This document shows positions 1-64,000 of a stretch of 64,000 nucleotides of DNA, in pieces. Origin of the DNA: Selaginella moellendorffii (Eukaryota; Plantae; Lycopodiophyta); contig NW_003314304.1 of NCBI RefSeq assembly GCF_000143415.4, positions 1,499,351 through 1,563,350 of the forward strand. Reading direction: 5' to 3'. Positions within the stretch are counted from its first letter, which is position 1, and each line of letters begins with the position of its first letter. The notes under the pieces are model-generated. The model made no database searches. It was not told where the DNA came from and worked only from the letters and a program-made list of their open reading frames with translations. A program made the position numbers and the translations under genes.

Positions 1-997
1 ACTCTTTGCTCGCACACATTCCAAGCGAGGCGAGATTTTATGCTACGAGACGCGATATTCCACCCAAGGATTTGAACGAGCGTGAAGAAAAAAGGGAAGA
101 ACACCCAACGAAAAACAAAGAACAACTTACAAAGCATTTTGTGGTCCCCTTGAAAGTTTTTACTCTCGCCACTTGGTATTTGTAAAAGCTGGAAGCTTTT
201 TAGGTGGTGACGTAGTGGCTTGCCACGTGCCCCACTGGGCAATTGCCGCGTGGCAAGCTAGCTTGCTTTGGTATCATTGGGCGTCATTCTCCGGTTCTAG
301 AGGAATATAAGTAGCTGCAAATTTGAAATTTTAATTGTGTAAAGGTTGTAAAGGTTCGAATTGATTGATTGATTGATCGATCCATGTGGTTAATGCTCCT
401 CGACTAAATGAATTAAAATTAATTAATCTAGCCGCACTAGCTTTTAACTAATTGGACGATCGCCAGGCCCATTCGTGTTGATGATGATAGCAAACATTAT
501 AAAAACCATGCAAAAACCTCGATCATCGATACCTTGATTCTTTTGTTACAACGACAACATTGGGGCATATTAAAAAGCGTAGAAAACTCTAGCAAAGTCG
601 CCGATATTTTTTGCAAGCCAACAAACTCTTCCTCTCTCCTAGAATGTTTGTGTGCTACTGTATCGATACGGGTCAAATTATACACTCCAATTGGTAGGTA
701 TTTGTACATATCTGCGCAGACTATTTAGGACTATTCAAAGCCATTTCTTGTTATCTTAAAGGCGAAAAAATTTGGCCCTTTTTACTTGATTCTCTGATCT
801 ATCTTAAGACCTTGTAGTTCATCCATAGCATAGTGGCAAGGAAAAAAATTTGACTCGCTCTCAATCCAGAGCCCCAGAGCCCACTACACAGGATCTCTCC
901 AATCTGTGATTGATGCCACCATGCTTAGATCATAGCCAGGGACCCATCTTGGGTTTTCTCCAATTTTTCTGATCGATCTTCTCTAGCAGTAAGCGCG

Positions 998-1031
998 AGA
1001 GGAGAGGGAGAGAGGGAGAGAGAGAGAGAGA
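998..1031. repeat. GA-rich microsatellite upstream of the 5-phosphatase gene
   Basis: (GA)n and GGAGAG run visible in the sequence. Confidence 0.8.
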
Positions 1032-1568
1032 TAGAGCTGTTTAGTTACAAGCCAAAGATCCTAGCATGTAGCTTACAGCAAATAGGATGGACGAAAGGAA
1101 TGGATTTGTGGCTCGATTGTGGAGGAGCTCCAAGCGTGACGTTGGTATTTGGGTTCTTGTGGCACGGCGGCGAGCGAGATCAGCAAATCAGATTCCAAGC
1201 CGGCATTGCTCGATACTTGCATTGTTTCCTTTGCTCCTCCCTCTTTTTTACTAGCAAGATCATCGCTAGCGACACACACACGCCCAACTATTTCTTTCTC
1301 GTCCCCTCTCTCTCATTTCCTCCCCTGCTTCTTTTTTTTCCTTCGTGTCTTGGTGGTCGGCTTGCTTCGCTGCCTTAAAGAATCCCACTCGATCGACACG
1401 GAGTTTGGAGCGATTTCGTCGCAGGGAATCTCGATCGTTTCAGGGAGAAGGAAAAAAATTGGTTTTTTAGTGTCTAGGTAGCGTGAGAAAGAAACGAAAA
1501 GAGGAAAAATGGGGAAAATTGGGTCGTTTTTTCGGTAGAAGAAGCTCACGACTTTTGGAAGAAAAAAA

Positions 1569-3969
1569 ATGGCTCAAAGAACAAATGCGAAGGGTCCGGA
1601 GGTAAGCGAGTTTGAGAATTTTTTCTTCCTTGCGAGAGAGATTTAAAAGATCAAATATTTTTTTTTCTTTCTTCGCAGTTTTTCTGGCCCCGACAAGTTC
1701 TTCGCAAGCTGCTCAAGTTGAAGCCCGCGTCGGACGGGTTCAATGCGGACGATCACGACGAAGACGACGACGACGACGACATGGAAAGCAGCGGCGATGG
1801 CACCTTGTCGTCCGGTATTCTTTCAAAACTTTGATAATGCTAAGCTTTCCATAAACTTTTGCTCGTGTTCTTCCGCAGATTCGAGTGAGCACGAGGTGGA
1901 GCTCAAGCCTGCAAATCGAACGCGAAGTTTGCCCCCGCTGTATCCAACGACAGGTCTCGAGAAAAATCTGTTTTTCCGCAACTTAGATATGGATCTTTTT
2001 AGTACTTCTTGTTTTTTCTTTCAGATCGACCGAAGCAAACACCGTCTCCAACTGTGGCTCTTGCGCGAGGACAGTCCGAGACGCTGTGGACGCAGCTTGT
2101 CGACACTCTCGACTACCGGTATGTCTCTCCAAATTCGATTTTGTGAGAAGCTCTTGCTCACCAGTCGCGAATTCTTTGTCCAGGATACATGTTGGGAGCT
2201 GGAATGTAGCTGGGAAGTCTCCAAACCCCGACTTAGATCTTCGAAAGTGGCTGGACGTCGATCAACCCGTGGATATGTACGTGATCGGGTAAGCCAAACT
2301 CGCTCTCGAGCTCTTTCGATCTTTAGAACTCAACAGTTTTCTGCTCTGATAGATTTCAAGAGGTCGTTCCTTTGAATGCCGGCAACGTCCTGGTAGCCGC
2401 CGACAACAGCCCCGTGGCAAAGTGGGAGTCGCTCATCCGCAAGACTCTCAATGGCGATCGGCGAAGAACAAAGAGCTGTCCAGCCTCTCCAGCCGCTGTT
2501 CATCCCGGCGACGACACCATCGAAACTTTCTCCTCGCTGCTCTCATCATCGTCGTCGTCATCGGAAGAACAATCTCGCCAGTGCGGTGCATCGCCAACTA
2601 TTTCCTCCTCGTCTTCTTCCGGAGACTCCGATGGAAGACAAAAGAGCAAACTTTCAACTCGAGGAGGAGGAGGAGGATTCCACCGGAGGAGCCGGAGTGC
2701 CTCGGACCATAACTTTCTCAACACCTGGACACCGAGTATCCCGCGCTCTAGCTCCGACGCCACACTCATCAAGTTTGCGGATTTGCCGTGTCCAAGCCAC
2801 GACGCGATCTCCCCGACCATCTCGGCTTGTCTCTCGGACAACACGACGATGGCTTCTCCCGGAAACTCGGAGAACTACGTCCGGATCGTGAGCAAGCAAA
2901 TGGTGGGAGTGTATGTCAGCATATGGATCCGCAAGAACCTTCGCAGGCACGTCCACGGACTCAAAGTTTGCTGCGTTGGCTGTGGACTCATGGGATACTG
3001 TGGAAACAAAGTAAGCGTTTCCAAGTTCTTCTTTTTTTGTTCCTGATCATCTTTTGGATTTTTTGTTCTTGATCTTGCGGGTATTTTCTTCTCTTCTCAG
3101 GGCTCCGTTGCTGTCAGTATGTTGCTCCACCAGACGAGCTTTTGCTTCGTTTGCACGCATTTGACATCGGGTGACAGGGAAGGTGACGAGCTACGACGAA
3201 ATGGCGACGTTGCCGAGATTCTCCGGCGGACGGCGTTTAATCGATCCAGCAAGGCCGGCTCGTCTAGCTCGGATCTTCCCGAGACAATCCTCCAGCACGA
3301 GTAAGCTTCATAGAGTTTTTGTGTTCTTCGAGAGCTCTAAAGTTTCGTTTTTCTTCGGCACAGTCGTGTGGTTTGGCTGGGCGACTTGAACTATCGTCTT
3401 GCGCTCAGTGATTCCGAGACGCGAGCTTTGGTTGCGAGAGGTGACTGGCAAAGATTGCTCGCTAGAGACCAGGTAACGTTTTCTGTCATCTTTTCTCTTT
3501 CTTTCTTCTTTCTCCTTGCGAGTGTTCTCTGCTGATCGAGTGTTCTTCCATCTTTTCCAGCTTAAGATGGAGCAAACTGCCGGTCGTGTCTTCGATGGCT
3601 GGCAAGAAGGAGGGATCTACTTTGCCCCCACTTACAAGTACGTGAAGAACACGGACTGCTACTTTGGAGTGAACTCTAAACCCGGAGAGAAGCGTCGAAC
3701 ACCATCTTGGTCAGTGTGATCTTGGTAGATGATTCAAGCTTTTGGATCTAAGTTGTGGAACGCACAGGTGTGACAGGATACTGTATCGCGGCCGCGGCCT
3801 CAAGCAAATTAGCTACGCTCGAGCCGAGCACCAGTTCTCAGATCACAGGCCTGTCAAGTCCGCGTTCCTGGCCGAGGTGGAAGTTTTCAGCAATCGCAAG
3901 ATGAAAACGGTGGCTAGGGTCACCAAATCCTCGCAGCTCAAATCCTGCAACGAAGAGGTATGGAAATGA
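1569..3969 (+). CDS. Type I inositol polyphosphate 5-phosphatase (CVP2/IP5P family), multi-exon
   Basis: Exon 1 (1569-1601, GT donor) splices to [12 protein letters not shown]. Family motifs: [89 protein letters not shown]. The last exon boundary is uncertain. Confidence 0.92.
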
Positions 3970-4688
3970 AAACCATTTCATTTCATTCTTTTTTCCTTTC
4001 TTTCTTGGTATCTGTTTAAAAATCCAATCAAAGATTGTCACCTTGGTCTAGTTCGGACGTTCAGCAGCCTTAGGATTTGGATCCCAACGCTACGGCCTCG
4101 AAAAGTCTCGTAAACAACACGAACAAATATCATTTTGCCTCGAAGTCTCGTGAAGAAAAAATCTATTAAAACTTTCTTTTTGTACATCGATATGGAGTTA
4201 AAAGTGTATGAAAAATGTAAAGCTTTCTCTTGAGACAAAAATCTTCGATATAAATTAATGTAAAGCTGCATATAGTTTTTGTTTTTGTGACATCATGGGA
4301 ATCAAAGATCACGATGGATATATAATCGCAATCACAATCTCGGTAGCTGACTTTAAAAAATACACGAGAAAGATGAATCCTATTTTTATTGTTCTTGGAA
4401 GAACCAGGCTTAACTTTGTCAAATCTTTGACTGCTTTTCGCTAAAATCGCGATGGAAGTACACACCCACGAGGCGACGAAAGTGGCCACTGACTTTGGAG
4501 CAGCTCCAAAGTTCGCCATCAAAATCTCGGTAGCTTACCTTCTTCTCGAAAGAATAAAGCTTGTGAATCCCTGTTGATCCGGACTATGGGAACCACAAGG
4601 AAACATCGCAAGCATACCAACCAAGCCAAGCATAGCTAGAAAACCATTAATCTATCCAACCTTTATAATAAGAATCACACTACCTCTA

Positions 4689-7599
4689 TCATTGAGGGAG
4701 CTTGCCGTGGAGGTATTGAAGCAACGCTTTTGTTCCGCGCTCGAGGATGCCTCGCCGAATGCTGCAGGGAATCCAAGATCACTAAAAAGCCTCTGTATCG
4801 CGAGAGCTACCTTCTCAATGGATTCCCGTCCACTTTAAGCTTGCGTAATGTGGGTTCCAGATATCCCTGATGACCCGGACAATGAGAAGCAAAGAAAAAG
4901 AGAACTTTGCGGGAAAAGCATACCAGTTGAGGAGGAAGAGTAGACAGGTTGTTGTCCGTCAAGTCCAGTTCTTCGAGCGTACTCATCTCACCGAATTCCT
5001 GCATCAAGCAATAGCACGCAAAACATAAAAGAACTTAAGAGACTTGCCTGAGGTAGCACGCTAATATTGTTCTGGCTCAAGTCCAAAATTCGTAAGCTAG
5101 ACATCCGGGGCAAATCCCAAGGGATGGCTGCCATTTGAGTTCTCCTGTGCAGACGCCAAAGTTAGTTTTAGAGAGAGTCTAAAAGCATGTATACGTTTAC
5201 TCACATCAGTCGCAGTTCTTGGAGGCCAGTCATTAGAGACAAGCACGGAGGTGGTAGAAGCTGTGCAACCACGCCACTTAAATCCAGGAGTTGTAGATTG
5301 GACACGGCCGAGAATGCACCTGGTGGAAGCTAAACACACGCAGGTTAATACAGAAAGTTGGAGCTTGTTTGAAAACCCCGTACCGCAACTATAGGATTTC
5401 GAGCAAGATTTAGATGCTTGAGGTTTGGTAGAGAGGCGAAAACGCTTCCTGGCCACTCTTGGATCTTATTGTCTGCAAGAATGAGAGCCTGTGACGCGAT
5501 AACTTGGTGAGACAAGAAACTGCTTTCTCGAAATGCTGATTACCTCCATCGAAGTGCACATCGACATTTCTGGCGGCAGCTCTTGGATGCAGTTCTTAGC
5601 AAGATCAAGTTGGACAAGGTCGCATGACTCCCACACTGCAGGAGGAACATGGTCCAAATTTTTGTCGGAAAGAGACAAGGCCTGAAATAAAGTTCAGTCT
5701 GTTGTCTTTGAAAGTATTAATTGGAAAGAGTTTGGTACCACACTTTTGAAGAAACTGCCACTCGTGCTGCTTGGACAACCTGCTCCTGGATGTTCATGCC
5801 AAATATATTGCCTGACGAGGCAGCTTCTGGTTTTGATTCTGCAAATCAGAAGCTGGAGTTGAAAAGTCTTGTTCCAGCCTCATAAATTACCATCTTCAGC
5901 TGTGGAACGATCACGCAAGTACTTAAGTAGAGCAGGAGTACTTCCAGTAACCAAGGAACTGCACTCATTAAAAAGAAAGTGCAATCAGTACTTTGGCATA
6001 GGTCAAAGATCTTACGTTCTTAACGTTCGCAAGGGATTTCCTGTAAGCACAAGCTTTCTCAACGATCCCATGAAGCCTGTAGGAACCGAAGTGTCAAAAA
6101 CGCAATCAGGAACTTCAGCTTTTACTAACCGAGCTCAGGAGGCAATCCGCTTAGATTGTTGTTAGAAAGGTCGAGCACAGAAAGCCGCATGGAACAAGCA
6201 GAAACTGGGAACTCAGAGAGCTGAGAGACAATGTTTAGTGGAAACATCACACAAGGAGCCACACAAGGACTGGAAACATCACCTGATTACCATGCAGATC
6301 AAATGTGAGCAATGACTGGAGGTTCCCAATCTCGTTTGGAAGAGAAGAAAGCAAGTTATCTCTGAACAACAATAAAATGTATATATACTTTTTAGACACA
6401 TGTAAAGAAAGGTACATACCCAAAATACGCCTCCACCAGCATACTGCAATTTACCAAAGAAGATGGTATCGACTTGATCTCTATGCGGAATTTTGTCAGT
6501 AAGCTAATCACATTTGAAAATAGAGCACATACTATTCTGATGTAAGTCGAGACGTAGAAGTCGAGTGAGATTACCAATTTCTTCTGGTAGCTCAGTTATA
6601 GCATTCTTTCCTGCAGTTTAATTCCACTAGAAATAAGATGATGCCGAAACGGGCGGAAGAATGTACCTGCATTAAGCTCAGTCAGATTACCGAGCGAGTG
6701 GAACAAGCTTGAAGGAAAACCGGTGATTTTGTTTCCCTACAAGCAAGTCACAAAAGTGGGATCACCGGATTCAACGAGAAAGTAGAAAAGTAAGAAAGAA
6801 TCACTTTTACCTCGATACTGAGGCTAATCAGTCGAGAACAGGAAGCCAGTTGATCTGGCAGAAATGTGAGGCCATTGTTGGACAACTGGAAACAAACACT
6901 CGCGCTAGAAAAAAGCACAAATTTTTCACATCTTCACCTTTAGCTCTGCAAGATCAACACACAGTCCAATCGTGGAAGCAAGCTCCTTAATTTGGTTGTT
7001 GGACGCGAGAAACCTGCCAAAAAACAAATAAAATAAGGACCCACACGATTCGTGTCGATCGTGTTCGTATTTCTGTAGCTTACTTCACGAGAGATGCTAG
7101 ATTTCCAATCTCCACCGGAAGTTCCAAAATCGCATTGTGAGAAACATCGAGCGTCTTCAATGAAGTCAGCCTGAGAAGAAAGAATCAGCAGACGAGAAAA
7201 GTCAAGCCACTAAAACTCTTACATGCCAATGCTTTCAGGAAGAGATTCCAGTTCATTGTAGCTGATGTTGAGGACCACGACAGAGACGAGATTCCCGAGC
7301 TCCTGGGAAAGAAGCTTGATCTTGTTGTGAGCAAGAACAAGCCTGTGAAGATCTACAAGCTTGAGAAGACAAACCAGCAAAACGGTTTATAAAAAGTCCA
7401 ATGCGAAACCATACCTCCCACCACTTTTCATCCTGCCCAACACACTCCAGGAGCTTGTAGACTTGCGGAGGCACTTCCCTGGAATCACCCACATTACCAG
7501 TTAGTGTCGCAAGTAAAGGATTGAATGCGCGTACCTCAGATTCCTGTTGGAGAGGTCGAGAGAACCGGATGCTCGAGCCATCTTGAGAAGGCGTTCCAT
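4689..7599 (-). CDS. Intracellular LRR protein, LRRC40/At3g15410-like, multi-exon
   Basis: Starts [21 protein letters not shown]; has a DEKWWE motif and many LxxLDLxxNxL repeats; ends [33 protein letters not shown]. Confidence 0.85.
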
Positions 7600-7706
7600 T
7601 CTCTCCTCACCTCTCTACCTAGGGCTCACACTCAATTTCTTCTTCTTGGCTGTTCCAAGCACTTCCCATCCAGTTTATAAGACATGGATGGGTACAGGCT
7701 GTTTGG

Positions 7707-9440
7707 TTACTTGTTTTCTTCAAAATCCAACCAGTCCAAGTTGGCGATTTGCTTCGTCTCCACATCCCGTGCTTGTTTCAGCGTCTCTTCGTATGAGCCG
7801 GTCTTGGACCTCCGGACATCGTCTAAAAATTTCGATTTGTCCCTCCTCCAGTCTTTGAAAGCGTCGTCAGCTTCTGTGAACACTTTCTGGAACAAGCGAG
7901 AGGAAGAATGAAGAGAGCAATAACGAGAAATGAAACATCTTACCTCCTTGTCTGCGATAATCGATCCCTTCTCGCGCTCCAAGAGTGAAGTGCTGATCAG
8001 AAGTTGTTTGAGAATATCGAACAAAAAAAGGAAAGAAAATCACACCTTAAGATGACTTTGTCCGGAACTCGAGGTCTCAGTACTACTGCCTTGATGCGAT
8101 CCCCTTCCGCAAAAATGTCGGCCACGCGAGCAATTCTTCGATGGGATATGTTCGATATATGGAGCAATGCGCTGAAAGAAAAAAAAAAAAAGACGATTCA
8201 AGCCGGTTCGATACATAGACAAACTACCTTAAATCTGTTTCATCAATGCTGACAACAACTCCATAAGCTTCAACCTTCTTGACAACACCTTCAACTAGTG
8301 AGTCCGGGGGTGCAAGCTGTTGTACCTGAAAAAATAGCAGAACAGTACCCATTAAGTGGACTCTATTCAGAGAAACTGAAGATACCCACCCATGCTGCGC
8401 GTTCGTTCACAAGTATTCTCGCTTTTGCTTCCTCTACCTCAATAATCATCACAAGCAAAGTTCTTCCCACCTATACGCAACAGAAAGCACTTCAGTTTCT
8501 TACGTGAAGTGAAACTGTATCCAGCTTACATAGTCTTTCAGCTGTGTGATATCCCGAGGCGAGTTCTGGATCATATCTTTTGGAAGGAAAGCTGTCAACC
8601 CCTGCAATAGTTTGGTCGGCCACCAAAATCGGGTAAATGCTCCAAACGAAGTACCTCAATCCGACAGATCAGCCCACCGAGATTGTACGATTCAATCCGG
8701 ACTTCTATACTTTCTTCAGCGCTGTGAATCTGACTAAAAGAAAGCAGGAAATGAAATTCCACCATGATCAAAATATGAACTGCTAGAATAAAGAGAAGAA
8801 TACTCACATCTCTCACTCGTTGCCAAGCGATCGGTCGAGAAAAGTTCCGCATAGATAGCAAAGCTGTGCCGCTCAAAGTCTTCCCGATTATCAAAAGCTG
8901 CACAATCGTCCCAGGCTCCACCATGAGATCGCCACCAGCGGAAGCATCCAATGCCTCGTCATCTTTCACGAGACAAGCCCGACCACTTGTTGGTGGAACA
9001 AATCTCTCCGAATAACCATCAGAATTATCGTCGTCAATCCTCCACATTCGATCTTCCAGCTTGAACCTCTCGAAAGGAACAAGATCCCGCGCAAACATCA
9101 TTCCCAGCGATTGAGCTCCTATGTCCACTTCCAATTTGCTGCTGTTCCCGGACACTACCATCCCCACAACAACATCCCCGAGCTTTGGCTCGTAGTAATC
9201 CACCGAAATATCCTCCACAGGAGCTGGAATCGGCGCCTTCTCCTCGAAATCTTCCTTCTCCTCGCCAGCGCTGCTGTTCTTGCCTACTGGAGGAACCGGT
9301 ACCTTAATCTCTGCTCGAATCGGCTTCTGTGGACTCGGAATCGATCTGACACTGCTTTCACCCTGCATTGCCCGGGCGCTCATCCTAGAACTCCTTGCCG
9401 GCGCGCAAAACCCTGGGCGCCATAGCGCTTGCTTCTCCAT
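7707..9440 (-). CDS. PDE338: Plastid S1-domain RNA-binding protein (PDE338/RLSB-like), multi-exon
   Basis: Transit-like N-terminus; YYEPKLGDVVVGMVVSGNSSKLEVDIGA, RPIAWQRV, IESYNLGGLICRIE; C-terminal exons ISTSLLEREKGSIIADKE/KVFTEADD. Confidence 0.75.
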
Positions 9441-9532
9441 CGCTTCCAAAAACCCTAGGGAAAGAGGAGGGAGAATCTTTTATTTATTTGTTTAAAACTC
9501 ACAAGAATCAAGGAAGAGTCTTGTTGGACGAA

Positions 9533-11258
9533 TCATCCAGCCAAGTTTAAAGTGAACGATACATATGGATGAGCTTCCACTTCTCCTCCCACGATTCCAG
9601 CCACGCCACCACCATCTTCGTCAGATTTCCAAAAGCCACTGCGCGATCAAACACGCTCGAATGTCACAAACCAAGAAAAAAATCCATTTTTTTCTTTACC
9701 TGTTGGGAGCATTACACAGTCCTTCGAGCATTGATCGGACTTTCTTCTCGTTTCTCTGGCTAGGAGCCATCACTGCGGCCTGTGAATCGAGAAAAAATGG
9801 TTTTTTGTATAGACAAATCTTTGGTGGTATGGATGGATCTTACCAGGAACTTTGGAGGAAGGCCGTATCTCAAAATACTCTCGGCAAAGATCCGGATGGC
9901 ACATATGTGCATCCACGCACTGAAAACCTGCGACGAGGGATGAAAATTGTTTTTCAGATCACGAAAGATAAAAAGAGAAAATGATCACACACCTCTCCGT
10001 AACTAGCACAGCACCACTGTTGGAGGGAGCTTCGTAGGCTGTCGAGTTCGCGGCTCAGCTTATCTTGTTCTTGCCTTCTTTGTTGTTGTCCCTCTGGATC
10101 AAACTCGATATCTCTAACCTGATAGAATCTAAAGGCCGTCAGTGAAGAAGAAATGGACTTTTTACCTGGAAGCCTCTCTCTCGTGCAGCTGATTTGAAGT
10201 TGTCTGCTACCTTGCGAAAGAGGATCACGGTGTACAGAGCATACTCGTTGTCCTCGTGTAGCTTCGCAGATGATCGAGGAACCTGAAACGTTTTGATCAA
10301 AATCTTGCGGTTAGAGCGCGCTGTCTTACCACAAAGTCAGTGAGACTTTCGTAGCTCTTTAGCCATTCGTTTTGCGAAAACTTTGAGACTACCACCACTA
10401 AAGTCACCAGGTGCTCCGTGCTGATAACGTCGGACGGCTTCACCAGGTTGGAGATGTCACGCGCGGCCATGCTACAAAGAACCAAAAACTCAGTTTTTCC
10501 AGCACGAATGACCGCGACAGACCTTCCAGTTTGCCTGCGATTGATAGCACTGAGTTGTGTTTTCACATTCGTGTACTCTGCTACTCTAATCTGCAAGAAA
10601 ATTCACAACACCAACTTGAGCAAATCACACACAAAAAAAAACTCACTTTTAAGTCGTCTTCGTGCTTGGAAACGTTGTCTTGGATCATATCGGCAGTCTC
10701 TCTGAGAGGATTCATGAGTGGATACTTCGCCTCGTCCCACGTAAATCTGTCAGTAGTCACGACAAACGCTTTAGAATTCCGAGCACTAGGATGAGAAAGA
10801 AGAAAAACAAATCGTTCTCTCTACTTGGTAATGTAAGTGTCAACTGGTACCCCATCGACTGTAAGAGCGCTCGCTTCCACTCCAGCGTGATGATCCAAAT
10901 CCTCGATCTGGCGACGAATCTTGTGTGTCACTCCCTCCACCACGCCATTGATCTACATTTTTTTTTCCCAGTAGCCCTTGAGAATGAATCCATCGAAATA
11001 ATTGAGCTATGAGTACCTTGACAAGATCATCGCTGAGAACCATGAGCGCATCGAGCGTCCCGATCCGCAATTCAGGGATATTGAACTGCGACGAATGGGA
11101 GTGAGGAAGAAGGAAGAAGAGATTTGGGGAAATACCTTGTAAGTCGGTGTGTCGAAGGCGACTCTGGAGATCCCTTGCTGCAATGCGGCCCATGTCGCAG
11201 CTGCCGATTCGAGCACCGGGAGCGAGACGAGGCAGTAGCGCGTCACGGCCAATGCCAT
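9533..11258 (-). CDS. VHA-C: V-type ATPase subunit C, multi-exon
   Basis: [84 protein letters not shown]. Confidence 0.93.
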
Positions 11259-11316
11259 CGAGCGATCGATGCCGCGCGAGAGCGAAGAGGGAGAACAGAG
11301 ATCCCAAAAACTTTAG

Positions 11317-11332
11317 AACCCTAATTAGGGTT
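11317..11332. promoter_or_regulatory. Palindromic double telo-box (AACCCTAATTAGGGTT) in a putative bidirectional promoter
   Basis: Perfect 16-bp palindrome between the divergent ATGs at 11258 and 11353/11371. Confidence 0.55.
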
Positions 11333-11370
11333 TTGTGGCTTGTGTGCGTCTGATGCGTTGCGTTGATGCG

Positions 11371-13900
11371 ATGTCGGCCGTGTCGGCCATGGCGATGGAT
11401 CATCGTGTGATCGCTCCAGCCCCTGGATCCCCAGCATTTCAATGCAAGCTGCGAAAATCTCCATCTCCATCGCCAGCGCCATGGAAATGCAGGGTTTTGG
11501 CTTCCTCCTCGAGCGAGCGCCAGTTTCTTCAGAGAAAGCGGCCGATCTACGTCCCTAGCAGGATCGATGATCCCAGCTACGTCCGGATCTTCGACACGAC
11601 GCTCAGGGACGGCGAGCAATCCCCCGGCGCGACGCTGACGAGCAAGGAGAAGCTCGACATTGCGCGGCAGCTTGCCAAGCTGGGCGTGGACATCATCGAG
11701 GCGGGATTCCCAATCGCGTCGCCCGACGATCTCCTGGCGGTCAAGGGGATCGCGCTCGACGTTGGCAACAGGGTGGACGATGACGGGTATGTTCCAGTGA
11801 TTTGTGGGCTCTCTCGATGCAACAAGGCGGACATAGCTGCCGCCTGGGAGGCTGTGAGCCATGCTCTCCGGCCTCGAATCCACACCTTCATCGCGACTAG
11901 CGAGATCCACATGAAGCACAAGCTTCGCAAATCACCGGACGAGGTCGTCCAAATCGCCACTGACATGGTTGGATACGCCAAGAGCCTTGGCTGCCAGGAC
12001 ATCGAGTTTAGTCCCGAGGATGCTGGAAGGTATGCATGGAGATTTTTTTTCCTTGCTTGTTCTTGATCTTCTGACACGAAAAAACAAATTTTGTTTGTTT
12101 TTCTAGGTCCGATCCCGAGTTTTTGTATAGAATTCTCGCGGAAGTTATCAAGGCTGGAGCCACCACTCTCAACATTCCGGATACTGTTGGCTACACGCTA
12201 CCTTCGGAGTTTGGAAGGTTGATAGCAATGATCAAGGAAAACACGCCGGGAAGCCAGAATGTTGTCATTTCTACCCACTGTCAAAACGATCTTGGACTCG
12301 CGACTGCCAACACTCTTGCTGTAAGTGTTCCTCATAAGAAGAAACTTTTCTTGCTTTCGTAGTTTTTTGTTTCTCGCAGCTTGAGATTCTCGGGTCTGAT
12401 CTTTCGAGCAGGGTGCTTATGCAGGTGCCAGGCAATTGGAAGTAACAATCAACGGTATTGGAGAGAGAGCAGGCAACGCGTCGCTTGAAGAGGTTTGCCA
12501 TCTTAAAGTCTGCCTGGGTTTACCCGTTACTCATTACTTCGTCGTAGGTAGTCATGGCTATTAGATGCCGCGGAGACGAGCAGCTCAATGGTCTCCACAC
12601 GGGCATCAAACCCAAGCATATTGCTGTCACAAGTCGCATGGTGAGTTTTACTTCAGTTTCTTCTGTAACGTGGCTTTCTCTCTGGTTGCGCGTTTCAGGT
12701 GTCTGACTATACAGGAATGACCGTTCAACCTCACAAGGCCATTGTTGGGGCCAACGCATTTGCTCACGAAAGCGGAATCCACCAGGTTAAATCTACATAC
12801 TGTAATGGAAGAGGTCTCACGTAATTGTCTCTTGGCAGGATGGGATGCTAAAGTTTAAAGGAACTTATGAGATCATGTGTCCGGAAGACATTGGACTTGT
12901 TCGTGCTGATGAAGCCGGTATCGTCCTTGGAAAGCACAGGTAACAGCTATGGTTTTTGCTGCTTGTTTGTCCTGACGGCGAGCTTTTTATCTTTAGTGGT
13001 CGGCATGCGTTAAAAACTCGGTTGTCCCAGGTATGACTGCCCGTTTTAGCATCAGTTGCCATAGTCTAATTCTACGAGCTGATAGCTGGGATACGAGCTA
13101 GAATCCAAGAAGCTGGATGACGTTTTTAAACGTTTCAAGGCTGTGGCAGACAAAAAGAAGGTAATGTTGTACTTTGCGATGTTTTCCGGCTTCTAAGTGC
13201 TGTGCTGTGCTTTTAGTCCTTATCGGATGTTGACCTGGAAGCTTTGTTATCGGACGAAGTTTTTCAACCAGAAGTTGTGTGGGCTCTTTTGGACCTCCAG
13301 GTTTGCTGCTTTTGCTGTTGCTTCGGCTCACTGTTTGAATACCTTTCTTGAAACAACAGGTCGTGTGTGGAACCCTGGGATTATCAACAGCGACCGTGAA
13401 GTTATCTGGTCCAGATAACATTCAACGTGTTGGTACGTCCATTGGAACGGGGCCTGTGGATGCAGCATACAAGGCAGTTGATTCAATCGTTCAGGTAATC
13501 AAATTTCCTTGAGGAAACTTTTGCATTGCACTGAACAATCTTACAGATTCCAGTAACTCTTTTGGAGTATTCCATGAACGCTGTTACTGAAGGAATCGAT
13601 GCAATCGCCAACACAAGAGTCGTGATACGTGCCGAGAACTCGACTCCAGTAACGCACGCCCAAAGCACAGAGCCTGTTCAGAGGTCTTTCAGGTGAGAAT
13701 CCATGAAGTTGCTACATCTTCATTCTTACGATTCAACCTTCTGCCTGCTCAGTGGATCCGGTGCATCCGAAGACGTGACAGTCTCAAGCGTCCGAGCTTA
13801 CGTGAGTGCTCTTAACAAAGTGATTGGATTTTCCAAAGCAGTCCCTAGTTCCGAGTCGTCGGTTTCAGCTACTCAGGCTACCACAGTTGCGACAAAGTAG
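11371..13900 (+). CDS. IPMS: 2-isopropylmalate synthase, plastid, multi-exon (start could also be 11353 or 11389)
   Basis: [71 protein letters not shown]; C-terminal regulatory domain GTGPVDAAY. Confidence 0.95.
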
Positions 13901-13960
13901 AGATAACTTATCCCAACGGTAGCTGTACAGTTTTGCAAGATTTAATCCAGGGATATAGCT

Positions 13961-15364
13961 ATGGAGCTAGCGTCTGGCTATGTCGCCTTGAGCAGGAGTG
14001 CCGGGTTTGTCACTAGCAGCAGCTCTTGCCACTTTCCGGCACTGGTCAGCAGCAGCTTCTCGGGGATTTTCAGCCACAGCTCCAGCTCGAGTAGCGTTCG
14101 CTGTAGGAGGAATGTGGTGGAAATTCTAGAGCAGAGGGGACTTGTCGAGTCGATTGCTGGCGAGAGCTTGAAGAAGGCATGCGACGAGAAACCCATCAAG
14201 GTGTACTGCGGCTTCGACCCCACAGCGGAGAGCTTGCACCTGGGAAACTTGCTGGGAATTGTGGTACTCGAGTGGTTCCAGCGGTGTGGTCACGAGACCG
14301 TGGCTCTTTTAGGTGGTGCGACTGGAAGAATAGGCGACCCATCGGGAAAGAGTGCTGAGAGACCTGTCATGGATGAAGCTACGATCGAGAAGAACACGCA
14401 GGGAATCCAAGCTCTTCTCACGGAGATCTTGCAGCAAAAGGCTGTTGTGCTCAACAATTACGACTGGTGGAAGGAGTTTAGCTTGCTCGAGTTCTTGCGG
14501 GATGTTGGAAAGTTTGCTCGGGTTGGAACGATGGTTGCAAAGGAGAGTGTGAAGAGAAGGCTGGCCTTGGAAGAAGGTATCAGCTTCACGGAGTTTACGT
14601 ATCAGCTACTGCAAGGCTACGACTTCGTTCATCTCTACAAAAGCAATGGCGTTTCGGTCCAGATCGGTGGCAGCGATCAGTGGGGGAATATAACTGCTGG
14701 AATCGACTTGGTACGCAAGCTCTTGCAACGAGACGATGCCTACGGCCTCACTTTTCCACTTCTCGTCAAGAGCGATGGAACCAAGTTCGGAAAATCGGAA
14801 GGTGGCGCGGTGTGGCTCTCGTCGAAGTTCCTGTCGCCGTATCACTTCTACCAGCACCTCTTTGCGACACCCGACTCGGACGTGATCAAGATGCTGAGAA
14901 TGCTCACGTTTGTGGAGCTGGAGGAGATCGAGGCGCTGGAGAAATCCATGTCCGAGCCGGGGTACGTCGCCAACACTGCTCAGAGAAGGCTGGCGGAAGA
15001 AGTGACGAGGTTCGTGCATGGAGAAGATGGCTTGGAGGAGGCTCTGAAAGTCACACAGGCACTGGCTCCTGGAAGCACCACGACGCTGGACTGGACAGCG
15101 ATCGAGGCCATCTCCAAAGACGTACCGTCGTGCACGCTCGACTCGTCCATCGTCGTCGGCCCCGTGGTGGATCTGTGCGTCAGCTGCGGCCTCGCTCCGA
15201 GCAAAGCTGTTGCTCGTCGCCTCATCAAACAAGGTGGCATCTACATGAACAACGCGAAGGTGGACGACGAGAGATTGCTCGTGGCGGAGTCGGATATCAT
15301 CGATGGCAAGATGCTGCTACTTTCGGCAGGAAAGAAGAACAAGATGGTCGTCCGGATTGGTTAA
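13961..15364 (+). CDS. tyrS: Organellar (bacterial-type) tyrosyl-tRNA synthetase, intronless
   Basis: 467-aa ORF with Ser-rich transit peptide, YCGFDPTAESLHLGN (HIGH), GGSDQWGNI, KFGKS and an S4-like C-terminus. Confidence 0.95.
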   Translation: MELASGYVALSRSAGFVTSSSSCHFPALVSSSFSGIFSHSSSSSSVRCRRNVVEILEQRGLVESIAGESLKKACDEKPIKVYCGFDPTAESLHLGNLLGIVVLEWFQRCGHETVALLGGATGRIGDPSGKSAERPVMDEATIEKNTQGIQALLTEILQQKAVVLNNYDWWKEFSLLEFLRDVGKFARVGTMVAKESVKRRLALEEGISFTEFTYQLLQGYDFVHLYKSNGVSVQIGGSDQWGNITAGIDLVRKLLQRDDAYGLTFPLLVKSDGTKFGKSEGGAVWLSSKFLSPYHFYQHLFATPDSDVIKMLRMLTFVELEEIEALEKSMSEPGYVANTAQRRLAEEVTRFVHGEDGLEEALKVTQALAPGSTTTLDWTAIEAISKDVPSCTLDSSIVVGPVVDLCVSCGLAPSKAVARRLIKQGGIYMNNAKVDDERLLVAESDIIDGKMLLLSAGKKNKMVVRIG

Positions 15365-16030
15365 GATCCTCGCGAAGTCAGTCACAAGAACGAGATGGTT
15401 GTCTAGATTTTTCAAGCTCCTCGTAGTCGGCGGTCGTCTCGATCGGTTAAGTTCTTCGTGAGGCCAGTCACGGGAGAGCGAGCTTGTCGAGTCGATGGTC
15501 GTCCAAGTTTCTCGCTAAGGTCAGTACTTTGAGATGGTTGTCTAAGCTCCCCGCTCGCGTAATCGGCCACAGGGAAAGGACGGACTAAGAACAAGATGGT
15601 GGTTAAGTTCTTTGCGAAGCCAGTCACGGGAGAGCGAGTTTCTGAGGATCCAGTGCAAGTGTTTGCGCAAGTTTCTCTCATAGTCGGTACTTTGAGATGG
15701 TTGACTAGATTTTTCATCTGGGAAAGGAAGTACGAAGAACAAGATGATCGTCTCGATCGGTTAAGTTCAGTCACGGGAGAGCGATCCCGTCAGGATTCGG
15801 TTACAGGAAAAGCAAGTTTTTGCGCAAGTTTTCTCTCAAAGTCAGTACTTCGGTGAACAGGAAACGAGGAGATTGTCCGTTCAGTCTCGAGAAGATGGTC
15901 GTTAAGTAATCATCAGGGAGGAGGAAAGTTACAAACAAGCGAACAACACGGCATCGGTTAAGCTACTCGCAAAGTCAGTCTGGATCTGGATCGCGAGAGA
16001 AGCGACACGGACTGTGGATCAGTTAAGTTA
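15335..16030 (+). repeat. Degenerate tandem repeats derived from the TyrRS 3' end
   Basis: AAGAACAAGATG..(TCGATC)GGTTAAGTT..CAGTCACGGGAGAGCG recurs near 15335, 15430, 15587, 15735 and 15890. Confidence 0.65.
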
Positions 16031-16606
16031 TCCTCGCAGCGAAGTCATCAAGAAGAGGAAGACAAGGAGGAAGAGCCAAGAACAGAGGGAAAGCAAAAAC
16101 AATGCCGTGAAACTTCCACAGGTGCTAGGCCTGGATTGGGCGCTGCGTCTCGGCCACATGGTTGGCTGCCTGTCCGGAGCAAACGAGCGAGCACTACATG
16201 TGTGCCTGTGGCTGTGGTCAGAGCGCCAAGCTTATTCAGCGGAGCAAACAAAACAGCACAAGCACGCTCGCTGCTTCCTTCGTCTCCTCTCCATTTAAGT
16301 AAGCTTTTCTTTCTTCTCCACTTCGCATTCTTTTCTAGTTTCTCTAAGTGCTCGCCTTTCCAGGGGCTCGATCGAGAATGCCAAGCGTAAGGAGATCTAC
16401 TACTACCACCTCGCTCTCGCACTCTCGCTCGCACAGAGTTCGTTGCTTCTGTTCGAATTTTTTCCGTTTGGAAAAATCCCAGCCGGGTGAAGTGCACCGA
16501 CGAGAAAGTGCTCGCCATCGCCCAGATTTGAGCGTACGTAAAACCATCATCAACGCGGTTAAGATCGCGACTAAGACCTACAACCACGAGCGAGGAGCAC
16601 ACTTAC

Positions 16607-16875
16607 ATCTCCAAAAAGTAAGCTTTTAATCTTTGTTTCACGCTAGACGAGCTCCTGGCTATGGAGGATGAGAGAGAGATCTCCAAAAAGAAAGCTTTTG
16701 TTTCGATGATTCCCTCTAAACGAGCTTTTGGCTATGGAGGATGGCTTTTAGCAACAGAGAGATCTCCAAAAAGAAAGCTTTGTTTCGATGATTCCCTCTG
16801 AACGAGCTTTTGGCTATGCAGAGATCTCCAAAGCTTTGCTTGGAGCTCTTGGCTATGGAGGATGGCTATGGAGAT
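16607..16875. repeat. About 4 degenerate ~70-85-bp tandem repeats downstream of EIN3
   Basis: GAGATCTCCAAAAAGAAAGCTTT...GAGCTTTTGGCTATGGAGGATG repeated. Confidence 0.7.
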
Positions 16876-17027
16876 TAAATCGAGAACAATACATTATACA
16901 AACACTAAGCACAGGAAAAAGCGTTTCGTGTGTGGTTTATAACTTGACACTCTCCATTCTTCCCAAAAGTTGGCGGGACGATCTTGGCGATGGTTTTTTT
17001 TTTAAATCTATGCCTCTCTCGATCTCG

Positions 17028-19553
17028 TCAAGCTCCGAAGTACCAGATCGGCTCGTCCGTGATGATCTCGTGCGAAGCTCCCCGGCACAGCATTCTCGAG
17101 TTGTCCATGGCCAGATTCAAGCTCGCCGCTGGGACGTAGGCCTGCACGGCGTTGTGAAGCACCAGATTCTCTCCCAGTACGTGATGATGGTGGTGGTGGT
17201 GCGATGGCGGTGGAGGAGGAGGAGGAGCCTCGAATTGTGGCTGCTGCTGCTGGTAGTGCTGGCGATTGTGCTGCTGCTGCTGCTGCTGTTGATGGTGCTG
17301 TTGATGGTGATGGTGCTGGTGATGATTCGCAACTCCGCTAAACAACTTGTGATCCATCCGATGCTCGTGATGATGATGCTGCTGCTGCTGCAGACCGCGT
17401 CCCGGATCCAAAACCGTCACTCTACTGTGACTGTTGCTCGCGGCGGCGGCGGCGTTGTTACTGCCAAGAGCAAATCCCAGGCCGCTAAAACCATGATCCA
17501 TGCCGCTGCCACCGCCACCATCGCCAAAGTGATGATCGCCGAGCTTGTGGTCGATGGCTTCCACCAGCTGCTGGAGCTGGAGCCCCGCGGTGCTGCCACC
17601 GTAAATCCCCAGTAGCAGCTCGTGAAGTGGCTGGCTGCTATTGCTGGCGGTGGTGGCTGTGCCAGTGGTGGTGATGGTGGTGGCGGGGGTGGTGGTGCCA
17701 TTGCTGGACGCAAGCAGTGCTGCTTGGGCCTGTGGAGGATGCGAGAGATCCTCGGCTGACAGGATCGCGGATTGAAACAAGCCGGCTTTGTTGTCTTGCT
17801 GCTGCCCCGCGATTAAGGCGCTTGTCGTCGCCGCCGACGCCGCCGCCACCGAGGCTGGCGCTTGACTGCCAAAGCCATGGATGTGATTCTGGTGCTGACT
17901 CCCATTCCCGGCGTGGATCACACTGACACACTTCGCTTCCGGCCTGTGCGGGCAGCTGCTCTGGTGGATGTTCCTCAAGCTCCTGTCCCCAAACGCGAAC
18001 TTGAGGTCGTGATGGCGGCAGTCCTCGTACTGGCAAAGGAACGCTCGGTTCACGTTGTCTCCTCCCAGATTACTGCTCAGACTCCCTACCAGCCTCGGGA
18101 TCCTCCGCTTGTTCCAGCTCTCGTCCTGCTGATGATCCACCACCATGTGATTGTGATGCTGCTGCTGCGACATGATCTTACTCTCCTGCTGCTGCTGGTG
18201 AAGAACAACGTCCGCAAGCTCCCCATTCACCACACTCACGTTGGCCGTGGTGGCAGTGGCAGCACCGGATCCCCCACGACCACCACTCGATCCAACGAAA
18301 GCTGGCGGCCCATTGACCTCGGCTGGATCATCCTCGCACGAGACAACGTTGAGCGAGCCATCGAATCCATCCACGTCGTACTCGCTCGTACTGCTCAGCG
18401 CCAGACCGTTGCTCCCTTCACTGTTGTTGCCGCCAGTGGCGGCCTGCTGGATCTGCGAGCCGGAGATCACCATCCCGTTGCTCATCACAATCACCTGGCT
18501 ATGGTGGTGGTGGTGGTTCTGCTGCTGCTGCTGCTGCCCGATCAAATTCCCCGAGCACTGCCTCGCCAGCGCCTCCTCCTGGTTGAGCACCGAGATCCAC
18601 GTCGCGCTCTCCTTGGCAGTCATCTTGTCTTGCAAGCACTTGGACTGCCTCACGAGCTTCCTGATCTTCCCGATATCTGGGGACATGTGTCGGATCACCG
18701 CAGTGAGAACTCCAACCTTCCACACCTTCTTGAGATCATGGGGCTTCTTATACGGCGGCGGCCCCTGCCCCTTTGGAAGCCCAAGCTCGGGCCACCACTC
18801 CTCGTCGCCGCTCGGCCACCACGGCGGCGCCACCCCTTTCTCCAGCGGGTACCTCCGCTGGGGTGGATCGCAGTGCTGCATTAGCGCCGAGAGAAGCGAT
18901 CCGAGGGTGGTGTCCTGGAGCTCCTGGAGAGTGTGTGGCGTCGGGGCGGCGGCGGAGAGCTGGCCAGCGCCTCCGCCGGATCTGGAGCAGATGCCGTGCT
19001 CCGCCTCGTACTTGGCGATGGCGGCGGGGCCGTTCCGATCGAAGCGGACCTTCTCCTTCCACCACGCGCGGATGTTGTCGCTGGCGCCGCTCACTGGCTT
19101 GCCCTTCTCGGGGATGATGCCATAGACGAATCCTTGGGCTTTGCAGACCTCCATCATCTTGAGCATGTACTTGAGGATCCCGTCCTGGGCTCGCGACATC
19201 TTCTTCCGCCGGGCTTGCTCCTGGGATTGCTTGTGCTTGGGGAGATTGCCCAGATTCTGGTGCTGCGCTGCTGGGCCGTCGTGATGCTGCTGCTGCTGCT
19301 GCCCATGGCTGCTGTGATTCGAGTGATTCGAGGAGAATGCGTTGTTGACCCTGGCCTTTTGCTTGTCCTTGATCCGCTTGAGCCGCAGCCGATCGTTCCA
19401 AATCCTCTTCTCCAGCTCGTCCACGTCCATGTCGTCGTCGCTGAAATCCTCGTGATCCTGGACGACCGCCTCGCCCAGGCCTCCATCGTTGTCTCCCACA
19501 AGATCCACGTCCAGGCCATAGCAGAGATCCGGGTCGCCGCCGTGGAGCTCCAT
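17028..19553 (-). CDS. EIN3: EIN3/EIL ethylene-signalling transcription factor, intronless, with a polyQ/H C-terminus
   Basis: [84 protein letters not shown]. Confidence 0.95.
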
Positions 19554-20266
19554 CTTGCGGATCGATCGGAGTGGAAATATTTCGAGCAAGCGCTTCCGAG
19601 AGGAGGGAATATTTCGGAGCGATTACCTCCAATTCGCCATGGAAAGCCGAGGATCGAATGGGAAAAGCGAGGAAGATCACGGGATGCAGAGAGAAAGAAG
19701 GAAAAAGCTCGATTCAACGCGAGCCCCTTGTGTGATTACCTAGCTCCATCGATGCCCCGTCGACGCGCGCTGCGCTCGCCGATCGCGCCCGTGACACAGT
19801 GGCGCAGCGCCTTCAAATTCGACACATTGCCCGGGCAAGCGTCACAATCCCAATGCCGCCACCGCTGCGAGGCGCTGCCAACACGATCAACGAGAATCGA
19901 TGCCCTAGCGCATCAAGATCCCCGCTTTGCTCGGCGAGAGAGAGAGGAGCAATGGCGCAGCGCTCCTCGCCATAGCCAACTACTAGCTAATAGCTATCCA
20001 TCCAAATGCCGTACAATTCCCCCCAGGTCGGGTTTATGACATGGAAGTCCACTGGCTTTTTGACACGTGGCACAGCTACATCTGGATATACAATCCAGCC
20101 ACCGTGGACGCCCTTTTCAGCCCTTCGGGCTTACGGCCAATTTAGGTATCTGCCTCAAATTTAGCTAACCGGTTTGTTGCCAGATTTAGCAGCTCCCCGA
20201 ATTTAAATCACTTTTGTCCAAGCTGCCAGTTTGTCGGAATCCAGTTTGGGTCATAAAATGGACCAC

Positions 20267-20398
20267 TGGCGGACGCCGGGCTCGAACCCGGACCAGCGGA
20301 TGCCGCGCCGCGCCGGAGTCGAGCCACGAACCGGCGGTCTCGTCGCCGGACTCGAACCCGCCACCGTACGCTCTACGCCTCCACCGCTACCATACGCC
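20267..20398 (-). other. tRNA/SINE-like element with an A-box-like motif and three T-arm/B-box-like motifs (copies at 37060-37193 and 60407-60539)
   Basis: Minus strand reads TGGTAGCGGTGG, then GGGTTCGAGTCC, GGCTCGACTCC and GGGTTCGAGCCC, ending in CCA. Confidence 0.4.
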
Positions 20399-21643
20399 TC
20401 TCTCTAGTTTATTATACGCCTCCAATCCTTGGTAGTGCTTCCTCATGATCACCTCTACGTGACAACCAACCCGGCGTAGAGTACGTGGGGTACGACGTTT
20501 GAAACTCCATTCATTGGGCTTTGTTAAAGAGAATAAAAGAGAGAACGCCACTGTAGCTAAACCTAGAAATCAAAAACTAAACTACATCGTGCCATTATTG
20601 GTTTGACTCTATGGCTTAGATGCAACACCTTTTACTCGGGCGGTGCCCTAACCCTAGCGAATAATAAAATATTCGCTGCGGAGAATATTCCGGAATCTGG
20701 TCCACACGATAGCGAGGAGTGACAAGAGGTTTTGGGGCCCCCCCAAAATGCTTATTTTTAATGTTCGCTGGGAGTCCATGTTCCCTCTTTAGCTCCCCAT
20801 GTGTGGCCTTTGTTTTTGTTGCCAGCAAAAGAAACACACAGAAAGTTTGAAGAAGAGAGAGAGCACAAAAATCTGAGAGGAGAGAAAGAAATGGCACCGG
20901 CTTTGATTGACTTTGCCCCGCTCCATTTCTTTGATCCCTCCATCTCCATCTCGTCCTTTTTCTTGTTCTACTCGGACTCGGACGATTTGATCCATGTCAT
21001 GTTTCGCTCGAAGTCGATGGATCACTGCCCGATCACTCCACCACTTCTTGTCGACTGGAAAAGTCTTTAAATTCCTCTCGCTGACACGGCATTAGCCTGA
21101 GATCAAGGCCGCGGATCATCCAGCAAAGTCTAAGCTTTTTGCCAAGGATGTGACAAGCTAACGTGTTGTCCAGAGCGCTTACAGGTTCCATTGTTTTTTC
21201 CATGACAATTCTTTTTCCTCCGGCGACCGGCACGAAAGTCGTCCGAAGCAACCCAAACTGGAAACAAGATACATGCCCAGTTTCTCGGACAGATTTCCTC
21301 AAGCCCGGCAGCACACGGAAGACGAAGAAATTCGTTAAAAAATCCACGAGCAAGGAGAGAGAGAGAGAGAGAGACATAAAGAACTTTGCCAAGCCCAAAG
21401 TCGTTGATGTTAAGCTAGGCCATGCTTGAAGCGCGTGATGATGATCATGAAAGTTCCTGTCGAGATGCTCGGTGGATTCTCCGTGTCTCCAGCTAGAGAC
21501 TTATCGATCAATCCACAGTGTGCGGCAGCCGTCGTTTCGCTCGATCGCTCCCTCGTTTGCAAAAGCTCGGACTTGACGATCCTTCTCTTTCTGCCATGGA
21601 TTCCTCCATGAAGAGACCACCGAACCAAGTTGCGAGAGTGAGG

Positions 21644-22215
21644 TTAAGCTGTAGTGATCTTACGGACATCCTCTTTTTGGATTGATTCCTTTTTTACTCC
21701 GTGTATCGTATCGACACTGTTGTAGAAGAAACAAACGAGTTTTGGAGGTAGCAACTTCCCTTCCATTTGATTGATACATGAAGAACAAGACATCGCTTGC
21801 AAGTGGAAGATCACACGGGAGATGTTTGGAGTCAAACTGGAACTTTCGTGATTGTTACGAGCACCTCCCCTGAATCCAGCACCACACTATCTATCTGGTA
21901 ATGTTTCAAAACGAGTAAACTAATCAGTGTTTGTTGGGAATGAATGTTTGTGCTGCTTGGCCACTTGCACTGCGGCGGCAGCAGAGGAGGATGTTTTGCG
22001 GGAACTATACCTGACTAAATCGAAGTACTTTAATTGCAATTTGCAAGATCACAAGTACTAGTCCTGAAGAAAAACAGCAAGATGTGCTTATAATCAAGGC
22101 ATTCTTGCAACGCAAGTGGAAATTCACTATGTTTACCTGGGCTTTCTGAGGATGCTTCATCTGAATCGCATAGTGTCACCCTGCCGTATGAAAAAGACAA
22201 GAGAAAAATTCTTAC
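21644..22215 (-). pseudogene. Spliced gene fragment with an HMA-like CxxC motif (copies at ~38430-39000 and ~61802-62370)
   Basis: IFHLQAMSCSSCINQMEGKL...IHGVK resembles a heavy-metal-associated domain; GT-AG-bounded exons lie upstream. Confidence 0.3.
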
Positions 22216-22339
22216 TCACTAGAGTTTGGCAATTTTACTCTAGCTACTACAATTTTTCCATTGTTGATACTCACTGTAGCTTCATTTAACTCCACACTTT
22301 TTTATTTGATTAGAGATGTAAAGTTTTGTGTTATGTTCT

Positions 22340-24190
22340 AGAATTTTGTCTATAGTTACAAAACCACAAGTTTATCCATAAATGGATTGATATTACTATA
22401 AACAATTAAAAAGAACAACTTGAAAGACAATTAATAAGGTTCAAATATAGAGGAAAAGGGCTCATGAATAAAAATACATTTTATTTTCCAAGCATTTTTC
22501 CAATTAATTAAAGGTCTTGGGATATTTGGGGTTAAGTGTCTTTGGGTTAGGTGACTTCCCGGGAATTTCAAATTCAAAAGTTTATAATTACTTCAATGCA
22601 AAAGTATAATTTCAACTTCTCTCTCTTCCTTTCAACTTTTTTTCTTTGCTTTTCAATATGTAGTGAGTGAAATGCTTTCACTCGTAAGTTTTTCATAGGT
22701 GAGTGAATAAAACTTGATTAACTTTTATAATCTACTTTTCCAAAGTTACATTTAAGATGGCCAAGTGAGCAGTGTGATGTGCTCTTACAACCAAGTGAAT
22801 AGTTTCTTAACTTGTGCTAATCAAAGTTTGCTCACAGATATAATACAAAATAAGTGGGGATGCAATAAATTTATTCATTTCTCTTCTCTAGAAAAATCAT
22901 TCTTTTACTTCTTGTTAAATATATAGTTTTTGATTGTGATGTTCTTCACTTTTTTTGAAGGGTATACTCCCTTAGCCAAAGATGCAATTGTTGATTCCAT
23001 GTTATAGGTAAAAATTTGATAATTAGAATTGTTGCAGATTTCAATATTAATTTTGGGACCAACTTCTAAAGTTTTACCAAGATTATTTTAAATTAATAAG
23101 TTCAAAACTCTTTCTTGACAATCATGAGAAGTCAACACTTCAAATTGGAAATATCACCAAGGTTAACTTTAACCATATAATATCCAATCTCATTACAACC
23201 AAAATGTGGCTTAGATTATTCAATGGCAATCTAAACACTTAACCATATTCATCACTTGGAAATGCAATGATAAATATCAACAGTTTGCTTTAGATATTGC
23301 TTTCCAAGGAATTGTTCTCCTAAAAAACAATGGCTTACTACTTTTATTCACAATCTTGAAAATTGTGGCTCGTATAGGAAACTATATAAATACAACATAC
23401 ATGATACTTGGAAACTACAAATGTGAAAGATAAGTTTTTTCTCAAAACTCTTTAGATATTATTTATGGTTTTTTTGGAGAAATGTCATACAAGTATGTAT
23501 CACCTTTGCAAAACATGCAAATCTACAATAATAACATTCTCTATTTATAGTACTTATTTCGAGAATGTAGTCTCAACTCATTTCCAACATTTCAAATGCA
23601 ACCACTTATCTTATTATTCTTGTGATCACTACTTTTTGTTGATATCTTGGCTTTCAAGGACAATTTATGAATCTCAAGTGTTATTTGGTTTGGATATTTT
23701 CGTTAGTCCAAAAGTGCTACTCTCACTCTTATTACTTTTGGAGCATAAAATCCAAGTATTCCTTCTCTTGCTTTTTTTTCTTTGTAATACAAACATTGAA
23801 TCTAAAATTAAGTGGTCACTTGGTAAATACTTAGTACCACAAGGCATCCATAAATGTTTCCATATTGGATATGAAAATGAAATACAATCCATTGTTGATA
23901 TTTAAGGAGAAACTATCAATTTTACACAAGGTTACTAACAACTTTGGTGATATGGTAAGCAACTTTTTGCAAGTGAGATTTTTAGAGTGTAAGTTTTGTA
24001 AATGATACACAGATGAAAATAATTATAAGAAAAGTTACAATTTTTTGATACCCCTGGCAACGGTCAGGTGGATTCGTTTCGTGTTTGGATTGTTTTACTC
24101 AACTTACTTGTACAAGCACCAACAAAGCTCTCCTTCAAAAGCAAAAAAAAGGAAACTCATGAGATTGTCCAACTGTAAAGAGTAACAAAG
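22340..24190 (+). pseudogene. BXL: GH3 beta-D-xylosidase pseudogene, copy A, strongly AT-decayed
   Basis: DGQVSSVMCSYNQVN, YIVxDCD, FQGIVLLKNNG, MILGNY; many stops and frameshifts. Confidence 0.8.
22397..22586 (+). mobile_element. Decayed Cassandra solo LTR with ATTAC target-site duplication
   Basis: Aligns to LTR 43883-44076; ATTAC at 22392-22396 and 22587-22591. Confidence 0.8.
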
Positions 24191-25051
24191 ATTAATCCAA
24201 TCACTTACAAAATGAAGTATAAATTTATAATAACATTTTGCCCAATCTCGACAAAACCATTAATAAATCAAAGCTTTAGCCAAATGTTCATCTTTGCTTG
24301 ATAATCTAGCTCCACTCAACCAATATATAAAGCCCTAAGTTGGATAATGTATTTTTTATCAAGCTGGTCCTCTTTAATAAGTTCCATATATAAATAATAT
24401 AGTGATTTACCCTTTCTTCTTTTGTAAGTTATTGTCTAAAAAGAGTTTATTTTAAATTCACTTAAATCTTTCTCTTGAGAAATTACTTAGCTTGGCATAA
24501 AATCTTAGCAACCCAATACTAAATACTAGTCCAAAAATTTGAGAAAAACATATAAACCAGTATAGTAATGATAATTTGAAGCTTTTTCTTGCCAATTTAC
24601 AAGGTATAATAAATGATTGAGATGTTGGTTCTCTAGACAAGGATGAGATAAAGATTGGGAGTGATCTTAGGCAAACATCTCTAAGCCAAACTTCTTCATT
24701 TGGCTCATAAACTTGGTTGAGTTTGCAAAGGTTTCGATAAAGTTTATTTTTGAATTTTTGCATGTCATAAATGCTTATCAAGGCAATGTAAATAGGAGTA
24801 TACTATAATTATGGCTTGTCATTTTTGTTATGGTGGTTGTGATTGCAACTATCACCATGCTTTCGACATCTTTATAAATGATTAATTTTTTTTTACTTTA
24901 GGATCATCTAAAGGAGTCTCACTTATAATTTCTATAGGCCCTGATATTAATTTGGGTGTTTCCTAACTTTAAGATGTGTTTTTGTAACCACATCAACTTT
25001 GTACTTGGTCTAAATGCTCTATGTGTCTAGTTCCACTTTTGGATACCCAAA

Positions 25052-25436
25052 TGGTTAGATAACTTTTTATGAAGTCCAAATTTAAAAACTTATATTGGTA
25101 TTAGAAAAGTGTAAGGTGTGACTCTATTAGTTGATTAAAAAAATCACACCACATGTTAAGATTGATATTTAATAGGTTTAGTTTACTCTAATTTTAACTC
25201 GAGGGGTAAGGTGTTAAAAGAGTAAGGCTCTTAGAAGAGCCCTACTCTTGCAAAAAAACATGATGGATTATAAACAACCAAAGATAATAACTTAAAAAAT
25301 TATTAATATTATTTTAAATATAGAAATGTACTCTTTGTTCCAATTAGTTATAAGTATTAGGTTATTTGAGATTAAGCATCTTTAAATAGTATTGGGTTAG
25401 ATGACCTTCTAGAAAGCCCAAATTCAGGAGATTATA
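25052..25436 (+). mobile_element. Decayed, 5'-truncated Cassandra TRIM (copy at ~42461-42877)
   Basis: LTR end, TTGGTATTAGA PBS remnant, internal region and LTR all align to 44040-44475. Confidence 0.7.
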
Positions 25437-26791
25437 GTGCCATAAATAATATAAGTTAATATTTGTAAAGAAACTAGCAAGAAAGAAAACAATTTAAAAT
25501 TAAACAACCTTTTAAAAATGAAATATTTACTATAATGTTCAAAAAAAGTATTTAGAAAGCATTTTTATTAGAGCTACTCTCAAGTAATACTTGATGTGTT
25601 GCAAATGATTTCATAGTAAAAAATATCTTTATACTTCATTTTTAAAATAATAATTAGTGGTGTTTAATACATATTTTGTATTTTCTAAACAATATCTACA
25701 GACACTCAAAAAATTTTGCTATTAAATTATTGTCATTTAAGCACTTGCTTACAATAGTGAAAGCACAATACAGTGTTTGGTTTTTTAGGATGGCATATAT
25801 ATGTAATTGAGGAGAGTAAATAAATTTCTATATAGAGTTTAGTAAGTAAATGGAATTGTGAACAATGACAATTTTGATAAGTCCTTAAAGTGTAGTTTAT
25901 ACCATATTTTAGCTAAACAATAATTTAAAGAATAAGTTGAAGTTGGTAAAGATAATATAAAGTTATCTCCTACTTAGTTTTGAAATGCATTACCTCAAAA
26001 GGTTTATTAATATTAATTAACTTCATTCCTAGAATTATTTTACCAAAGATGCCAAAATAAAAAATGCCGCTAACATGAAATTATCTGAGTAGTTTTTCTT
26101 TAAAGCATTCAATACTGAAATATCAGAATAAATATAAAAATTATTTTAGAGCAATATACAAAGATACCTCATCAACTTATATCAGGAAATGTAGCATAAT
26201 CATAGTAAAACTAACATTCTGCCATAGCTATAACAATATAGAGGACATTTGATTTATCATTGCCTTGCCAAATAGTCTCAAAAATCAATATAATATTTAA
26301 TTTATTTTAAATGCCCTACATAGTTATTGTTAAATAAAACCAAAATCTTAGATATATTTCAATATAAAATACCTTTGAAAATCCATACTATTTTATAATC
26401 CAAAGTTATAGGATGGATATTAAAATATTTGGCCATAATTGTCTTTTGGTCAATTTCTTTCACAATTTTAGTTTTTATATTGAAATATCATTAATATGAA
26501 ATCATTTGATTAGTTTTTCCTTCACTTGGATTATTAAAAATTCAACACTGAAATAAATTTGAAACATTAGGATAAATATGAAAGAATATTTTAGAGCAAT
26601 AATGCAAACTTACTTCATCAACTTTTCTTAAAAAAAAATACCCCAATCATTCCAAAGACATATAGTAATAATTATATAAAGTATGTTCATCTATCTTCAT
26701 ATTTCCAAACTACCTCGTAAAAATATATATTGATGATCTACTTTAAAATGGTGTTTGTTAAATAAAACTAAAAACATAAATGTTAAATACC

Positions 26792-27149
26792 NNNNNNNNN
26801 NNNNNNNNNNNNNNNNNNNNNNNNNNNNNNNNNNNNNNNNNNNNNNNNNNNNNNNNNNNNNNNNNNNNNNNNNNNNNNNNNNNNNNNNNNNNNNNNNNNN
26901 NNNNNNNNNNNNNNNNNNNNNNNNNNNNNNNNNNNNNNNNNNNNNNNNNNNNNNNNNNNNNNNNNNNNNNNNNNNNNNNNNNNNNNNNNNNNNNNNNNNN
27001 NNNNNNNNNNNNNNNNNNNNNNNNNNNNNNNNNNNNNNNNNNNNNNNNNNNNNNNNNNNNNNNNNNNNNNNNNNNNNNNNNNNNNNNNNNNNNNNNNNNN
27101 NNNNNNNNNNNNNNNNNNNNNNNNNNNNNNNNNNNNNNNNNNNNNNNNN
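26792..27149. other. Assembly gap (N run)
   Basis: Ns in the sequence. Confidence 1.
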
Positions 27150-27259
27150 TATATAAAGCATATTTATTTACCTTCATTTTGCTAAACCACCTCATAAAAA
27201 TATAGATTAATGATCTGCTTTAGAATGGTGTTTGTTAAATAAAATAAAAAATTTAAATG

Positions 27260-30200
27260 CTAAATACCTTTGCAAACCCATATTTGTTTTCCCTCCAAGA
27301 TTATGGGATGAAGAGCAAAATATTTTTCCATGATTGTCTCCTGTTTTTCTTTTTTCCCAAATTTAGTTGTCACTAGCTTAAATATCTCTTGCACATCTTC
27401 TGCTTTGGGATTTGTAGTTAGCTTGCTTTTGAGAAGACATGAATCCAAAAAGCTTATAAGCCTTCCCTTGGTTTCATCCACGATTGCATTCACTATCGGT
27501 CCAACACCAGCAAAATGTCCTCCAACTTTGGCCCCAATAAATAATAAGATCAATGTATGTTTAAGTACTAGAGCAAATTTCTTGAGCCAGTTTGGTGGGA
27601 GATCCAATTCAACACCTATAGAACTCTTCACTTGATGACCTTTAGAAGTTCCTTCAGGCCATTCACACAAGTAGTGAAGTCTACCATGTGTTCCCAGTAT
27701 TTTACTGTAATTTTTCCACATATTATTCTCATCAAGAATATATGGATATTTTGGGCAATCTGTCTCCAATTTCAATAATACTCGAAAACACGTTGTATGG
27801 ATTGCATTCACTTTATCTATGATAGACTTGAGTCCATTCTTGAGCTCGTTAACGCTTACTTCAATGTCATTAAGTTTTGTATCCAACTTGTCAAAACGGT
27901 TCTCCATTTTATCAAACATCTTCTTAATATATCTGAGGATTGCATCGAGTTTTGGGTCTTCAATGTTTGGAAACTCAACAACATTTGATGATGCTTTGGG
28001 AATTGTGACTTCTCCAACCTCCTCATAGTCCTTTAAGAGTTCATGAAGCTCAACAAACTTATTCACCACTTCATATTTTTGCTCATTAGGCATCAATAAC
28101 TTGGCCAAAGCATTCTCATCTGAGACTTTCAAATCGTTAATCACATCCCAACTCTCTACTTCATGTGAATAATTCCAAGTGTGAGAGTATTCTAGACCTC
28201 TTTCTCTTGCTTCATATTTGACTTTCTTTAGTGGATAAATAACTGCATCCCATGATTTTGGTTTGCCCACATTATTTAGTATCCTTCTCCACACATAACC
28301 ACGTCTCATCACATTTTCTTCAATTTCCAAAGATGGGCAATCCTCCATACATACCCCAATAATGCAATTTCTAATTTTTTCCATCCATCCTTCAGCTTCC
28401 TTTTCTAAATCCGGCCTTGGTGCATTCTCTACCTCTTTTGGGTAGTAGATGATGACATCAACCCATTGCCTATCTTTCCAATTGTTTGTGTCTCCCCCAA
28501 CTCTCACAATTATCTCAATAAGGTTTTTTTTCAAAGCCACCCATCCATTCCCAAGCCTGAAACCTTTCTTGCTTAATTTGTGAAGTTTAACTTGGATCTT
28601 TGTGAAAATACTTGCAGGAAACAATTTCAAGTCCTTGTCTTTGCATTCAAACCTCCTGCCCCAGTAGTTGTGGTTTTTTTGAGTGTCAATTGGCACTGAG
28701 GGTGACAATAAATCTTCTGGAGGTGAATATTCTTCTTGCAATAATGTTGGCATTATCAGCTCTTTGGGCAAGTTATGCCAATTCCCATCCCATTTATCAT
28801 CCCAAGGCAATATCACTCCCATCTCATGGAGCACTCCAAGAATGTACTCCACTATTTTGTCTTCGTTCCCACATTGTTGCTTCAACTGATGTTTAACTAT
28901 GTGTGTGTCCATTTTACTTTGGAGTTTGCTTGTCTCAGTATGTATGAAGAGCTGCACCACATCCTTGATAAACCATTGGACATCTAAGATGGCAAATTGA
29001 GACACAATGTCGTCCTCTTCATGTCCCAAGCCAAAGTAAATTGCATCACCAGAATCATGTAGAAATTGCAAGATGAATTTGAGAACATTCTTGGAACTCC
29101 TGTGAGGCAAGAGGATTTTGCCAACTTTTTCTAGGGGTATGACCTTCTTGTGACTTGGATCTTGTACCAATTTCCTCTTTGCTTTGAGACATTCCCGTGG
29201 TATTTTTTGCTGGGCTGACAGCAGTTCTTCCAAGCAACTCCCCAACATGGTTTTTATCCCCCTTAAATCTTTCACTTGAGTGGCCACCACCTCAAAACAA
29301 AAGTCATTCCCAAACTCAAGTACTTGCCGATAGCCTTTGTCGGAGATTATTGCAGAAACCACCTCCTTTGGGTCAAAGTCGGGTTCTGGAGTGAAAAAGT
29401 TCAAGGCAATCAAGACCCTGGGCTTCCTTTTGGGTGAGGCTGATTGATGTGAAGCGATGAACCTCAGCCAGTAAACCAAATTCTGCTTGAAAACCTCACA
29501 ATTGCCATCCTCCACCTTGCATACGATCAAGAAGAGATCCTTCTCACTTCCTCTGAGAAAGTACTGGTGGAAAGCATGGAACTCTTCCTGTCCAGCCAGG
29601 TCGCAAATGAGCAGCTTTTGTTTGGTGGTCGCATAGACAAGTGGTTGCAGCTCAATGCCTGCTGTTGAAGCATGCTTTTGGAGACATGATGGAAACCAAG
29701 ACACTCTGCGGCAGAGGTTTTTTTTTATTGTGGTCTTTCCAACCCTGCTAGCACCAAACAAGAAGACATTTGCTGTTGACGGGTTGTCAAAGTCTTTGAA
29801 TGCACTCTGCTGGAAACTTGCTTGAAAGCTTCAGAAGCTTCGGAATCATCACCTAGCTCAAGCACTTCCACGAGGCTTTGGTAGTTTTCCTATCATTGCA
29901 TGTAGTAAATATTTAAATTATTAGAACAAAATGTGTTCTTTAGAACATTTTTATCTATATAATATATAGAGAGTTATTAAATTATTAGGTTCGCCATAAC
30001 CTTAAAATTTTAAAATTTATAATGTTCGTACTAAATTACAATTGAAAATTGACCTCAACTCGTGAGCTCAACTCTTCAACTCGTGAGCTCAAGTATGGTC
30101 CGCGCCCGTATAGTCTTTGCAGCGAACAGTTTGAACAAGTGAGTGCCTTGAAGAGTGCTTCACCTGCCTCCTCTCGAAACGTTGCCACCAGTTTTACTAG

Positions 30201-31076
30201 CTTAATGCAAATGCCACTCTGAAATGCCTGTTCCCACCCTTCCTTGCCAATGTGGTTATCTTCGATGACTAACTCTTCCACCCTGCACTCCTGACTTGCC
30301 AGATCCCTACTCAATTTCCCAAATCCTTCCACTGTCATCCTGTTCCCCAGCAATTGGAGACGTTTCAAGTTGTTTCCTGGTTTCCTAAGGAGTTGGCTAA
30401 GGAGAGTCTCTGGGTTCCCAACCCTGTACAACCAAAGCTCTGTCAAGCAGTCGAGCTGAGCAAAGGCCAACTCAAGCTCCTGAGGTGGTGTGAGGATGTC
30501 TTTGCCTCGCCAATCGAAACGTAGCCCTTTCAAGACCTTGAATTCCTGTGTCATCGTCAGTAGCTTTGCAAACCTCTGCACCTCAATCTGCCAAATATCC
30601 TGTCCCTGCTGAGGAGGAGCAATGCCCTCTGCCACCCTTTGCATTCGATCACTGGGAATGCCCAACCTACAAGCGACCCTGGCAGCGAAGTGGATGAATC
30701 TGATGTCGAGCTGTGGTACCAAAGCGGCCTTGAGAATGTCAATGTGAGCAGCAGCAGCAGCAGCAGCAGACGAACTGCCATCACCAGGAGCATCTCCCAC
30801 ATCCAGAGCCCTGTCTAACCTGGGCGGATTTGAAATGCACCAGTTGAGCACACCAATCAGATCCTCCTCTGTGCCTCCAAACCCCTCAACGGTAGCACTC
30901 ACCTCATCAACAAACTCACCTTTGGATGCGTCAAGCGCCTCCAGCCTCCAGACAAGCTCCCCACAATTAAACTGAATCGCATTGAAGTGCCGCTTGTTGC
31001 CCCGCTTCGCTGCGAGAGCCTCCTTGATCTCCTTGACAGAGTCACAGCGGATCCACACTCGTCGCTCCTCCTCCAT
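27260..31076 (-). pseudogene. TORNADO1-like LRR-Roc-COR gene, copy A, broken into a 346-aa N-terminal ORF and an 833-aa Roc-COR ORF
   Basis: Near-identical to 49126-53421, but ~0.7 kb of LRRs is replaced by filler (~29892-30105, largely AT-rich) and there is a small deletion at ~29817. Confidence 0.85.
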
Positions 31077-31172
31077 GGAAGTTTGCCCTAGATCGAGTGA
31101 TCATGAGTAAACTTCTCCCAGCTGTGGATAAGAAAGTAAGCACGAGTTAGTTTAGGGTTTAGAACAGATAAA

Positions 31173-33089
31173 ATGGGGAAGAAGGGGAAAGGGAAAAGAG
31201 AAGACCGAGCGAGTTCGTCGCCACGACAAGGTGTTAGACGAGGATGATATCGATGCGATCTCTGGCCAAAGACTCTCAATTGTTTTCCTTTTTGTCAGTG
31301 AAGGGGCAGTGGAGAGCACGAGTAAAAAGTGAGCTGTAATGTAAGAGTTAATTTAGGAATTAAACGGAAAGGACAAGACCATAAACAAACATAAAATGAT
31401 TCCATTTGGTGGATTTTATGACACGCTGAGGGAAGAAAGGTCGGCTGTTTCAGCAGTGTAAATGTTTAGTATTGAATTTTTGACACAGGTACTTCAATAA
31501 TCTTTAAGTGCTGGATTTAGACGATTATAAGGTTTGTTTCTGTCGCTCATCGTTCTTCCTTGTTTTTTAACAACTAAACTGATTTCCTTTTGCAGTGGCA
31601 AGAGATAAAACCCAAGCTTGGAGCTGCCTGGCCTTCAGCTGGAACTGGTTCTCAGCTTGCTGTTTATTTAGATGAGGTATTTGTCTACTAAAAGTATAGT
31701 TTTGCGTGTTGTGAACATTTTTTCTTTTCTAGATTTTCTTGTACGGTGGCTATTTCAAAGAGCCTGTGCTTGTTTTACATTCTCGTTTGGAGTTTTAGTT
31801 TTTCAATGTGTTTTGTGAAGGTGAAAAAATCCGGTATGGCTCCTGGCCAAGAGCAGGATTTTTGTCCACATCTTGTTTGGTGGTGTAGTTGATGCTGATG
31901 AGTACGGTTTCAATGCATGCGTTGGAAAAACTAATGTCTTTTGCAGGTGATTCCCTGCACAGCGTTTTTATGATCGAGATGTATATGCTTTCCAGATGGT
32001 TTGTATCTCGTCGATTTTTTTAAAATTATCTAAACACCATCGCTCGCAGGTATCCTTTGGAGCTTCTCAAGCCAAAGAGCCTAAAGATTAAGGTATGGCA
32101 ATCTGAGATTGTGTAGTGGTTAAGTGTGCATCCAAAGCAGAGGAAAGTGGTTGATCCAAATGTGGAAAATGCGTCTCAACGTTGAGCGTTCGGCTTGAAG
32201 GTTGTTGCCTTGTGGAAGAATGAATGCTGGAATGGTCGTTGGAAAGGATACTTTATTTCTGTATGGAGGTATGAAAGAAGTCGGCAAAAAAAAAGTGACA
32301 CGACGACCTTTCCTCGCTGGACCTTCGATGTGTGGAAGTGCATTATTGAGGTTAGTATGATCGAGCCATCATCCAGCCTCATACTAATGTCTCAAGCAGG
32401 AAACACAAAGCGCGTGGATTGAAGCTAGTAAGGAGAAAGGCGAAACTGATGGTGACAACAGTGATGCTGGATCGATTAATAAAGGAAAAGACGAAGAGGA
32501 CGATGACGAGGTAGTAAAAAAGAAGGATGTAAGAAAACTTGTCTGTTTCCTTTTGTGTTCTAGGATGCAGTGGAGTCACTGTGAAGAGGCAGCTGCTATT
32601 CTTAGGGGCGAAGGCAAAAAGGTGACACAGAAAGCACGGAAATTAAAGATTGATCCGAGCTGGGCCTGGCTGATTCCCAACAAACACTTTTGGTGAGTGC
32701 TGATAGTAGTTCATCTTCCTGTTTTGTTATTGATTTGTCTTTCAGCCTGGAGAAACGCTGAGAGATTTTTTCTCTTGGACGATCATGTATTGGCAAATGG
32801 CACCTTACGATCACACCCAACACACTGGAAAGGTGACAACGCAGGTTTTCTTTCGCTCGTTCTTCATGCTCTATGCATCTATCAGGAGCTCAGGAAGGAT
32901 GGATTTGACTTGGCAAAGACACGCTACAGAGAACTTAAAACCCGTCCTTGACAAGGTAAAGTGGTGTTTTAAGAAGGAATCCTCACAACAGCATTGTTTG
33001 ATTTGCAGCTCGCGAGACTTGAAGCCGACCACAACGCCGAAGAGGAGGCTACCAAACCTTCCAAAGAGCGCAGCAAGAAGAAAGGATAA
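31173..33089 (+). pseudogene. KLHDC4-like kelch/DUF4110 pseudogene, copy A
   Basis: MGKKGKGK...DEDDIDAI, GGFYDTLRE, YGGYFKE, PCGRMN, PGETLRDFF, ELRKDGFDLA; deletions and frameshifts. Confidence 0.8.
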
Positions 33090-33174
33090 GGTCCGTGATC
33101 TCTGAAAGTTCTAGCTGAAAATTAAATGAATAGATTACAGTTATTCCCAGAGGTATGGTGAGTGCTTTCCTTTT

Positions 33175-34419
33175 CTAGAGGCAATGCCATTGACATGAAA
33201 CCACTAGTATACAATCTCTGCGTCCTATCATCAATGGTGATAGAAGGTTAATTAATAAGGACGATCCGCATGAAATGGATATCCTGCTCTTACCCAGGAT
33301 AAAGTTTATATTTCCATGATTGCTCGCAGAGTGTATGGGCCTGAGATATGCCATGGCTTGCTTTCGGTTGCCTTTCGTAAAGTGCAGAGTGAACACTCTC
33401 TCTACGCGGTCCATAAACTTTACTACCTGTAGTGCATTGGAGCAATGAAATCCCATCAGCAAGACCCCCAAAGGAAAATTTCTTCACACCTTGTCCGACG
33501 TTGCAAAGTGAGAGTTTTCGACCATCTTGAGGTAACTGCCAGACTCCAGTCACCTGAAAATTTAAAAAAGCTTTTTAGAAGTCTGCAGTAATTTTCCATT
33601 TTCCATAAGTACCTTGTCATATTTCTTGCGGATCCTGACGAATGCCATCATGTTCAAGGAGCTGCCAAGTAAGTTTTCAACACTTTGAGAACATGGATCA
33701 ATCGTATAGAGGTCATTCACCTCAAGTTTCTTAGGAGTCGAAGCCCACGATAAAATTCGACAAAGGCCGTCTGGAGCATCTTGGCTGCTCGCTGAACCTT
33801 TCCTTTGTTACCGGGGCTCCCCTTCAAGCTCTGAGATTCGTCATCTACAACATGGCAGAGATCAAACGATTCCAAGTTAAGTGCTACAGATTTAGAGGCT
33901 GCTATAACAAACCTTGCATAACGATGAGCTCTTGCATTTGGATGTGAAGTTGCTGTGCTTGAGCATCGTACTCGTCTTCCTTGCATCTAAAAAACTTGTC
34001 CACTTTGTTGAGCTGATCGTCAAGGCCGAAAAAGAAGCTCTTTTCGTGATCCGATCGAGTTCCAAACAGCTCCGTCTCGTAAAAATCCTTGCCATCTGCA
34101 ATTCTCCTCTTGTGCACAACCTGACCGTATTGAAGAGTTTTGTTTCGTCTTTACAGTCCAGAACATCCATGGATGTTTCCGAGGATATGGATTGTTCGCA
34201 GCAGCTGCTCAGGATGGCGCTGGGATCTTGCAGCAAGTTTTGAAGCTTGCTCTTGTCAACCGAGAAGACATTTGGATCGAACACCTTGTGCTGCTGGTTC
34301 TTGGTATGTAGGATCTGGTTTTTGATTCTCTTGACAACTTTCTTGAGCTGCTTGTAGTCGCAGTACTTCACCCACTCTGGGACGAGCTGGCCCTCCAGCT
34401 GCTTCTGGAACTTCACCAT
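33175..34419 (-). pseudogene. PHO1: PHO1-family fragment (SPX domain, truncated at the start of the TM/EXS region), copy A
   Basis: MVKFQKQLEGQLVPEW, LDDQLNKVDKFF, AFVEFYRGLRLL, SLNMMAF, FTKGNRKQAMAYLRP. Confidence 0.85.
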
Positions 34420-35239
34420 GTCTGAAAGCTTGGATTACCTGAGGCGAACATCGTCAAGAAAACGATCAAGCAAGAGATGAAATACCTGGAGGAAATGGTG
34501 TCAAGTTTAGAATGCCTCTTCAAACTTTTCTGGCGCCTGTGCTCTGGAAGCAGAGGAAGAACAGTGGCAATGAGCATATGACGAGACAAATGGTGGCGTG
34601 GAATCATCAAATGCGGGAGGAGCACCACCAATTCTCACAAGAAAACAGCGCCTTAAGATCATCTCTGGAGAAAAGGGGGAAAGCCTTCGTTTCTCACCGA
34701 CGCCAGCGAACAATTACATAAGAATACGTTTTCCCGAGTGAAACTGACGCAGCAGAGTGCAAGAGGAGAGAAGAAGCAAGCGATCCATTGGCCTATGGAA
34801 CTAAAAAAGGAAGCAAAAGGACAGGGAATGCAGGGGAATCTACATGAAAAGAAGCTGTCGTAAGTTACACACTTACACACACTCTCACACACTTCAACTC
34901 TTTTCTTGTCAACACGAGTAATTTATGCGAGCGAAAGGGAATGAAAGAATCATTTGAGCATCTAAAGCATGGAAGGAAGCGAGGCACGTACTCTTTCTGG
35001 AAATCACGCTTATGGAGCGTTTTGTTTCGTCGGAATCCCGATTGCTGGCGCAACCAAACTGAAAGAATCGCAAGCTCAGAACTACGAAAGCAAAGAAAAA
35101 ACTTACTCTTGAAAGGGGACGACGAGGAGAAGAATAACCGAAGGAGCCAAGCTTGGAATCGAGAGAGCTTGTCGAGTTCTCGAGGTGAGAGCCCTTTGCT
35201 CACTCAAAAACTTGAAGCAAAGCTGAATAACTCCAACAA

Positions 35240-36600
35240 AGCGATAAGAACGCCACCTTATATTGAAACACACGGCGGTTGTCAAGCGATAATTCAGCTC
35301 TTCGTCTGGAATGCACCAGCAATAAAATAATGCATATGACGCAGAAAGAAGAACTTAACGTACCCGTTCGCTGCCACTTATCAAACTTGACAACCCAAGT
35401 AACGTCCCCAACCTTCGTCGCACGAATTCGATCAACCCACATACAGAAGTTCTTTCCCCTGTGAATACCGTGGAGGGACGTAGAATCTCAACGCTTGTAC
35501 GAAGATCGTCTTCTAGTCCCCACGGAGTGACCAGCGTTGAGTCAGGGGCCTGCCAGCCATTTCGTTGCTCAACCATCCAAAAGTACTAAATACGAGGAAC
35601 TTACCATTGGCCTTTTCAAGTGTTCAAACACCTCGTGGGAGCTTTCAACCTCGCCTCGTAACCATCTCACACAGTAGCACCACGTCCGATCAACCAGCAG
35701 TGAGCTGGCTCAGTAAGTCGGCATCCCTGGGCGAAACACAAGGATCAAACTTGAACTCTCGGATAGCTTGTAAGATTCCCGAAGCGCATCTTTCAGTGCC
35801 ACGAAAGATCTTGGGATTGTCTTTGGCATTATCAAGGTACCACTGCGTAAGATCTTCAACCGCATTCCCGACCTGAGATCGTCAGTGAGTGAGTGGCTGA
35901 TCAATCGACTTCAAGAACTTACGATCACTCCAGAAACGTCTTTGACGGCAAAGAGCTCAGCATCACAAGAACTTTCTGAGGAGCTCTGCCTTCCCTCATG
36001 AGCTGTCCCTTGTCAGCTGCTCAAGGGAGAACATCCATATCCTGTCCTCCGCTGTATATGATTTTTACATCCAACTGGAAGAACAAAAAAGAAGAAGGAT
36101 TAGATCACAAAAGCTTCGAACGATCCTCTAAAAACTTGCCTCACACTCGATCAATCTCTTCAACAGTGTCTCCACAACCCGAGGATCCTCCGCCTTCTTC
36201 AGCTTGAAGCTGACTTTGTGAGGTCGCTGTGCTGTTTGTTCCTACAGAAAAAAAAAAACCAGGACGAGATAGAGAAAACCGTTGTAAACACCATCAAAGA
36301 GAGGATATGGAATTTTTCTACCTGGAATGTAAGCTCTGGAAACTTGGAAGTCTCTTCCAAACAGCCCTATCCCACCCCTTGTTTGGTTCTCGCCCATGGC
36401 ATCGCCGTACAATCTCGACATCGTGACCTCCGGCGTGAGCAGCGTCCTCTCCCGCCTCATCAGTCGGCGATCTTCCAGTCGAGAACACCAGAAGCGAGTC
36501 ATGGAAATAATCTGCGGCCCAGAGCGCATTGAAGAAGAAACCCGATGCGTACCATTGTTCCATCGAGATCGGAGACGATCGCGAGCCGCGCCCCCTCCAT
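35240..36600 (-). pseudogene. SPP: Sucrose-phosphate phosphatase pseudogene
   Basis: MEGARLAIVSDLDGTM (HAD DxDxT), HDSLLVFSTGRSPT, LDVKIIYSGGQDMDVLP*, WYLDNAKDNPKI..ERCASGILQAI, C-terminal WVVKFDKW; stops and frameshifts. Confidence 0.85.
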
Positions 36601-36925
36601 TACAAGCTAATGTGCAAAGAACCCTAAAAGCATATGCATAGTATCCCTCGAATCTTTTTAGACTTTTCACTAGTTTCCAACTTGTCTTCCTTCCCAATCC
36701 TCGTAGCCTCTTAGAAACGCACGAAGAGGACCACTCTCTCATTCGGAGATACCGCCGAATCGTAAAGGGATCTTCCCTTCACATAGAAATCTGCAAAGAA
36801 CCGCTCCACACAAATTCCTTTTCAGAGTTTCTATACCTCGAATGGATCTGTCTGGTGCTTCTCATTGTTTTCTTGCTCTTCGACCTCTTCCTGGAAGAGC
36901 AATCCAAGGCAGCCTCATACTGGCT

Positions 36926-36960
36926 CTGCTGCTGCTGCTGCTGCCCGATCAAATTCCCCT
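36926..36960 (-). pseudogene. 35-bp EIN3 coding remnant ([10 protein letters not shown]) at the A/B junction
   Basis: Matches 18518-18552, then jumps to the EIN3 upstream sequence at 19813. Confidence 0.7.
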
Positions 36961-38123
36961 CAAATTCGACACATTGCCCGGGCAAGCGTCACAATCCCAA
37001 TGCCGCCACCGCTGCGAGGCGCTGCCAACACGATCAACGAGAATCGATGCCCTAGCGCATTGGGGGACGCCGGGCTCGAACCCGGACCAGCGGATGCCGC
37101 GCCGCGCCGGACTCGAGCCACGGACCGGCGGTCTCGTCGCCGGACTCGAACCCGCCACCGTACGCTCTACGCCTCCACCGCTACCATACGCCTCTCTCTA
37201 GTTTATTATACGCCTCCAATCCTTGGTAGTGCTTCCTCATGATCACCTCTATGTGACAACCAACCCCGCGTAGAGTACGCGGGGTACGACGTTTGAAACT
37301 CCATTCATTGGGCTTTGTTAAAGAGAATAACAGAGAGAACGCCACTGTAGCTAAACCTAGAAATCAAAAACTAAGGGGATGACAATGCTAGTAGTTCTTT
37401 TTTACATCGTGCCACCTTAACCCTAGCGAATAATAGAATATTCGCTGCCGGAGAATATTCCGGAATCGGCACATGATAGAGGGCAGTGACAAGAGGTTTT
37501 GGGCCTTATTTTTATTGTTCGCTGGGAGTCCATGTTCCCTCTTTAGCTCCCCATGTGTGGCCTTTGTTTTTGTTGCCAGCCAAAGAAACACACAGAAAGT
37601 TTGAAGGAGAGAGAGAGAGCGCAAAAATCTGAGAGGAGAGAAAGAAATGGGACCGGCTTTGATTGACTTTGCCGCGCTCCACTTCCCTTGATCCCTCCAT
37701 CTCCATCTCGTCCTTTTTCTTTTTCTATTCGGACTTGAACGATTCGATCCATGCCATGTTTCGCTCGAAGTCGATGGATCACTGCCCGATCACTCCACCA
37801 CTTCTTGTCAACTGGAAAAGTCTTTAAATTCCTCTCGCTGATGTGATCAGCACGGCATTAGCCTGAGATCAAGGCCGCAGATCATCCAGCAAAGTCTAAG
37901 CTTTTTGCCATGGATGTGACAAGCTAACGTGTTATCCAGAGCGCTTACAGGTTCCATTGTTTTTTCCATGACAATTCTTTTTCCTCTGGCGACCGGCACG
38001 AAAGTCGTCCGAAGCAACCCAAACTGGAAACAAGATACATGCCCAGTTTCTCGGACAGATTTCCTCAAGCCCGGCAGCACACGGAAGACGAAGAAATTCG
38101 TTAAAAAATCCACGAGCAAGCAG

Positions 38124-38164
<41 letters not shown>

Positions 38165-39229
38165 AAGAACTTTGCCAAGCCCAAAGTCGTTGATGTTAAG
38201 CTAGGCCGTGCTTGAAGCGCGTGATGATGATCATGAAAGTTCCTGTTGAGATGCTCGGTGGATTCTCAGTGTCTCCAGCTCGAGACTTATCGATCAATCC
38301 ACAGTGTGCGGCAGCCATCGTTTCGCTCGATCGCTCCCTCATTTGCAAAAGCTCGGACTTCACGATCCTTCTCTTTCTGCCATGGATTCCTCCATGAAGA
38401 GACCACCGAGCCAAGTTGCGAGAGTGAGGTTAAGCTGTAGTGATCTTACGGACATCCTCTTTTTGGATTGCTTCCTTTTTTACTCCGCGTATCGTATCGA
38501 CACTGTTGTAGAAGAAACAAACGAGTTTTGGAGGTAGCAACTTCCCTTCCGTTTGATTGATACATGAAGAACAAGACATCGCTCGCAAGTGGAAGATCAC
38601 ACGGGAGATGTTTGGAGTCAAACTGGAACTTTCGTGATTGTTACGAGCACCTCCCCTGAATCCAGCGCCACACTATCTATCTGGTAATGTTTCAAAACGA
38701 GTAAACTAATCAGTGTTTGTTGGGAATGAATGTTTGTGCTGCTCGGCCACTTGCACTGCGGCAGCAGAGGAGGATGTTTTGCGGCAACTATACCCGACTA
38801 AATCGAAGTACTTTAATTGCAATTTGCAAGATCACAAGTACTAGTCCTGAAGAAAAACAACGCGATGTGCTTATAATCAAGGCATTCATGCAACTCAAGT
38901 GGAAATTCACTATGTTTACCTGGGCTTTCCGAGGATGCTTCATCTGAATTGCATAGTGTCACCCTGCCGTATGAAAAAGACAAGAGAGAAATTCTTACTC
39001 ACTAGAGTTGAGGACATTTTATTCCTAGAAAATTACTATCAAGATTCTAATTCTAAAAGTTTTTCTTTTGTTTTCTTACAATTATAGTTTATAGTTGATA
39101 ACCTCCACTCCATAAACATAAGAAAATTAAAATATAAATATAGTAACAAGGATTCTTAAAAATTATTGCAAGAGTTTATATTACTATCTTTGCTCTTTGA
39201 GCTTATAGAGATTTTTTTCCATGCAATTA

Positions 39230-41600
39230 AAGAATTTCCTTGGAATTATGTGACACTAAGCTTGGCATTGATGTTTATATCCAAGACTTTGGGTTGAGGC
39301 TCACTCTAGATGAAAAAGTGGATGAGAGTAAATGTTACTTACATGACTAAGAGTTCTAAGTTATTAGTAGTGGCATTAAACTCTCCAAGGTGTAACTTTT
39401 AGTCCAAAAGTCCAATTTGACAATTTTACTCTAGCTACTACAATTTTTTCATTGTTGATACTCACTGTAGCTTCATTCAACTCTACACTCTTTTACTTGA
39501 TTAAAGATGTAAAGTTTTGTGTCATGTTCTAGAATTTTGTCTATAGCTACAAGACCATAAATTTATCCATAAATGGATTGATATTACTATAAATAATTAA
39601 AGAGAACAATTTGAGAGACAATCAATGGAGTTCAAATATAAAGGGAGGGCTCATGAATAAAAATGCATCTTATTTTTCAATCAGTATGTGTTTTGGGATA
39701 TTTAGGGTTCAATGTTCTTGGGTTTAAGTAAAATATTAGGATGGGTGACTTTCTGGGAAGTTTAAATTTAGGAGTTTACATTTCATATTAGAAAGGTCTT
39801 GGGTTTAACTCTATTAGTTGACTTAGAGGAATCACATCACATATTAATTAACATTTAGCAGGTTTAATTTGCTGCAACTAAGCTCGACCTAAGGGGTAGG
39901 GTGTCAAGAGAATGGGGCTCTCGACTTCTATTCATGAGGGCATAAACTTACAGAGAAGCGTGGTAGATTGTAGGCAACCAAAGAGAATGACTTAAAAAAT
40001 GATCCATGGGGTTTAAATATAGAGGAAAAAGGCCTATGAATAAACATGCACCCCCTTTTCCAATTGGTCAATGGTCATATTTGGGGTTAAGCATCTCTAG
40101 GCTGGGTGGGAAGTCCAAATTCAAGAACTTACAATTACTTCAATGCAAAGGTATAGTTTTCAACTTCTCTCTCTTCCTTTCATATTCTTTTTTTTGTTTT
40201 GCACTATGTAGTGAGTGAAATGCTTTCACTTGTAAGTTTCTCGCAGGTGCGTGAATAAGACTTGATTAAATCTTATAACCTGCTTTTCCAAAGTTACATT
40301 TAAGATGGCCGAGTGAGCAGTGTGATGTGCTTTTACAATCAAGTGAATAGTGTCTTGACTTCTGCTAATCAAAGTTTGCTTATGGATATAATGTAAAATA
40401 GGTGGGGATGCAATAGGTTTGTTCATTTTTCTCCTAAAGAAAAATCATTCTTTTACTTCTTGTTAAATATATAGTTTTTGATTGTGATGTTCTTCACGTT
40501 TTTTTGAAGGGTGTAACATATGCTCCCTCAGCCAAAGATGTAATTGTTGATTCTATATTATAGGTAAAAGTTTGATAATTAGGATTGTTGCAGGTTTCAA
40601 TCTTAATTTTGATACCAATTTTTAAAGTTTTACCAAGTTTATTTTAAATTAATAAGTTTAAAAATTTTTCTTGACAATCATGAGAAGTCAACACTTTAAG
40701 TTGGAAAGATCACAAAGGTTAACCTTGACTATATAGTATCCAATTTTATTACAACTAAAATGTAGCTTGGATTATTCAATGATAATCTAAACACTTAGCC
40801 ATATGGAGATAAAATGATAATTATCAGCAACTTGCTCTAGATATTGCTTTCTAAGGAATTGTTCTTTTAAAAAACAATGGATTACTATTTTTATTCACAA
40901 TCTTGAAAATTGTGGCTCTTATAAAAAATGATGTAAATATAACATATATGATATTTAGAAACTACAAATGTGAAAGATAAGTTTCTTCTCAAAACTCTTT
41001 AAATGTTACTTATGGTTTTATTGGAGAAATGTTATACAAGTATGTATCACTTTTGCAAAGCATGTAAATCAATAGCAATAACATCCTTTATTCATAGTAC
41101 TTCTTTCAAGAATGCAATTTCAATTCATCTCCAACATTTCAAATGCAACCACTTGTCCTATTATTCTTATGATCACTACTTTTTGTTGATATCTTAACTT
41201 TCAAGGACAACCCATGAATCTCAAGTGTTATTTGGTTTGGATATTTTAGTTAGTCCAAAGGTGCTACTCTCACTCATGTTATTTTTGGAACATAAAATCT
41301 AAGTATTCCTTCTCTTCCTTTCTTTCTTTATAGTACAAAAATTGAATATAAAATTAAGTGGTCACTTGGTAAATACTTAGTACCACGAGGCATCCATAAA
41401 TGTTTCCATGTTGGATATGAAAATGAAATACAATCCACTATTGATATCTAAGGAAAAGCTATCAATTTTAAATAAGGTTACTAACAACTTTAGTGATGGA
41501 TTGTCCTAATCAACTTATTTGTATAAGTTTCTTTTAACACCAACAAAGCTTTCTTTCAAGAGCAAAAGAGGAAACTCTTGAGATTGTCCAATTGTAAAGA
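39230..41600 (+). pseudogene. BXL: GH3 beta-D-xylosidase pseudogene, copy B, retaining extra 5' exon sequence
   Basis: CDTKLGIDV..RLTLDEKV N-terminal motif plus the motifs seen in copy A. Confidence 0.75.
39588..40133 (+). mobile_element. Decayed full-length Cassandra TRIM (LTR 39588-39780, internal region, LTR 39969-40133) with ATTAC TSD
   Basis: Aligns to 43883-44475; ATTAC at 39583-39587 and 40134-40138. Confidence 0.8.
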
Positions 41601-43882
41601 GTAACAAAGATTAATCCAATCACTTACAAAATGATCTATAAATTTATAACAACATTTTGCCCAATCTCAGCAAAACCATTAGTAAATCAAAGTTCTAACC
41701 AACTTTTCATCTTTCCTTGATAATTTAGCTCCACTCGACTAGTATATAGAGCCCCAAGTTGAACAATGTACTTTCAAGATGGTCCTCTTTAACAAGTTCC
41801 ATATATAAATAATATAGTGACTTACCCTTTCCTCTCTTGTGAATTATTGTTTAAAGAGAGTTTGTTTCTAATTCACTTAAATTTTCCCCTTCAGAAACCA
41901 TTTAGTTTGGCATAAAATCTTAGCAACCCAATACTAAATACTAGCCCAAAACTTTGAGAAGAATATATCAACTAGTATATTAGTGATGATTTGAAGCTTG
42001 TTTTGCCAATTTACAAGCTATGATAAACGATTCAGATATTGGTTCTCTAAATGAGGATGGGATAGAGATTGGGAGTAAGCCTAGGCAAACATCTCTAATC
42101 CAAACTTTTCCATTTTGCTCATAAACTTGATTAGCTTTGCAAAGGTTTCGATAGAGTTTGTTTTCAAATTTTTGCATGTTATAAATGTTTATCAAGGCGA
42201 TGTAAATAGGAGTACACTACAATTATGGCTTGTCTTTTTTGTTATGATGGTGGTGATCGCAACCATCACCATGCTTTCGGCATCGTTATAAATGATTAAA
42301 TTTTCTTTTTTTACTTTAAGATCATCTAAAGGAGTCTCACTCATAATCTTTATAGGCCCTGATATTAATTTAAGTGTTTGTTAACCCTCAGATGTGTTTT
42401 TGCAACCACATCAACTTTGTACTTTGCTCTATGTGTCTAGTCCCACTTTGAATACCTAAAGGGCTACATAACCTCTCGGAAAGTCCAAATTTAAAAACTT
42501 ATATTTAGTATTAAAGAAGTCTTAAGTGTGACTCTATTAGTTGATTAAAAGAATTATACCACATGTTAAAATTGATATTTAATAGGTTTAGTTTACTCCA
42601 ATTGGGCTTGACTCGACGGGTAGGGTGTTAAAAGAGCAAGGCTCTTAGAAAATCTGCAACTTTCAACTTCTATTTACGAGAGCGTAAACTTGCAAAAAAG
42701 CATGATGGATTATAAACAATAAAAAAAAATGACTCAAAAATTATTAATATTGTTTTAAATATAAAAATGTACCCTTTGTTCCAATTAGTTATAAGTCTTT
42801 GGGTATTTGAGATTAAGCATCTTTAAATAATACGAGGTTGAATGATATTTTAGAAAGCTTAAATTCAGGAGATTATAGTGTCATAAACAATATAAGTTTA
42901 TGTTTGTAAAGAACATATCAAGAAAGAAAAAATTTTAAAATTACATAACCTTTTAAAAATGAAATATTTACTAGAATGCTAGAAATAAATATTTGGAGAG
43001 CCTTTTCATTAGAACTACTCCCAAATAACACTTGATGTGTTGCATATGAGTTCACAGTGAAAAATATCTTTATACTTCATTTTTAATAGAATTATAAGTG
43101 GTGTTTAATGCATATTTTATATTTTCTAAAAGATATTTGCAAACACTTATAAAGAATTTGCTGTTAAATTATTGTCATTCAAGCACTTGCTTACAATAGT
43201 AAAAGTTCAATACAATGTTTGATTTTATAGGATGGCATATATGTATAATTGAGGAGAGTAAACAAATTTTTATATGGAGTTTAGTAAGTAAATAGAATTG
43301 TGTATAATAACAATTTTGATAAGTTTTTAAAGTGTAGTTTGTAACATCTTTTAACTAAACATTGATTCAAAAAATAGGTTGAAGTTGGTAAAGATAATAT
43401 AAAGTTATCTTTAACAATATGTGATGATAAATAACAATTAAACATATATATTTAGTTTTGAAATGCACTATCTCAAAAGGTTTATTAATGTCAATTGAAT
43501 TCATTTTTAGAATTGTTTTACTAAAGATGCCAAAATAAAAAATGCCGCAAACATAAAATCATTTAAGTAGCTTTTCTTTAAAGCATTCAATACTGGAACA
43601 TCAAAATAAATATGAAAAAATATTTTCAAGCAATATGCAAAGATACCTTATCAACTTATATCAGGAAATGTAGCATAATCATAGTAAAAATAATATTCTG
43701 CAATAGTTATATTAATATAGAGGATGTTTGATTTATCATTGCTTTGCCAAATAGCTCAAAAATCAATATAATTAATGATTTATTTTAAATGCCCTACATA
43801 GTCTCTGTTAGATTAAACTAAAAACATAGATATATATCAATGTAAAATACCTTTGTAAATCCATACTGTTTTATCATCCAAG

Positions 43883-44923
43883 TGTAAGCAACCAAAGGGA
43901 ACGACTCGAGAGACGATCCATGGGGTTCAAATATAGAGGGAAAGGGCCCATGAACAAGAGTGCACCCCCTTTTCCAATCGGTTAAGGGTCTTGGGATAGT
44001 TGGAGTTAAGCGTCCTTGGGTTTGAATAGTACTGGGCTGGGTGACCTCCCGGGAAGTCCAAACTCAGGAGCTTACATTTGGTATCGGAGCGGTCTCGGGT
44101 CCGACTCTGTTGATTGGCTAGGGGAATCGCACCACATGTTGATTGACATCTGGCTGGTCCAGTTTGCTCCCGTTGGGCTCGACCCGAGGGGTAGGGTGTC
44201 AAGAGAGCGAGGCTCTCGGGAGAGCTGCGGCTCTCAGCTTCCGTTCACGAGGGCGTGAACTTGCAAGGAAGCGTGGTGGATTGTAAGCAACCAAAGGGAA
44301 CGACTCGAGAGACGATCCATGGGGTTCAAATATAGAGGGAAAGGGCCCATGAACAAGAGTGCACCCCCTTTTCTAATCGGTTAAGGGTCTTGGGATATTT
44401 GGGGTTAAGCGTCCTTGGGTTTGAATAGTACTGGGCTGGGTGACCTCCCGGGAAGTCCAAACTCAGGAGCTTACATTTGGTATCAGAGGGGTCTCGGGTC
44501 CGACTCTGTTGGTTGGCTAGGGGAATCACACCACATGTTGATTGACATCTGGCTGGTCCAGTTTGCTCGGGGAATCACACCACATGTTGATTGACATCTG
44601 GCTGGTCCAGTTTGCTCCCGCTGGGCTCGACCCGAGGGGTAGGGTGTCAAGAGAGCGGGGCTCTCAAGAGAGCTGCGGCTCTCAGCTTCCGTTCACGAGG
44701 GCGTGAACTTGCAGGGAAGCGTGGTGGATTGTAAGCAACCAAAGGGAACGACTCGAGAGACGATCCATGGGGTTCAAATATAGAGGGAAAGGGCCCATGA
44801 ACAAGAGTGCACCCCCTTTTCCAATCGGTTAAGGGTCTTGGGATAGTTGGAGTTAAGCGTCCTTGGGTTTGAATAGTACTGGGCTGGGTGACCTCCCGGG
44901 AAGTCCAAATTCAGGAGCTTACA
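43883..44923 (+). mobile_element. Tandem Cassandra-type TRIM array with three 194-bp LTRs (43883-44076, 44282-44475, 44730-44923)
   Basis: TGTAAGC...GCTTACA terminal inverted repeats; tRNA-iMet PBS TGGTATC(A/G)GAG after each LTR; purine-rich tract before LTR2 and LTR3; 5S rRNA-like core. Confidence 0.9.
44003..44059 (+). promoter_or_regulatory. 5S-rRNA-derived Pol III internal control region (A box-IE-C box) in the LTR; repeated in LTR2 and LTR3
   Basis: AGTTAAGCGTCCTTGGG..TAGTACTGGGCTGGGTGACCTCCCGGGAAGTCC versus plant 5S AGTTAAGCGTGCTTGGG..TAGTACTAGGATGGGTGACCTCCTGGGAAGTCC. Confidence 0.85.
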
Positions 44924-47900
44924 TTTGGTATCAGAGGCGGTGGTTCGTTGACTATAAGGAAAAACCATAACGTCGGACCCTTCGGCAGGGACTGAGGCAA
45001 AACCAGACAAGGTCGAACAGACTGAAGTGGAATCAGTCCCTCAAGCAGTTCCCAAGTACAAACCAAAGCCCCCACCAGTCTTCAAGGGAGTGAATGACTA
45101 TAAGGTGGTGGAGGATTGGTTTTACGATATGGAGGACTACTTCCGAGCGTTGCGGTTACCGAGCTCGGAGAAGGTCCCATGTGCAAAACCATACTTGGCA
45201 GATAATGCCAAGTCTTGGTGGAGAACAACGGAGGCCAACGAAGGACCGGTGGTCACTTGGGACATGATGAAGGCGAGGATCCGCGCAACATATGTTCCTC
45301 CGAATGCCACTCTGCATCTGAGGGATGAACTGAGTAGGCTGAAGCAGACTGGAACCATCCAGGAATATGTGATCCAGTCCCTAACTCAAAGTTACTCATT
45401 ACACGAGCAACTTTGGTAGAGAGTCGTTCGCGACATCTACTAGCCCTCCGAGGGAAGCTCGGAGGTAGCTTTGTTAAGATCCTTATTGACACGGGTGCTT
45501 CGGATAATTTTGTGGCTGCAGACATAGTCCGGCAAGCCGGACTAACGGTGCAGCGGCTAGGCGAACCAAGGACTATAGAGTTTGTTCAAGGTAGCCAAAG
45601 CACCGATGAGGTACTTCGACAAGCGAAAGTCGAAGTAGGGACTTGGAAAGTAGACATGGATTTCACCGTGTTGGACATGGCGGGATTTGACGTGATCTTC
45701 GGAATGGATTGGTTCAATCGGTTCGTGGTAGCCCTACATGGACAAGGTAGGAACCTTGTGGTACTGGCGAATGCCCAAGGAAAAAGATCTAGGGTGGAGG
45801 CCCAGGATCTAAAGGTAGGGCAAAGCAAGGCCAAAGAATCCTGCTTAAACCTGGTGTCCACGAGAGGACAACTCACTAAAGGAACTAAGGCAGCCTTTTT
45901 GTGCTTACTCTCGGTGAAGAGTGACAAAAAGACAAGAACGGAAGAAGTGCCTTTAGTGATCCAGCGAGTGCTGGACCAATTCCAGGATACCATGCCGGAG
46001 GAGCTACCGGCGGGGTTGCCCCCCGCACGACCGATAGAGCATAAGATTGAGCTGGTCGAGGGCGCAGAGGCGGTGGTTCGTCCACCCTATCGTTTGAACG
46101 AAAAAGAACTCAAGGAGCTCAAGTGCCAACTAGAGGAGTTGGTGGGCAAAGGGTATGTTAGGTTGAGCAAGTCGCCGTATGGGGCGCCGGTATTATTTGT
46201 GAAAAAGAAAGATGGATCTATGCGCATGTGCATAGATTACCGGTTGCTCAACAAATATACCAAGAAGAACAAGTACCCTTTGCCAAGGATTGAGGACCTG
46301 TTCGATAGGTTGGGAAAGGCAAAATACTTCTCGAGGATTGACCTAAGGTCAGGATACTACCAGATCAGGGTAGCTAAGGGAAGATGGTATGGACAGCGGA
46401 ATGCGAGGCGGCATTCGTCCACCTCAAAGGGAAGTTGAGGAAGGCTCCGGTGTTGGCATTACCAGACTTTGGTAAGGACTTTGAGGTAGACACCGATGCT
46501 TCGGACTTTGCGTTGGGCGCAGTTTTGAAGCAAGACAACCATCCAGTAGCGTTCTTCTCGAAGAAGCTGGACAAGGCTCAACAGAAGTGGCCTGCCCACG
46601 AGAAGGAATTGTTTGCGGTGGTCAAGGCGCTCAAGGAGTGGCGACACTACCTTGGGAGACACTTCAAGGTTTACACGGACAATGTGGCAACGAAACACTT
46701 CTTGTCACAACCCGACCTGAGAGGGAAACAAGGTCGGTGGGCCAATGCCTTGGCCGAGTTTGATTGCGAAATTCTGTACAAGCCTGGGAAGAGCAACATC
46801 GTAGCAGATGCGCTAAGTCGAAAAGCGAGCTTGAGGTTGGCGATCTCCAGCGCAACAGCAACCTTCTGGGACGATGTGCGGACAGCATATGAGAATGATG
46901 GTCTAGCACAAGAAGTGTTGTTGAGGAATCTGGAGGCGCGGGAAGCTCACCAGAGAGGTGAGCTGCCAACGGAAGAGAAAACGGGCTATGCGGAACGCAA
47001 CGGACTCATTTATTACAAGCAAACGAGGGTGTATGTTCCAGAAGGGGGACTAAGGAAGGTAGCCTTAGAAGAGTGTCATGACGGACCTCTTGCGGGACAC
47101 GGCGGAGTGCCCAAGACGATGGGCTTACTCAAGAGGAAGTACCATTGGCCAGATATGGCTAAGGACGTCCAAGACTATGTAAAGACATGCCCAATATGTC
47201 AGCAAGTCAAAGCCGTGACGAAGGCTAGTGGGGGCTTGTTGCAAAGCATCCCCATTCCAGATCGTCCGTGGAAATGTCTCACGATGGACTTCATCACGGG
47301 ACTACCCCCAAGCGAGGGGTTCGATGCGATATTCGTGGTGGTGGACCGATTTTCAAAGATGGCACATTTCATACCCACCACAACGGACGTGGATGCGGAA
47401 GGTGTGGCGAAGCTGTTCTTCGAACAAGTGGTTCGAGTGCGGGGAAGGCCGGAAGAGATTATCTCAGATCGAGATAAGATCTTCACTAGTAGGTTCTGGA
47501 GGACACTCCTAGAACAGTATCGCACCAAGTTGAAATTCAGCACAGCCTATCACCCACAGACAGGTAATGGGTATTAAGTCAAGATTGATGGCACTAACAC
47601 TTCTTGACAGACGGACAAACGGAAAGGGTGAATAGGCAGCTGGAGGATTATTTGTGATGCTATGTCTCGGGAGACCAGACCGACTGGGTAAGTCATTTGG
47701 GACTTGCGGAAATGTGTTATAACAACTCACCACATTCGAGCATCGGGGTGAGTCCATGGGAAGTCATCAATGGGCGAGCTATTGAAGGTCCTGTGGAACT
47801 CGGCGTGGCCGAGTATCATGGAGAGTTACCCGCAGTGGAGGCATTCACGGCGGAAAGACTCAACATTTGGAATCTAGTGAGGGATTCCTTGGAACGGGCT

Positions 47901-48440
47901 CAACAAAGGCAAACTAAGTACGCAAACCAAAAGCGTCGGGATGTGGAGTTCCAAGCTGGGGAGAAGGTGTGGCTGAACACCAAGAACCTCAAGCTGCCAA
48001 GTGGGATCAGCCGGAAGTTGACCCAAAGGTAAAAATGCATGTATTCCTGTAAATGAATTGATCTTGAGTTCCTTGAGCAGGTTCGCGGGGCCTTACGAGA
48101 TTGAGGCTCGAATCGGTAAAGTGGCTTACCGACTCCGACTTCCTCGAGAGATGGGGAAGATGCACCCAGTGTTCCACGTGAACTTACTCAAGCCGTACTT
48201 TGAGGATCCGCTTCGCAAGGACCAAGTAAGACCTCTACCCGAGGTTATCCAAGGGGAAGAGGAATACGAAGTTGAGGCCATCCTCAATGCGCGCAAGAGC
48301 AAGCGACAAGGACACGAGGTGAGAGAGTTCCATGTGAAGTGGAAAGGATTTCCACACTGCGAAGCAACATGGGAACCGGAGGAGAACCTAGCGAACGCGC
48401 GAGATCTAGTGGAGGAATTTCTGCAAGGCAGAACTCTATG
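44924..48440 (+). mobile_element. Defective chromoviral Ty3/gypsy gag-pol body: partial gag, protease, RT with catalytic core deleted, RNase H, integrase with 2 introns, chromodomain; no 3' LTR
   Basis: Gag [21 protein letters not shown]; PR LIDTGAS; [21 protein letters not shown] joined to [10 protein letters not shown] at ~46380; RH TDASD; IN HHCC, MDFITGLP, SDRD, HPQT|DGQTERVN, GPY; chromodomain EYEVEAIL..VKWKGF..TWEPEENL. Confidence 0.92.
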
Positions 48441-48495
48441 TACTTATGCAAAGTTCAATTAAAAATATCAATTTGAGAAGTTGAGCAAAAGCATA

Positions 48496-48887
48496 TGTTG
48501 GGACCCGAAGGCGCGCCGAAGGTAAGCTAATTAGCATGGGTTAGCTAGGTCGACCAGGCGTAGGGAGCTACGCCCGACTCCCTGCGGGGATGTCGAATCC
48601 GTAGACGTATTCTACGGAGGTTGGGTTCAAGTCCCAACCCCCTAGTAAAGCAAGGCTGGGTTCAAGTCCCGACCCTATACTAGGGCGTGGTGAGGTGAGG
48701 AGTATAGGGACACCTATATTCCGTTGTCATGGGCTCTTGGCCGGGGAGGCTAACTTAGGCACACCGCTAAGTGGGGGGATGCCCCCGGAGACATGGTCAA
48801 CAAGTCGTAGGATAAAAAAGAGACGTTCGATGTGGGCATCGAACTTCTTCTATGGGTGGTGGAGTTGTAAGGAACCAACTCTGAACA
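48496..48887. mobile_element. GC-rich, hairpin-dense insert with TGTT...AACA ends; probable solo LTR of another family
   Basis: LTR-like termini; absent from unit A; no TSD found. Confidence 0.5.
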
Positions 48888-49125
48888 CTGAATTCAACAC
48901 TGAAATGAACTTGAAACATTAGAATAAATAGAAAAGAATACTTTGGAGCTATAATGCAAACTTACCTCATTAACTTCTGCTATAAAATATACCTCAATCA
49001 TACCAAAGACATATAGTAATAATTATATAAAACATTTTATTTACCTTTGTCTTAGTAAACCATTTATATAGATTGATGATCTGCTTTAGTATGATGTTTG
49101 TTAGATAAAATTAAAAACTTAAATT

Positions 49126-52100
49126 TTAAATACCTTTGCAAACCCATATTTTTCTTTTGTGTAGAATTGTGGGATGAAGAGCAAAATAAGTCTCCATAAT
49201 CGTCTCCTGTTTTTCTTCTTTCCCAACTTTAGTTGTCACTAGCTTAAATATCTCATACAAATCTTCTGCTTTAGGATTTGTAGTTAGCTTGCTTTTGAGA
49301 AGACATGAATCCAAAAAGCTTATGAGCCTTCCCTTGGTTTCATCCACCATTGCATTCACTATCTCTCCAGCACCAGCAAAATGTCCTCCAACTTTGGCCC
49401 CAATAAATAATAGGATCAATGTATGTTTAAGTACTGGAGCAAATTTCTTGAGCCAGTTTGGTGGGATATTCAATTCAACACCTACAGAATTCTTCACTTG
49501 ATGACCTTTATCTCCCTGAGTATAAGATCCTTCATGCCATTCACACAAGTAGTGAAGTTTAACAGGTGTTCCCAGTATTTTGCTATAATTTTTCCACCTA
49601 TTATTCTCATCGAGAATATATGGATATTTTGGGCAATCTGTTTCCAATTTCAATAATACTTGCAAACACCTTGTATGGATTGCATTCACTTTATCCATGA
49701 TAGACTTTAGTCCATTTTTGAGCTCGTTAAAGCTTACTTCAATGTTATCAAGTTTTGTATCCAACTTGTCAAAACAATTCTCCATTTTATCAAGCCTTTT
49801 ATCAAAATATCTAAGGATTGCATCAAGTTTTGGGTCTTCAACATTCGGAAACTCAACAACATCTAATGATGCTTTGGGAATTGTGACTTCTCCAACCTCC
49901 TCATAGTCCTTCAAAAGTTCATGAAGTTCAACAAACTTATTTACCATTTCATGTTTTTGCTCATTGGGCATCAATAGCTTGGCCAAAGCATTCTCATCTG
50001 AGACTTTCAAATCATTATTCACATCCCAGCTCTCTGCTTCATGTGAATAATTCCAAGTGTGGGAGTATTCTAGACCTCTTTCTTTTGCTTTACATTTGAC
50101 TTGCTTTAGTGGACAAATAACTGAAGCCCATAATTCTAATTTGCCCACCTTATTTAGTATCTTTCTCCATACATAACCACGTCTCATCACATTTTCTTCA
50201 ATTTCCAAAGATGGGCAATCCTCCATACATACCCCAATAATGCAATTTCTAATTTTTTCCATCCATCCTTCAGCTTCCTTTTCTAAATCCGGCCTTGGTG
50301 TATTCTCTACCTCTTTTGGGTAGTAAATGATGATATCAATCCATTGCCTATCTTTCCAATTGTCTGTGTCTCCCCCAACTCTCACAATTATCTCGATAAG
50401 GTTTTTTTTCAAAGCCACCCATCCATTCCCAAGCCTGAAACCTTTCTTGCTTAATCTGTGAAGTTTAACTTGGATCTTTGTGAAAATACTTGCAGGAAAC
50501 AATTTCAAGTCCTTGTCTTTGCATTCAAACCTCCTGCCCCAGTAGTTGTGGTTTTTTTGAGTGTTAATTGACAATAAATATCCTGGAGGTGAATAGTCTT
50601 CTTGCAATAGTGTTGGCATTATCAACTCTTTGGGTAAGTTATGCCAATTCCCATCCCATGTATCATCCCAAGGCAATATCACTCCCATCTCATGGAGCAC
50701 TCCAAGAATGTACTCCACTATTTTGTCTTGGTTCCCACATTGTTGTTTCAACTGATGTTTAACTTGGTGTGTATCCATTCGACTTTTGAGTTTGCTGGTC
50801 TTCTCTGTAGGTATGAAGAGCTGCACCACATCCTTGATAAACCATTGGACATCTAAGATGACAAATTGAGACACAATGTCGTCCTCTTCATGTCCCAAGC
50901 CAAAGTAAATTGCATCACCAGAATCATGTAGAAATTGCAAGACGAATTTGAGAACATTCTCGGAACTCCTGTGAGGCAAGAGGATTTTGCCAACTTTATC
51001 TAGGGGTATGACCTTCTTGTGACTTGGATCTTGTACCAATTTCCTCTTTGCTTTGAGACATTCCTGTGGTATTTGTTGCTGGGCTGACAGCAGTTCTTCC
51101 AAGCAACTCCCCAACATGGTTTTTATCCCCCTTAAATCTTTCACTTGAGTGGCCACCACCTTAAAACAAAAGTCATTCCCAAACTCAAGTACTTGCCCAT
51201 AGCCTTTGTCGGAGATAATTGCAGAAACCACCTCCTTTGGGTCAAAGTCGGGTTCTGGAGTGAAAAAGTTCAAGGCAATCAAGACCCTGGGCTTCCTTTT
51301 GGGTGAGGCTGATTGATGTGAAGCGATGAACCTCAGCCAGTAAACCAAATTCTGCTTGAAAACCTCACAATTGCCATCCTCCACCTTGCATACGATCAAG
51401 AAGAGATCCTTCTCACTTCCTCTGAGAAAGTACTGGTGGAAAGCATGGAACTCTTCCTGTCCAGCCAGGTCGCAAATGAGCAGCTTTTGTTTGGTGGTCG
51501 CATAGACAAGTGGTTGCAGCTCAATGCCTGCTGTTGAAGCATGCGTTTGGAGACATGATGGAAACCAAGACACTCTGCGGCAGAGGTTTTTTTTTATTGT
51601 GGTCTTTCCAACCCTGCTAGCACCACACAAGAAGAGCTTTGCTGTTGACGGGTTGTCAAAGTCTTTGAATGCACTCTGCTGGAAGATTGCATTCCGCTCT
51701 AAAAGACCAGAACACCTCTGCTTGAAAGCTTCAGAAGCTTCGGAATCATTGCCTATATCAAGCTCTTCCACGAGGCTTTGGTAGTTTTCCTCCAGGGCAG
51801 CCAGAATTTGTCTCTTCTGTGCATCACTTCTAAGAGAAGGAGCCCTGAATTTGAGCAACTTGCATTTTGGATCTCCCAGCAACTGGCAAAGGTCTTCCAG
51901 GTTTTCAAAATTTCGCTGAGATATTCTCAAGTCTTCAATGCTGCTTCCCAAAAGGCACCTCCATGGCAGCTCCGACTCACATGACAAAGCTTTCAGATAC
52001 TTGCAGCTGGTGATAGCTTTCCAAAAGAGCTCCCCATTCGTGATTTTGCAGCTCCATATATCCAAATGCTCCAGTTGGCTCTTCTCTATGCCCTCGGCAA

Positions 52101-53421
52101 ACTCCAACGTTAACTCATCTTCTCTACTACTCCATATTTCCAAATGGCGCAGCTTAAAATGTGGACTTGAGAGGGCTGACCACAGACTGCTGTCACAGAC
52201 CACTCCTCCTCCCTCGTTGCGAAAAGAAAGTTTAAGCTTGATCAGCTTGCAATTGGGATTTTGTAGCGCTCTGCCCAACCATCCACCACCATCACCTGGA
52301 TAAAGTGTAACGATGAGTTCCTCCAAGCCACACTTAGCGCTGCTCAGGGCCTCACCCAGGCCCGTTGCATTGCTCAGGTCCTCACTTCGGCAATCTAAAA
52401 CTGACAGGCTGGTGCCCTCCTGAAGAGCCTTGCATACCCATGGCAACACTGCAGGATCAGTTTCCCAAAGTAGGTATAGTCTTTGCAGTGAACAGTTTGG
52501 ACTCGTGAGTGCCTTGAAGAGTGCTTCACCTGCCCCCTCTGGAAACAGTGCCTTCAGTTCTATTAGCTTATTGCAAATGCCATTCTGAAATGCCTGTTCC
52601 CACCCTTCCTTGTCAATGTCCTCATCCAGAACGATGGCTAACTCTTCCACCTTGCACTCCTGACTTGCCAGATCCCTACTCAATTTCCCAAATCCTTCCA
52701 CTGTCATCCTGTTCCTCTCCAACCAGAGATGTTTCAAGTTGTTTCCTGCTTTCCTAAGGAGTTGGCTAAGTAGAGTCTCTGGGTTCCCAACATGCCACAA
52801 CTGGAGGTCTGTCAAGCAGTCGAGCTGAGCAAAGGCCAACTCAAGCTCCTGAGGTGGTGTGAGGACGTCTTTGCCTTCCCAATTGAATATTAGCAATTTC
52901 AAGACTTTGAATTCCTCTGTCATCATCAGTAGCTTTGCAAACCTCTGCACCTCAATCTGGCCAATATCCTGTCCCTGCTGAGGAGGAGCAATGCCCTCTG
53001 CCACCCTTTGCATTCGATCACTGGGAATGCCCAACCTACAAGCGACCCTGGCAGCGAAGTGGATGAATCTGATGTCGAGCTGTGGTACCAAAGCGGCCTT
53101 GAGAACGTCAATGTGAGCAGCAGCAGCAGCAGCAGACGAACTGCCATCACCCACATCCAGAGCCCTGTCTAACCTGGGCGGATTTGAAATGCACCAGTTG
53201 AGCACACCAATCAGATCCTCCTCTGTGCCTCCAAACCCCTCAACGGTAGCACTCACCTCATCAACAAACTCACCTTTGGATGAGTCAAGCGCATCCAGCC
53301 TCTCCCCACAATCAAACCGAATCGCATTGAAGTGCCGCTTGTTGTCCCGCTTCGCTGCGAGAGCCTCCTTGATCTCCTTGACAGAATCACAGATGATCCA
53401 CTCTCGTCGCTCCTCCTCCAT
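49126..53421 (-). CDS. TORNADO1-like Roco protein (novel N-terminal domain, RI-type LRRs, Roc GTPase, COR, coiled coil), ~1431 aa in a single ORF
   Basis: P-loop GASRVGKTT, G3 ICDLAGQEEFHAFH, COR FLHDSGDAIYF/ILDVQWF, coiled coil, TRN1-like LHYLCE and KVGGHFAG, terminal WVC. Confidence 0.88.
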   Translation of the reverse strand: MEEERREWIICDSVKEIKEALAAKRDNKRHFNAIRFDCGERLDALDSSKGEFVDEVSATVEGFGGTEEDLIGVLNWCISNPPRLDRALDVGDGSSSAAAAAAHIDVLKAALVPQLDIRFIHFAARVACRLGIPSDRMQRVAEGIAPPQQGQDIGQIEVQRFAKLLMMTEEFKVLKLLIFNWEGKDVLTPPQELELAFAQLDCLTDLQLWHVGNPETLLSQLLRKAGNNLKHLWLERNRMTVEGFGKLSRDLASQECKVEELAIVLDEDIDKEGWEQAFQNGICNKLIELKALFPEGAGEALFKALTSPNCSLQRLYLLWETDPAVLPWVCKALQEGTSLSVLDCRSEDLSNATGLGEALSSAKCGLEELIVTLYPGDGGGWLGRALQNPNCKLIKLKLSFRNEGGGVVCDSSLWSALSSPHFKLRHLEIWSSREDELTLEFAEGIEKSQLEHLDIWSCKITNGELFWKAITSCKYLKALSCESELPWRCLLGSSIEDLRISQRNFENLEDLCQLLGDPKCKLLKFRAPSLRSDAQKRQILAALEENYQSLVEELDIGNDSEASEAFKQRCSGLLERNAIFQQSAFKDFDNPSTAKLFLCGASRVGKTTIKKNLCRRVSWFPSCLQTHASTAGIELQPLVYATTKQKLLICDLAGQEEFHAFHQYFLRGSEKDLFLIVCKVEDGNCEVFKQNLVYWLRFIASHQSASPKRKPRVLIALNFFTPEPDFDPKEVVSAIISDKGYGQVLEFGNDFCFKVVATQVKDLRGIKTMLGSCLEELLSAQQQIPQECLKAKRKLVQDPSHKKVIPLDKVGKILLPHRSSENVLKFVLQFLHDSGDAIYFGLGHEEDDIVSQFVILDVQWFIKDVVQLFIPTEKTSKLKSRMDTHQVKHQLKQQCGNQDKIVEYILGVLHEMGVILPWDDTWDGNWHNLPKELIMPTLLQEDYSPPGYLLSINTQKNHNYWGRRFECKDKDLKLFPASIFTKIQVKLHRLSKKGFRLGNGWVALKKNLIEIIVRVGGDTDNWKDRQWIDIIIYYPKEVENTPRPDLEKEAEGWMEKIRNCIIGVCMEDCPSLEIEENVMRRGYVWRKILNKVGKLELWASVICPLKQVKCKAKERGLEYSHTWNYSHEAESWDVNNDLKVSDENALAKLLMPNEQKHEMVNKFVELHELLKDYEEVGEVTIPKASLDVVEFPNVEDPKLDAILRYFDKRLDKMENCFDKLDTKLDNIEVSFNELKNGLKSIMDKVNAIHTRCLQVLLKLETDCPKYPYILDENNRWKNYSKILGTPVKLHYLCEWHEGSYTQGDKGHQVKNSVGVELNIPPNWLKKFAPVLKHTLILLFIGAKVGGHFAGAGEIVNAMVDETKGRLISFLDSCLLKSKLTTNPKAEDLYEIFKLVTTKVGKEEKQETIMETYFALHPTILHKRKIWVCKGI

Positions 53422-53500
53422 GGAAGTTTGCCCTGGATCGAAGGGGCAGTGGAGAGCACGAGTAAAACGTGAACCTTGCCAGCAGTGGACTAAAGAAAGT

Positions 53501-53665
53501 ATGCCAGCTGTGGAAGAAAAGCAAAGCATATGCCAGCTGTGGAAGCAAAGCATATGCCAGCTGTGGAAGCAAAGCATATGCCAGCTGTGGAAGCAAAGCC
53601 ATCGTATGAAAGCAAAGCGGACAGTACAAGCAAGAGAAAGCAAAGCGGACAGTACAAGCAAGAGT
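53501..53665. repeat. 24-bp tandem repeat x4 plus a ~28-bp repeat x2 upstream of Roco B
   Basis: ATGCCAGCTGTGGAAGCAAAGCAT x4; AAGCAAAGCGGACAGTACAAGCAAGAG x2. Confidence 0.85.
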
Positions 53666-53689
53666 TAATTTAGGTTTTAGGGTTCTTCG

Positions 53690-56196
53690 AGCAAGACGGC
53701 CAAGGCGGCGGAGAAGCGAGCTCATCGCGACGAGAAGAAGGTGTGGGACGAGGATGATATTGATGCGATCTTGGTAAGCAAAGCTCTGGCCAAAGACTCT
53801 CAATCGTTTTCCTTCTTGTCAGGCTAAACTCCACGAGGAGAAAGCAAAGAAGAGCGAAATTCATGTCGATGAGAATGTAGCAGCTCCTTCACCACAATGC
53901 AATTGCTCTGTGCGTAAGAACTCGATTGAAATCTCCACTCTGGAAGCTCACATTCTCTAGAATTCTTCTTTCCTTGCGTTTCAGGTGACTGTAAATCCCG
54001 TCAAGGACACTGCGCTGATCGTCTATGGAGGTGAATACCAACAATGGTGACAAGGTTTGTGGTTAGTTTTGCTACGGTGATTTAATCTTCGTGTTTGCTA
54101 TGCTAGACTTACGTTTATGGTGATCTCTACCAATACAACATCGAGAAGAACGAGTGGAAGCCTGTCACCAGTCCAAACCCTCCTCCCCGAGAAGCGCTCA
54201 CCAGGGGGTTGCGTGGAAAAACTGGCTCTTCACTTTTGGTATGATGTATTTTTCCAGGACTTCTCTTGATTTTGGCAGTGTAGGTGGTGAATTCGGTTTC
54301 ATCACTATAAGCTGTGTTTCTAGCTGACTTACAAGAGAGTTCTTGCAGGATTTATGGAGACTGGATTTAAACACAAATATGTGTGGCTGGAGCAGCTTCA
54401 AACTAAAAGGCTGTCCAGGTGCTCGTTCCGGACATAGATTGGTATGTATTGCGCTTCTAAACATAATCTTTATTTTTTTCTTTCTTGCCACAGAAACATA
54501 AACTTATTCTATTTGGTGGATTTTATGACACGCTGAGGGAAGAAAGGTCGGCTGTTTCAGCAGTGTAGATGTTTAGTATTGAATTTTTGACACAGGTACT
54601 TCAATAATCTTTAAGTGCTGGATTTAGACGATTATAAGGTTTGTTTCTGTCGCTCATCGTTCTTCCTTGTTTTTTAACAACTAAACTGATTTCCTTTTGC
54701 AGTGGCAAGAGATAAAACCCAAGCTTGGAGCTGCCTGGCCTTCAGCTGGAACTGGTTCTCAGCTTGCTGTTTATTTAGATGAGGTATTTGTCTACTAAAA
54801 GTATAGTTTTGCGTGTTGTGAACATTTTTTCTTTTCTAGATTTTCTTGTACGGTGGCTATTTCAAAGAGCCTGCCCCTGACAAAGATCAATCCGACAAAG
54901 CTGTAGTGCTCGCAGATATGTGGACGTTAGATCCACGGATTGGGAGTGGGACAAGGTTTGCTTGTTTTACATTCTCGTTTGGAGTTTTAGTTTTTCAATG
55001 TGTTTTGTGAAGGTGAAAAAATCCGGTATGGCTCCTGGCTAAGAGCAGGATTTTTGTCCAGTACGGTTTCAATGCATGCGTTGGAAAAACTAATGTCTTT
55101 TGCAGGTGATTCCCTGCACAGCGTTTTTATGATCGAGATGTATATGCTTTCCAGATGGTTTGTATCTCGTCGATTTTTTTAAAATTATCTAAACACCATC
55201 GCTCGCAGGTATCCTTTGGAGCTTCGCAAGCCAAAGAGCCTAAAGATTAAGGTATGGCAATCTGAGATTGTGTAGTGGTTAAGTGTGCATCCAAAGCAGA
55301 AGAAAGTGGTTGATCCAAATGTGGAAAATGCGTCTCAACGTTGAGCGTTCTGCTTGAAGGTTGTTGCCTTGTGGAAGAATGAATGCTGGAATGGTCGTTG
55401 GAAAGGATACTTTGTTTCTGTATGGAGGTATGAAAGAAGTCGGCAAAAAAAAAGTGACACGACGACCTTTCCTCGCTGGACCTTCGAGCATTATTGAGGT
55501 TAGTATGATCGAGCCATCATCCAGCCTCATACTAATGTCTCAAGCAGGAAACACAAAGCGCGTGGATTGAAGCTAGTAAGGAGAAAGGCGAAACTGATGG
55601 TGACAACAGTGATGCTGGATCGATTAATAAAGGAAAAGACGAAGAGGACGATGACGAGGTAGTAAAAAAGAAGGATGTAAGAAAACTTGTGAAGAGGCAG
55701 CTGCTATTCTTAGGGGCGAAGGCAAAAAGCTGACACAGAAAGGACGGAAATTAAAGATCGATCCGAGCTGGGCCTGGCTGATTCCCAACAAACACTTTTG
55801 GTGAGTGCTGATAGTAGTTCATCTTCCCTTTTTGTGACTGATTTGTCTTTCAGCCTGGAGAAACACTGAGAGATTTTTTCTCTTGGACGATCATGTATTG
55901 GCAAATGGCACCTTACGATCACACCCAACACACTGGAAAGGTGACAACGCAGGTTTTCTTTCGCTCGTTCTTCATGCTCTATGCATCTATCAGGAGCTCA
56001 GGAAGGATGGATTTGACTTGGCAAACACACGCTACAGAGAACTTAAACCCGTCCTTGACAAGGTAAAGTGGTGTCTCAAGAAGGAATCCTCACAACAGCA
56101 TTGTTTGATTTGCAGCTTGCGAGACTTGAAGCCGACCACAACGCCGAAGAGGAGGCTACCAAACCTTCCAAAGAGCGCAGCAAGAAGAAACGATAA
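53690..56196 (+). pseudogene. KLHDC4-like kelch/DUF4110 pseudogene, copy B (lacks the ATG)
   Basis: KTAKAAEKRA..DEDDIDAIL, PSPQCNCS, LIVYGGEY, YGDLYQYNIEKNEW, RSAHQGVAWKN; frameshifts. Confidence 0.82.
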
Positions 56197-56259
56197 GGTC
56201 CGTGATCTCTGAAAGTTCTAGCTGAAAAATTAAATGAATACCGAGAGGTATGGTGAGTG

Positions 56260-57324
56260 CTTGCTTTCGGTTGCCTTTCGTAAAGTGCAGAGTGAACACT
56301 CTCTCTATGCGGTCCATAAACTTTACTACCTGCAGTGCATTGGAGCAATGAAATTCCATCAGCAAGACCCTCAAAGGAAAATTTCTTCACACCTTGTCCG
56401 ACGTTGCAAAGTGAGAGCTTTCGACCATCTTGAGATAACTGCCAGACTCCAGTCACCTGAAAATTTAAATAACCTTTTTAGAAGTCCGCAGTAATTTTCC
56501 ATTTTCCATAAGTACCTTGTCATATTTCTTGCGGATCTTGACGAATGCCATCACGTTCAAGGAGCTGCCAAGTGAGTTTTCAACACTTTGAGAACATGGA
56601 TCAATCGTATAGAGGTCATTCACCTGAAGTTTCTTAGGAGTCGAAGCCCACGATAAAATTCGACAAAGGCCGTCTGGAGCATCTTGGCTGCTCGCTGAAC
56701 CTTTCCTTTGTTGCCGGGCTCCCCTTCAAGCTCTGAGATTCGTCATCTACAACATGGCAGAGATCAAACGATTCCAAGTTAAGTGCCACAGAATTAGAGG
56801 CTGCTAGAACGAACCTTGCATAGCGATGAGCTCTTGCATTTGGATGTGAAGTTGCTGTGCTTGAGCATCGTACTCGTCTTCCTTGCATCTAAAAAACTTG
56901 TCCACTTTGTTGTGCTGATCGTCAAGGCCGAAAAAGAAGCTCTTTTCGTGATCCGATCGAGTTCCAAACAGCTCCGTCTCGTAAAAATCCTCGCCATCTG
57001 CAATTCTCGTCTTGTGCACAACCTGATCGTATTGAAGAGTTTTGTTTCGTCTTTACAGTCCAGAACATCCATGGACGTTTCCGAGGATATGGATTGTTCG
57101 CAGCAGCTGCTCAGGATGGCGCTGGGATTTTGCAGCAAGTTTTGAAGCTTGCTCTTGTCAACCGAGAAGACATTTGGATCGAACACCTTGTGCTGCTGGT
57201 TCTTGGTATGTAGGATCTGGTTTTTGATTCTCTTGACAACTTTCTTGAGCTGCTTGTAGTCGCAGTACTTCACCCGCCACTCTGGGACGAGCTGGCCCTC
57301 CAGCTGCTTCTGGAACTTCACCAT
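56260..57324 (-). pseudogene. PHO1: PHO1-family SPX-only fragment, copy B
   Basis: MVKFQKQLEGQLVPEWRVKYCDYKQLKK...FTKGNRKQA, then truncated. Confidence 0.85.
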
Positions 57325-58180
57325 GTCTGAAAGCTTGGATTACCTGACGCGAACATCGTCAAGAAAACGATCAAGCAGGAGATGAAATACCTGGAGGAAA
57401 TGGTGTGAATGCTTCTTCAAACTTTTCTGGCGCCTGTGCTCTGGAAGCAGAGGAAGAACAGTGGCAGTGAGCATATAACGAGACAAATGGTGGCGTGGAA
57501 TCATCAAATGCATTGTGCTGGGGAGGAGCACCACCAATTCTCACAAGAAAACAGCGTCTTAAGATCATCTCTGGAAAAAAGGAGGAAAGCCTTCGTTTCT
57601 CACCGACGCCAGCGAACAATTACATAAGAATACGTTTTCCCGAGTGAAACTGACGCAGCAGAGTGCAAGAGGAGAGAAGAAGCAAGCGATCCATTGGCCT
57701 ATGGAACTAAAAAAGGAAGCAAAAGGACAGGGAATGCAGGGGAATCTACATGAAAAGAAGCTGTCATAAGTTACACACTTACATACACTCTCACACACTC
57801 CAACTCTTTTCTTGTCAACACGAGTAATTTATGCGAGCGAAAGGGAATGAAAGAATCATTTGAGCATCTAAAGCATGGAAGGAAGCGAGGCACGTACTCT
57901 TTCTGGAAATCACGCTTATGGAGCGTTTTGTTTCGTCGGAGGCGCGACCAAACTGAAAGAATCGCAAGCTCAGAACTAGGAAAGCAAAGAAAAAACTTAC
58001 CGTTGAAAGGGGACGAAGAGGAGAAGAAGGGGACGAAGGAGGAGCCAAGCTTGGAATCGAGGGAGCTTGTCGAGTTCTCGAGGTGAGAGCCCTTTGCTCA
58101 CTCAAAAACTTGGAGCCTTCTCTCCTTCTGCGAGAGGAAGAGGGAGCGGGGGGAGTTTGCAATGAAGGTGGTGGTCGCAT

Positions 58181-58318
58181 TTTATACTCTGGTTGGCCGA
58201 CTAGAGACACACAAGACATGGAAGAATAGTGGTGTGATAATTGCCCGACTATCATCAAAGAGGGGTATAAGGGTGAGAACTTTGTTTTGAATCACTGGAT
58301 ATGGAGCTCGGGATATGC
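58181..58318 (-). promoter_or_regulatory. Putative PHO1 promoter: TATA (58181-58186) and P1BS GNATATNC (58311-58318)
   Basis: TATAAA on the minus strand; GGATATGC fits the PHR1-binding consensus. Confidence 0.4.
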
Positions 58319-58549
58319 TGAGAGAAGTCCGCCATACCACGCAGAAAGAAAGAGAACGAAAATAAATGCATTTTAGCTTATCTTCCATTCGCAATGCTCC
58401 ACCTTCTTAGTGGCCGGATTATACTTTTCCTTTTCCTTGCCAGATTCTGCACGATTCTTCGCTAAGAAAGCCAAAACTTCTGGCTGTAAAGCATTGCACG
58501 TACCAGTCTGTGGGTTTTTAACATTGATCCGCATCGTTTTGTTGACGAC

Positions 58550-58793
58550 GACAAAGCGATAAGAACGCCACCTCATATTGAAACACACGGCGGTTGTCAA
58601 GCGATAATTCAGCTCTTCGTCTGGAATGCACCAGCAATAAAATAATGCATATGACTCAGAAAGAAGAACTTAACGTACCCGTTCGCTGCCACTTATCAAA
58701 CTTGACAACCCAAGTAACGTCCCCAACCTTCGTCGCACGAATTCGATCAACCCACATACAGAAGTTCTTTCCCCTGTGAATACCGTGGAGGGG
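58550..58793 (-). pseudogene. SPP: SPP C-terminal exon fragment
   Basis: Near-identical to 35236-35478. Confidence 0.8.
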
Positions 58794-58794
58794 T

Positions 58795-59714
58795 ACCGAG
58801 ATCCACGTCGCGCTCTCCTTGGCAGTCATCTTGTCTTGCAAGCACTTCAATCCAAGGCAATCCAATGTCCCAAGGGTTATCTTCATCACAATCCGCAGTG
58901 AGAACTCCAACCTTCCACACCTTCTTGAGATCATGGGGCTTCTTATACGGCGGCGGCCCCTGCCCCTTTGGAAGCCCAAGCTCGGGCCACCACTCCTCGT
59001 CGCCGCTCGGCCACCACGGCGGCGCCACCCCTTTCTCCAGCGGGTACCTCCGCTGGATCGCAGTGCTGCATTGCGTGGTGCCCTGGAGCTCCTGGAGAGT
59101 GTGTGGCGTCGGGGCGGCGGCGGAGAGCTGGCCAGCGCCTCCGCCGGATCTGGAGCAGATGCCGTGCTCCGCCTCGTACTTGGCCATGGCGGCGGGGCCG
59201 TTCCGATCGAAGCGGACCTTCTCCTTCCACCACGCGCGGATGTTGTTGCTGGCGCCGCTCACTGGCTTGCCCTTCTCGGGGATGATGCCATAGACGAATC
59301 CTTGGGCTTTGCAGACCTCCATCATCTTGAGCGTGTACTTGAGGATCCCGACCTGGGCTCGCGACATCTTCCGCCGGGATTGCTCCTGGGATTGCTTGTG
59401 CTTGGGGAGATTGCCCAGATTCTGGTGCTGCGCTGCTGGGCCGCCGTGATGCTGCTGCTGCTGCTGCCCATGGCTGTGATTCGAGTGATTCGAGGAGAAT
59501 GCGTTGTTGACCCTGGCCTTTTGCTTGTCCTTGATCCGCTTGAGCCGCAGCCGATCGTTCCAAATCCTCTTCTCCAGCTCGTCCACGTCCATGTCGTCGT
59601 CGCTGAAATCCTCGTGATCCTGGACGACCGCCTGGCCCAGGCCTCATCGTTGTCTCCCACAAGATCCACGTCCAGGCCATAGCAGAGGTCCGGGTCGCCC
59701 CCGTGGAGCTCCAT
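58795..59714 (-). pseudogene. EIN3: Truncated, frameshifted EIN3 duplicate (N-terminal DNA-binding region only)
   Basis: Near-identical to 18590-19553, with indels at ~59641, ~59370 and ~59070 and a foreign patch at ~58848-58893. Confidence 0.9.
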
Positions 59715-62459
59715 CTTGCGGATCGATCGGAGTGGAAGTATTTCGAGCGCCCGCTGCCAAGAGGAGGGAATATTTCGGAGCGATTACCTCCAATTCGCCA
59801 TGGAAAGCCGAGGATCGAATGGGAAAAGCGAGGAAGATCACGGGAAGCAGAGAGAAAGAAGGAAAAAGCTCGATTCAACGCGAGCCCCTTGTGTGATTAC
59901 CTAGCTCCATCGATGCCCCGTCGACGCGCGCTGCGCTCGCCGATCGCGCCCGTGACACAGTGGCGCAGCGCCTTCAAATTCGACACATTGCCCGGGCAAG
60001 CGTCACAATCCCAATGCCGCCACCGCTGCGAGGCGCTGCCAACACGATCAACGAGAATCGATGCCCTAGCGCATCAAGATCCCCGCTTTGCTCGGCGAGA
60101 GAGAGAGAAGAGCAATGGCGCAGCGCTCCTCGCCATAGCCAACTACTAGCTAATAGCTATCCATCCAAATGCCGTACAATTCTCCCCAGGTCGGGTTTAT
60201 GACATGGAAGTCCACTAGCTTGACACGTGGCACAGCTACATCTGAATCCAGGCACCGTGGACGCCCTTTTCAGCCCTTCGGGCTTACGGCCAATTTAGCT
60301 ATCTGCCTCAAATTTAGCTAACCGGTTTGTTGCCAGATTTAGCAGCTCCCCGAATTTAAATCACTTTTGTCCAAGCTGCCAGTTTGTCGGAATCCAGTTT
60401 GGACCACTGGGGGACGCCGGGCTCGAACCCGGACCAGCGGATGCCGCGCCGCGCCGGACTCGAGCCACGGACCGGCGGTCTCGTCGCCGGACTCGAACCC
60501 GCCTTCGTACGCTCTACGCCTCCACCGCTACCATACGCCTCTCTCTAGTTTATTATACGCCTCCAATCCTTGGTAGTGCTTCCTCATTATCACCTCTACG
60601 TGACAACCAACCCGGCGTAGAGTACGTGGGGTACGACGTTTGAAACTCCATTCATTTAAGAGAATAAAAGAGAGAACGCCACTGTAGCTAAACCTAGAAA
60701 TCAAAAACTAAACTACATCGTGCCATTATTGGTTTGACTCTATGGCTTAGATGCAACACCTTTTACTCGGGCGGTGCCCTAATCCTCGCGAATAATAGAA
60801 TATTCGCTACCGGAGAATATTCCGGAATCGGCCCGTGGTCCACATGATAGAGGGCAGTGACAAGAGGTTTTGGGCCCCCCCCCCAAAATGCTTATTTTTA
60901 TTGTTCGCTGGGAGTCCATGTTCCCTCTTTAGCTCCCCATGTGTGGCCTTTGTTTTTGTTGCCAGCCAAAGAAACACACAGAAAGTTTGAAGGAGAGAGA
61001 GAGCGCAAAAATCTGAGAGGAGAGGAAGAAATGGCACCGGCTTTGATTGACTTTGCCCCGCTCCATTTCTTTGATCCCTCCATCTCCATCTCGTCCTTTT
61101 TCTTGTTCTACTCGGACTCAGACGATTCGATCCATGTCATGTTTCGCTCGAAGTCGATGGATCACTGCCCGATCACTCCACCACTTCTTGTCGACTGGAA
61201 AAGTCTTTAAATTCCTCTCGCTGATGCGATCAGCACGGCATTAGCCTGAGATCAAGGCCGCGGATCATCCAGCAAAGTCTAAGCTTTTTGCCACGGATGT
61301 GACAAGCTAACGTGTTGTCCAGAGCGCTTACAGATTCCATTGTTTTTTCCATGACAATTCTTTTTCCTCCGGTGACCGGCACGAAAGTCGTCCGAAGCAA
61401 CCCAAACTGGAAACAAGATACATGCCCAGTTTCTCAGACAGATTTCCTCAAGCCCGGCAGCACACGGAAGACGAAGAAATTCGTTAAAAATCCACGAGCA
61501 AGCAGCAAGAGAGAGAGAGAGAGAGAGAGAGACATAAAGAACTTTGCCAAGCCCAAAGTCGTTGATGTTAAGCTAGGCCGTGCTTGAAGCGCGTGATGAT
61601 GATCATGAAAGTTCCTGTCGAGATGCTCAGTGGATTCTCCGTGTCTCCAGCTAGAGACTTATCGATCAATCCACAGTGTGCGGCAGCCGTCGTTTCGCTC
61701 GATCGCTCCCTCGTTTGCAAAAGCTCGGACTTGACGATCCTTCTCTTTCTGCCATGGATTCCTCCATGAAGAGACCACCGAGCCAAGTTGCGAGAGTGAG
61801 GTTAAGCTGTAGTGATCTTACGGACATCCTCTTTTTGGATTGCTTCCTTTTTTACTCCGCGTATCATATCGACACTGTTGTAGAAGAAACAAACGAGTTT
61901 TGGAGGTAGCAACTTCCCTTCCATTTGATTGATACATGAAGAACAAGACATCGCTTGCAAGTGGAAGATCACACGGGAGATGTTTGGAGTCAAACTGGAA
62001 CTTTCGTGATTGTTACGAGCACCTCCCCTGAAGCCAGCACCACACTATCTATCTGGTAATGTTTCAAAACGAGTAAACTAATCAGTGTTTGGGAATGAAT
62101 GTTTGTGCTGCTTGGCCACTTGCACTGCGGCAGCAGAGGAGGATGTTTTGCGGCAACTATACCTGACTAAATCGAAGTACTTTAATTGCAATTTGCAAGA
62201 TCACAAGTACTAGTCCTGAAGAAAAACAGCGAGATGTGCTTATAATCAAGGCATTCTTGCAACGCAAGTGGAAATTCACTATGTTTACCTGGGCTTTCCG
62301 AGGATGCTTCATCTGAATCGCATAGTGTCACCCTGCCATATGAAAAAGACAAGAGAAAAATTCTTACTCACTAGAGTTTGGCAATTTTACTCTAGTTACT
62401 ACAATTTTTCCATTGTTGATACTCACTGTAGCTTAAGATGTAAAGTTTTGTGTCATGTT

Positions 62460-64000
62460 CTAGAATTTTGTCTATAGTTACAAAACCACAAGCTTATCCA
62501 TAAATGGATTGATATTACTATAAACAATTAAAGAAAAAAATTTGAAAGACGATCAATAGAGTTCAAATATAGAGGGAAATGGCTCATGAATAAAAATACA
62601 TTTTATTTTCCAAGTGTATTTATTTTTTCAATCGATTAAAGGTCTTGGGATATTTGGGGTTAAGTGTCTCTCGGTTGGGTGACTTCCCAGGAATTTCAAA
62701 TTTAAGAGTTTATAATTACTTCAATGCAACAACTTCTTTCTCTTCCTTTCAGCTTCTTTTCTTTGCTTTTCAATATGTAGTGAATGAAATGCTTTCACTT
62801 GTAAGTTTTTCATAGATGAGTGAATAAAACTTGATTAACTCTTATAACCTATTTTTCCAAAGTTACATTTAAGATGGCTAAGTGAGCAGTGTGATGTGCT
62901 CTTATAATCAAGCGAATAGTTTCTTAACTTGTGCTAATCAAAATTTGCTCACAGATATAATATAAAATAGGTGAGGATGCAATAAATTTATTCATTCGAG
63001 AAAAATCATTCTTTTACTTCTTGTTAAATATATAGTTTTTGATTATGATGTTCTTCACTTTTTTTCAAGGGTGCAACATATACTCCCTTAGTCAAAGATG
63101 CAGTTGTTGATTCCATGTTATAGGTAAAAAATTGATAATTAGAATTGTTGCAAGTTTCAATATTAATTTTGGGACCAACTTCTAAAGTTTTACCAAGATT
63201 ATTTTAAATTAATAAATTCAAAACTTTTTCTTGACAATCATGAGAAGTCAACACTTCAAGTTGGAAATATCACCAAAGTTAACCTTAACCATATAATATC
63301 CAATCTCATTACAACCAAAATGTGGCTTAGATTATTCAATAGCAATCCAAACACTTAACCATATTCATCACTTGGAGATGTAATGATAATTATCAATAGT
63401 TTGCTTTAGATATTGCTTTATAAGGAATTGTTCTCCTAAAAAACAATGGCTTACTACTTTTATTCACAATCTTGAAAATTGTGGCTCTTATAGGAAACAA
63501 TATAAATACAACATACATGATACTTGGAACCATATAATATCCAATCTCATTACAACCAAAATGTGGCTAAAATTATTCATTAGCAATCCAAACACTTAAC
63601 CATATTCATCACTTGGAGATGTAATGATAATTATCAACAGCTTGCTTTAGATATTGCTTTCCAAGGAATTGTTCTCCTAAAAAACAATGGCTTACTACTT
63701 TTATTCACAATCTTGAAAATTATGGCTTTTATAGGAAACGATGTAAATACAACATACATGATACTTGGAAACTACAAATTTGAAAGATAAGTTTTTTCTC
63801 AAAACTCTTTAGATATTATTTATGGTTTTCTTGGAGAAATGTCATACAAGTATGTATCACCTTTGCAAAATATGCAAATCTACAGTAATAACATCCTCTA
63901 TTTATAATACTTATTTTGAGAATGTAGTCTCAACTCATCTCCAACATTTCAAATGCAACCACTTATCCTATTATTCTTGTGATCACTACTCTTTGTTGAT
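62460..64000 (+). pseudogene. BXL: GH3 beta-D-xylosidase pseudogene, copy C, with an internal 241-bp tandem duplication (63287-63527 / 63528-63768)
   Basis: SSVMCSYNQ; GIVLLKNNG appears twice. Confidence 0.75.
62519..62714 (+). mobile_element. Decayed Cassandra solo LTR with ATTAC TSD, copy C
   Basis: Same insertion site as 22397-22586. Confidence 0.8.

What the first reader, a model, noticed from the sequence alone, without database searches (positions are those of the whole stretch)
44730..48440. 5S-rRNA-derived (Cassandra) LTR directly heading a chromoviral gag-pol: candidate autonomous partner of Cassandra
Seen: LTR3 (TGTAAGC..GCTTACA, 5S A/C boxes) is followed by PBS TGGTATCAGAG. Instead of the short non-coding TRIM internal region, a gag frame follows, starting at ACC-ATA 44967 (probably a mutated ATG, in frame with gag) only ~45 nt after the LTR, then PR, RT, RH, IN and a chromodomain. 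Established: Cassandra elements are non-coding TRIMs with 5S-derived LTRs, and to my knowledge their mobilising element is not identified. Inference: this is either a decayed member of an autonomous Ty3/gypsy family with Cassandra LTRs (so Cassandra would derive from a chromovirus), or a template switch at the shared iMet PBS during co-packaging, which would still name the helper. This copy is dead: gag and RT deletions, a TGA in IN, and no 3' LTR.
Basis: partly seen in the sequence, partly recalled or inferred. Interest (0 to 1): 0.92.

Follow-up and report, generated by a model that had tools for sequence, protein, structure and literature searches.

The report
Cassandra array fused to dead chromovirus
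In the spikemoss Selaginella moellendorffii, a tandem array of a tiny 5S-RNA-carrying parasitic retrotransposon (Cassandra type) is fused to a broken chromovirus that keeps a stub of its own, different end repeat. It is therefore a recombination scar and not a self-sufficient Cassandra, but the two elements share all their end signals, which makes this chromovirus family a candidate for Cassandra's long-sought helper.

Summary
Three 194-bp LTRs (43883-44076, 44282-44475, 44730-44923) carry a 5S-like core with box A and box C 18 nt apart. Each is followed by an initiator-Met-type PBS. After the third PBS, Cassandra homology stops and a chromoviral gag-PR-RT-RH-IN-chromodomain remnant runs to 48462.

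The reading "autonomous element with Cassandra LTRs" is not supported, for two reasons:
- Directly after the polypurine tract, the gag-pol body keeps a 16-nt stub of a 3' LTR (48866-48881). The stub differs from the Cassandra LTR start at 4 of 16 positions. It matches 16/16 the start of a 1,110-bp LTR with no detectable 5S similarity, which heads the only related gag found outside the window (locus L001).
- A paralogous empty site in the window shows that 43883-48890 is inserted DNA at one spot, with about 136 bp of host and the right target duplication lost.

What is shared between the Cassandra-type element and this chromovirus is limited to four things: the first 13 nt of the LTR, the last ~17 nt of the LTR, the PBS, and the last ~42 nt of the internal region (a hairpin plus the polypurine tract). 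Two unrelated chromoviruses share none of the two signals I could compare (LTR start, last 60 nt of internal region).

Best reading: the join came from recombination between these short shared signals. The chromovirus family is a candidate helper, but this is not proven. Only one outside copy could be examined.

The parts
43878..43882 (.). Last 5 host bases before LTR1 (CCAAG). This is the candidate left target-site duplication; its right partner is lost.
   Evidence: Alignment with the paralogous empty site.
43883..44076 (+). Cassandra-type LTR1 (194 bp, TGTAAGC...GCTTACA) with a 5S-like core.
44077..44281 (+). Cassandra internal region 1 (205 bp): PBS, a non-coding core, then a hairpin and polypurine tract at its end.
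44282..44475 (+). Cassandra-type LTR2.
44476..44729 (+). Cassandra internal region 2 (254 bp; the same as region 1 plus a 49-bp internal duplication). The hairpin is at 44691-44708.
44730..44923 (+). Cassandra-type LTR3. It differs from LTR1 only at LTR position 181, where it has the base also seen in the L001 LTR end. Box A is at 44851-44862 and box C at 44881-44893.
44926..44937 (+). PBS (11 of 12 bases match the Cassandra PBS quoted in PMC7215508). This is the last stretch shared with the Cassandra internal regions, so the join lies somewhere between LTR position 123 and here.
44958..48462 (+). Chromoviral gag-pol remnant, given as one broken gene. gag has lost its N-terminus with the start codon, and also its C-terminal part (one ~165-residue gap with a frame change). 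RT has one ~160-residue gap with a frame change. The integrase C-terminal part has two frame changes and one in-frame stop.
45192..45374 (+). gag capsid domain (PF03732).
45467..45760 (+). Aspartic protease domain (PF08284).
46199..46378 (+). Reverse transcriptase, N-terminal fragment only (PF00078, profile positions 1-86 of 205).
46390..46761 (+). RNase H domain (PF17919 / PF17917).
47050..47556 (+). Integrase zinc-binding domain and catalytic core (PF17921, PF00665).
48079..48423 (+). Integrase SH3 domain and chromodomain (PF24626, PF00385).
48463..48865 (+). 3' untranslated region of the chromovirus. Only its last ~42 nt resemble Cassandra: a hairpin at 48825-48844 and a G-rich tract at 48854-48865. 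Two T-arm-like 30-nt repeats lie at 48618-48682.
48866..48881 (+). 16-nt stub of the chromovirus's own 3' LTR. It matches the start of the L001 LTR 16/16. It matches the Cassandra LTR start 12/13 and then diverges.
48882..48890 (.). 9 nt of junction filler. The 9-mer at 48884-48892, which overlaps the first two host bases, repeats host bases 48896-48904. This looks like an end-joining scar of the deletion that removed the rest of the 3' LTR and about 136 bp of host.
26404..26538 (.). The paralogous empty site. The host sequence here has no counterpart at the insertion locus. The flanks 24086-26403 and 26539-27534 match 41497-43881 and 48891-49400.

Best explanation
The locus is a composite with two components:
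- A young tandem array (three LTRs, two internal regions) of a Cassandra-type, 5S-carrying TRIM.
- A young but defective chromovirus of a family that has its own ~1.1-kb LTR with no detectable 5S similarity.

The chromovirus's 5' LTR is gone, so the array's last LTR and PBS run straight into gag. Its 3' LTR is cut to a 16-nt stub.

Most likely origin (inferred): the chromovirus inserted into, or within about 130 bp of, a Cassandra array in the same orientation. A chromosomal deletion then removed everything between two short direct repeats that the elements share (LTR end plus PBS, about 30 nt). A second deletion removed most of the 3' LTR and the host flank.

Nothing at this locus can function any more.

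The informative point is what the two elements share: both LTR termini (the sites integrase acts on), the PBS (minus-strand priming), and the polypurine tract with an upstream hairpin (plus-strand priming). These are the signals a non-coding parasite must share with the element whose proteins copy it. On that basis the chromovirus family is a candidate helper of Selaginella Cassandra. This is inference; function was not shown.
For: Shown:
- One insertion block with host flanks. These are collinear with a paralogous empty site, and about 136 bp of host is missing on the right.
- The 3' stub matches the L001 LTR start 16/16 (local score 16, 0 of 2000 shuffles reach it). Against the Cassandra start it scores 11.
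- In L001, a gag 81% identical at the nucleotide level (73% at the protein level) is preceded by a PBS and by a 1,110-bp LTR, L001:1687-2796.
- That LTR has no Rfam 5S match at E up to 10. It shows no similarity to the Cassandra LTR under scoring that tolerates C-to-T decay, while decayed Cassandra copies used as positive controls score 145 and 90 against a background near 20-25.
- Shared signals: last 60 nt of the internal regions, score 14, 0 of 1000 shuffles; LTR ends, score 13, 0 of 2000; LTR starts, score 11, 2 of 2000. The hairpins sit at matching positions, with different inner base pairs.
- Controls from two unrelated chromoviruses are not significant.

Circumstantial support for a chromosomal deletion:
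- The locus already carries several other deletions.
- Tandem arrays are the usual product of unequal exchange between complete TRIMs (PMC4717578, PMC7215508).
- Cassandra-type remnants are dense in this window, with at least five other stretches.
Against: - Only one related copy outside the window could be examined. It is decayed, probably transcript-derived, and of unknown species.
- The stub is only 16 nt long.
- No unfused intermediate was seen.
- The chromosomal route needs two insertions close together plus two deletions. A single chimeric insertion needs fewer events.
- Both parts look equally young (CpG observed/expected 0.62 and 0.79, against 0.18 for an old copy). That would also fit a single joint insertion.
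- The right target duplication, which could decide the matter, is deleted.
Confidence: 0.5

Rival explanations
1. The join was made during reverse transcription. Cassandra RNA and chromovirus RNA were packaged in one particle. A strand transfer guided by the shared PBS (or the shared LTR end) moved synthesis from one template to the other. The chimeric DNA, with a Cassandra LTR at the 5' end and the chromovirus LTR at the 3' end, was integrated in one step. This would be direct physical evidence that the chromovirus family handles Cassandra RNA.
For: - The join lies in the only stretch the two share at the 5' side, from LTR position 123 to the end of the PBS.
- There is one insertion block at one host site.
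- Both parts look equally young.
- Both ends of such a DNA would carry the termini shared by the two families.
- This route needs fewer separate events than the chromosomal one.
Against: - A single strand transfer gives one 5' LTR, not three LTRs with two internal regions, so extra steps are needed.
- The matching target duplication that would prove a one-step insertion is deleted.
- A chromosomal deletion between the same repeats gives the same join.
- No second example was found.
Confidence: 0.25
2. One reading: the gag-pol belongs to a family whose true LTRs are the 5S-type Cassandra LTRs, so Cassandra is a deletion derivative of a chromovirus.
For: - A Cassandra LTR and PBS directly head gag.
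- The 3' end has a Cassandra-like polypurine tract, and its LTR start is 12/13 identical to Cassandra's.
- S. moellendorffii already has one TRIM with a Ty3/gypsy relative that shares its LTRs, SmoRetroS4/SmoLTRA4 (PMC4717578).
Against: - The stub differs from the Cassandra LTR at 4 of 16 positions, and all four match the L001 LTR. LTR1-3 differ from each other at no more than 4 of 194 positions.
- The related copy has a 1.1-kb LTR with no detectable 5S similarity.
- Apart from the PBS at its start, the Cassandra internal region resembles the chromovirus only in its last ~42 nt.
Confidence: 0.07
3. Assembly artefact. The assembler joined a Cassandra array to a nearby chromovirus through their shared ~30-nt LTR-end/PBS stretch and skipped real sequence between them.
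For: - The two families share a short identical stretch.
- TRIM arrays are hard to assemble.
- No reads were available to me.
Against: - The record belongs to GCA_000143415.2, which from my own knowledge is the 2011 Sanger assembly. Sanger reads are much longer than 30 nt, and one read can span internal region 2, LTR3 and unique gag sequence.
- Both host flanks are collinear with the paralog.
Confidence: 0.07

Closest known systems
Cassandra TRIMs (Kalendar et al. 2008; PMC7215508; Maiwald et al., doi 10.1101/2023.07.14.548913)
   Same: - Short non-coding LTR element: the unit is 593 bp, within the published 565-860 bp range.
- The LTR has a 5S-derived core, with box A and box C 18 nt apart.
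- Initiator-Met-type PBS, tandem arrays, and a 5-bp target duplication (old copy at 39588-40133).
   Different: - Each box and the PBS deviate by one base from the published degenerate pattern.
- The 5S part lacks about 34 positions and scores below Rfam's gathering score.
- The host is a lycophyte. The papers I could read list ferns and angiosperms only.
- The 5S part reaches to 3 nt from the LTR end, as described for ferns.
TRIM and autonomous-relative pairs of Gao et al. 2016 (PMC4717578), e.g. SmoRetroS4/SmoLTRA4 in S. moellendorffii and OsajRetroS10/OsajLTRA10 in rice
   Same: A TRIM and a protein-coding LTR element in one genome that share replication signals. The Selaginella example is also Ty3/gypsy.
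   Different: In those pairs the LTRs are of equal size and 79-98% identical over their whole length. Here only 13 nt at one LTR end and about 17 nt at the other are shared, and the LTR sizes are 194 bp against about 1,110 bp.
Helenus TRIMs and their Copia counterparts (Kojima 2024, PMC10886601)
   Same: A TRIM carrying a polymerase III promoter whose similarity to its presumed helper lies outside the body of the LTR. Kojima predicts that such TRIMs should share little LTR sequence with a helper, and states that no helper is indicated for Cassandra.
   Different: Helenus carries tRNA-like sequence, not 5S. Its link to a helper rests on PBS or internal similarity only. No physical fusion with a helper was described.
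Inter-element recombination and illegitimate deletion in LTR retrotransposons (Cassandra in pear, PMC4079214; deletion between short repeats is general knowledge of plant genomes)
   Same: Chimeric or truncated elements produced by recombination between short shared stretches.
   Different: Here the partners are a TRIM and a coding chromovirus, and the exchange point lies in their shared priming and integration signals.

Membership tests
Cassandra (5S-carrying TRIM); applies to 43883-44937 | The LTR contains a 5S-derived core with box A and box C about 18 nt apart. | tested here: met
   The published motifs match with 1 substitution each, and the gap is exactly 18 nt. Rfam 5S gives 34.4 bits, E 1e-4, below the gathering score of 38.
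Cassandra (5S-carrying TRIM); applies to 43883-44937 | Initiator-Met-type PBS next to the 5' LTR. | tested here: met
   11 of 12 bases match the PBS quoted in PMC7215508, starting 2 nt after each LTR.
Cassandra (5S-carrying TRIM); applies to 43883-44937 | No coding capacity; unit length 565-860 bp. | tested here: met
   The unit is 194+205+194 = 593 bp. No ORF above 54 codons lies within the array; a 78-codon minus-strand ORF starting in LTR3 runs past its end.
Cassandra (5S-carrying TRIM); applies to 43883-44937 | 5-bp target-site duplication. | tested here: met
   The old copy at 39588-40133 is flanked by ATTAC on both sides. This cannot be tested for the young array because its right end is lost.
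Cassandra (5S-carrying TRIM); applies to 43883-44937 | Transcription by RNA polymerase III from the LTR. | not testable with these tools
   No expression data for this element were available.
   The 3' stub differs from the Cassandra LTR start at 4 of 16 positions and equals the L001 LTR start.
   The only relative found has a 1,110-bp LTR without 5S or Cassandra similarity. The sample is a single copy.
Chromovirus (Ty3/gypsy with chromodomain) | Domain order PR-RT-RNase H-IN, with a chromodomain at the integrase C-terminus. | tested here: met
   Pfam hits in that order; Chromo E 1.5e-16.
Chromovirus (Ty3/gypsy with chromodomain) | Assignment to a named chromovirus clade. | not tested
   No clade-labelled library was available. 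The nearest proteins are only 45-53% identical.
TRIM/autonomous pair in the sense of Gao et al. 2016 | LTRs of similar size and 79-98% identity. | tested here: not met
   Whole-LTR comparison is not significant (18 of 500 shuffles reach the score). Only the termini match.

The most novel reading that the evidence does not exclude
The fusion is a product of reverse transcription: a strand transfer at the shared PBS between Cassandra and chromovirus templates packaged in one particle. It would then be the first physical trace of Cassandra being handled by an identified autonomous family. That would name a chromovirus as Cassandra's helper, in the earliest-branching plant lineage in which a 5S-carrying TRIM has been seen.
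Probability: 0.25. Interest if true: 0.85.

Novelty: new member of a known kind. Interest (0 to 1): 0.58.

Why it matters
Cassandra elements are widespread in vascular plants and have no genes of their own. Kojima (2024, PMC10886601) states that there is no indication of which autonomous family moves them, and Gao et al. (2016) reported no protein-coding relative for Cassandra.

This locus does not show an autonomous Cassandra. It does point to one chromovirus family that shares with a Cassandra-type TRIM exactly the short signals a helper and its parasite must share. It does so in a small, sequenced genome, where a simple census can test the idea.

The locus also appears to extend 5S-carrying TRIMs to a lycophyte. 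The papers I could read list only ferns and angiosperms. That bears on whether Cassandra arose once at the base of vascular plants or several times.

Tried and rejected
Searches for more copies:
- Each open piece of gag-pol was searched on its own, by reference.
- The gag piece found one relative, P0001/L001.
- The chromodomain piece and the RNase H-integrase piece found nothing above 54% identity.
- The search of cluster representatives gave at most 53% identity.
- Exact-pattern scans with a conserved gag 34-mer found nothing in metagenome, prokaryote-genome or viral contigs, and a Cassandra LTR-plus-PBS pattern found nothing in metagenome contigs.

Is the L001 LTR a decayed Cassandra LTR? 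I rejected this:
- nhmmer finds only the LTR end plus the PBS.
- Decay-tolerant alignment lies within the shuffle range, while the positive controls are far above it.
- Rfam finds no 5S. Rfam also misses the decayed Cassandra copies in the window, so the Rfam negative alone is weak.

Other negative results:
- Similarity between the Cassandra internal core and the chromovirus leader or 3' UTR is absent outside the last ~42 nt.
- A tRNA or Helenus-like origin for the T-arm-like repeats in the 3' UTR found no support.
- I could not reach the allelic haplotype scaffold. Exact look-ups of 24 candidate ORF products near the element failed, and the one locus fetched, L005, stops about 10 kb short.
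- The control contigs L002-L004 end just inside their LTRs. In those controls the LTR starts are my inference from the polypurine tract.
- Chromovirus clade placement was not done.

A slip to report: while reasoning I recalled from memory a plant 5S rRNA sequence and a commercial cDNA adapter sequence. Neither was put into a tool call, a note or this report. No conclusion rests on them: the boxes were tested with motifs quoted from PMC7215508. The adapter remark about L001 is marked as my own knowledge.


Full report
SOURCE. Two window ORFs (an EIN3-like protein and a tyrosyl-tRNA synthetase) are exact matches to Selaginella moellendorffii proteins on a 1.66-Mb contig of that genome. Near-identical alleles lie on the 315,748-bp scaffold GL377709.1 of assembly GCA_000143415.2. 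The GC-rich blocks of the window are host genes. The finding holds the only gag-pol in the window.

THE OBSERVATION. Three direct copies of a 194-bp LTR lie at 43883-44076, 44282-44475 and 44730-44923. They are separated by internal regions of 205 and 254 bp; the second carries a 49-bp duplication. The LTRs differ from each other at 1-4 positions. Each gives a sub-threshold but significant Rfam 5S match of 33.7-34.4 bits, against a gathering score of 38, with E about 1e-4 and an internal gap of about 34 model positions. The published Cassandra search pattern (PMC7215508) matches exactly these three LTR-plus-PBS stretches when one substitution per block is allowed. It gave no match in 50 shuffles, and the box A to box C gap is the canonical 18 nt. 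An old, C-to-T-decayed copy at 39588-40133 is flanked by a 5-bp duplication. The family is therefore a real mobile TRIM of Cassandra type.

After LTR3 the PBS (44926-44937) is the last stretch shared with the Cassandra internal regions. Downstream, Pfam finds gag, protease, a partial RT, RNase H, integrase, SH3 and a chromodomain, in that order. The core observation is correct.

STATE OF THE CODING REGION. I give counts only. Against five intact chromoviral polyproteins the region aligns in five pieces, with four frame changes, one in-frame stop and two missing segments of about 160 residues each. By gene:
- gag lacks its N-terminus with the start codon, and its C-terminal part.
- RT has one large gap.
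- The integrase C-terminal part has two frame changes and one stop.

ONE INSERTION BLOCK. The window contains a segmental duplication. Coordinates 41000-43881 match 23453-26403 at 84-89% identity, and 48891-49400 match 26539-27534. Aligned base by base, host sequence runs up to the first base of LTR1 and resumes at 48891. About 136 bp present in the paralog (26404-26538) have no counterpart here. The whole of 43883-48890 is therefore inserted DNA at one spot, and the right-hand target duplication is lost. Nine bases at the right join (48882-48890), partly repeating the adjacent host bases, look like an end-joining scar.

THE 3' END. About 400 nt after the stop codon, right at the edge of the block, lies a G-rich tract followed by TGTAAGGAACCAACTC (48866-48881). 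The Cassandra internal regions end in a very similar tract followed by an LTR that starts TGTAAGCAACCAAAGG. The last 60 nt of the two internal regions align with a score that 0 of 1000 shuffles reach. Both fold into a hairpin at a matching position, with the same outer pairs and loop type but different inner pairs. Apart from the PBS at its start, nothing else in the Cassandra internal region resembles the chromovirus.

THE ONE OUTSIDE RELATIVE. The gag piece finds a single protein, P0001 (73% identity). It lies on a 6-kb Logan contig, L001, which holds two decayed copies of the family. One is in reverse orientation and is interrupted by one in forward orientation.

Upstream of the forward gag there is a decayed PBS, preceded by an LTR end that matches the Cassandra LTR end over its last ~17 nt. 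About 1.1 kb further upstream, the interrupted reverse copy stops, and the sequence TGTAAGGAACCAACTC begins. That is 16/16 identical to the window's stub. The family's LTR is therefore L001:1687-2796, 1,110 bp.

This LTR contains 12-nt tandem repeats and has no box C. It gives no Rfam 5S match. Apart from its two ends it shows no similarity to the Cassandra LTR, even under scoring that forgives C-to-T decay, while decayed Cassandra copies used as positive controls score 145 and 90 against a background near 20-25. The stub differs from the Cassandra LTR start at four positions, and all four agree with L001. By my estimate the chance of that is about 1 in 80 if the stub were a mutated Cassandra LTR.

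WHAT FOLLOWS. The gag-pol had its own 3' LTR, of a type with no detectable 5S similarity. Reverse transcription normally makes both LTRs of a new copy alike, so an element with Cassandra LTRs at one end and this LTR at the other is a recombinant and not a family.

The join lies between LTR position 123 and the end of the PBS. LTR3's only private difference, at position 181, is the base also seen in the L001 LTR end. This hints that the exchange happened inside the shared LTR-end/PBS stretch.

L001 has about 360 nt between its PBS and the conserved gag start, where the window has about 35.

HOW THE JOIN AROSE (inferred). I favour a chromosomal deletion between the ~30-nt direct repeats shared by the two elements, after the chromovirus had landed in or beside a Cassandra array (confidence about 0.5 for the full scenario; about 0.85 that the locus is a recombinant of two different elements). 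The reasons:
- Arrays are the usual product of unequal exchange between complete TRIMs.
- This locus already shows several other deletions.
- Cassandra-type remnants are dense here.

The main rival (0.25) is a strand transfer at the shared PBS during reverse transcription of co-packaged RNAs. It needs fewer events and fits the similar youth of both parts (CpG observed/expected 0.62 and 0.79, against 0.18 for an old copy), but it does not explain the array. The lost target duplication would have decided between them. An assembly artefact (0.07) cannot be excluded without reads.

THE HELPER QUESTION. The two elements share the first 13 nt of the LTR (12/13), the last ~17 nt (15/17), the PBS, and the hairpin-plus-polypurine end. 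Shuffle tests give 0-2 of 2000 and 0 of 1000. Two unrelated chromoviruses give nothing at their LTR starts or their polypurine ends; in those controls the LTR starts are my inference. The shared stretches are the sites for integrase, minus-strand priming and plus-strand priming. This matches what Kojima predicted for a TRIM with a polymerase III promoter: little shared LTR body, because the helper must keep a polymerase II promoter. It is circumstantial evidence, from one locus and one outside copy.

LITERATURE. Kojima 2024 states that there is no indication of the family that mobilises Cassandra. Gao et al. 2016 found protein-coding relatives for only 11 TRIM subfamilies. One is a Selaginella Ty3/gypsy element with 104-bp LTRs, which is not this one, and they reported no 5S sequence in TRIMs other than Cassandra. 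The papers I could read list Cassandra from ferns and angiosperms, not lycophytes.

LIMITS.
- The allelic haplotype could not be reached.

Noticed in passing
window 43883-44923, 39588-40133, 42447-42735, 25071-25434, 22399-22548, 62521-62676: A 5S-carrying, Cassandra-type TRIM family in the lycophyte Selaginella moellendorffii: one young array and at least five old remnant stretches in 64 kb. The papers I could read report Cassandra only from ferns and angiosperms, and Gao et al. 2016 reported no 5S sequence in Selaginella TRIMs.
   Followed up: partly
window 39583-40138: An old, heavily C-to-T-decayed Cassandra-type copy (546 bp) with an intact 5-bp target duplication, ATTAC on both sides. 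Rfam's 5S model no longer detects it.
   Followed up: yes
window 23453-31076 and 41000-53661: A segmental duplication (84-89% identity) that carries two Roc-COR (ROCO) genes on the minus strand. The copy at 49126-53661 is one open frame of 1,511 codons. The other is split into two ORFs. The Cassandra remnant at 42447-42735 has a counterpart at 25071-25434, so it is older than the duplication.
   Followed up: partly
window 48618-48682: Two adjacent 30-nt direct repeats in the chromovirus 3' UTR that look like a tRNA T-arm. There is no ARAGORN or Rfam hit. A tRNA-carrying TRIM (Helenus-1_SMo) is known from this species, but I found no link to it.
   Followed up: partly
L001:1-30 and L001:1751-2058: The Logan contig starts with what I recognise, from my own knowledge, as a cDNA-synthesis adapter, so it is probably transcript-derived. 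This suggests that old copies of the chromovirus family lie in transcribed DNA. Its LTR carries a block of 12-nt tandem repeats.
   Followed up: no
window 40186-40279 (minus strand): A sub-threshold Rfam match to RT-9 RNA (31 bits against a gathering score of 46, E 0.008), just downstream of the old Cassandra copy. Probably chance.
   Followed up: no
window 44520-44568: A 49-bp tandem duplication inside the second Cassandra internal region. It is the only length difference between the two units of the array.
   Followed up: yes

What the first reader, a model, noticed from the sequence alone, without database searches (positions are those of the whole stretch)
51780..52930. LRR-Roco paralogs are hypervariable at solvent-exposed LRR residues: possible non-NLR immune receptor family
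Seen (A versus B): the backbones are nearly identical at DNA level, but changes cluster in each LxxLxLxx strand. Examples: LKGLRFDWRG/LKLLIFNWEG, LTELWLYRVG/LTDLQLWHVG, LKRLQLLGNR/LKHLWLERNR, VEELVIEDNH/VEELAIVLDE, LVKLVATFRE/LIELKALFPE. The Roc domain is almost invariant. Established: this is the pattern of diversifying selection on ligand-binding surfaces of plant NLRs, and LRR-Roco proteins have been proposed as immune receptors in brown algae, whereas angiosperm TRN1 is a conserved developmental gene. Inference: an expanded birth-and-death Roco receptor family that uses a GTPase switch instead of NB-ARC.
Basis: partly seen in the sequence, partly recalled or inferred. Interest (0 to 1): 0.8.

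Follow-up and report, generated by a model that had tools for sequence, protein, structure and literature searches.

The report
Hypervariable LRR-Roco receptor genes, Selaginella
A spikemoss tandem gene array encodes LRR-GTPase (Roco) proteins whose predicted binding surface evolves under strong diversifying selection, as in plant disease-resistance genes. That makes them credible non-NLR receptors in a plant reported to have only about two NLRs, but no function has been tested.

Summary
The window is Selaginella moellendorffii scaffold GL377608.1 and carries two copies of a ~22-kb tandem unit.

- **Copy B** (53421..49064, minus strand) is an intact, transcribed and spliced gene. Its order is N-terminal region, 15 RI-type LRRs, Roc, COR, then an unknown C-terminal domain.
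- **Copy A** (31076..27260) has lost LRR6-14 and carries a 31-nt frameshift. It is probably a pseudogene.

I compared eight copies over the LRR region.
- Own codon site models gave M1a/M2a, M7/M8 and M8a/M8 2ΔlnL of about 307.
- About 15% of LRR codons fall in a class with ω≈11.
- 30 of 44 selected sites sit at repeat positions 5, 7 and 8, in or just after the predicted β-strands.
- Tree-free pairwise tests agree in all 28 pairs.

The near-invariant Roc domain reflects homogenisation: its dS is 0.01-0.02 with ω≈1. One paralog (P0012) is a clean chimera that switches parent inside Roc.

The birth-and-death array and diversifying selection are supported. Immune function and the GTP switch remain inferred.

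The scan found this family before on other DNA of this genome (s1-337360, s1-353416). I found no paper describing it.

The parts
49064..53421 (-). Copy B, an intact LRR-Roc-COR gene (P0001/P0011, 'protein TORNADO 1 isoform X1/X2', 'ROCO family protein'). Exon 1 is 53421..49134, the intron is 49133..49081 and exon 2 is 49080..49064.
   Evidence: It has an uninterrupted ORF and a 100% match to P0001. P0001 differs from the plain ORF only at the spliced C-terminus. Contigs of runs X2 and X10 join 49134 to 49080 with no mismatch over 49134-49284.
52903..53421 (-). N-terminal region of B (ORF aa 81-253): two short β-strands followed by a helical region
   Evidence: The AF2 model has strands at P0001 8-11 and 33-38, then helices 52-173. 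There is no Pfam hit. Selected sites 90, 92, 115 and 117 lie in or next to these strands.
51682..52902 (-). LRR domain of B: 15 ribonuclease-inhibitor-type repeats of 19-31 aa (ORF aa 254-660). This is the hypervariable region and contains the finding's interval.
   Evidence: Repeat register. AF2 pLDDT 84.8 with alternating strand and helix. Foldseek matches RI (TMt 0.60-0.64) and NLRP LRRs. 44 sites have posterior >0.95 for ω≈11.
51301..51639 (-). Roc GTPase domain of B (ORF aa 675-787). G1 is GASRVGKTT and G3 is DLAGQ. G4 is the non-canonical LNFF.
   Evidence: Pfam Roc at 41.3 bits against a cutoff of 27. LRRK2 Roc chains are the best PDB matches. Motifs are shown.
50362..51069 (-). COR domain of B (COR-A at ORF aa 865-1000, extended to about aa 1100)
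   Evidence: Pfam COR-A has E 6.5e-8 at 33.0 bits, just under the 35.3 cutoff. PF16095 is precomputed for all eight listed family members.
49134..50361 (-). C-terminal region of B (ORF aa 1101-1509): a coiled coil plus a conserved Cys/Glu/His-containing domain of unknown fold. It is the presumed output module.
   Evidence: No Pfam family reaches its cutoff. The PDB profile search returns only coiled-coil noise. The AF2 model is poor, with pLDDT 55.7. Columns stay invariant across lycophyte, fern, moss and Chara homologs.
30036..31076 (-). Copy A, N-terminal ORF: N-terminal region plus LRR1-5, ending in a stop
   Evidence: A 346-aa ORF that is 81.6% identical in protein to B aa 74-396.
29892..30107 (-). 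AT-rich filler in A that replaces the 682 nt encoding LRR6-14 in B (B 51792-52473)
   Evidence: DNA alignment and sequence reading. The same lesion is present in L004_frag and L008_frag.
27260..29821 (-). Copy A, Roc-COR-C-terminal ORF. It is out of frame with the N-terminal ORF because of a 31-nt deletion next to 29817.
   Evidence: The annotated model P0008 bridges the lesions with one roughly 350-nt 'intron' (REEA|ASFQQ).
53477..53664 (.). 24-nt and 28-nt tandem repeats starting 56 nt upstream of B's start codon (5' UTR or promoter)
   Evidence: Tandem Repeats Finder.

Best explanation
B and A belong to a young, tandemly arrayed, recombining family of cytoplasmic LRR-Roc-COR (Roco) proteins in Selaginella moellendorffii.

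**Shown**
- The concave β-strand/loop surface of the 15 RI-type LRRs is under strong diversifying selection.
- The framework, Roc and COR are repeatedly homogenised by gene conversion or unequal crossing-over.
- Copies are gained, recombined (sensor and output halves swapped within Roc) and lost.
- B is transcribed and spliced.

**Inferred**
- The variable surface binds rapidly changing ligands, most likely pathogen-derived or pathogen-modified molecules.
- Binding is relayed through the Roc-COR nucleotide-dependent module to the conserved C-terminal domain.
- The family would thus play an NLR-like receptor role in a species reported to have only about two NLRs.
For: **Identity and architecture**
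- Organism and gene identity. Roc-COR.
- RI/NLRP-type LRR fold with pLDDT 84.8.

**Selection on the LRR, codons 241-660, 8 copies**
- M0 gives ω 1.59. M1a/M2a, M7/M8 and M8a/M8 give 2ΔlnL of 307, 308 and 307.
- About 15% of codons fall in a class with ω≈11.
- 30 of 44 selected sites are at repeat positions 5, 7 and 8 (hypergeometric p about 1e-23).
- Three blocks, each with its own tree, give 2ΔlnL of 82, 116 and 89.
- A strict set of six genes with gap-adjacent columns removed gives 184, with ω2 of 16.
- Tree-free check: in all 28 pairs, dN at positions 5, 7 and 8 is 5.2-12.6 times the LRR-wide dS, with Fisher p ≤ 2.7e-8.
- The a-priori x positions (2, 3, 5, 7, 8) give dN 0.314 against dS 0.158. 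The rest of the LRR gives 0.046 against 0.056.

**Sequence exchange**
- The PHI test gives z of -5.8.
- P0012 matches B over codons ~101-650 and matches P0006 over codons ~800-1511.

**Allelic divergence**
- The pair P0003/P0004 has flanks 0.4-1.8% diverged, while the gene reaches 9.7% in the LRR part.
- Between these alleles, dN at positions 5, 7 and 8 is 0.45.

**Array, expression and context**
- Pseudogenes and fragments.
- Spliced transcripts.
- NLR scarcity in this species: PMC3782705.
- Precedent for LRR-ROCO candidate receptors in brown algae: PMC3341825 and PMC11378527.
Against: - No functional, expression-induction or ligand data exist.
- The codon models are my own implementation. 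They use NEB rather than BEB, fix branch lengths from M0 up to a scale factor, and were not checked against PAML.
- Recombination is present and is known to inflate site-model LRTs. Other domains also give significant but much weaker LRTs: N-terminal region 75, Roc-COR 51, C-terminal region 15.
- I had no model coordinates. Placement on the concave face rests on predicted secondary structure and the known LRR rule, not on measured geometry.
- The Roc G4 motif is non-canonical, so GTP switching is not assured.
- The output domain is unidentified.
- The assembly holds two haplotypes, so some 'paralogs' are alleles.
Confidence: 0.6

Rival explanations
1. The surface is under diversifying selection, but the driver is not pathogens. 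Candidates are self/non-self or reproductive recognition, control of selfish elements, or co-evolution with a fast-evolving endogenous ligand family.
For: The selection signal itself says nothing about the ligand. Alleles within one individual are hyperdivergent, as at allorecognition loci. Fungal NLRs with similar evolution act in allorecognition (PMC13449251, listed). Angiosperm TRN1 is a developmental gene (Cnops et al. 2006, cited in PMC11378527).
Against: Tandem arrays with many decayed copies, sensor/output swapping and an RI/NLR-type LRR are most typical of immune receptor clusters. The species has few NLRs. Nothing here points to a partner ligand gene in the repeat unit, which carries SPX, Kelch/DUF4110 and EIN3 pieces.
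Confidence: 0.2
2. There is no adaptive diversification. The pattern would come from relaxed constraint in a decaying gene array, plus gene conversion and alignment or recombination artefacts.
For: Roughly half of the copies are degenerate. ω is high everywhere, at 0.4-1.2. Recombination is significant and inflates LRTs. Copy A is broken.
Against: Relaxation cannot push ω above 1, yet the selected class has ω≈11-16. The signal survives restriction to intact genes and to gap-free columns and appears in every tree-free pair. The variable sites recur with the repeat period at positions 5, 7 and 8, while neighbouring codons keep dN ≈ dS ≈ 0.05. B is intact and expressed.
Confidence: 0.05
3. These are TRN1 orthologs with a conserved developmental signalling role, and the LRR variation is incidental.
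For: NCBI names B and P0006 'protein TORNADO 1'. The architecture (LRR-Roc-COR plus a C-terminal domain) and the odd G4 motif are shared by the plant Roco sequences aligned here.
Against: The family has at least 10 gene models at 83-90% identity, not a single conserved gene. In a rough FastTree it sits in a lycophyte+fern clade, apart from the clade that holds the only angiosperm sequence recovered. Its nearest non-family relative is only 43% identical over Roc-COR.
Confidence: 0.1

Closest known systems
Brown-algal LRR-ROCO candidate immune receptors (Ectocarpus, Saccharina; PMC3341825, PMC11378527)
   Same: The architecture is LRR-Roc-COR and the families are expanded. Site models (M1/M2, M7/M8) detect positive selection on a few positions per repeat on the concave LRR face. 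Function is inferred, not shown.
   Different: The algal genes diversify by shuffling one-LRR exons and by alternative splicing. Here the whole N-terminal, LRR, Roc and COR coding region is one exon. Diversity arises by point substitution plus gene conversion and crossing-over between tandem paralogs. The LRRs here are 26-29-aa RI-type repeats rather than the 23-24-aa repeats of the algae. The lineage is a land plant.
Plant NLR (NB-ARC-LRR) resistance gene clusters
   Same: They share tandem arrays, birth-and-death turnover and sequence exchange between paralogs. Hypervariable solvent-exposed x residues of the LxxLxLxx strand have ω>1. Alleles are hyperdivergent against conserved flanks.
   Different: There is no NB-ARC or other STAND NTPase. 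The central module is a Ras-like Roc GTPase with COR. The LRRs are of the RI/animal-NLR type rather than the plant-specific type. The output domain is unknown, with no Pfam match to TIR, CC or RPW8.
Arabidopsis TORNADO1 (TRN1/LOPPED1), the angiosperm Roco protein
   Same: The overall LRR-Roc-COR architecture. NCBI transfers its name to these genes.
   Different: TRN1 is a conserved developmental gene. This family is multi-copy, clustered and fast-evolving, and it falls in a different clade from the one angiosperm homolog recovered (tentative).
Animal and amoebal Roco proteins (LRRK2 and the Chlorobium Roco 'Rab family protein', PDB 3dpu/6hlu)
   Same: The Roc domain is the best PDB sequence match (E about 1e-5), with G1, switch I Thr and G3 conserved and COR following directly.
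   Different: There is no kinase domain, G4 is non-canonical, and the LRR is hypervariable.

Membership tests
ROCO proteins | Roc (Ras of complex) GTPase domain | tested here: met
   Pfam PF08477 at 41.3 bits against a cutoff of 27. LRRK2 Roc chains are the top PDB hits. The G1 GKT and G3 DxxGQ motifs are present.
ROCO proteins | COR domain directly C-terminal of Roc | tested here: met
   PF16095 COR-A at aa 865-1000, E 6.5e-8 and 33.0 bits, which is 2 bits under the gathering score. PF16095 is precomputed for all eight listed family members.
ROCO proteins | Canonical guanine-specificity motif (N/T)KxD | tested here: not met
   The aligned position reads LNFF in the family. It reads LN(F/I/L/Y)F, VNFF, CNPH or MTHF in the lycophyte, fern, moss and Chara homologs. 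This is a feature of the plant sequences aligned, not of this gene alone.
TRN1 (TORNADO1) orthologs | Groups with angiosperm TRN1 in a phylogeny | tested here: not met
   A FastTree of 48 plant Roco proteins places the family in a lycophyte+fern clade (support 100). The only angiosperm sequence lies in the other clade with mosses. The tree is rough, midpoint-rooted and based on biased sampling, and no Arabidopsis TRN1 was included.
TRN1 (TORNADO1) orthologs | Conserved, low-copy gene | tested here: not met
   There are at least 10 gene models plus fragments, 83-90% identical, on three scaffolds.
NLR / STAND immune receptors | NB-ARC or NACHT NTPase domain | tested here: not met
   No such Pfam hit in B. 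The P-loop domain is Ras-like Roc.
NLR / STAND immune receptors | C-terminal or N-terminal LRR sensor with hypervariable concave face | tested here: met
   RI/NLRP-like LRR fold. Selected sites lie in or within 4 aa after the β-strands for 41 of 44 sites.
R-gene-like evolutionary mode | Tandem cluster with birth-and-death and inter-paralog exchange | tested here: met
   A ~22-kb repeat unit. Pseudogenes and fragments are present. PHI z is -5.8. P0012 is a chimera.
R-gene-like evolutionary mode | ω>1 at exposed LRR positions | tested here: met
Brown-algal LRR-ROCO receptors | One-LRR-per-exon structure enabling exon shuffling | tested here: not met
   The LRR region lies in a single 4.3-kb exon. 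The only intron is the 53-nt terminal one.
Immune receptors (functional sense) | Recognition of a pathogen ligand and activation of defence | not testable with these tools
   No experimental data. Only basal transcription is shown.

The most novel reading that the evidence does not exclude
Non-seed land plants carry a Roco-based intracellular immune receptor system that parallels the NLRs: a hypervariable RI-type LRR sensor, a Roc-COR switch and a conserved, so far unknown C-terminal executioner domain. In NLR-poor Selaginella it would carry much of the specific-recognition load. The homogenised Roc domain would double as a recombination hinge that reassorts sensor and output halves. Multi-copy Roco families in mosses and ferns would be the same system.
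Probability: 0.35. Interest if true: 0.85.

Novelty: new variant of a known kind. Interest (0 to 1): 0.72.

Why it matters
Plant intracellular immunity is thought to rest almost entirely on NLRs, yet S. moellendorffii is reported to have only about two (PMC3782705). A land-plant gene family with every evolutionary hallmark of R genes, but built on a Ras-like Roc-COR module, offers a concrete candidate for what fills that gap.

It would extend the brown-algal LRR-ROCO hypothesis to the green lineage. It also gives a testable case of convergent receptor design, with an LRR sensor coupled to a nucleotide switch. The conserved but unidentified C-terminal domain could be a new signalling or cell-death module. 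For Roco biology, including LRRK2, a natural series of LRR variants on a constant Roc-COR is a useful comparative resource.

Tried and rejected
**Led nowhere**
- C-terminal domain identity. Pfam found nothing above cutoff. The ESM Atlas gave no usable hit. A PDB profile search returned only coiled-coil noise. The AF2 model was too poor (pLDDT 55.7) to justify a fold search.
- The full-length word search was saturated by LRR words and returned only the eight family members. Searches restricted to the Roc-COR region were needed to reach other relatives.
- P0007 could not be located by exact look-up. Its isoform P0009 turned out to be a 21-kb chimeric model spanning several decayed copies.
- The default treekit search did not finish, so I used FastTree.

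**Partly resolved**
- The run records do not mark any run as RNA. The splice junction in contigs of X2 and X10 shows that these two hold transcripts. Depth cannot be used, because contigs of conserved parts collapse the paralogs.
- No allelic counterpart of B (flanks ≥99% identical) was found among the fetched loci.

**Rejected**
- 'A is an intact paralog'.
- 'Roc is frozen by purifying selection' (dS 0.01-0.02, ω about 1).
- 'Relaxed constraint alone explains the pattern'.

**Not run**
- The large representative protein search. The family was already identified, and the operators flagged the cost.


Full report
**What is there**

The window is Selaginella moellendorffii scaffold GL377608.1, where record coordinate = window + 1,499,350. 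It contains two copies of a ~22-kb tandem unit, 26539-34098 and 48891-57000, at 91-99% DNA identity.

The finding's interval lies in copy B. B is a 4.3-kb uninterrupted ORF on the minus strand with Met at 53421. It matches P0001 ('protein TORNADO 1 isoform X1') at 100%. P0011, a member of the same 90% cluster, carries the names 'ROCO family protein' and 'isoform X2'.

The annotated protein differs from the plain ORF only at its end. A 53-nt intron (49133..49081) is removed, and a tandem AAG|CAG acceptor would account for the one-residue length difference between the two isoforms.

Pfam finds Roc (aa 675-787 of the ORF, 41 bits) and COR-A (865-1000, 33 bits). LRRK2 Roc is the best PDB sequence match.

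Upstream of Roc I count 15 repeats of 19-31 residues. An AlphaFold2 model of residues 1-590 has pLDDT 84.8 and pTM 0.83, with a regular strand-helix solenoid. Foldseek matches it best to ribonuclease inhibitor (TMt 0.60-0.64) and NLRP LRR domains.

The last ~410 residues have no recognisable family or fold. They do contain columns that are invariant from Chara to ferns.

**Copy A is degenerate**

- In A, the 682 nt that encode LRR6-14 in B (51792-52473) are replaced by 217 nt of AT-rich filler.
- The N-terminal ORF then ends in a stop at 30036.
- A 31-nt deletion shifts the frame before Roc.
- The deposited model P0008 (1157 aa) bridges all of this with one ~350-nt intron. I could not test that intron.
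- The same lesion occurs in two further fragments, L004_frag and L008_frag. The truncated type has therefore itself been copied, or is allelic.

**The observation**

A can be compared with B only over codons 254-396. There, 34 of 52 nucleotide differences fall in the 27 codons at repeat positions 3, 5, 7, 8 and 9. NG86 for the shared LRR part gives dN 0.134 and dS 0.090. Roc shows about 4-6 differences in 153-170 codons.

**The family**

I fetched eight loci through the annotated paralogs. With the window they hold 14 copies or fragments.
- Six are intact: B, P0002, P0003, P0004, P0006 and P0012.
- Two carry a stop codon.
- Five are fragments.
- One runs off its locus.

Copies sit in a repeating unit with SPX, Kelch/DUF4110 and EIN3 pieces.

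An alignment anchored on B shows variation confined to a few positions in each repeat, against an otherwise invariant framework.

**Selection tests**

Tree-free NG86 averages over seven copies:

| Region | dN | dS |
|---|---|---|
| Canonical x positions (2, 3, 5, 7, 8), 75 codons | 0.314 | 0.158 |
| Rest of the LRR | 0.046 | 0.056 |
| Roc | 0.020 | 0.020 |
| COR | 0.043 | 0.061 |
| C-terminal region | 0.059 | 0.144 |

My own implementation of the Goldman-Yang site models was run on LRR codons 241-660 with eight copies.
- M0 gives ω 1.59.
- M1a vs M2a, M7 vs M8 and M8a vs M8 give 2ΔlnL of 307, 308 and 307.
- About 15% of codons fall in a class with ω≈11.
- 44 sites have posterior >0.95, and 30 of them are at repeat positions 5, 7 and 8 (45 such codons of 407; p about 1e-23).

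By comparison with the model's secondary structure, 41 of the 44 sites lie in a predicted β-strand or within four residues after it. Typical pairs are at i and i+2. By the established LRR rule this is the concave β-sheet and β-α loop surface.

Recombination is present (PHI z -5.8) and can inflate these tests, so I added three checks.
1. I split the LRR into three blocks, each with its own tree. 2ΔlnL was 82, 116 and 89.
2. I used only six genes and removed all columns within three codons of a gap. 2ΔlnL was 184 with ω2 of 16, and 18 of 24 sites were at positions 5, 7 and 8.
3. I compared each of 28 pairs without a tree. dN at positions 5, 7 and 8 was 5.2-12.6 times the LRR-wide dS, with Fisher p ≤ 2.7e-8 every time.

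Other domains give weaker but significant LRTs: N-terminal region 75, Roc-COR 51 and C-terminal region 15. These set a rough scale for background inflation. In the N-terminal region, selected sites 90/92 and 115/117 lie in or next to two short strands, with the same i, i+2 pattern.

**The 'invariant' Roc**

Roc is invariant at synonymous sites as well (dS 0.01-0.02), with ω about 1. This is recent homogenisation, not exceptional constraint.

P0012 shows the mechanism. Over codons ~101-650 it differs from B at about 0.5% of positions. Over codons ~800-1511 it differs from P0006 at under 1%. The switch lies inside Roc. Sensor and output halves are thus reassorted through the homogenised centre.

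**Alleles**

L001 (P0003, GL377608) and L005 (P0004, GL377709) share the same flanking genes and are 0.4-1.8% diverged over 10 kb of flank. Inside the Roco gene divergence rises to 9.7% per 500 bp in the LRR part. Between these alleles, dN at positions 5, 7 and 8 is 0.45. This is an independent, within-individual sign of maintained diversity or of conversion from paralogs.

**Expression**

Four runs hold fragmented contigs over B. In X2 and X10, which come from different studies, a contig leaves the genome at 49134 and continues with the sequence found at 49080-49051. That is the spliced junction, and 49134-49284 is matched without mismatch. B is therefore transcribed and spliced. Expression levels cannot be read from contigs.

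**Relatives**

Outside the family, the nearest protein over Roc-COR is 43% identical (another S. moellendorffii Roco). Adiantum proteins follow at 28-37%, Chara at 25% and Ceratodon at 23%.

Ceratodon and Sphagnum each have many Roco paralogs, and only one angiosperm protein was recovered. A rough FastTree puts the window's family on a long stem inside a lycophyte+fern clade, apart from the clade holding the angiosperm sequence.

All these plant proteins share the G1 and G3 motifs but have LNFF-like residues in place of NKxD.

**Literature**

The held library has no paper on Selaginella Roco genes. Brown-algal LRR-ROCOs have been proposed as immune receptors on the same kind of evidence (PMC3341825; PMC11378527). 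S. moellendorffii is listed with about 2 NLRs (PMC3782705).

Earlier notes of this scan describe the same family on other DNA of this genome and reach the same reading, including conversion in Roc.

**Verdict**

The functional part (immune receptor, GTP switch) is a reasonable inference that remains untested.

Noticed in passing
L008:9803-14329 (P0012, GL377737.1): P0012 is a clean chimera. Its N-terminal and LRR part is about 99.5% identical to B. Its COR and C-terminal part is about 99% identical to P0006. The switch lies inside the homogenised Roc domain.
   Followed up: yes
L001:10001-14358 versus L005:10001-14361: P0003 and P0004 are an apparent allelic (two-haplotype) pair. Their flanks are 0.4-1.8% diverged, but the Roco gene is up to 9.7% diverged, concentrated in the LRR and C-terminal parts.
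   Followed up: yes
window 49081-49133: The 53-nt terminal intron has a tandem AAG|CAG acceptor. Isoforms X1 and X2 differ in length by one residue, and the RNA contigs use the distal acceptor.
   Followed up: partly
window 53477-53664: Perfect 24-nt (3.4 copies) and 28-nt (2 copies) tandem repeats lie just upstream of B's start codon. Their role is unknown.
   Followed up: no
window 45413-48462: A Ty3/gypsy-type retroelement (protease, RT, RNase H, integrase and a chromodomain-like tail) is inserted between the two duplicated units, which helps explain their spacing. Earlier notes of the scan cover it (s1-344386, s1-344419).
   Followed up: partly
window 26792-27149: An assembly gap of 358 N lies about 110 nt downstream of copy A's stop, so A's 3' flank is incomplete.
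   Followed up: no
window 17028-19589 and 56794-57324; L002, L003, L006, L007: The repeat unit carries EIN3-like, SPX and Kelch/DUF4110 pieces. Several annotated gene models are chimeras, for example EIN3_DNA-bd + S6PP_C + SPX, which suggests gene fragments are carried along by the duplications.
   Followed up: no
P0001 residues about 700-720 and homologs P0013-P0025: All plant Roco proteins aligned here, from Chara to ferns, lack the NKxD guanine-specificity motif and have LNFF-like residues. Nucleotide preference may differ from canonical Roc.
   Followed up: partly
P0025-P0054 (Ceratodon, Sphagnum); P0014-P0023 (Adiantum): Mosses and a fern genus also have many Roco paralogs, some adjacent on one chromosome by locus tag. 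I did not test whether their LRRs are hypervariable.
   Followed up: no
window 22001-28000 and 40001-44000: Two AT-rich blocks (GC 24-30%) are related to each other at about 85% identity through the duplicated unit. Their content was not examined.
   Followed up: no
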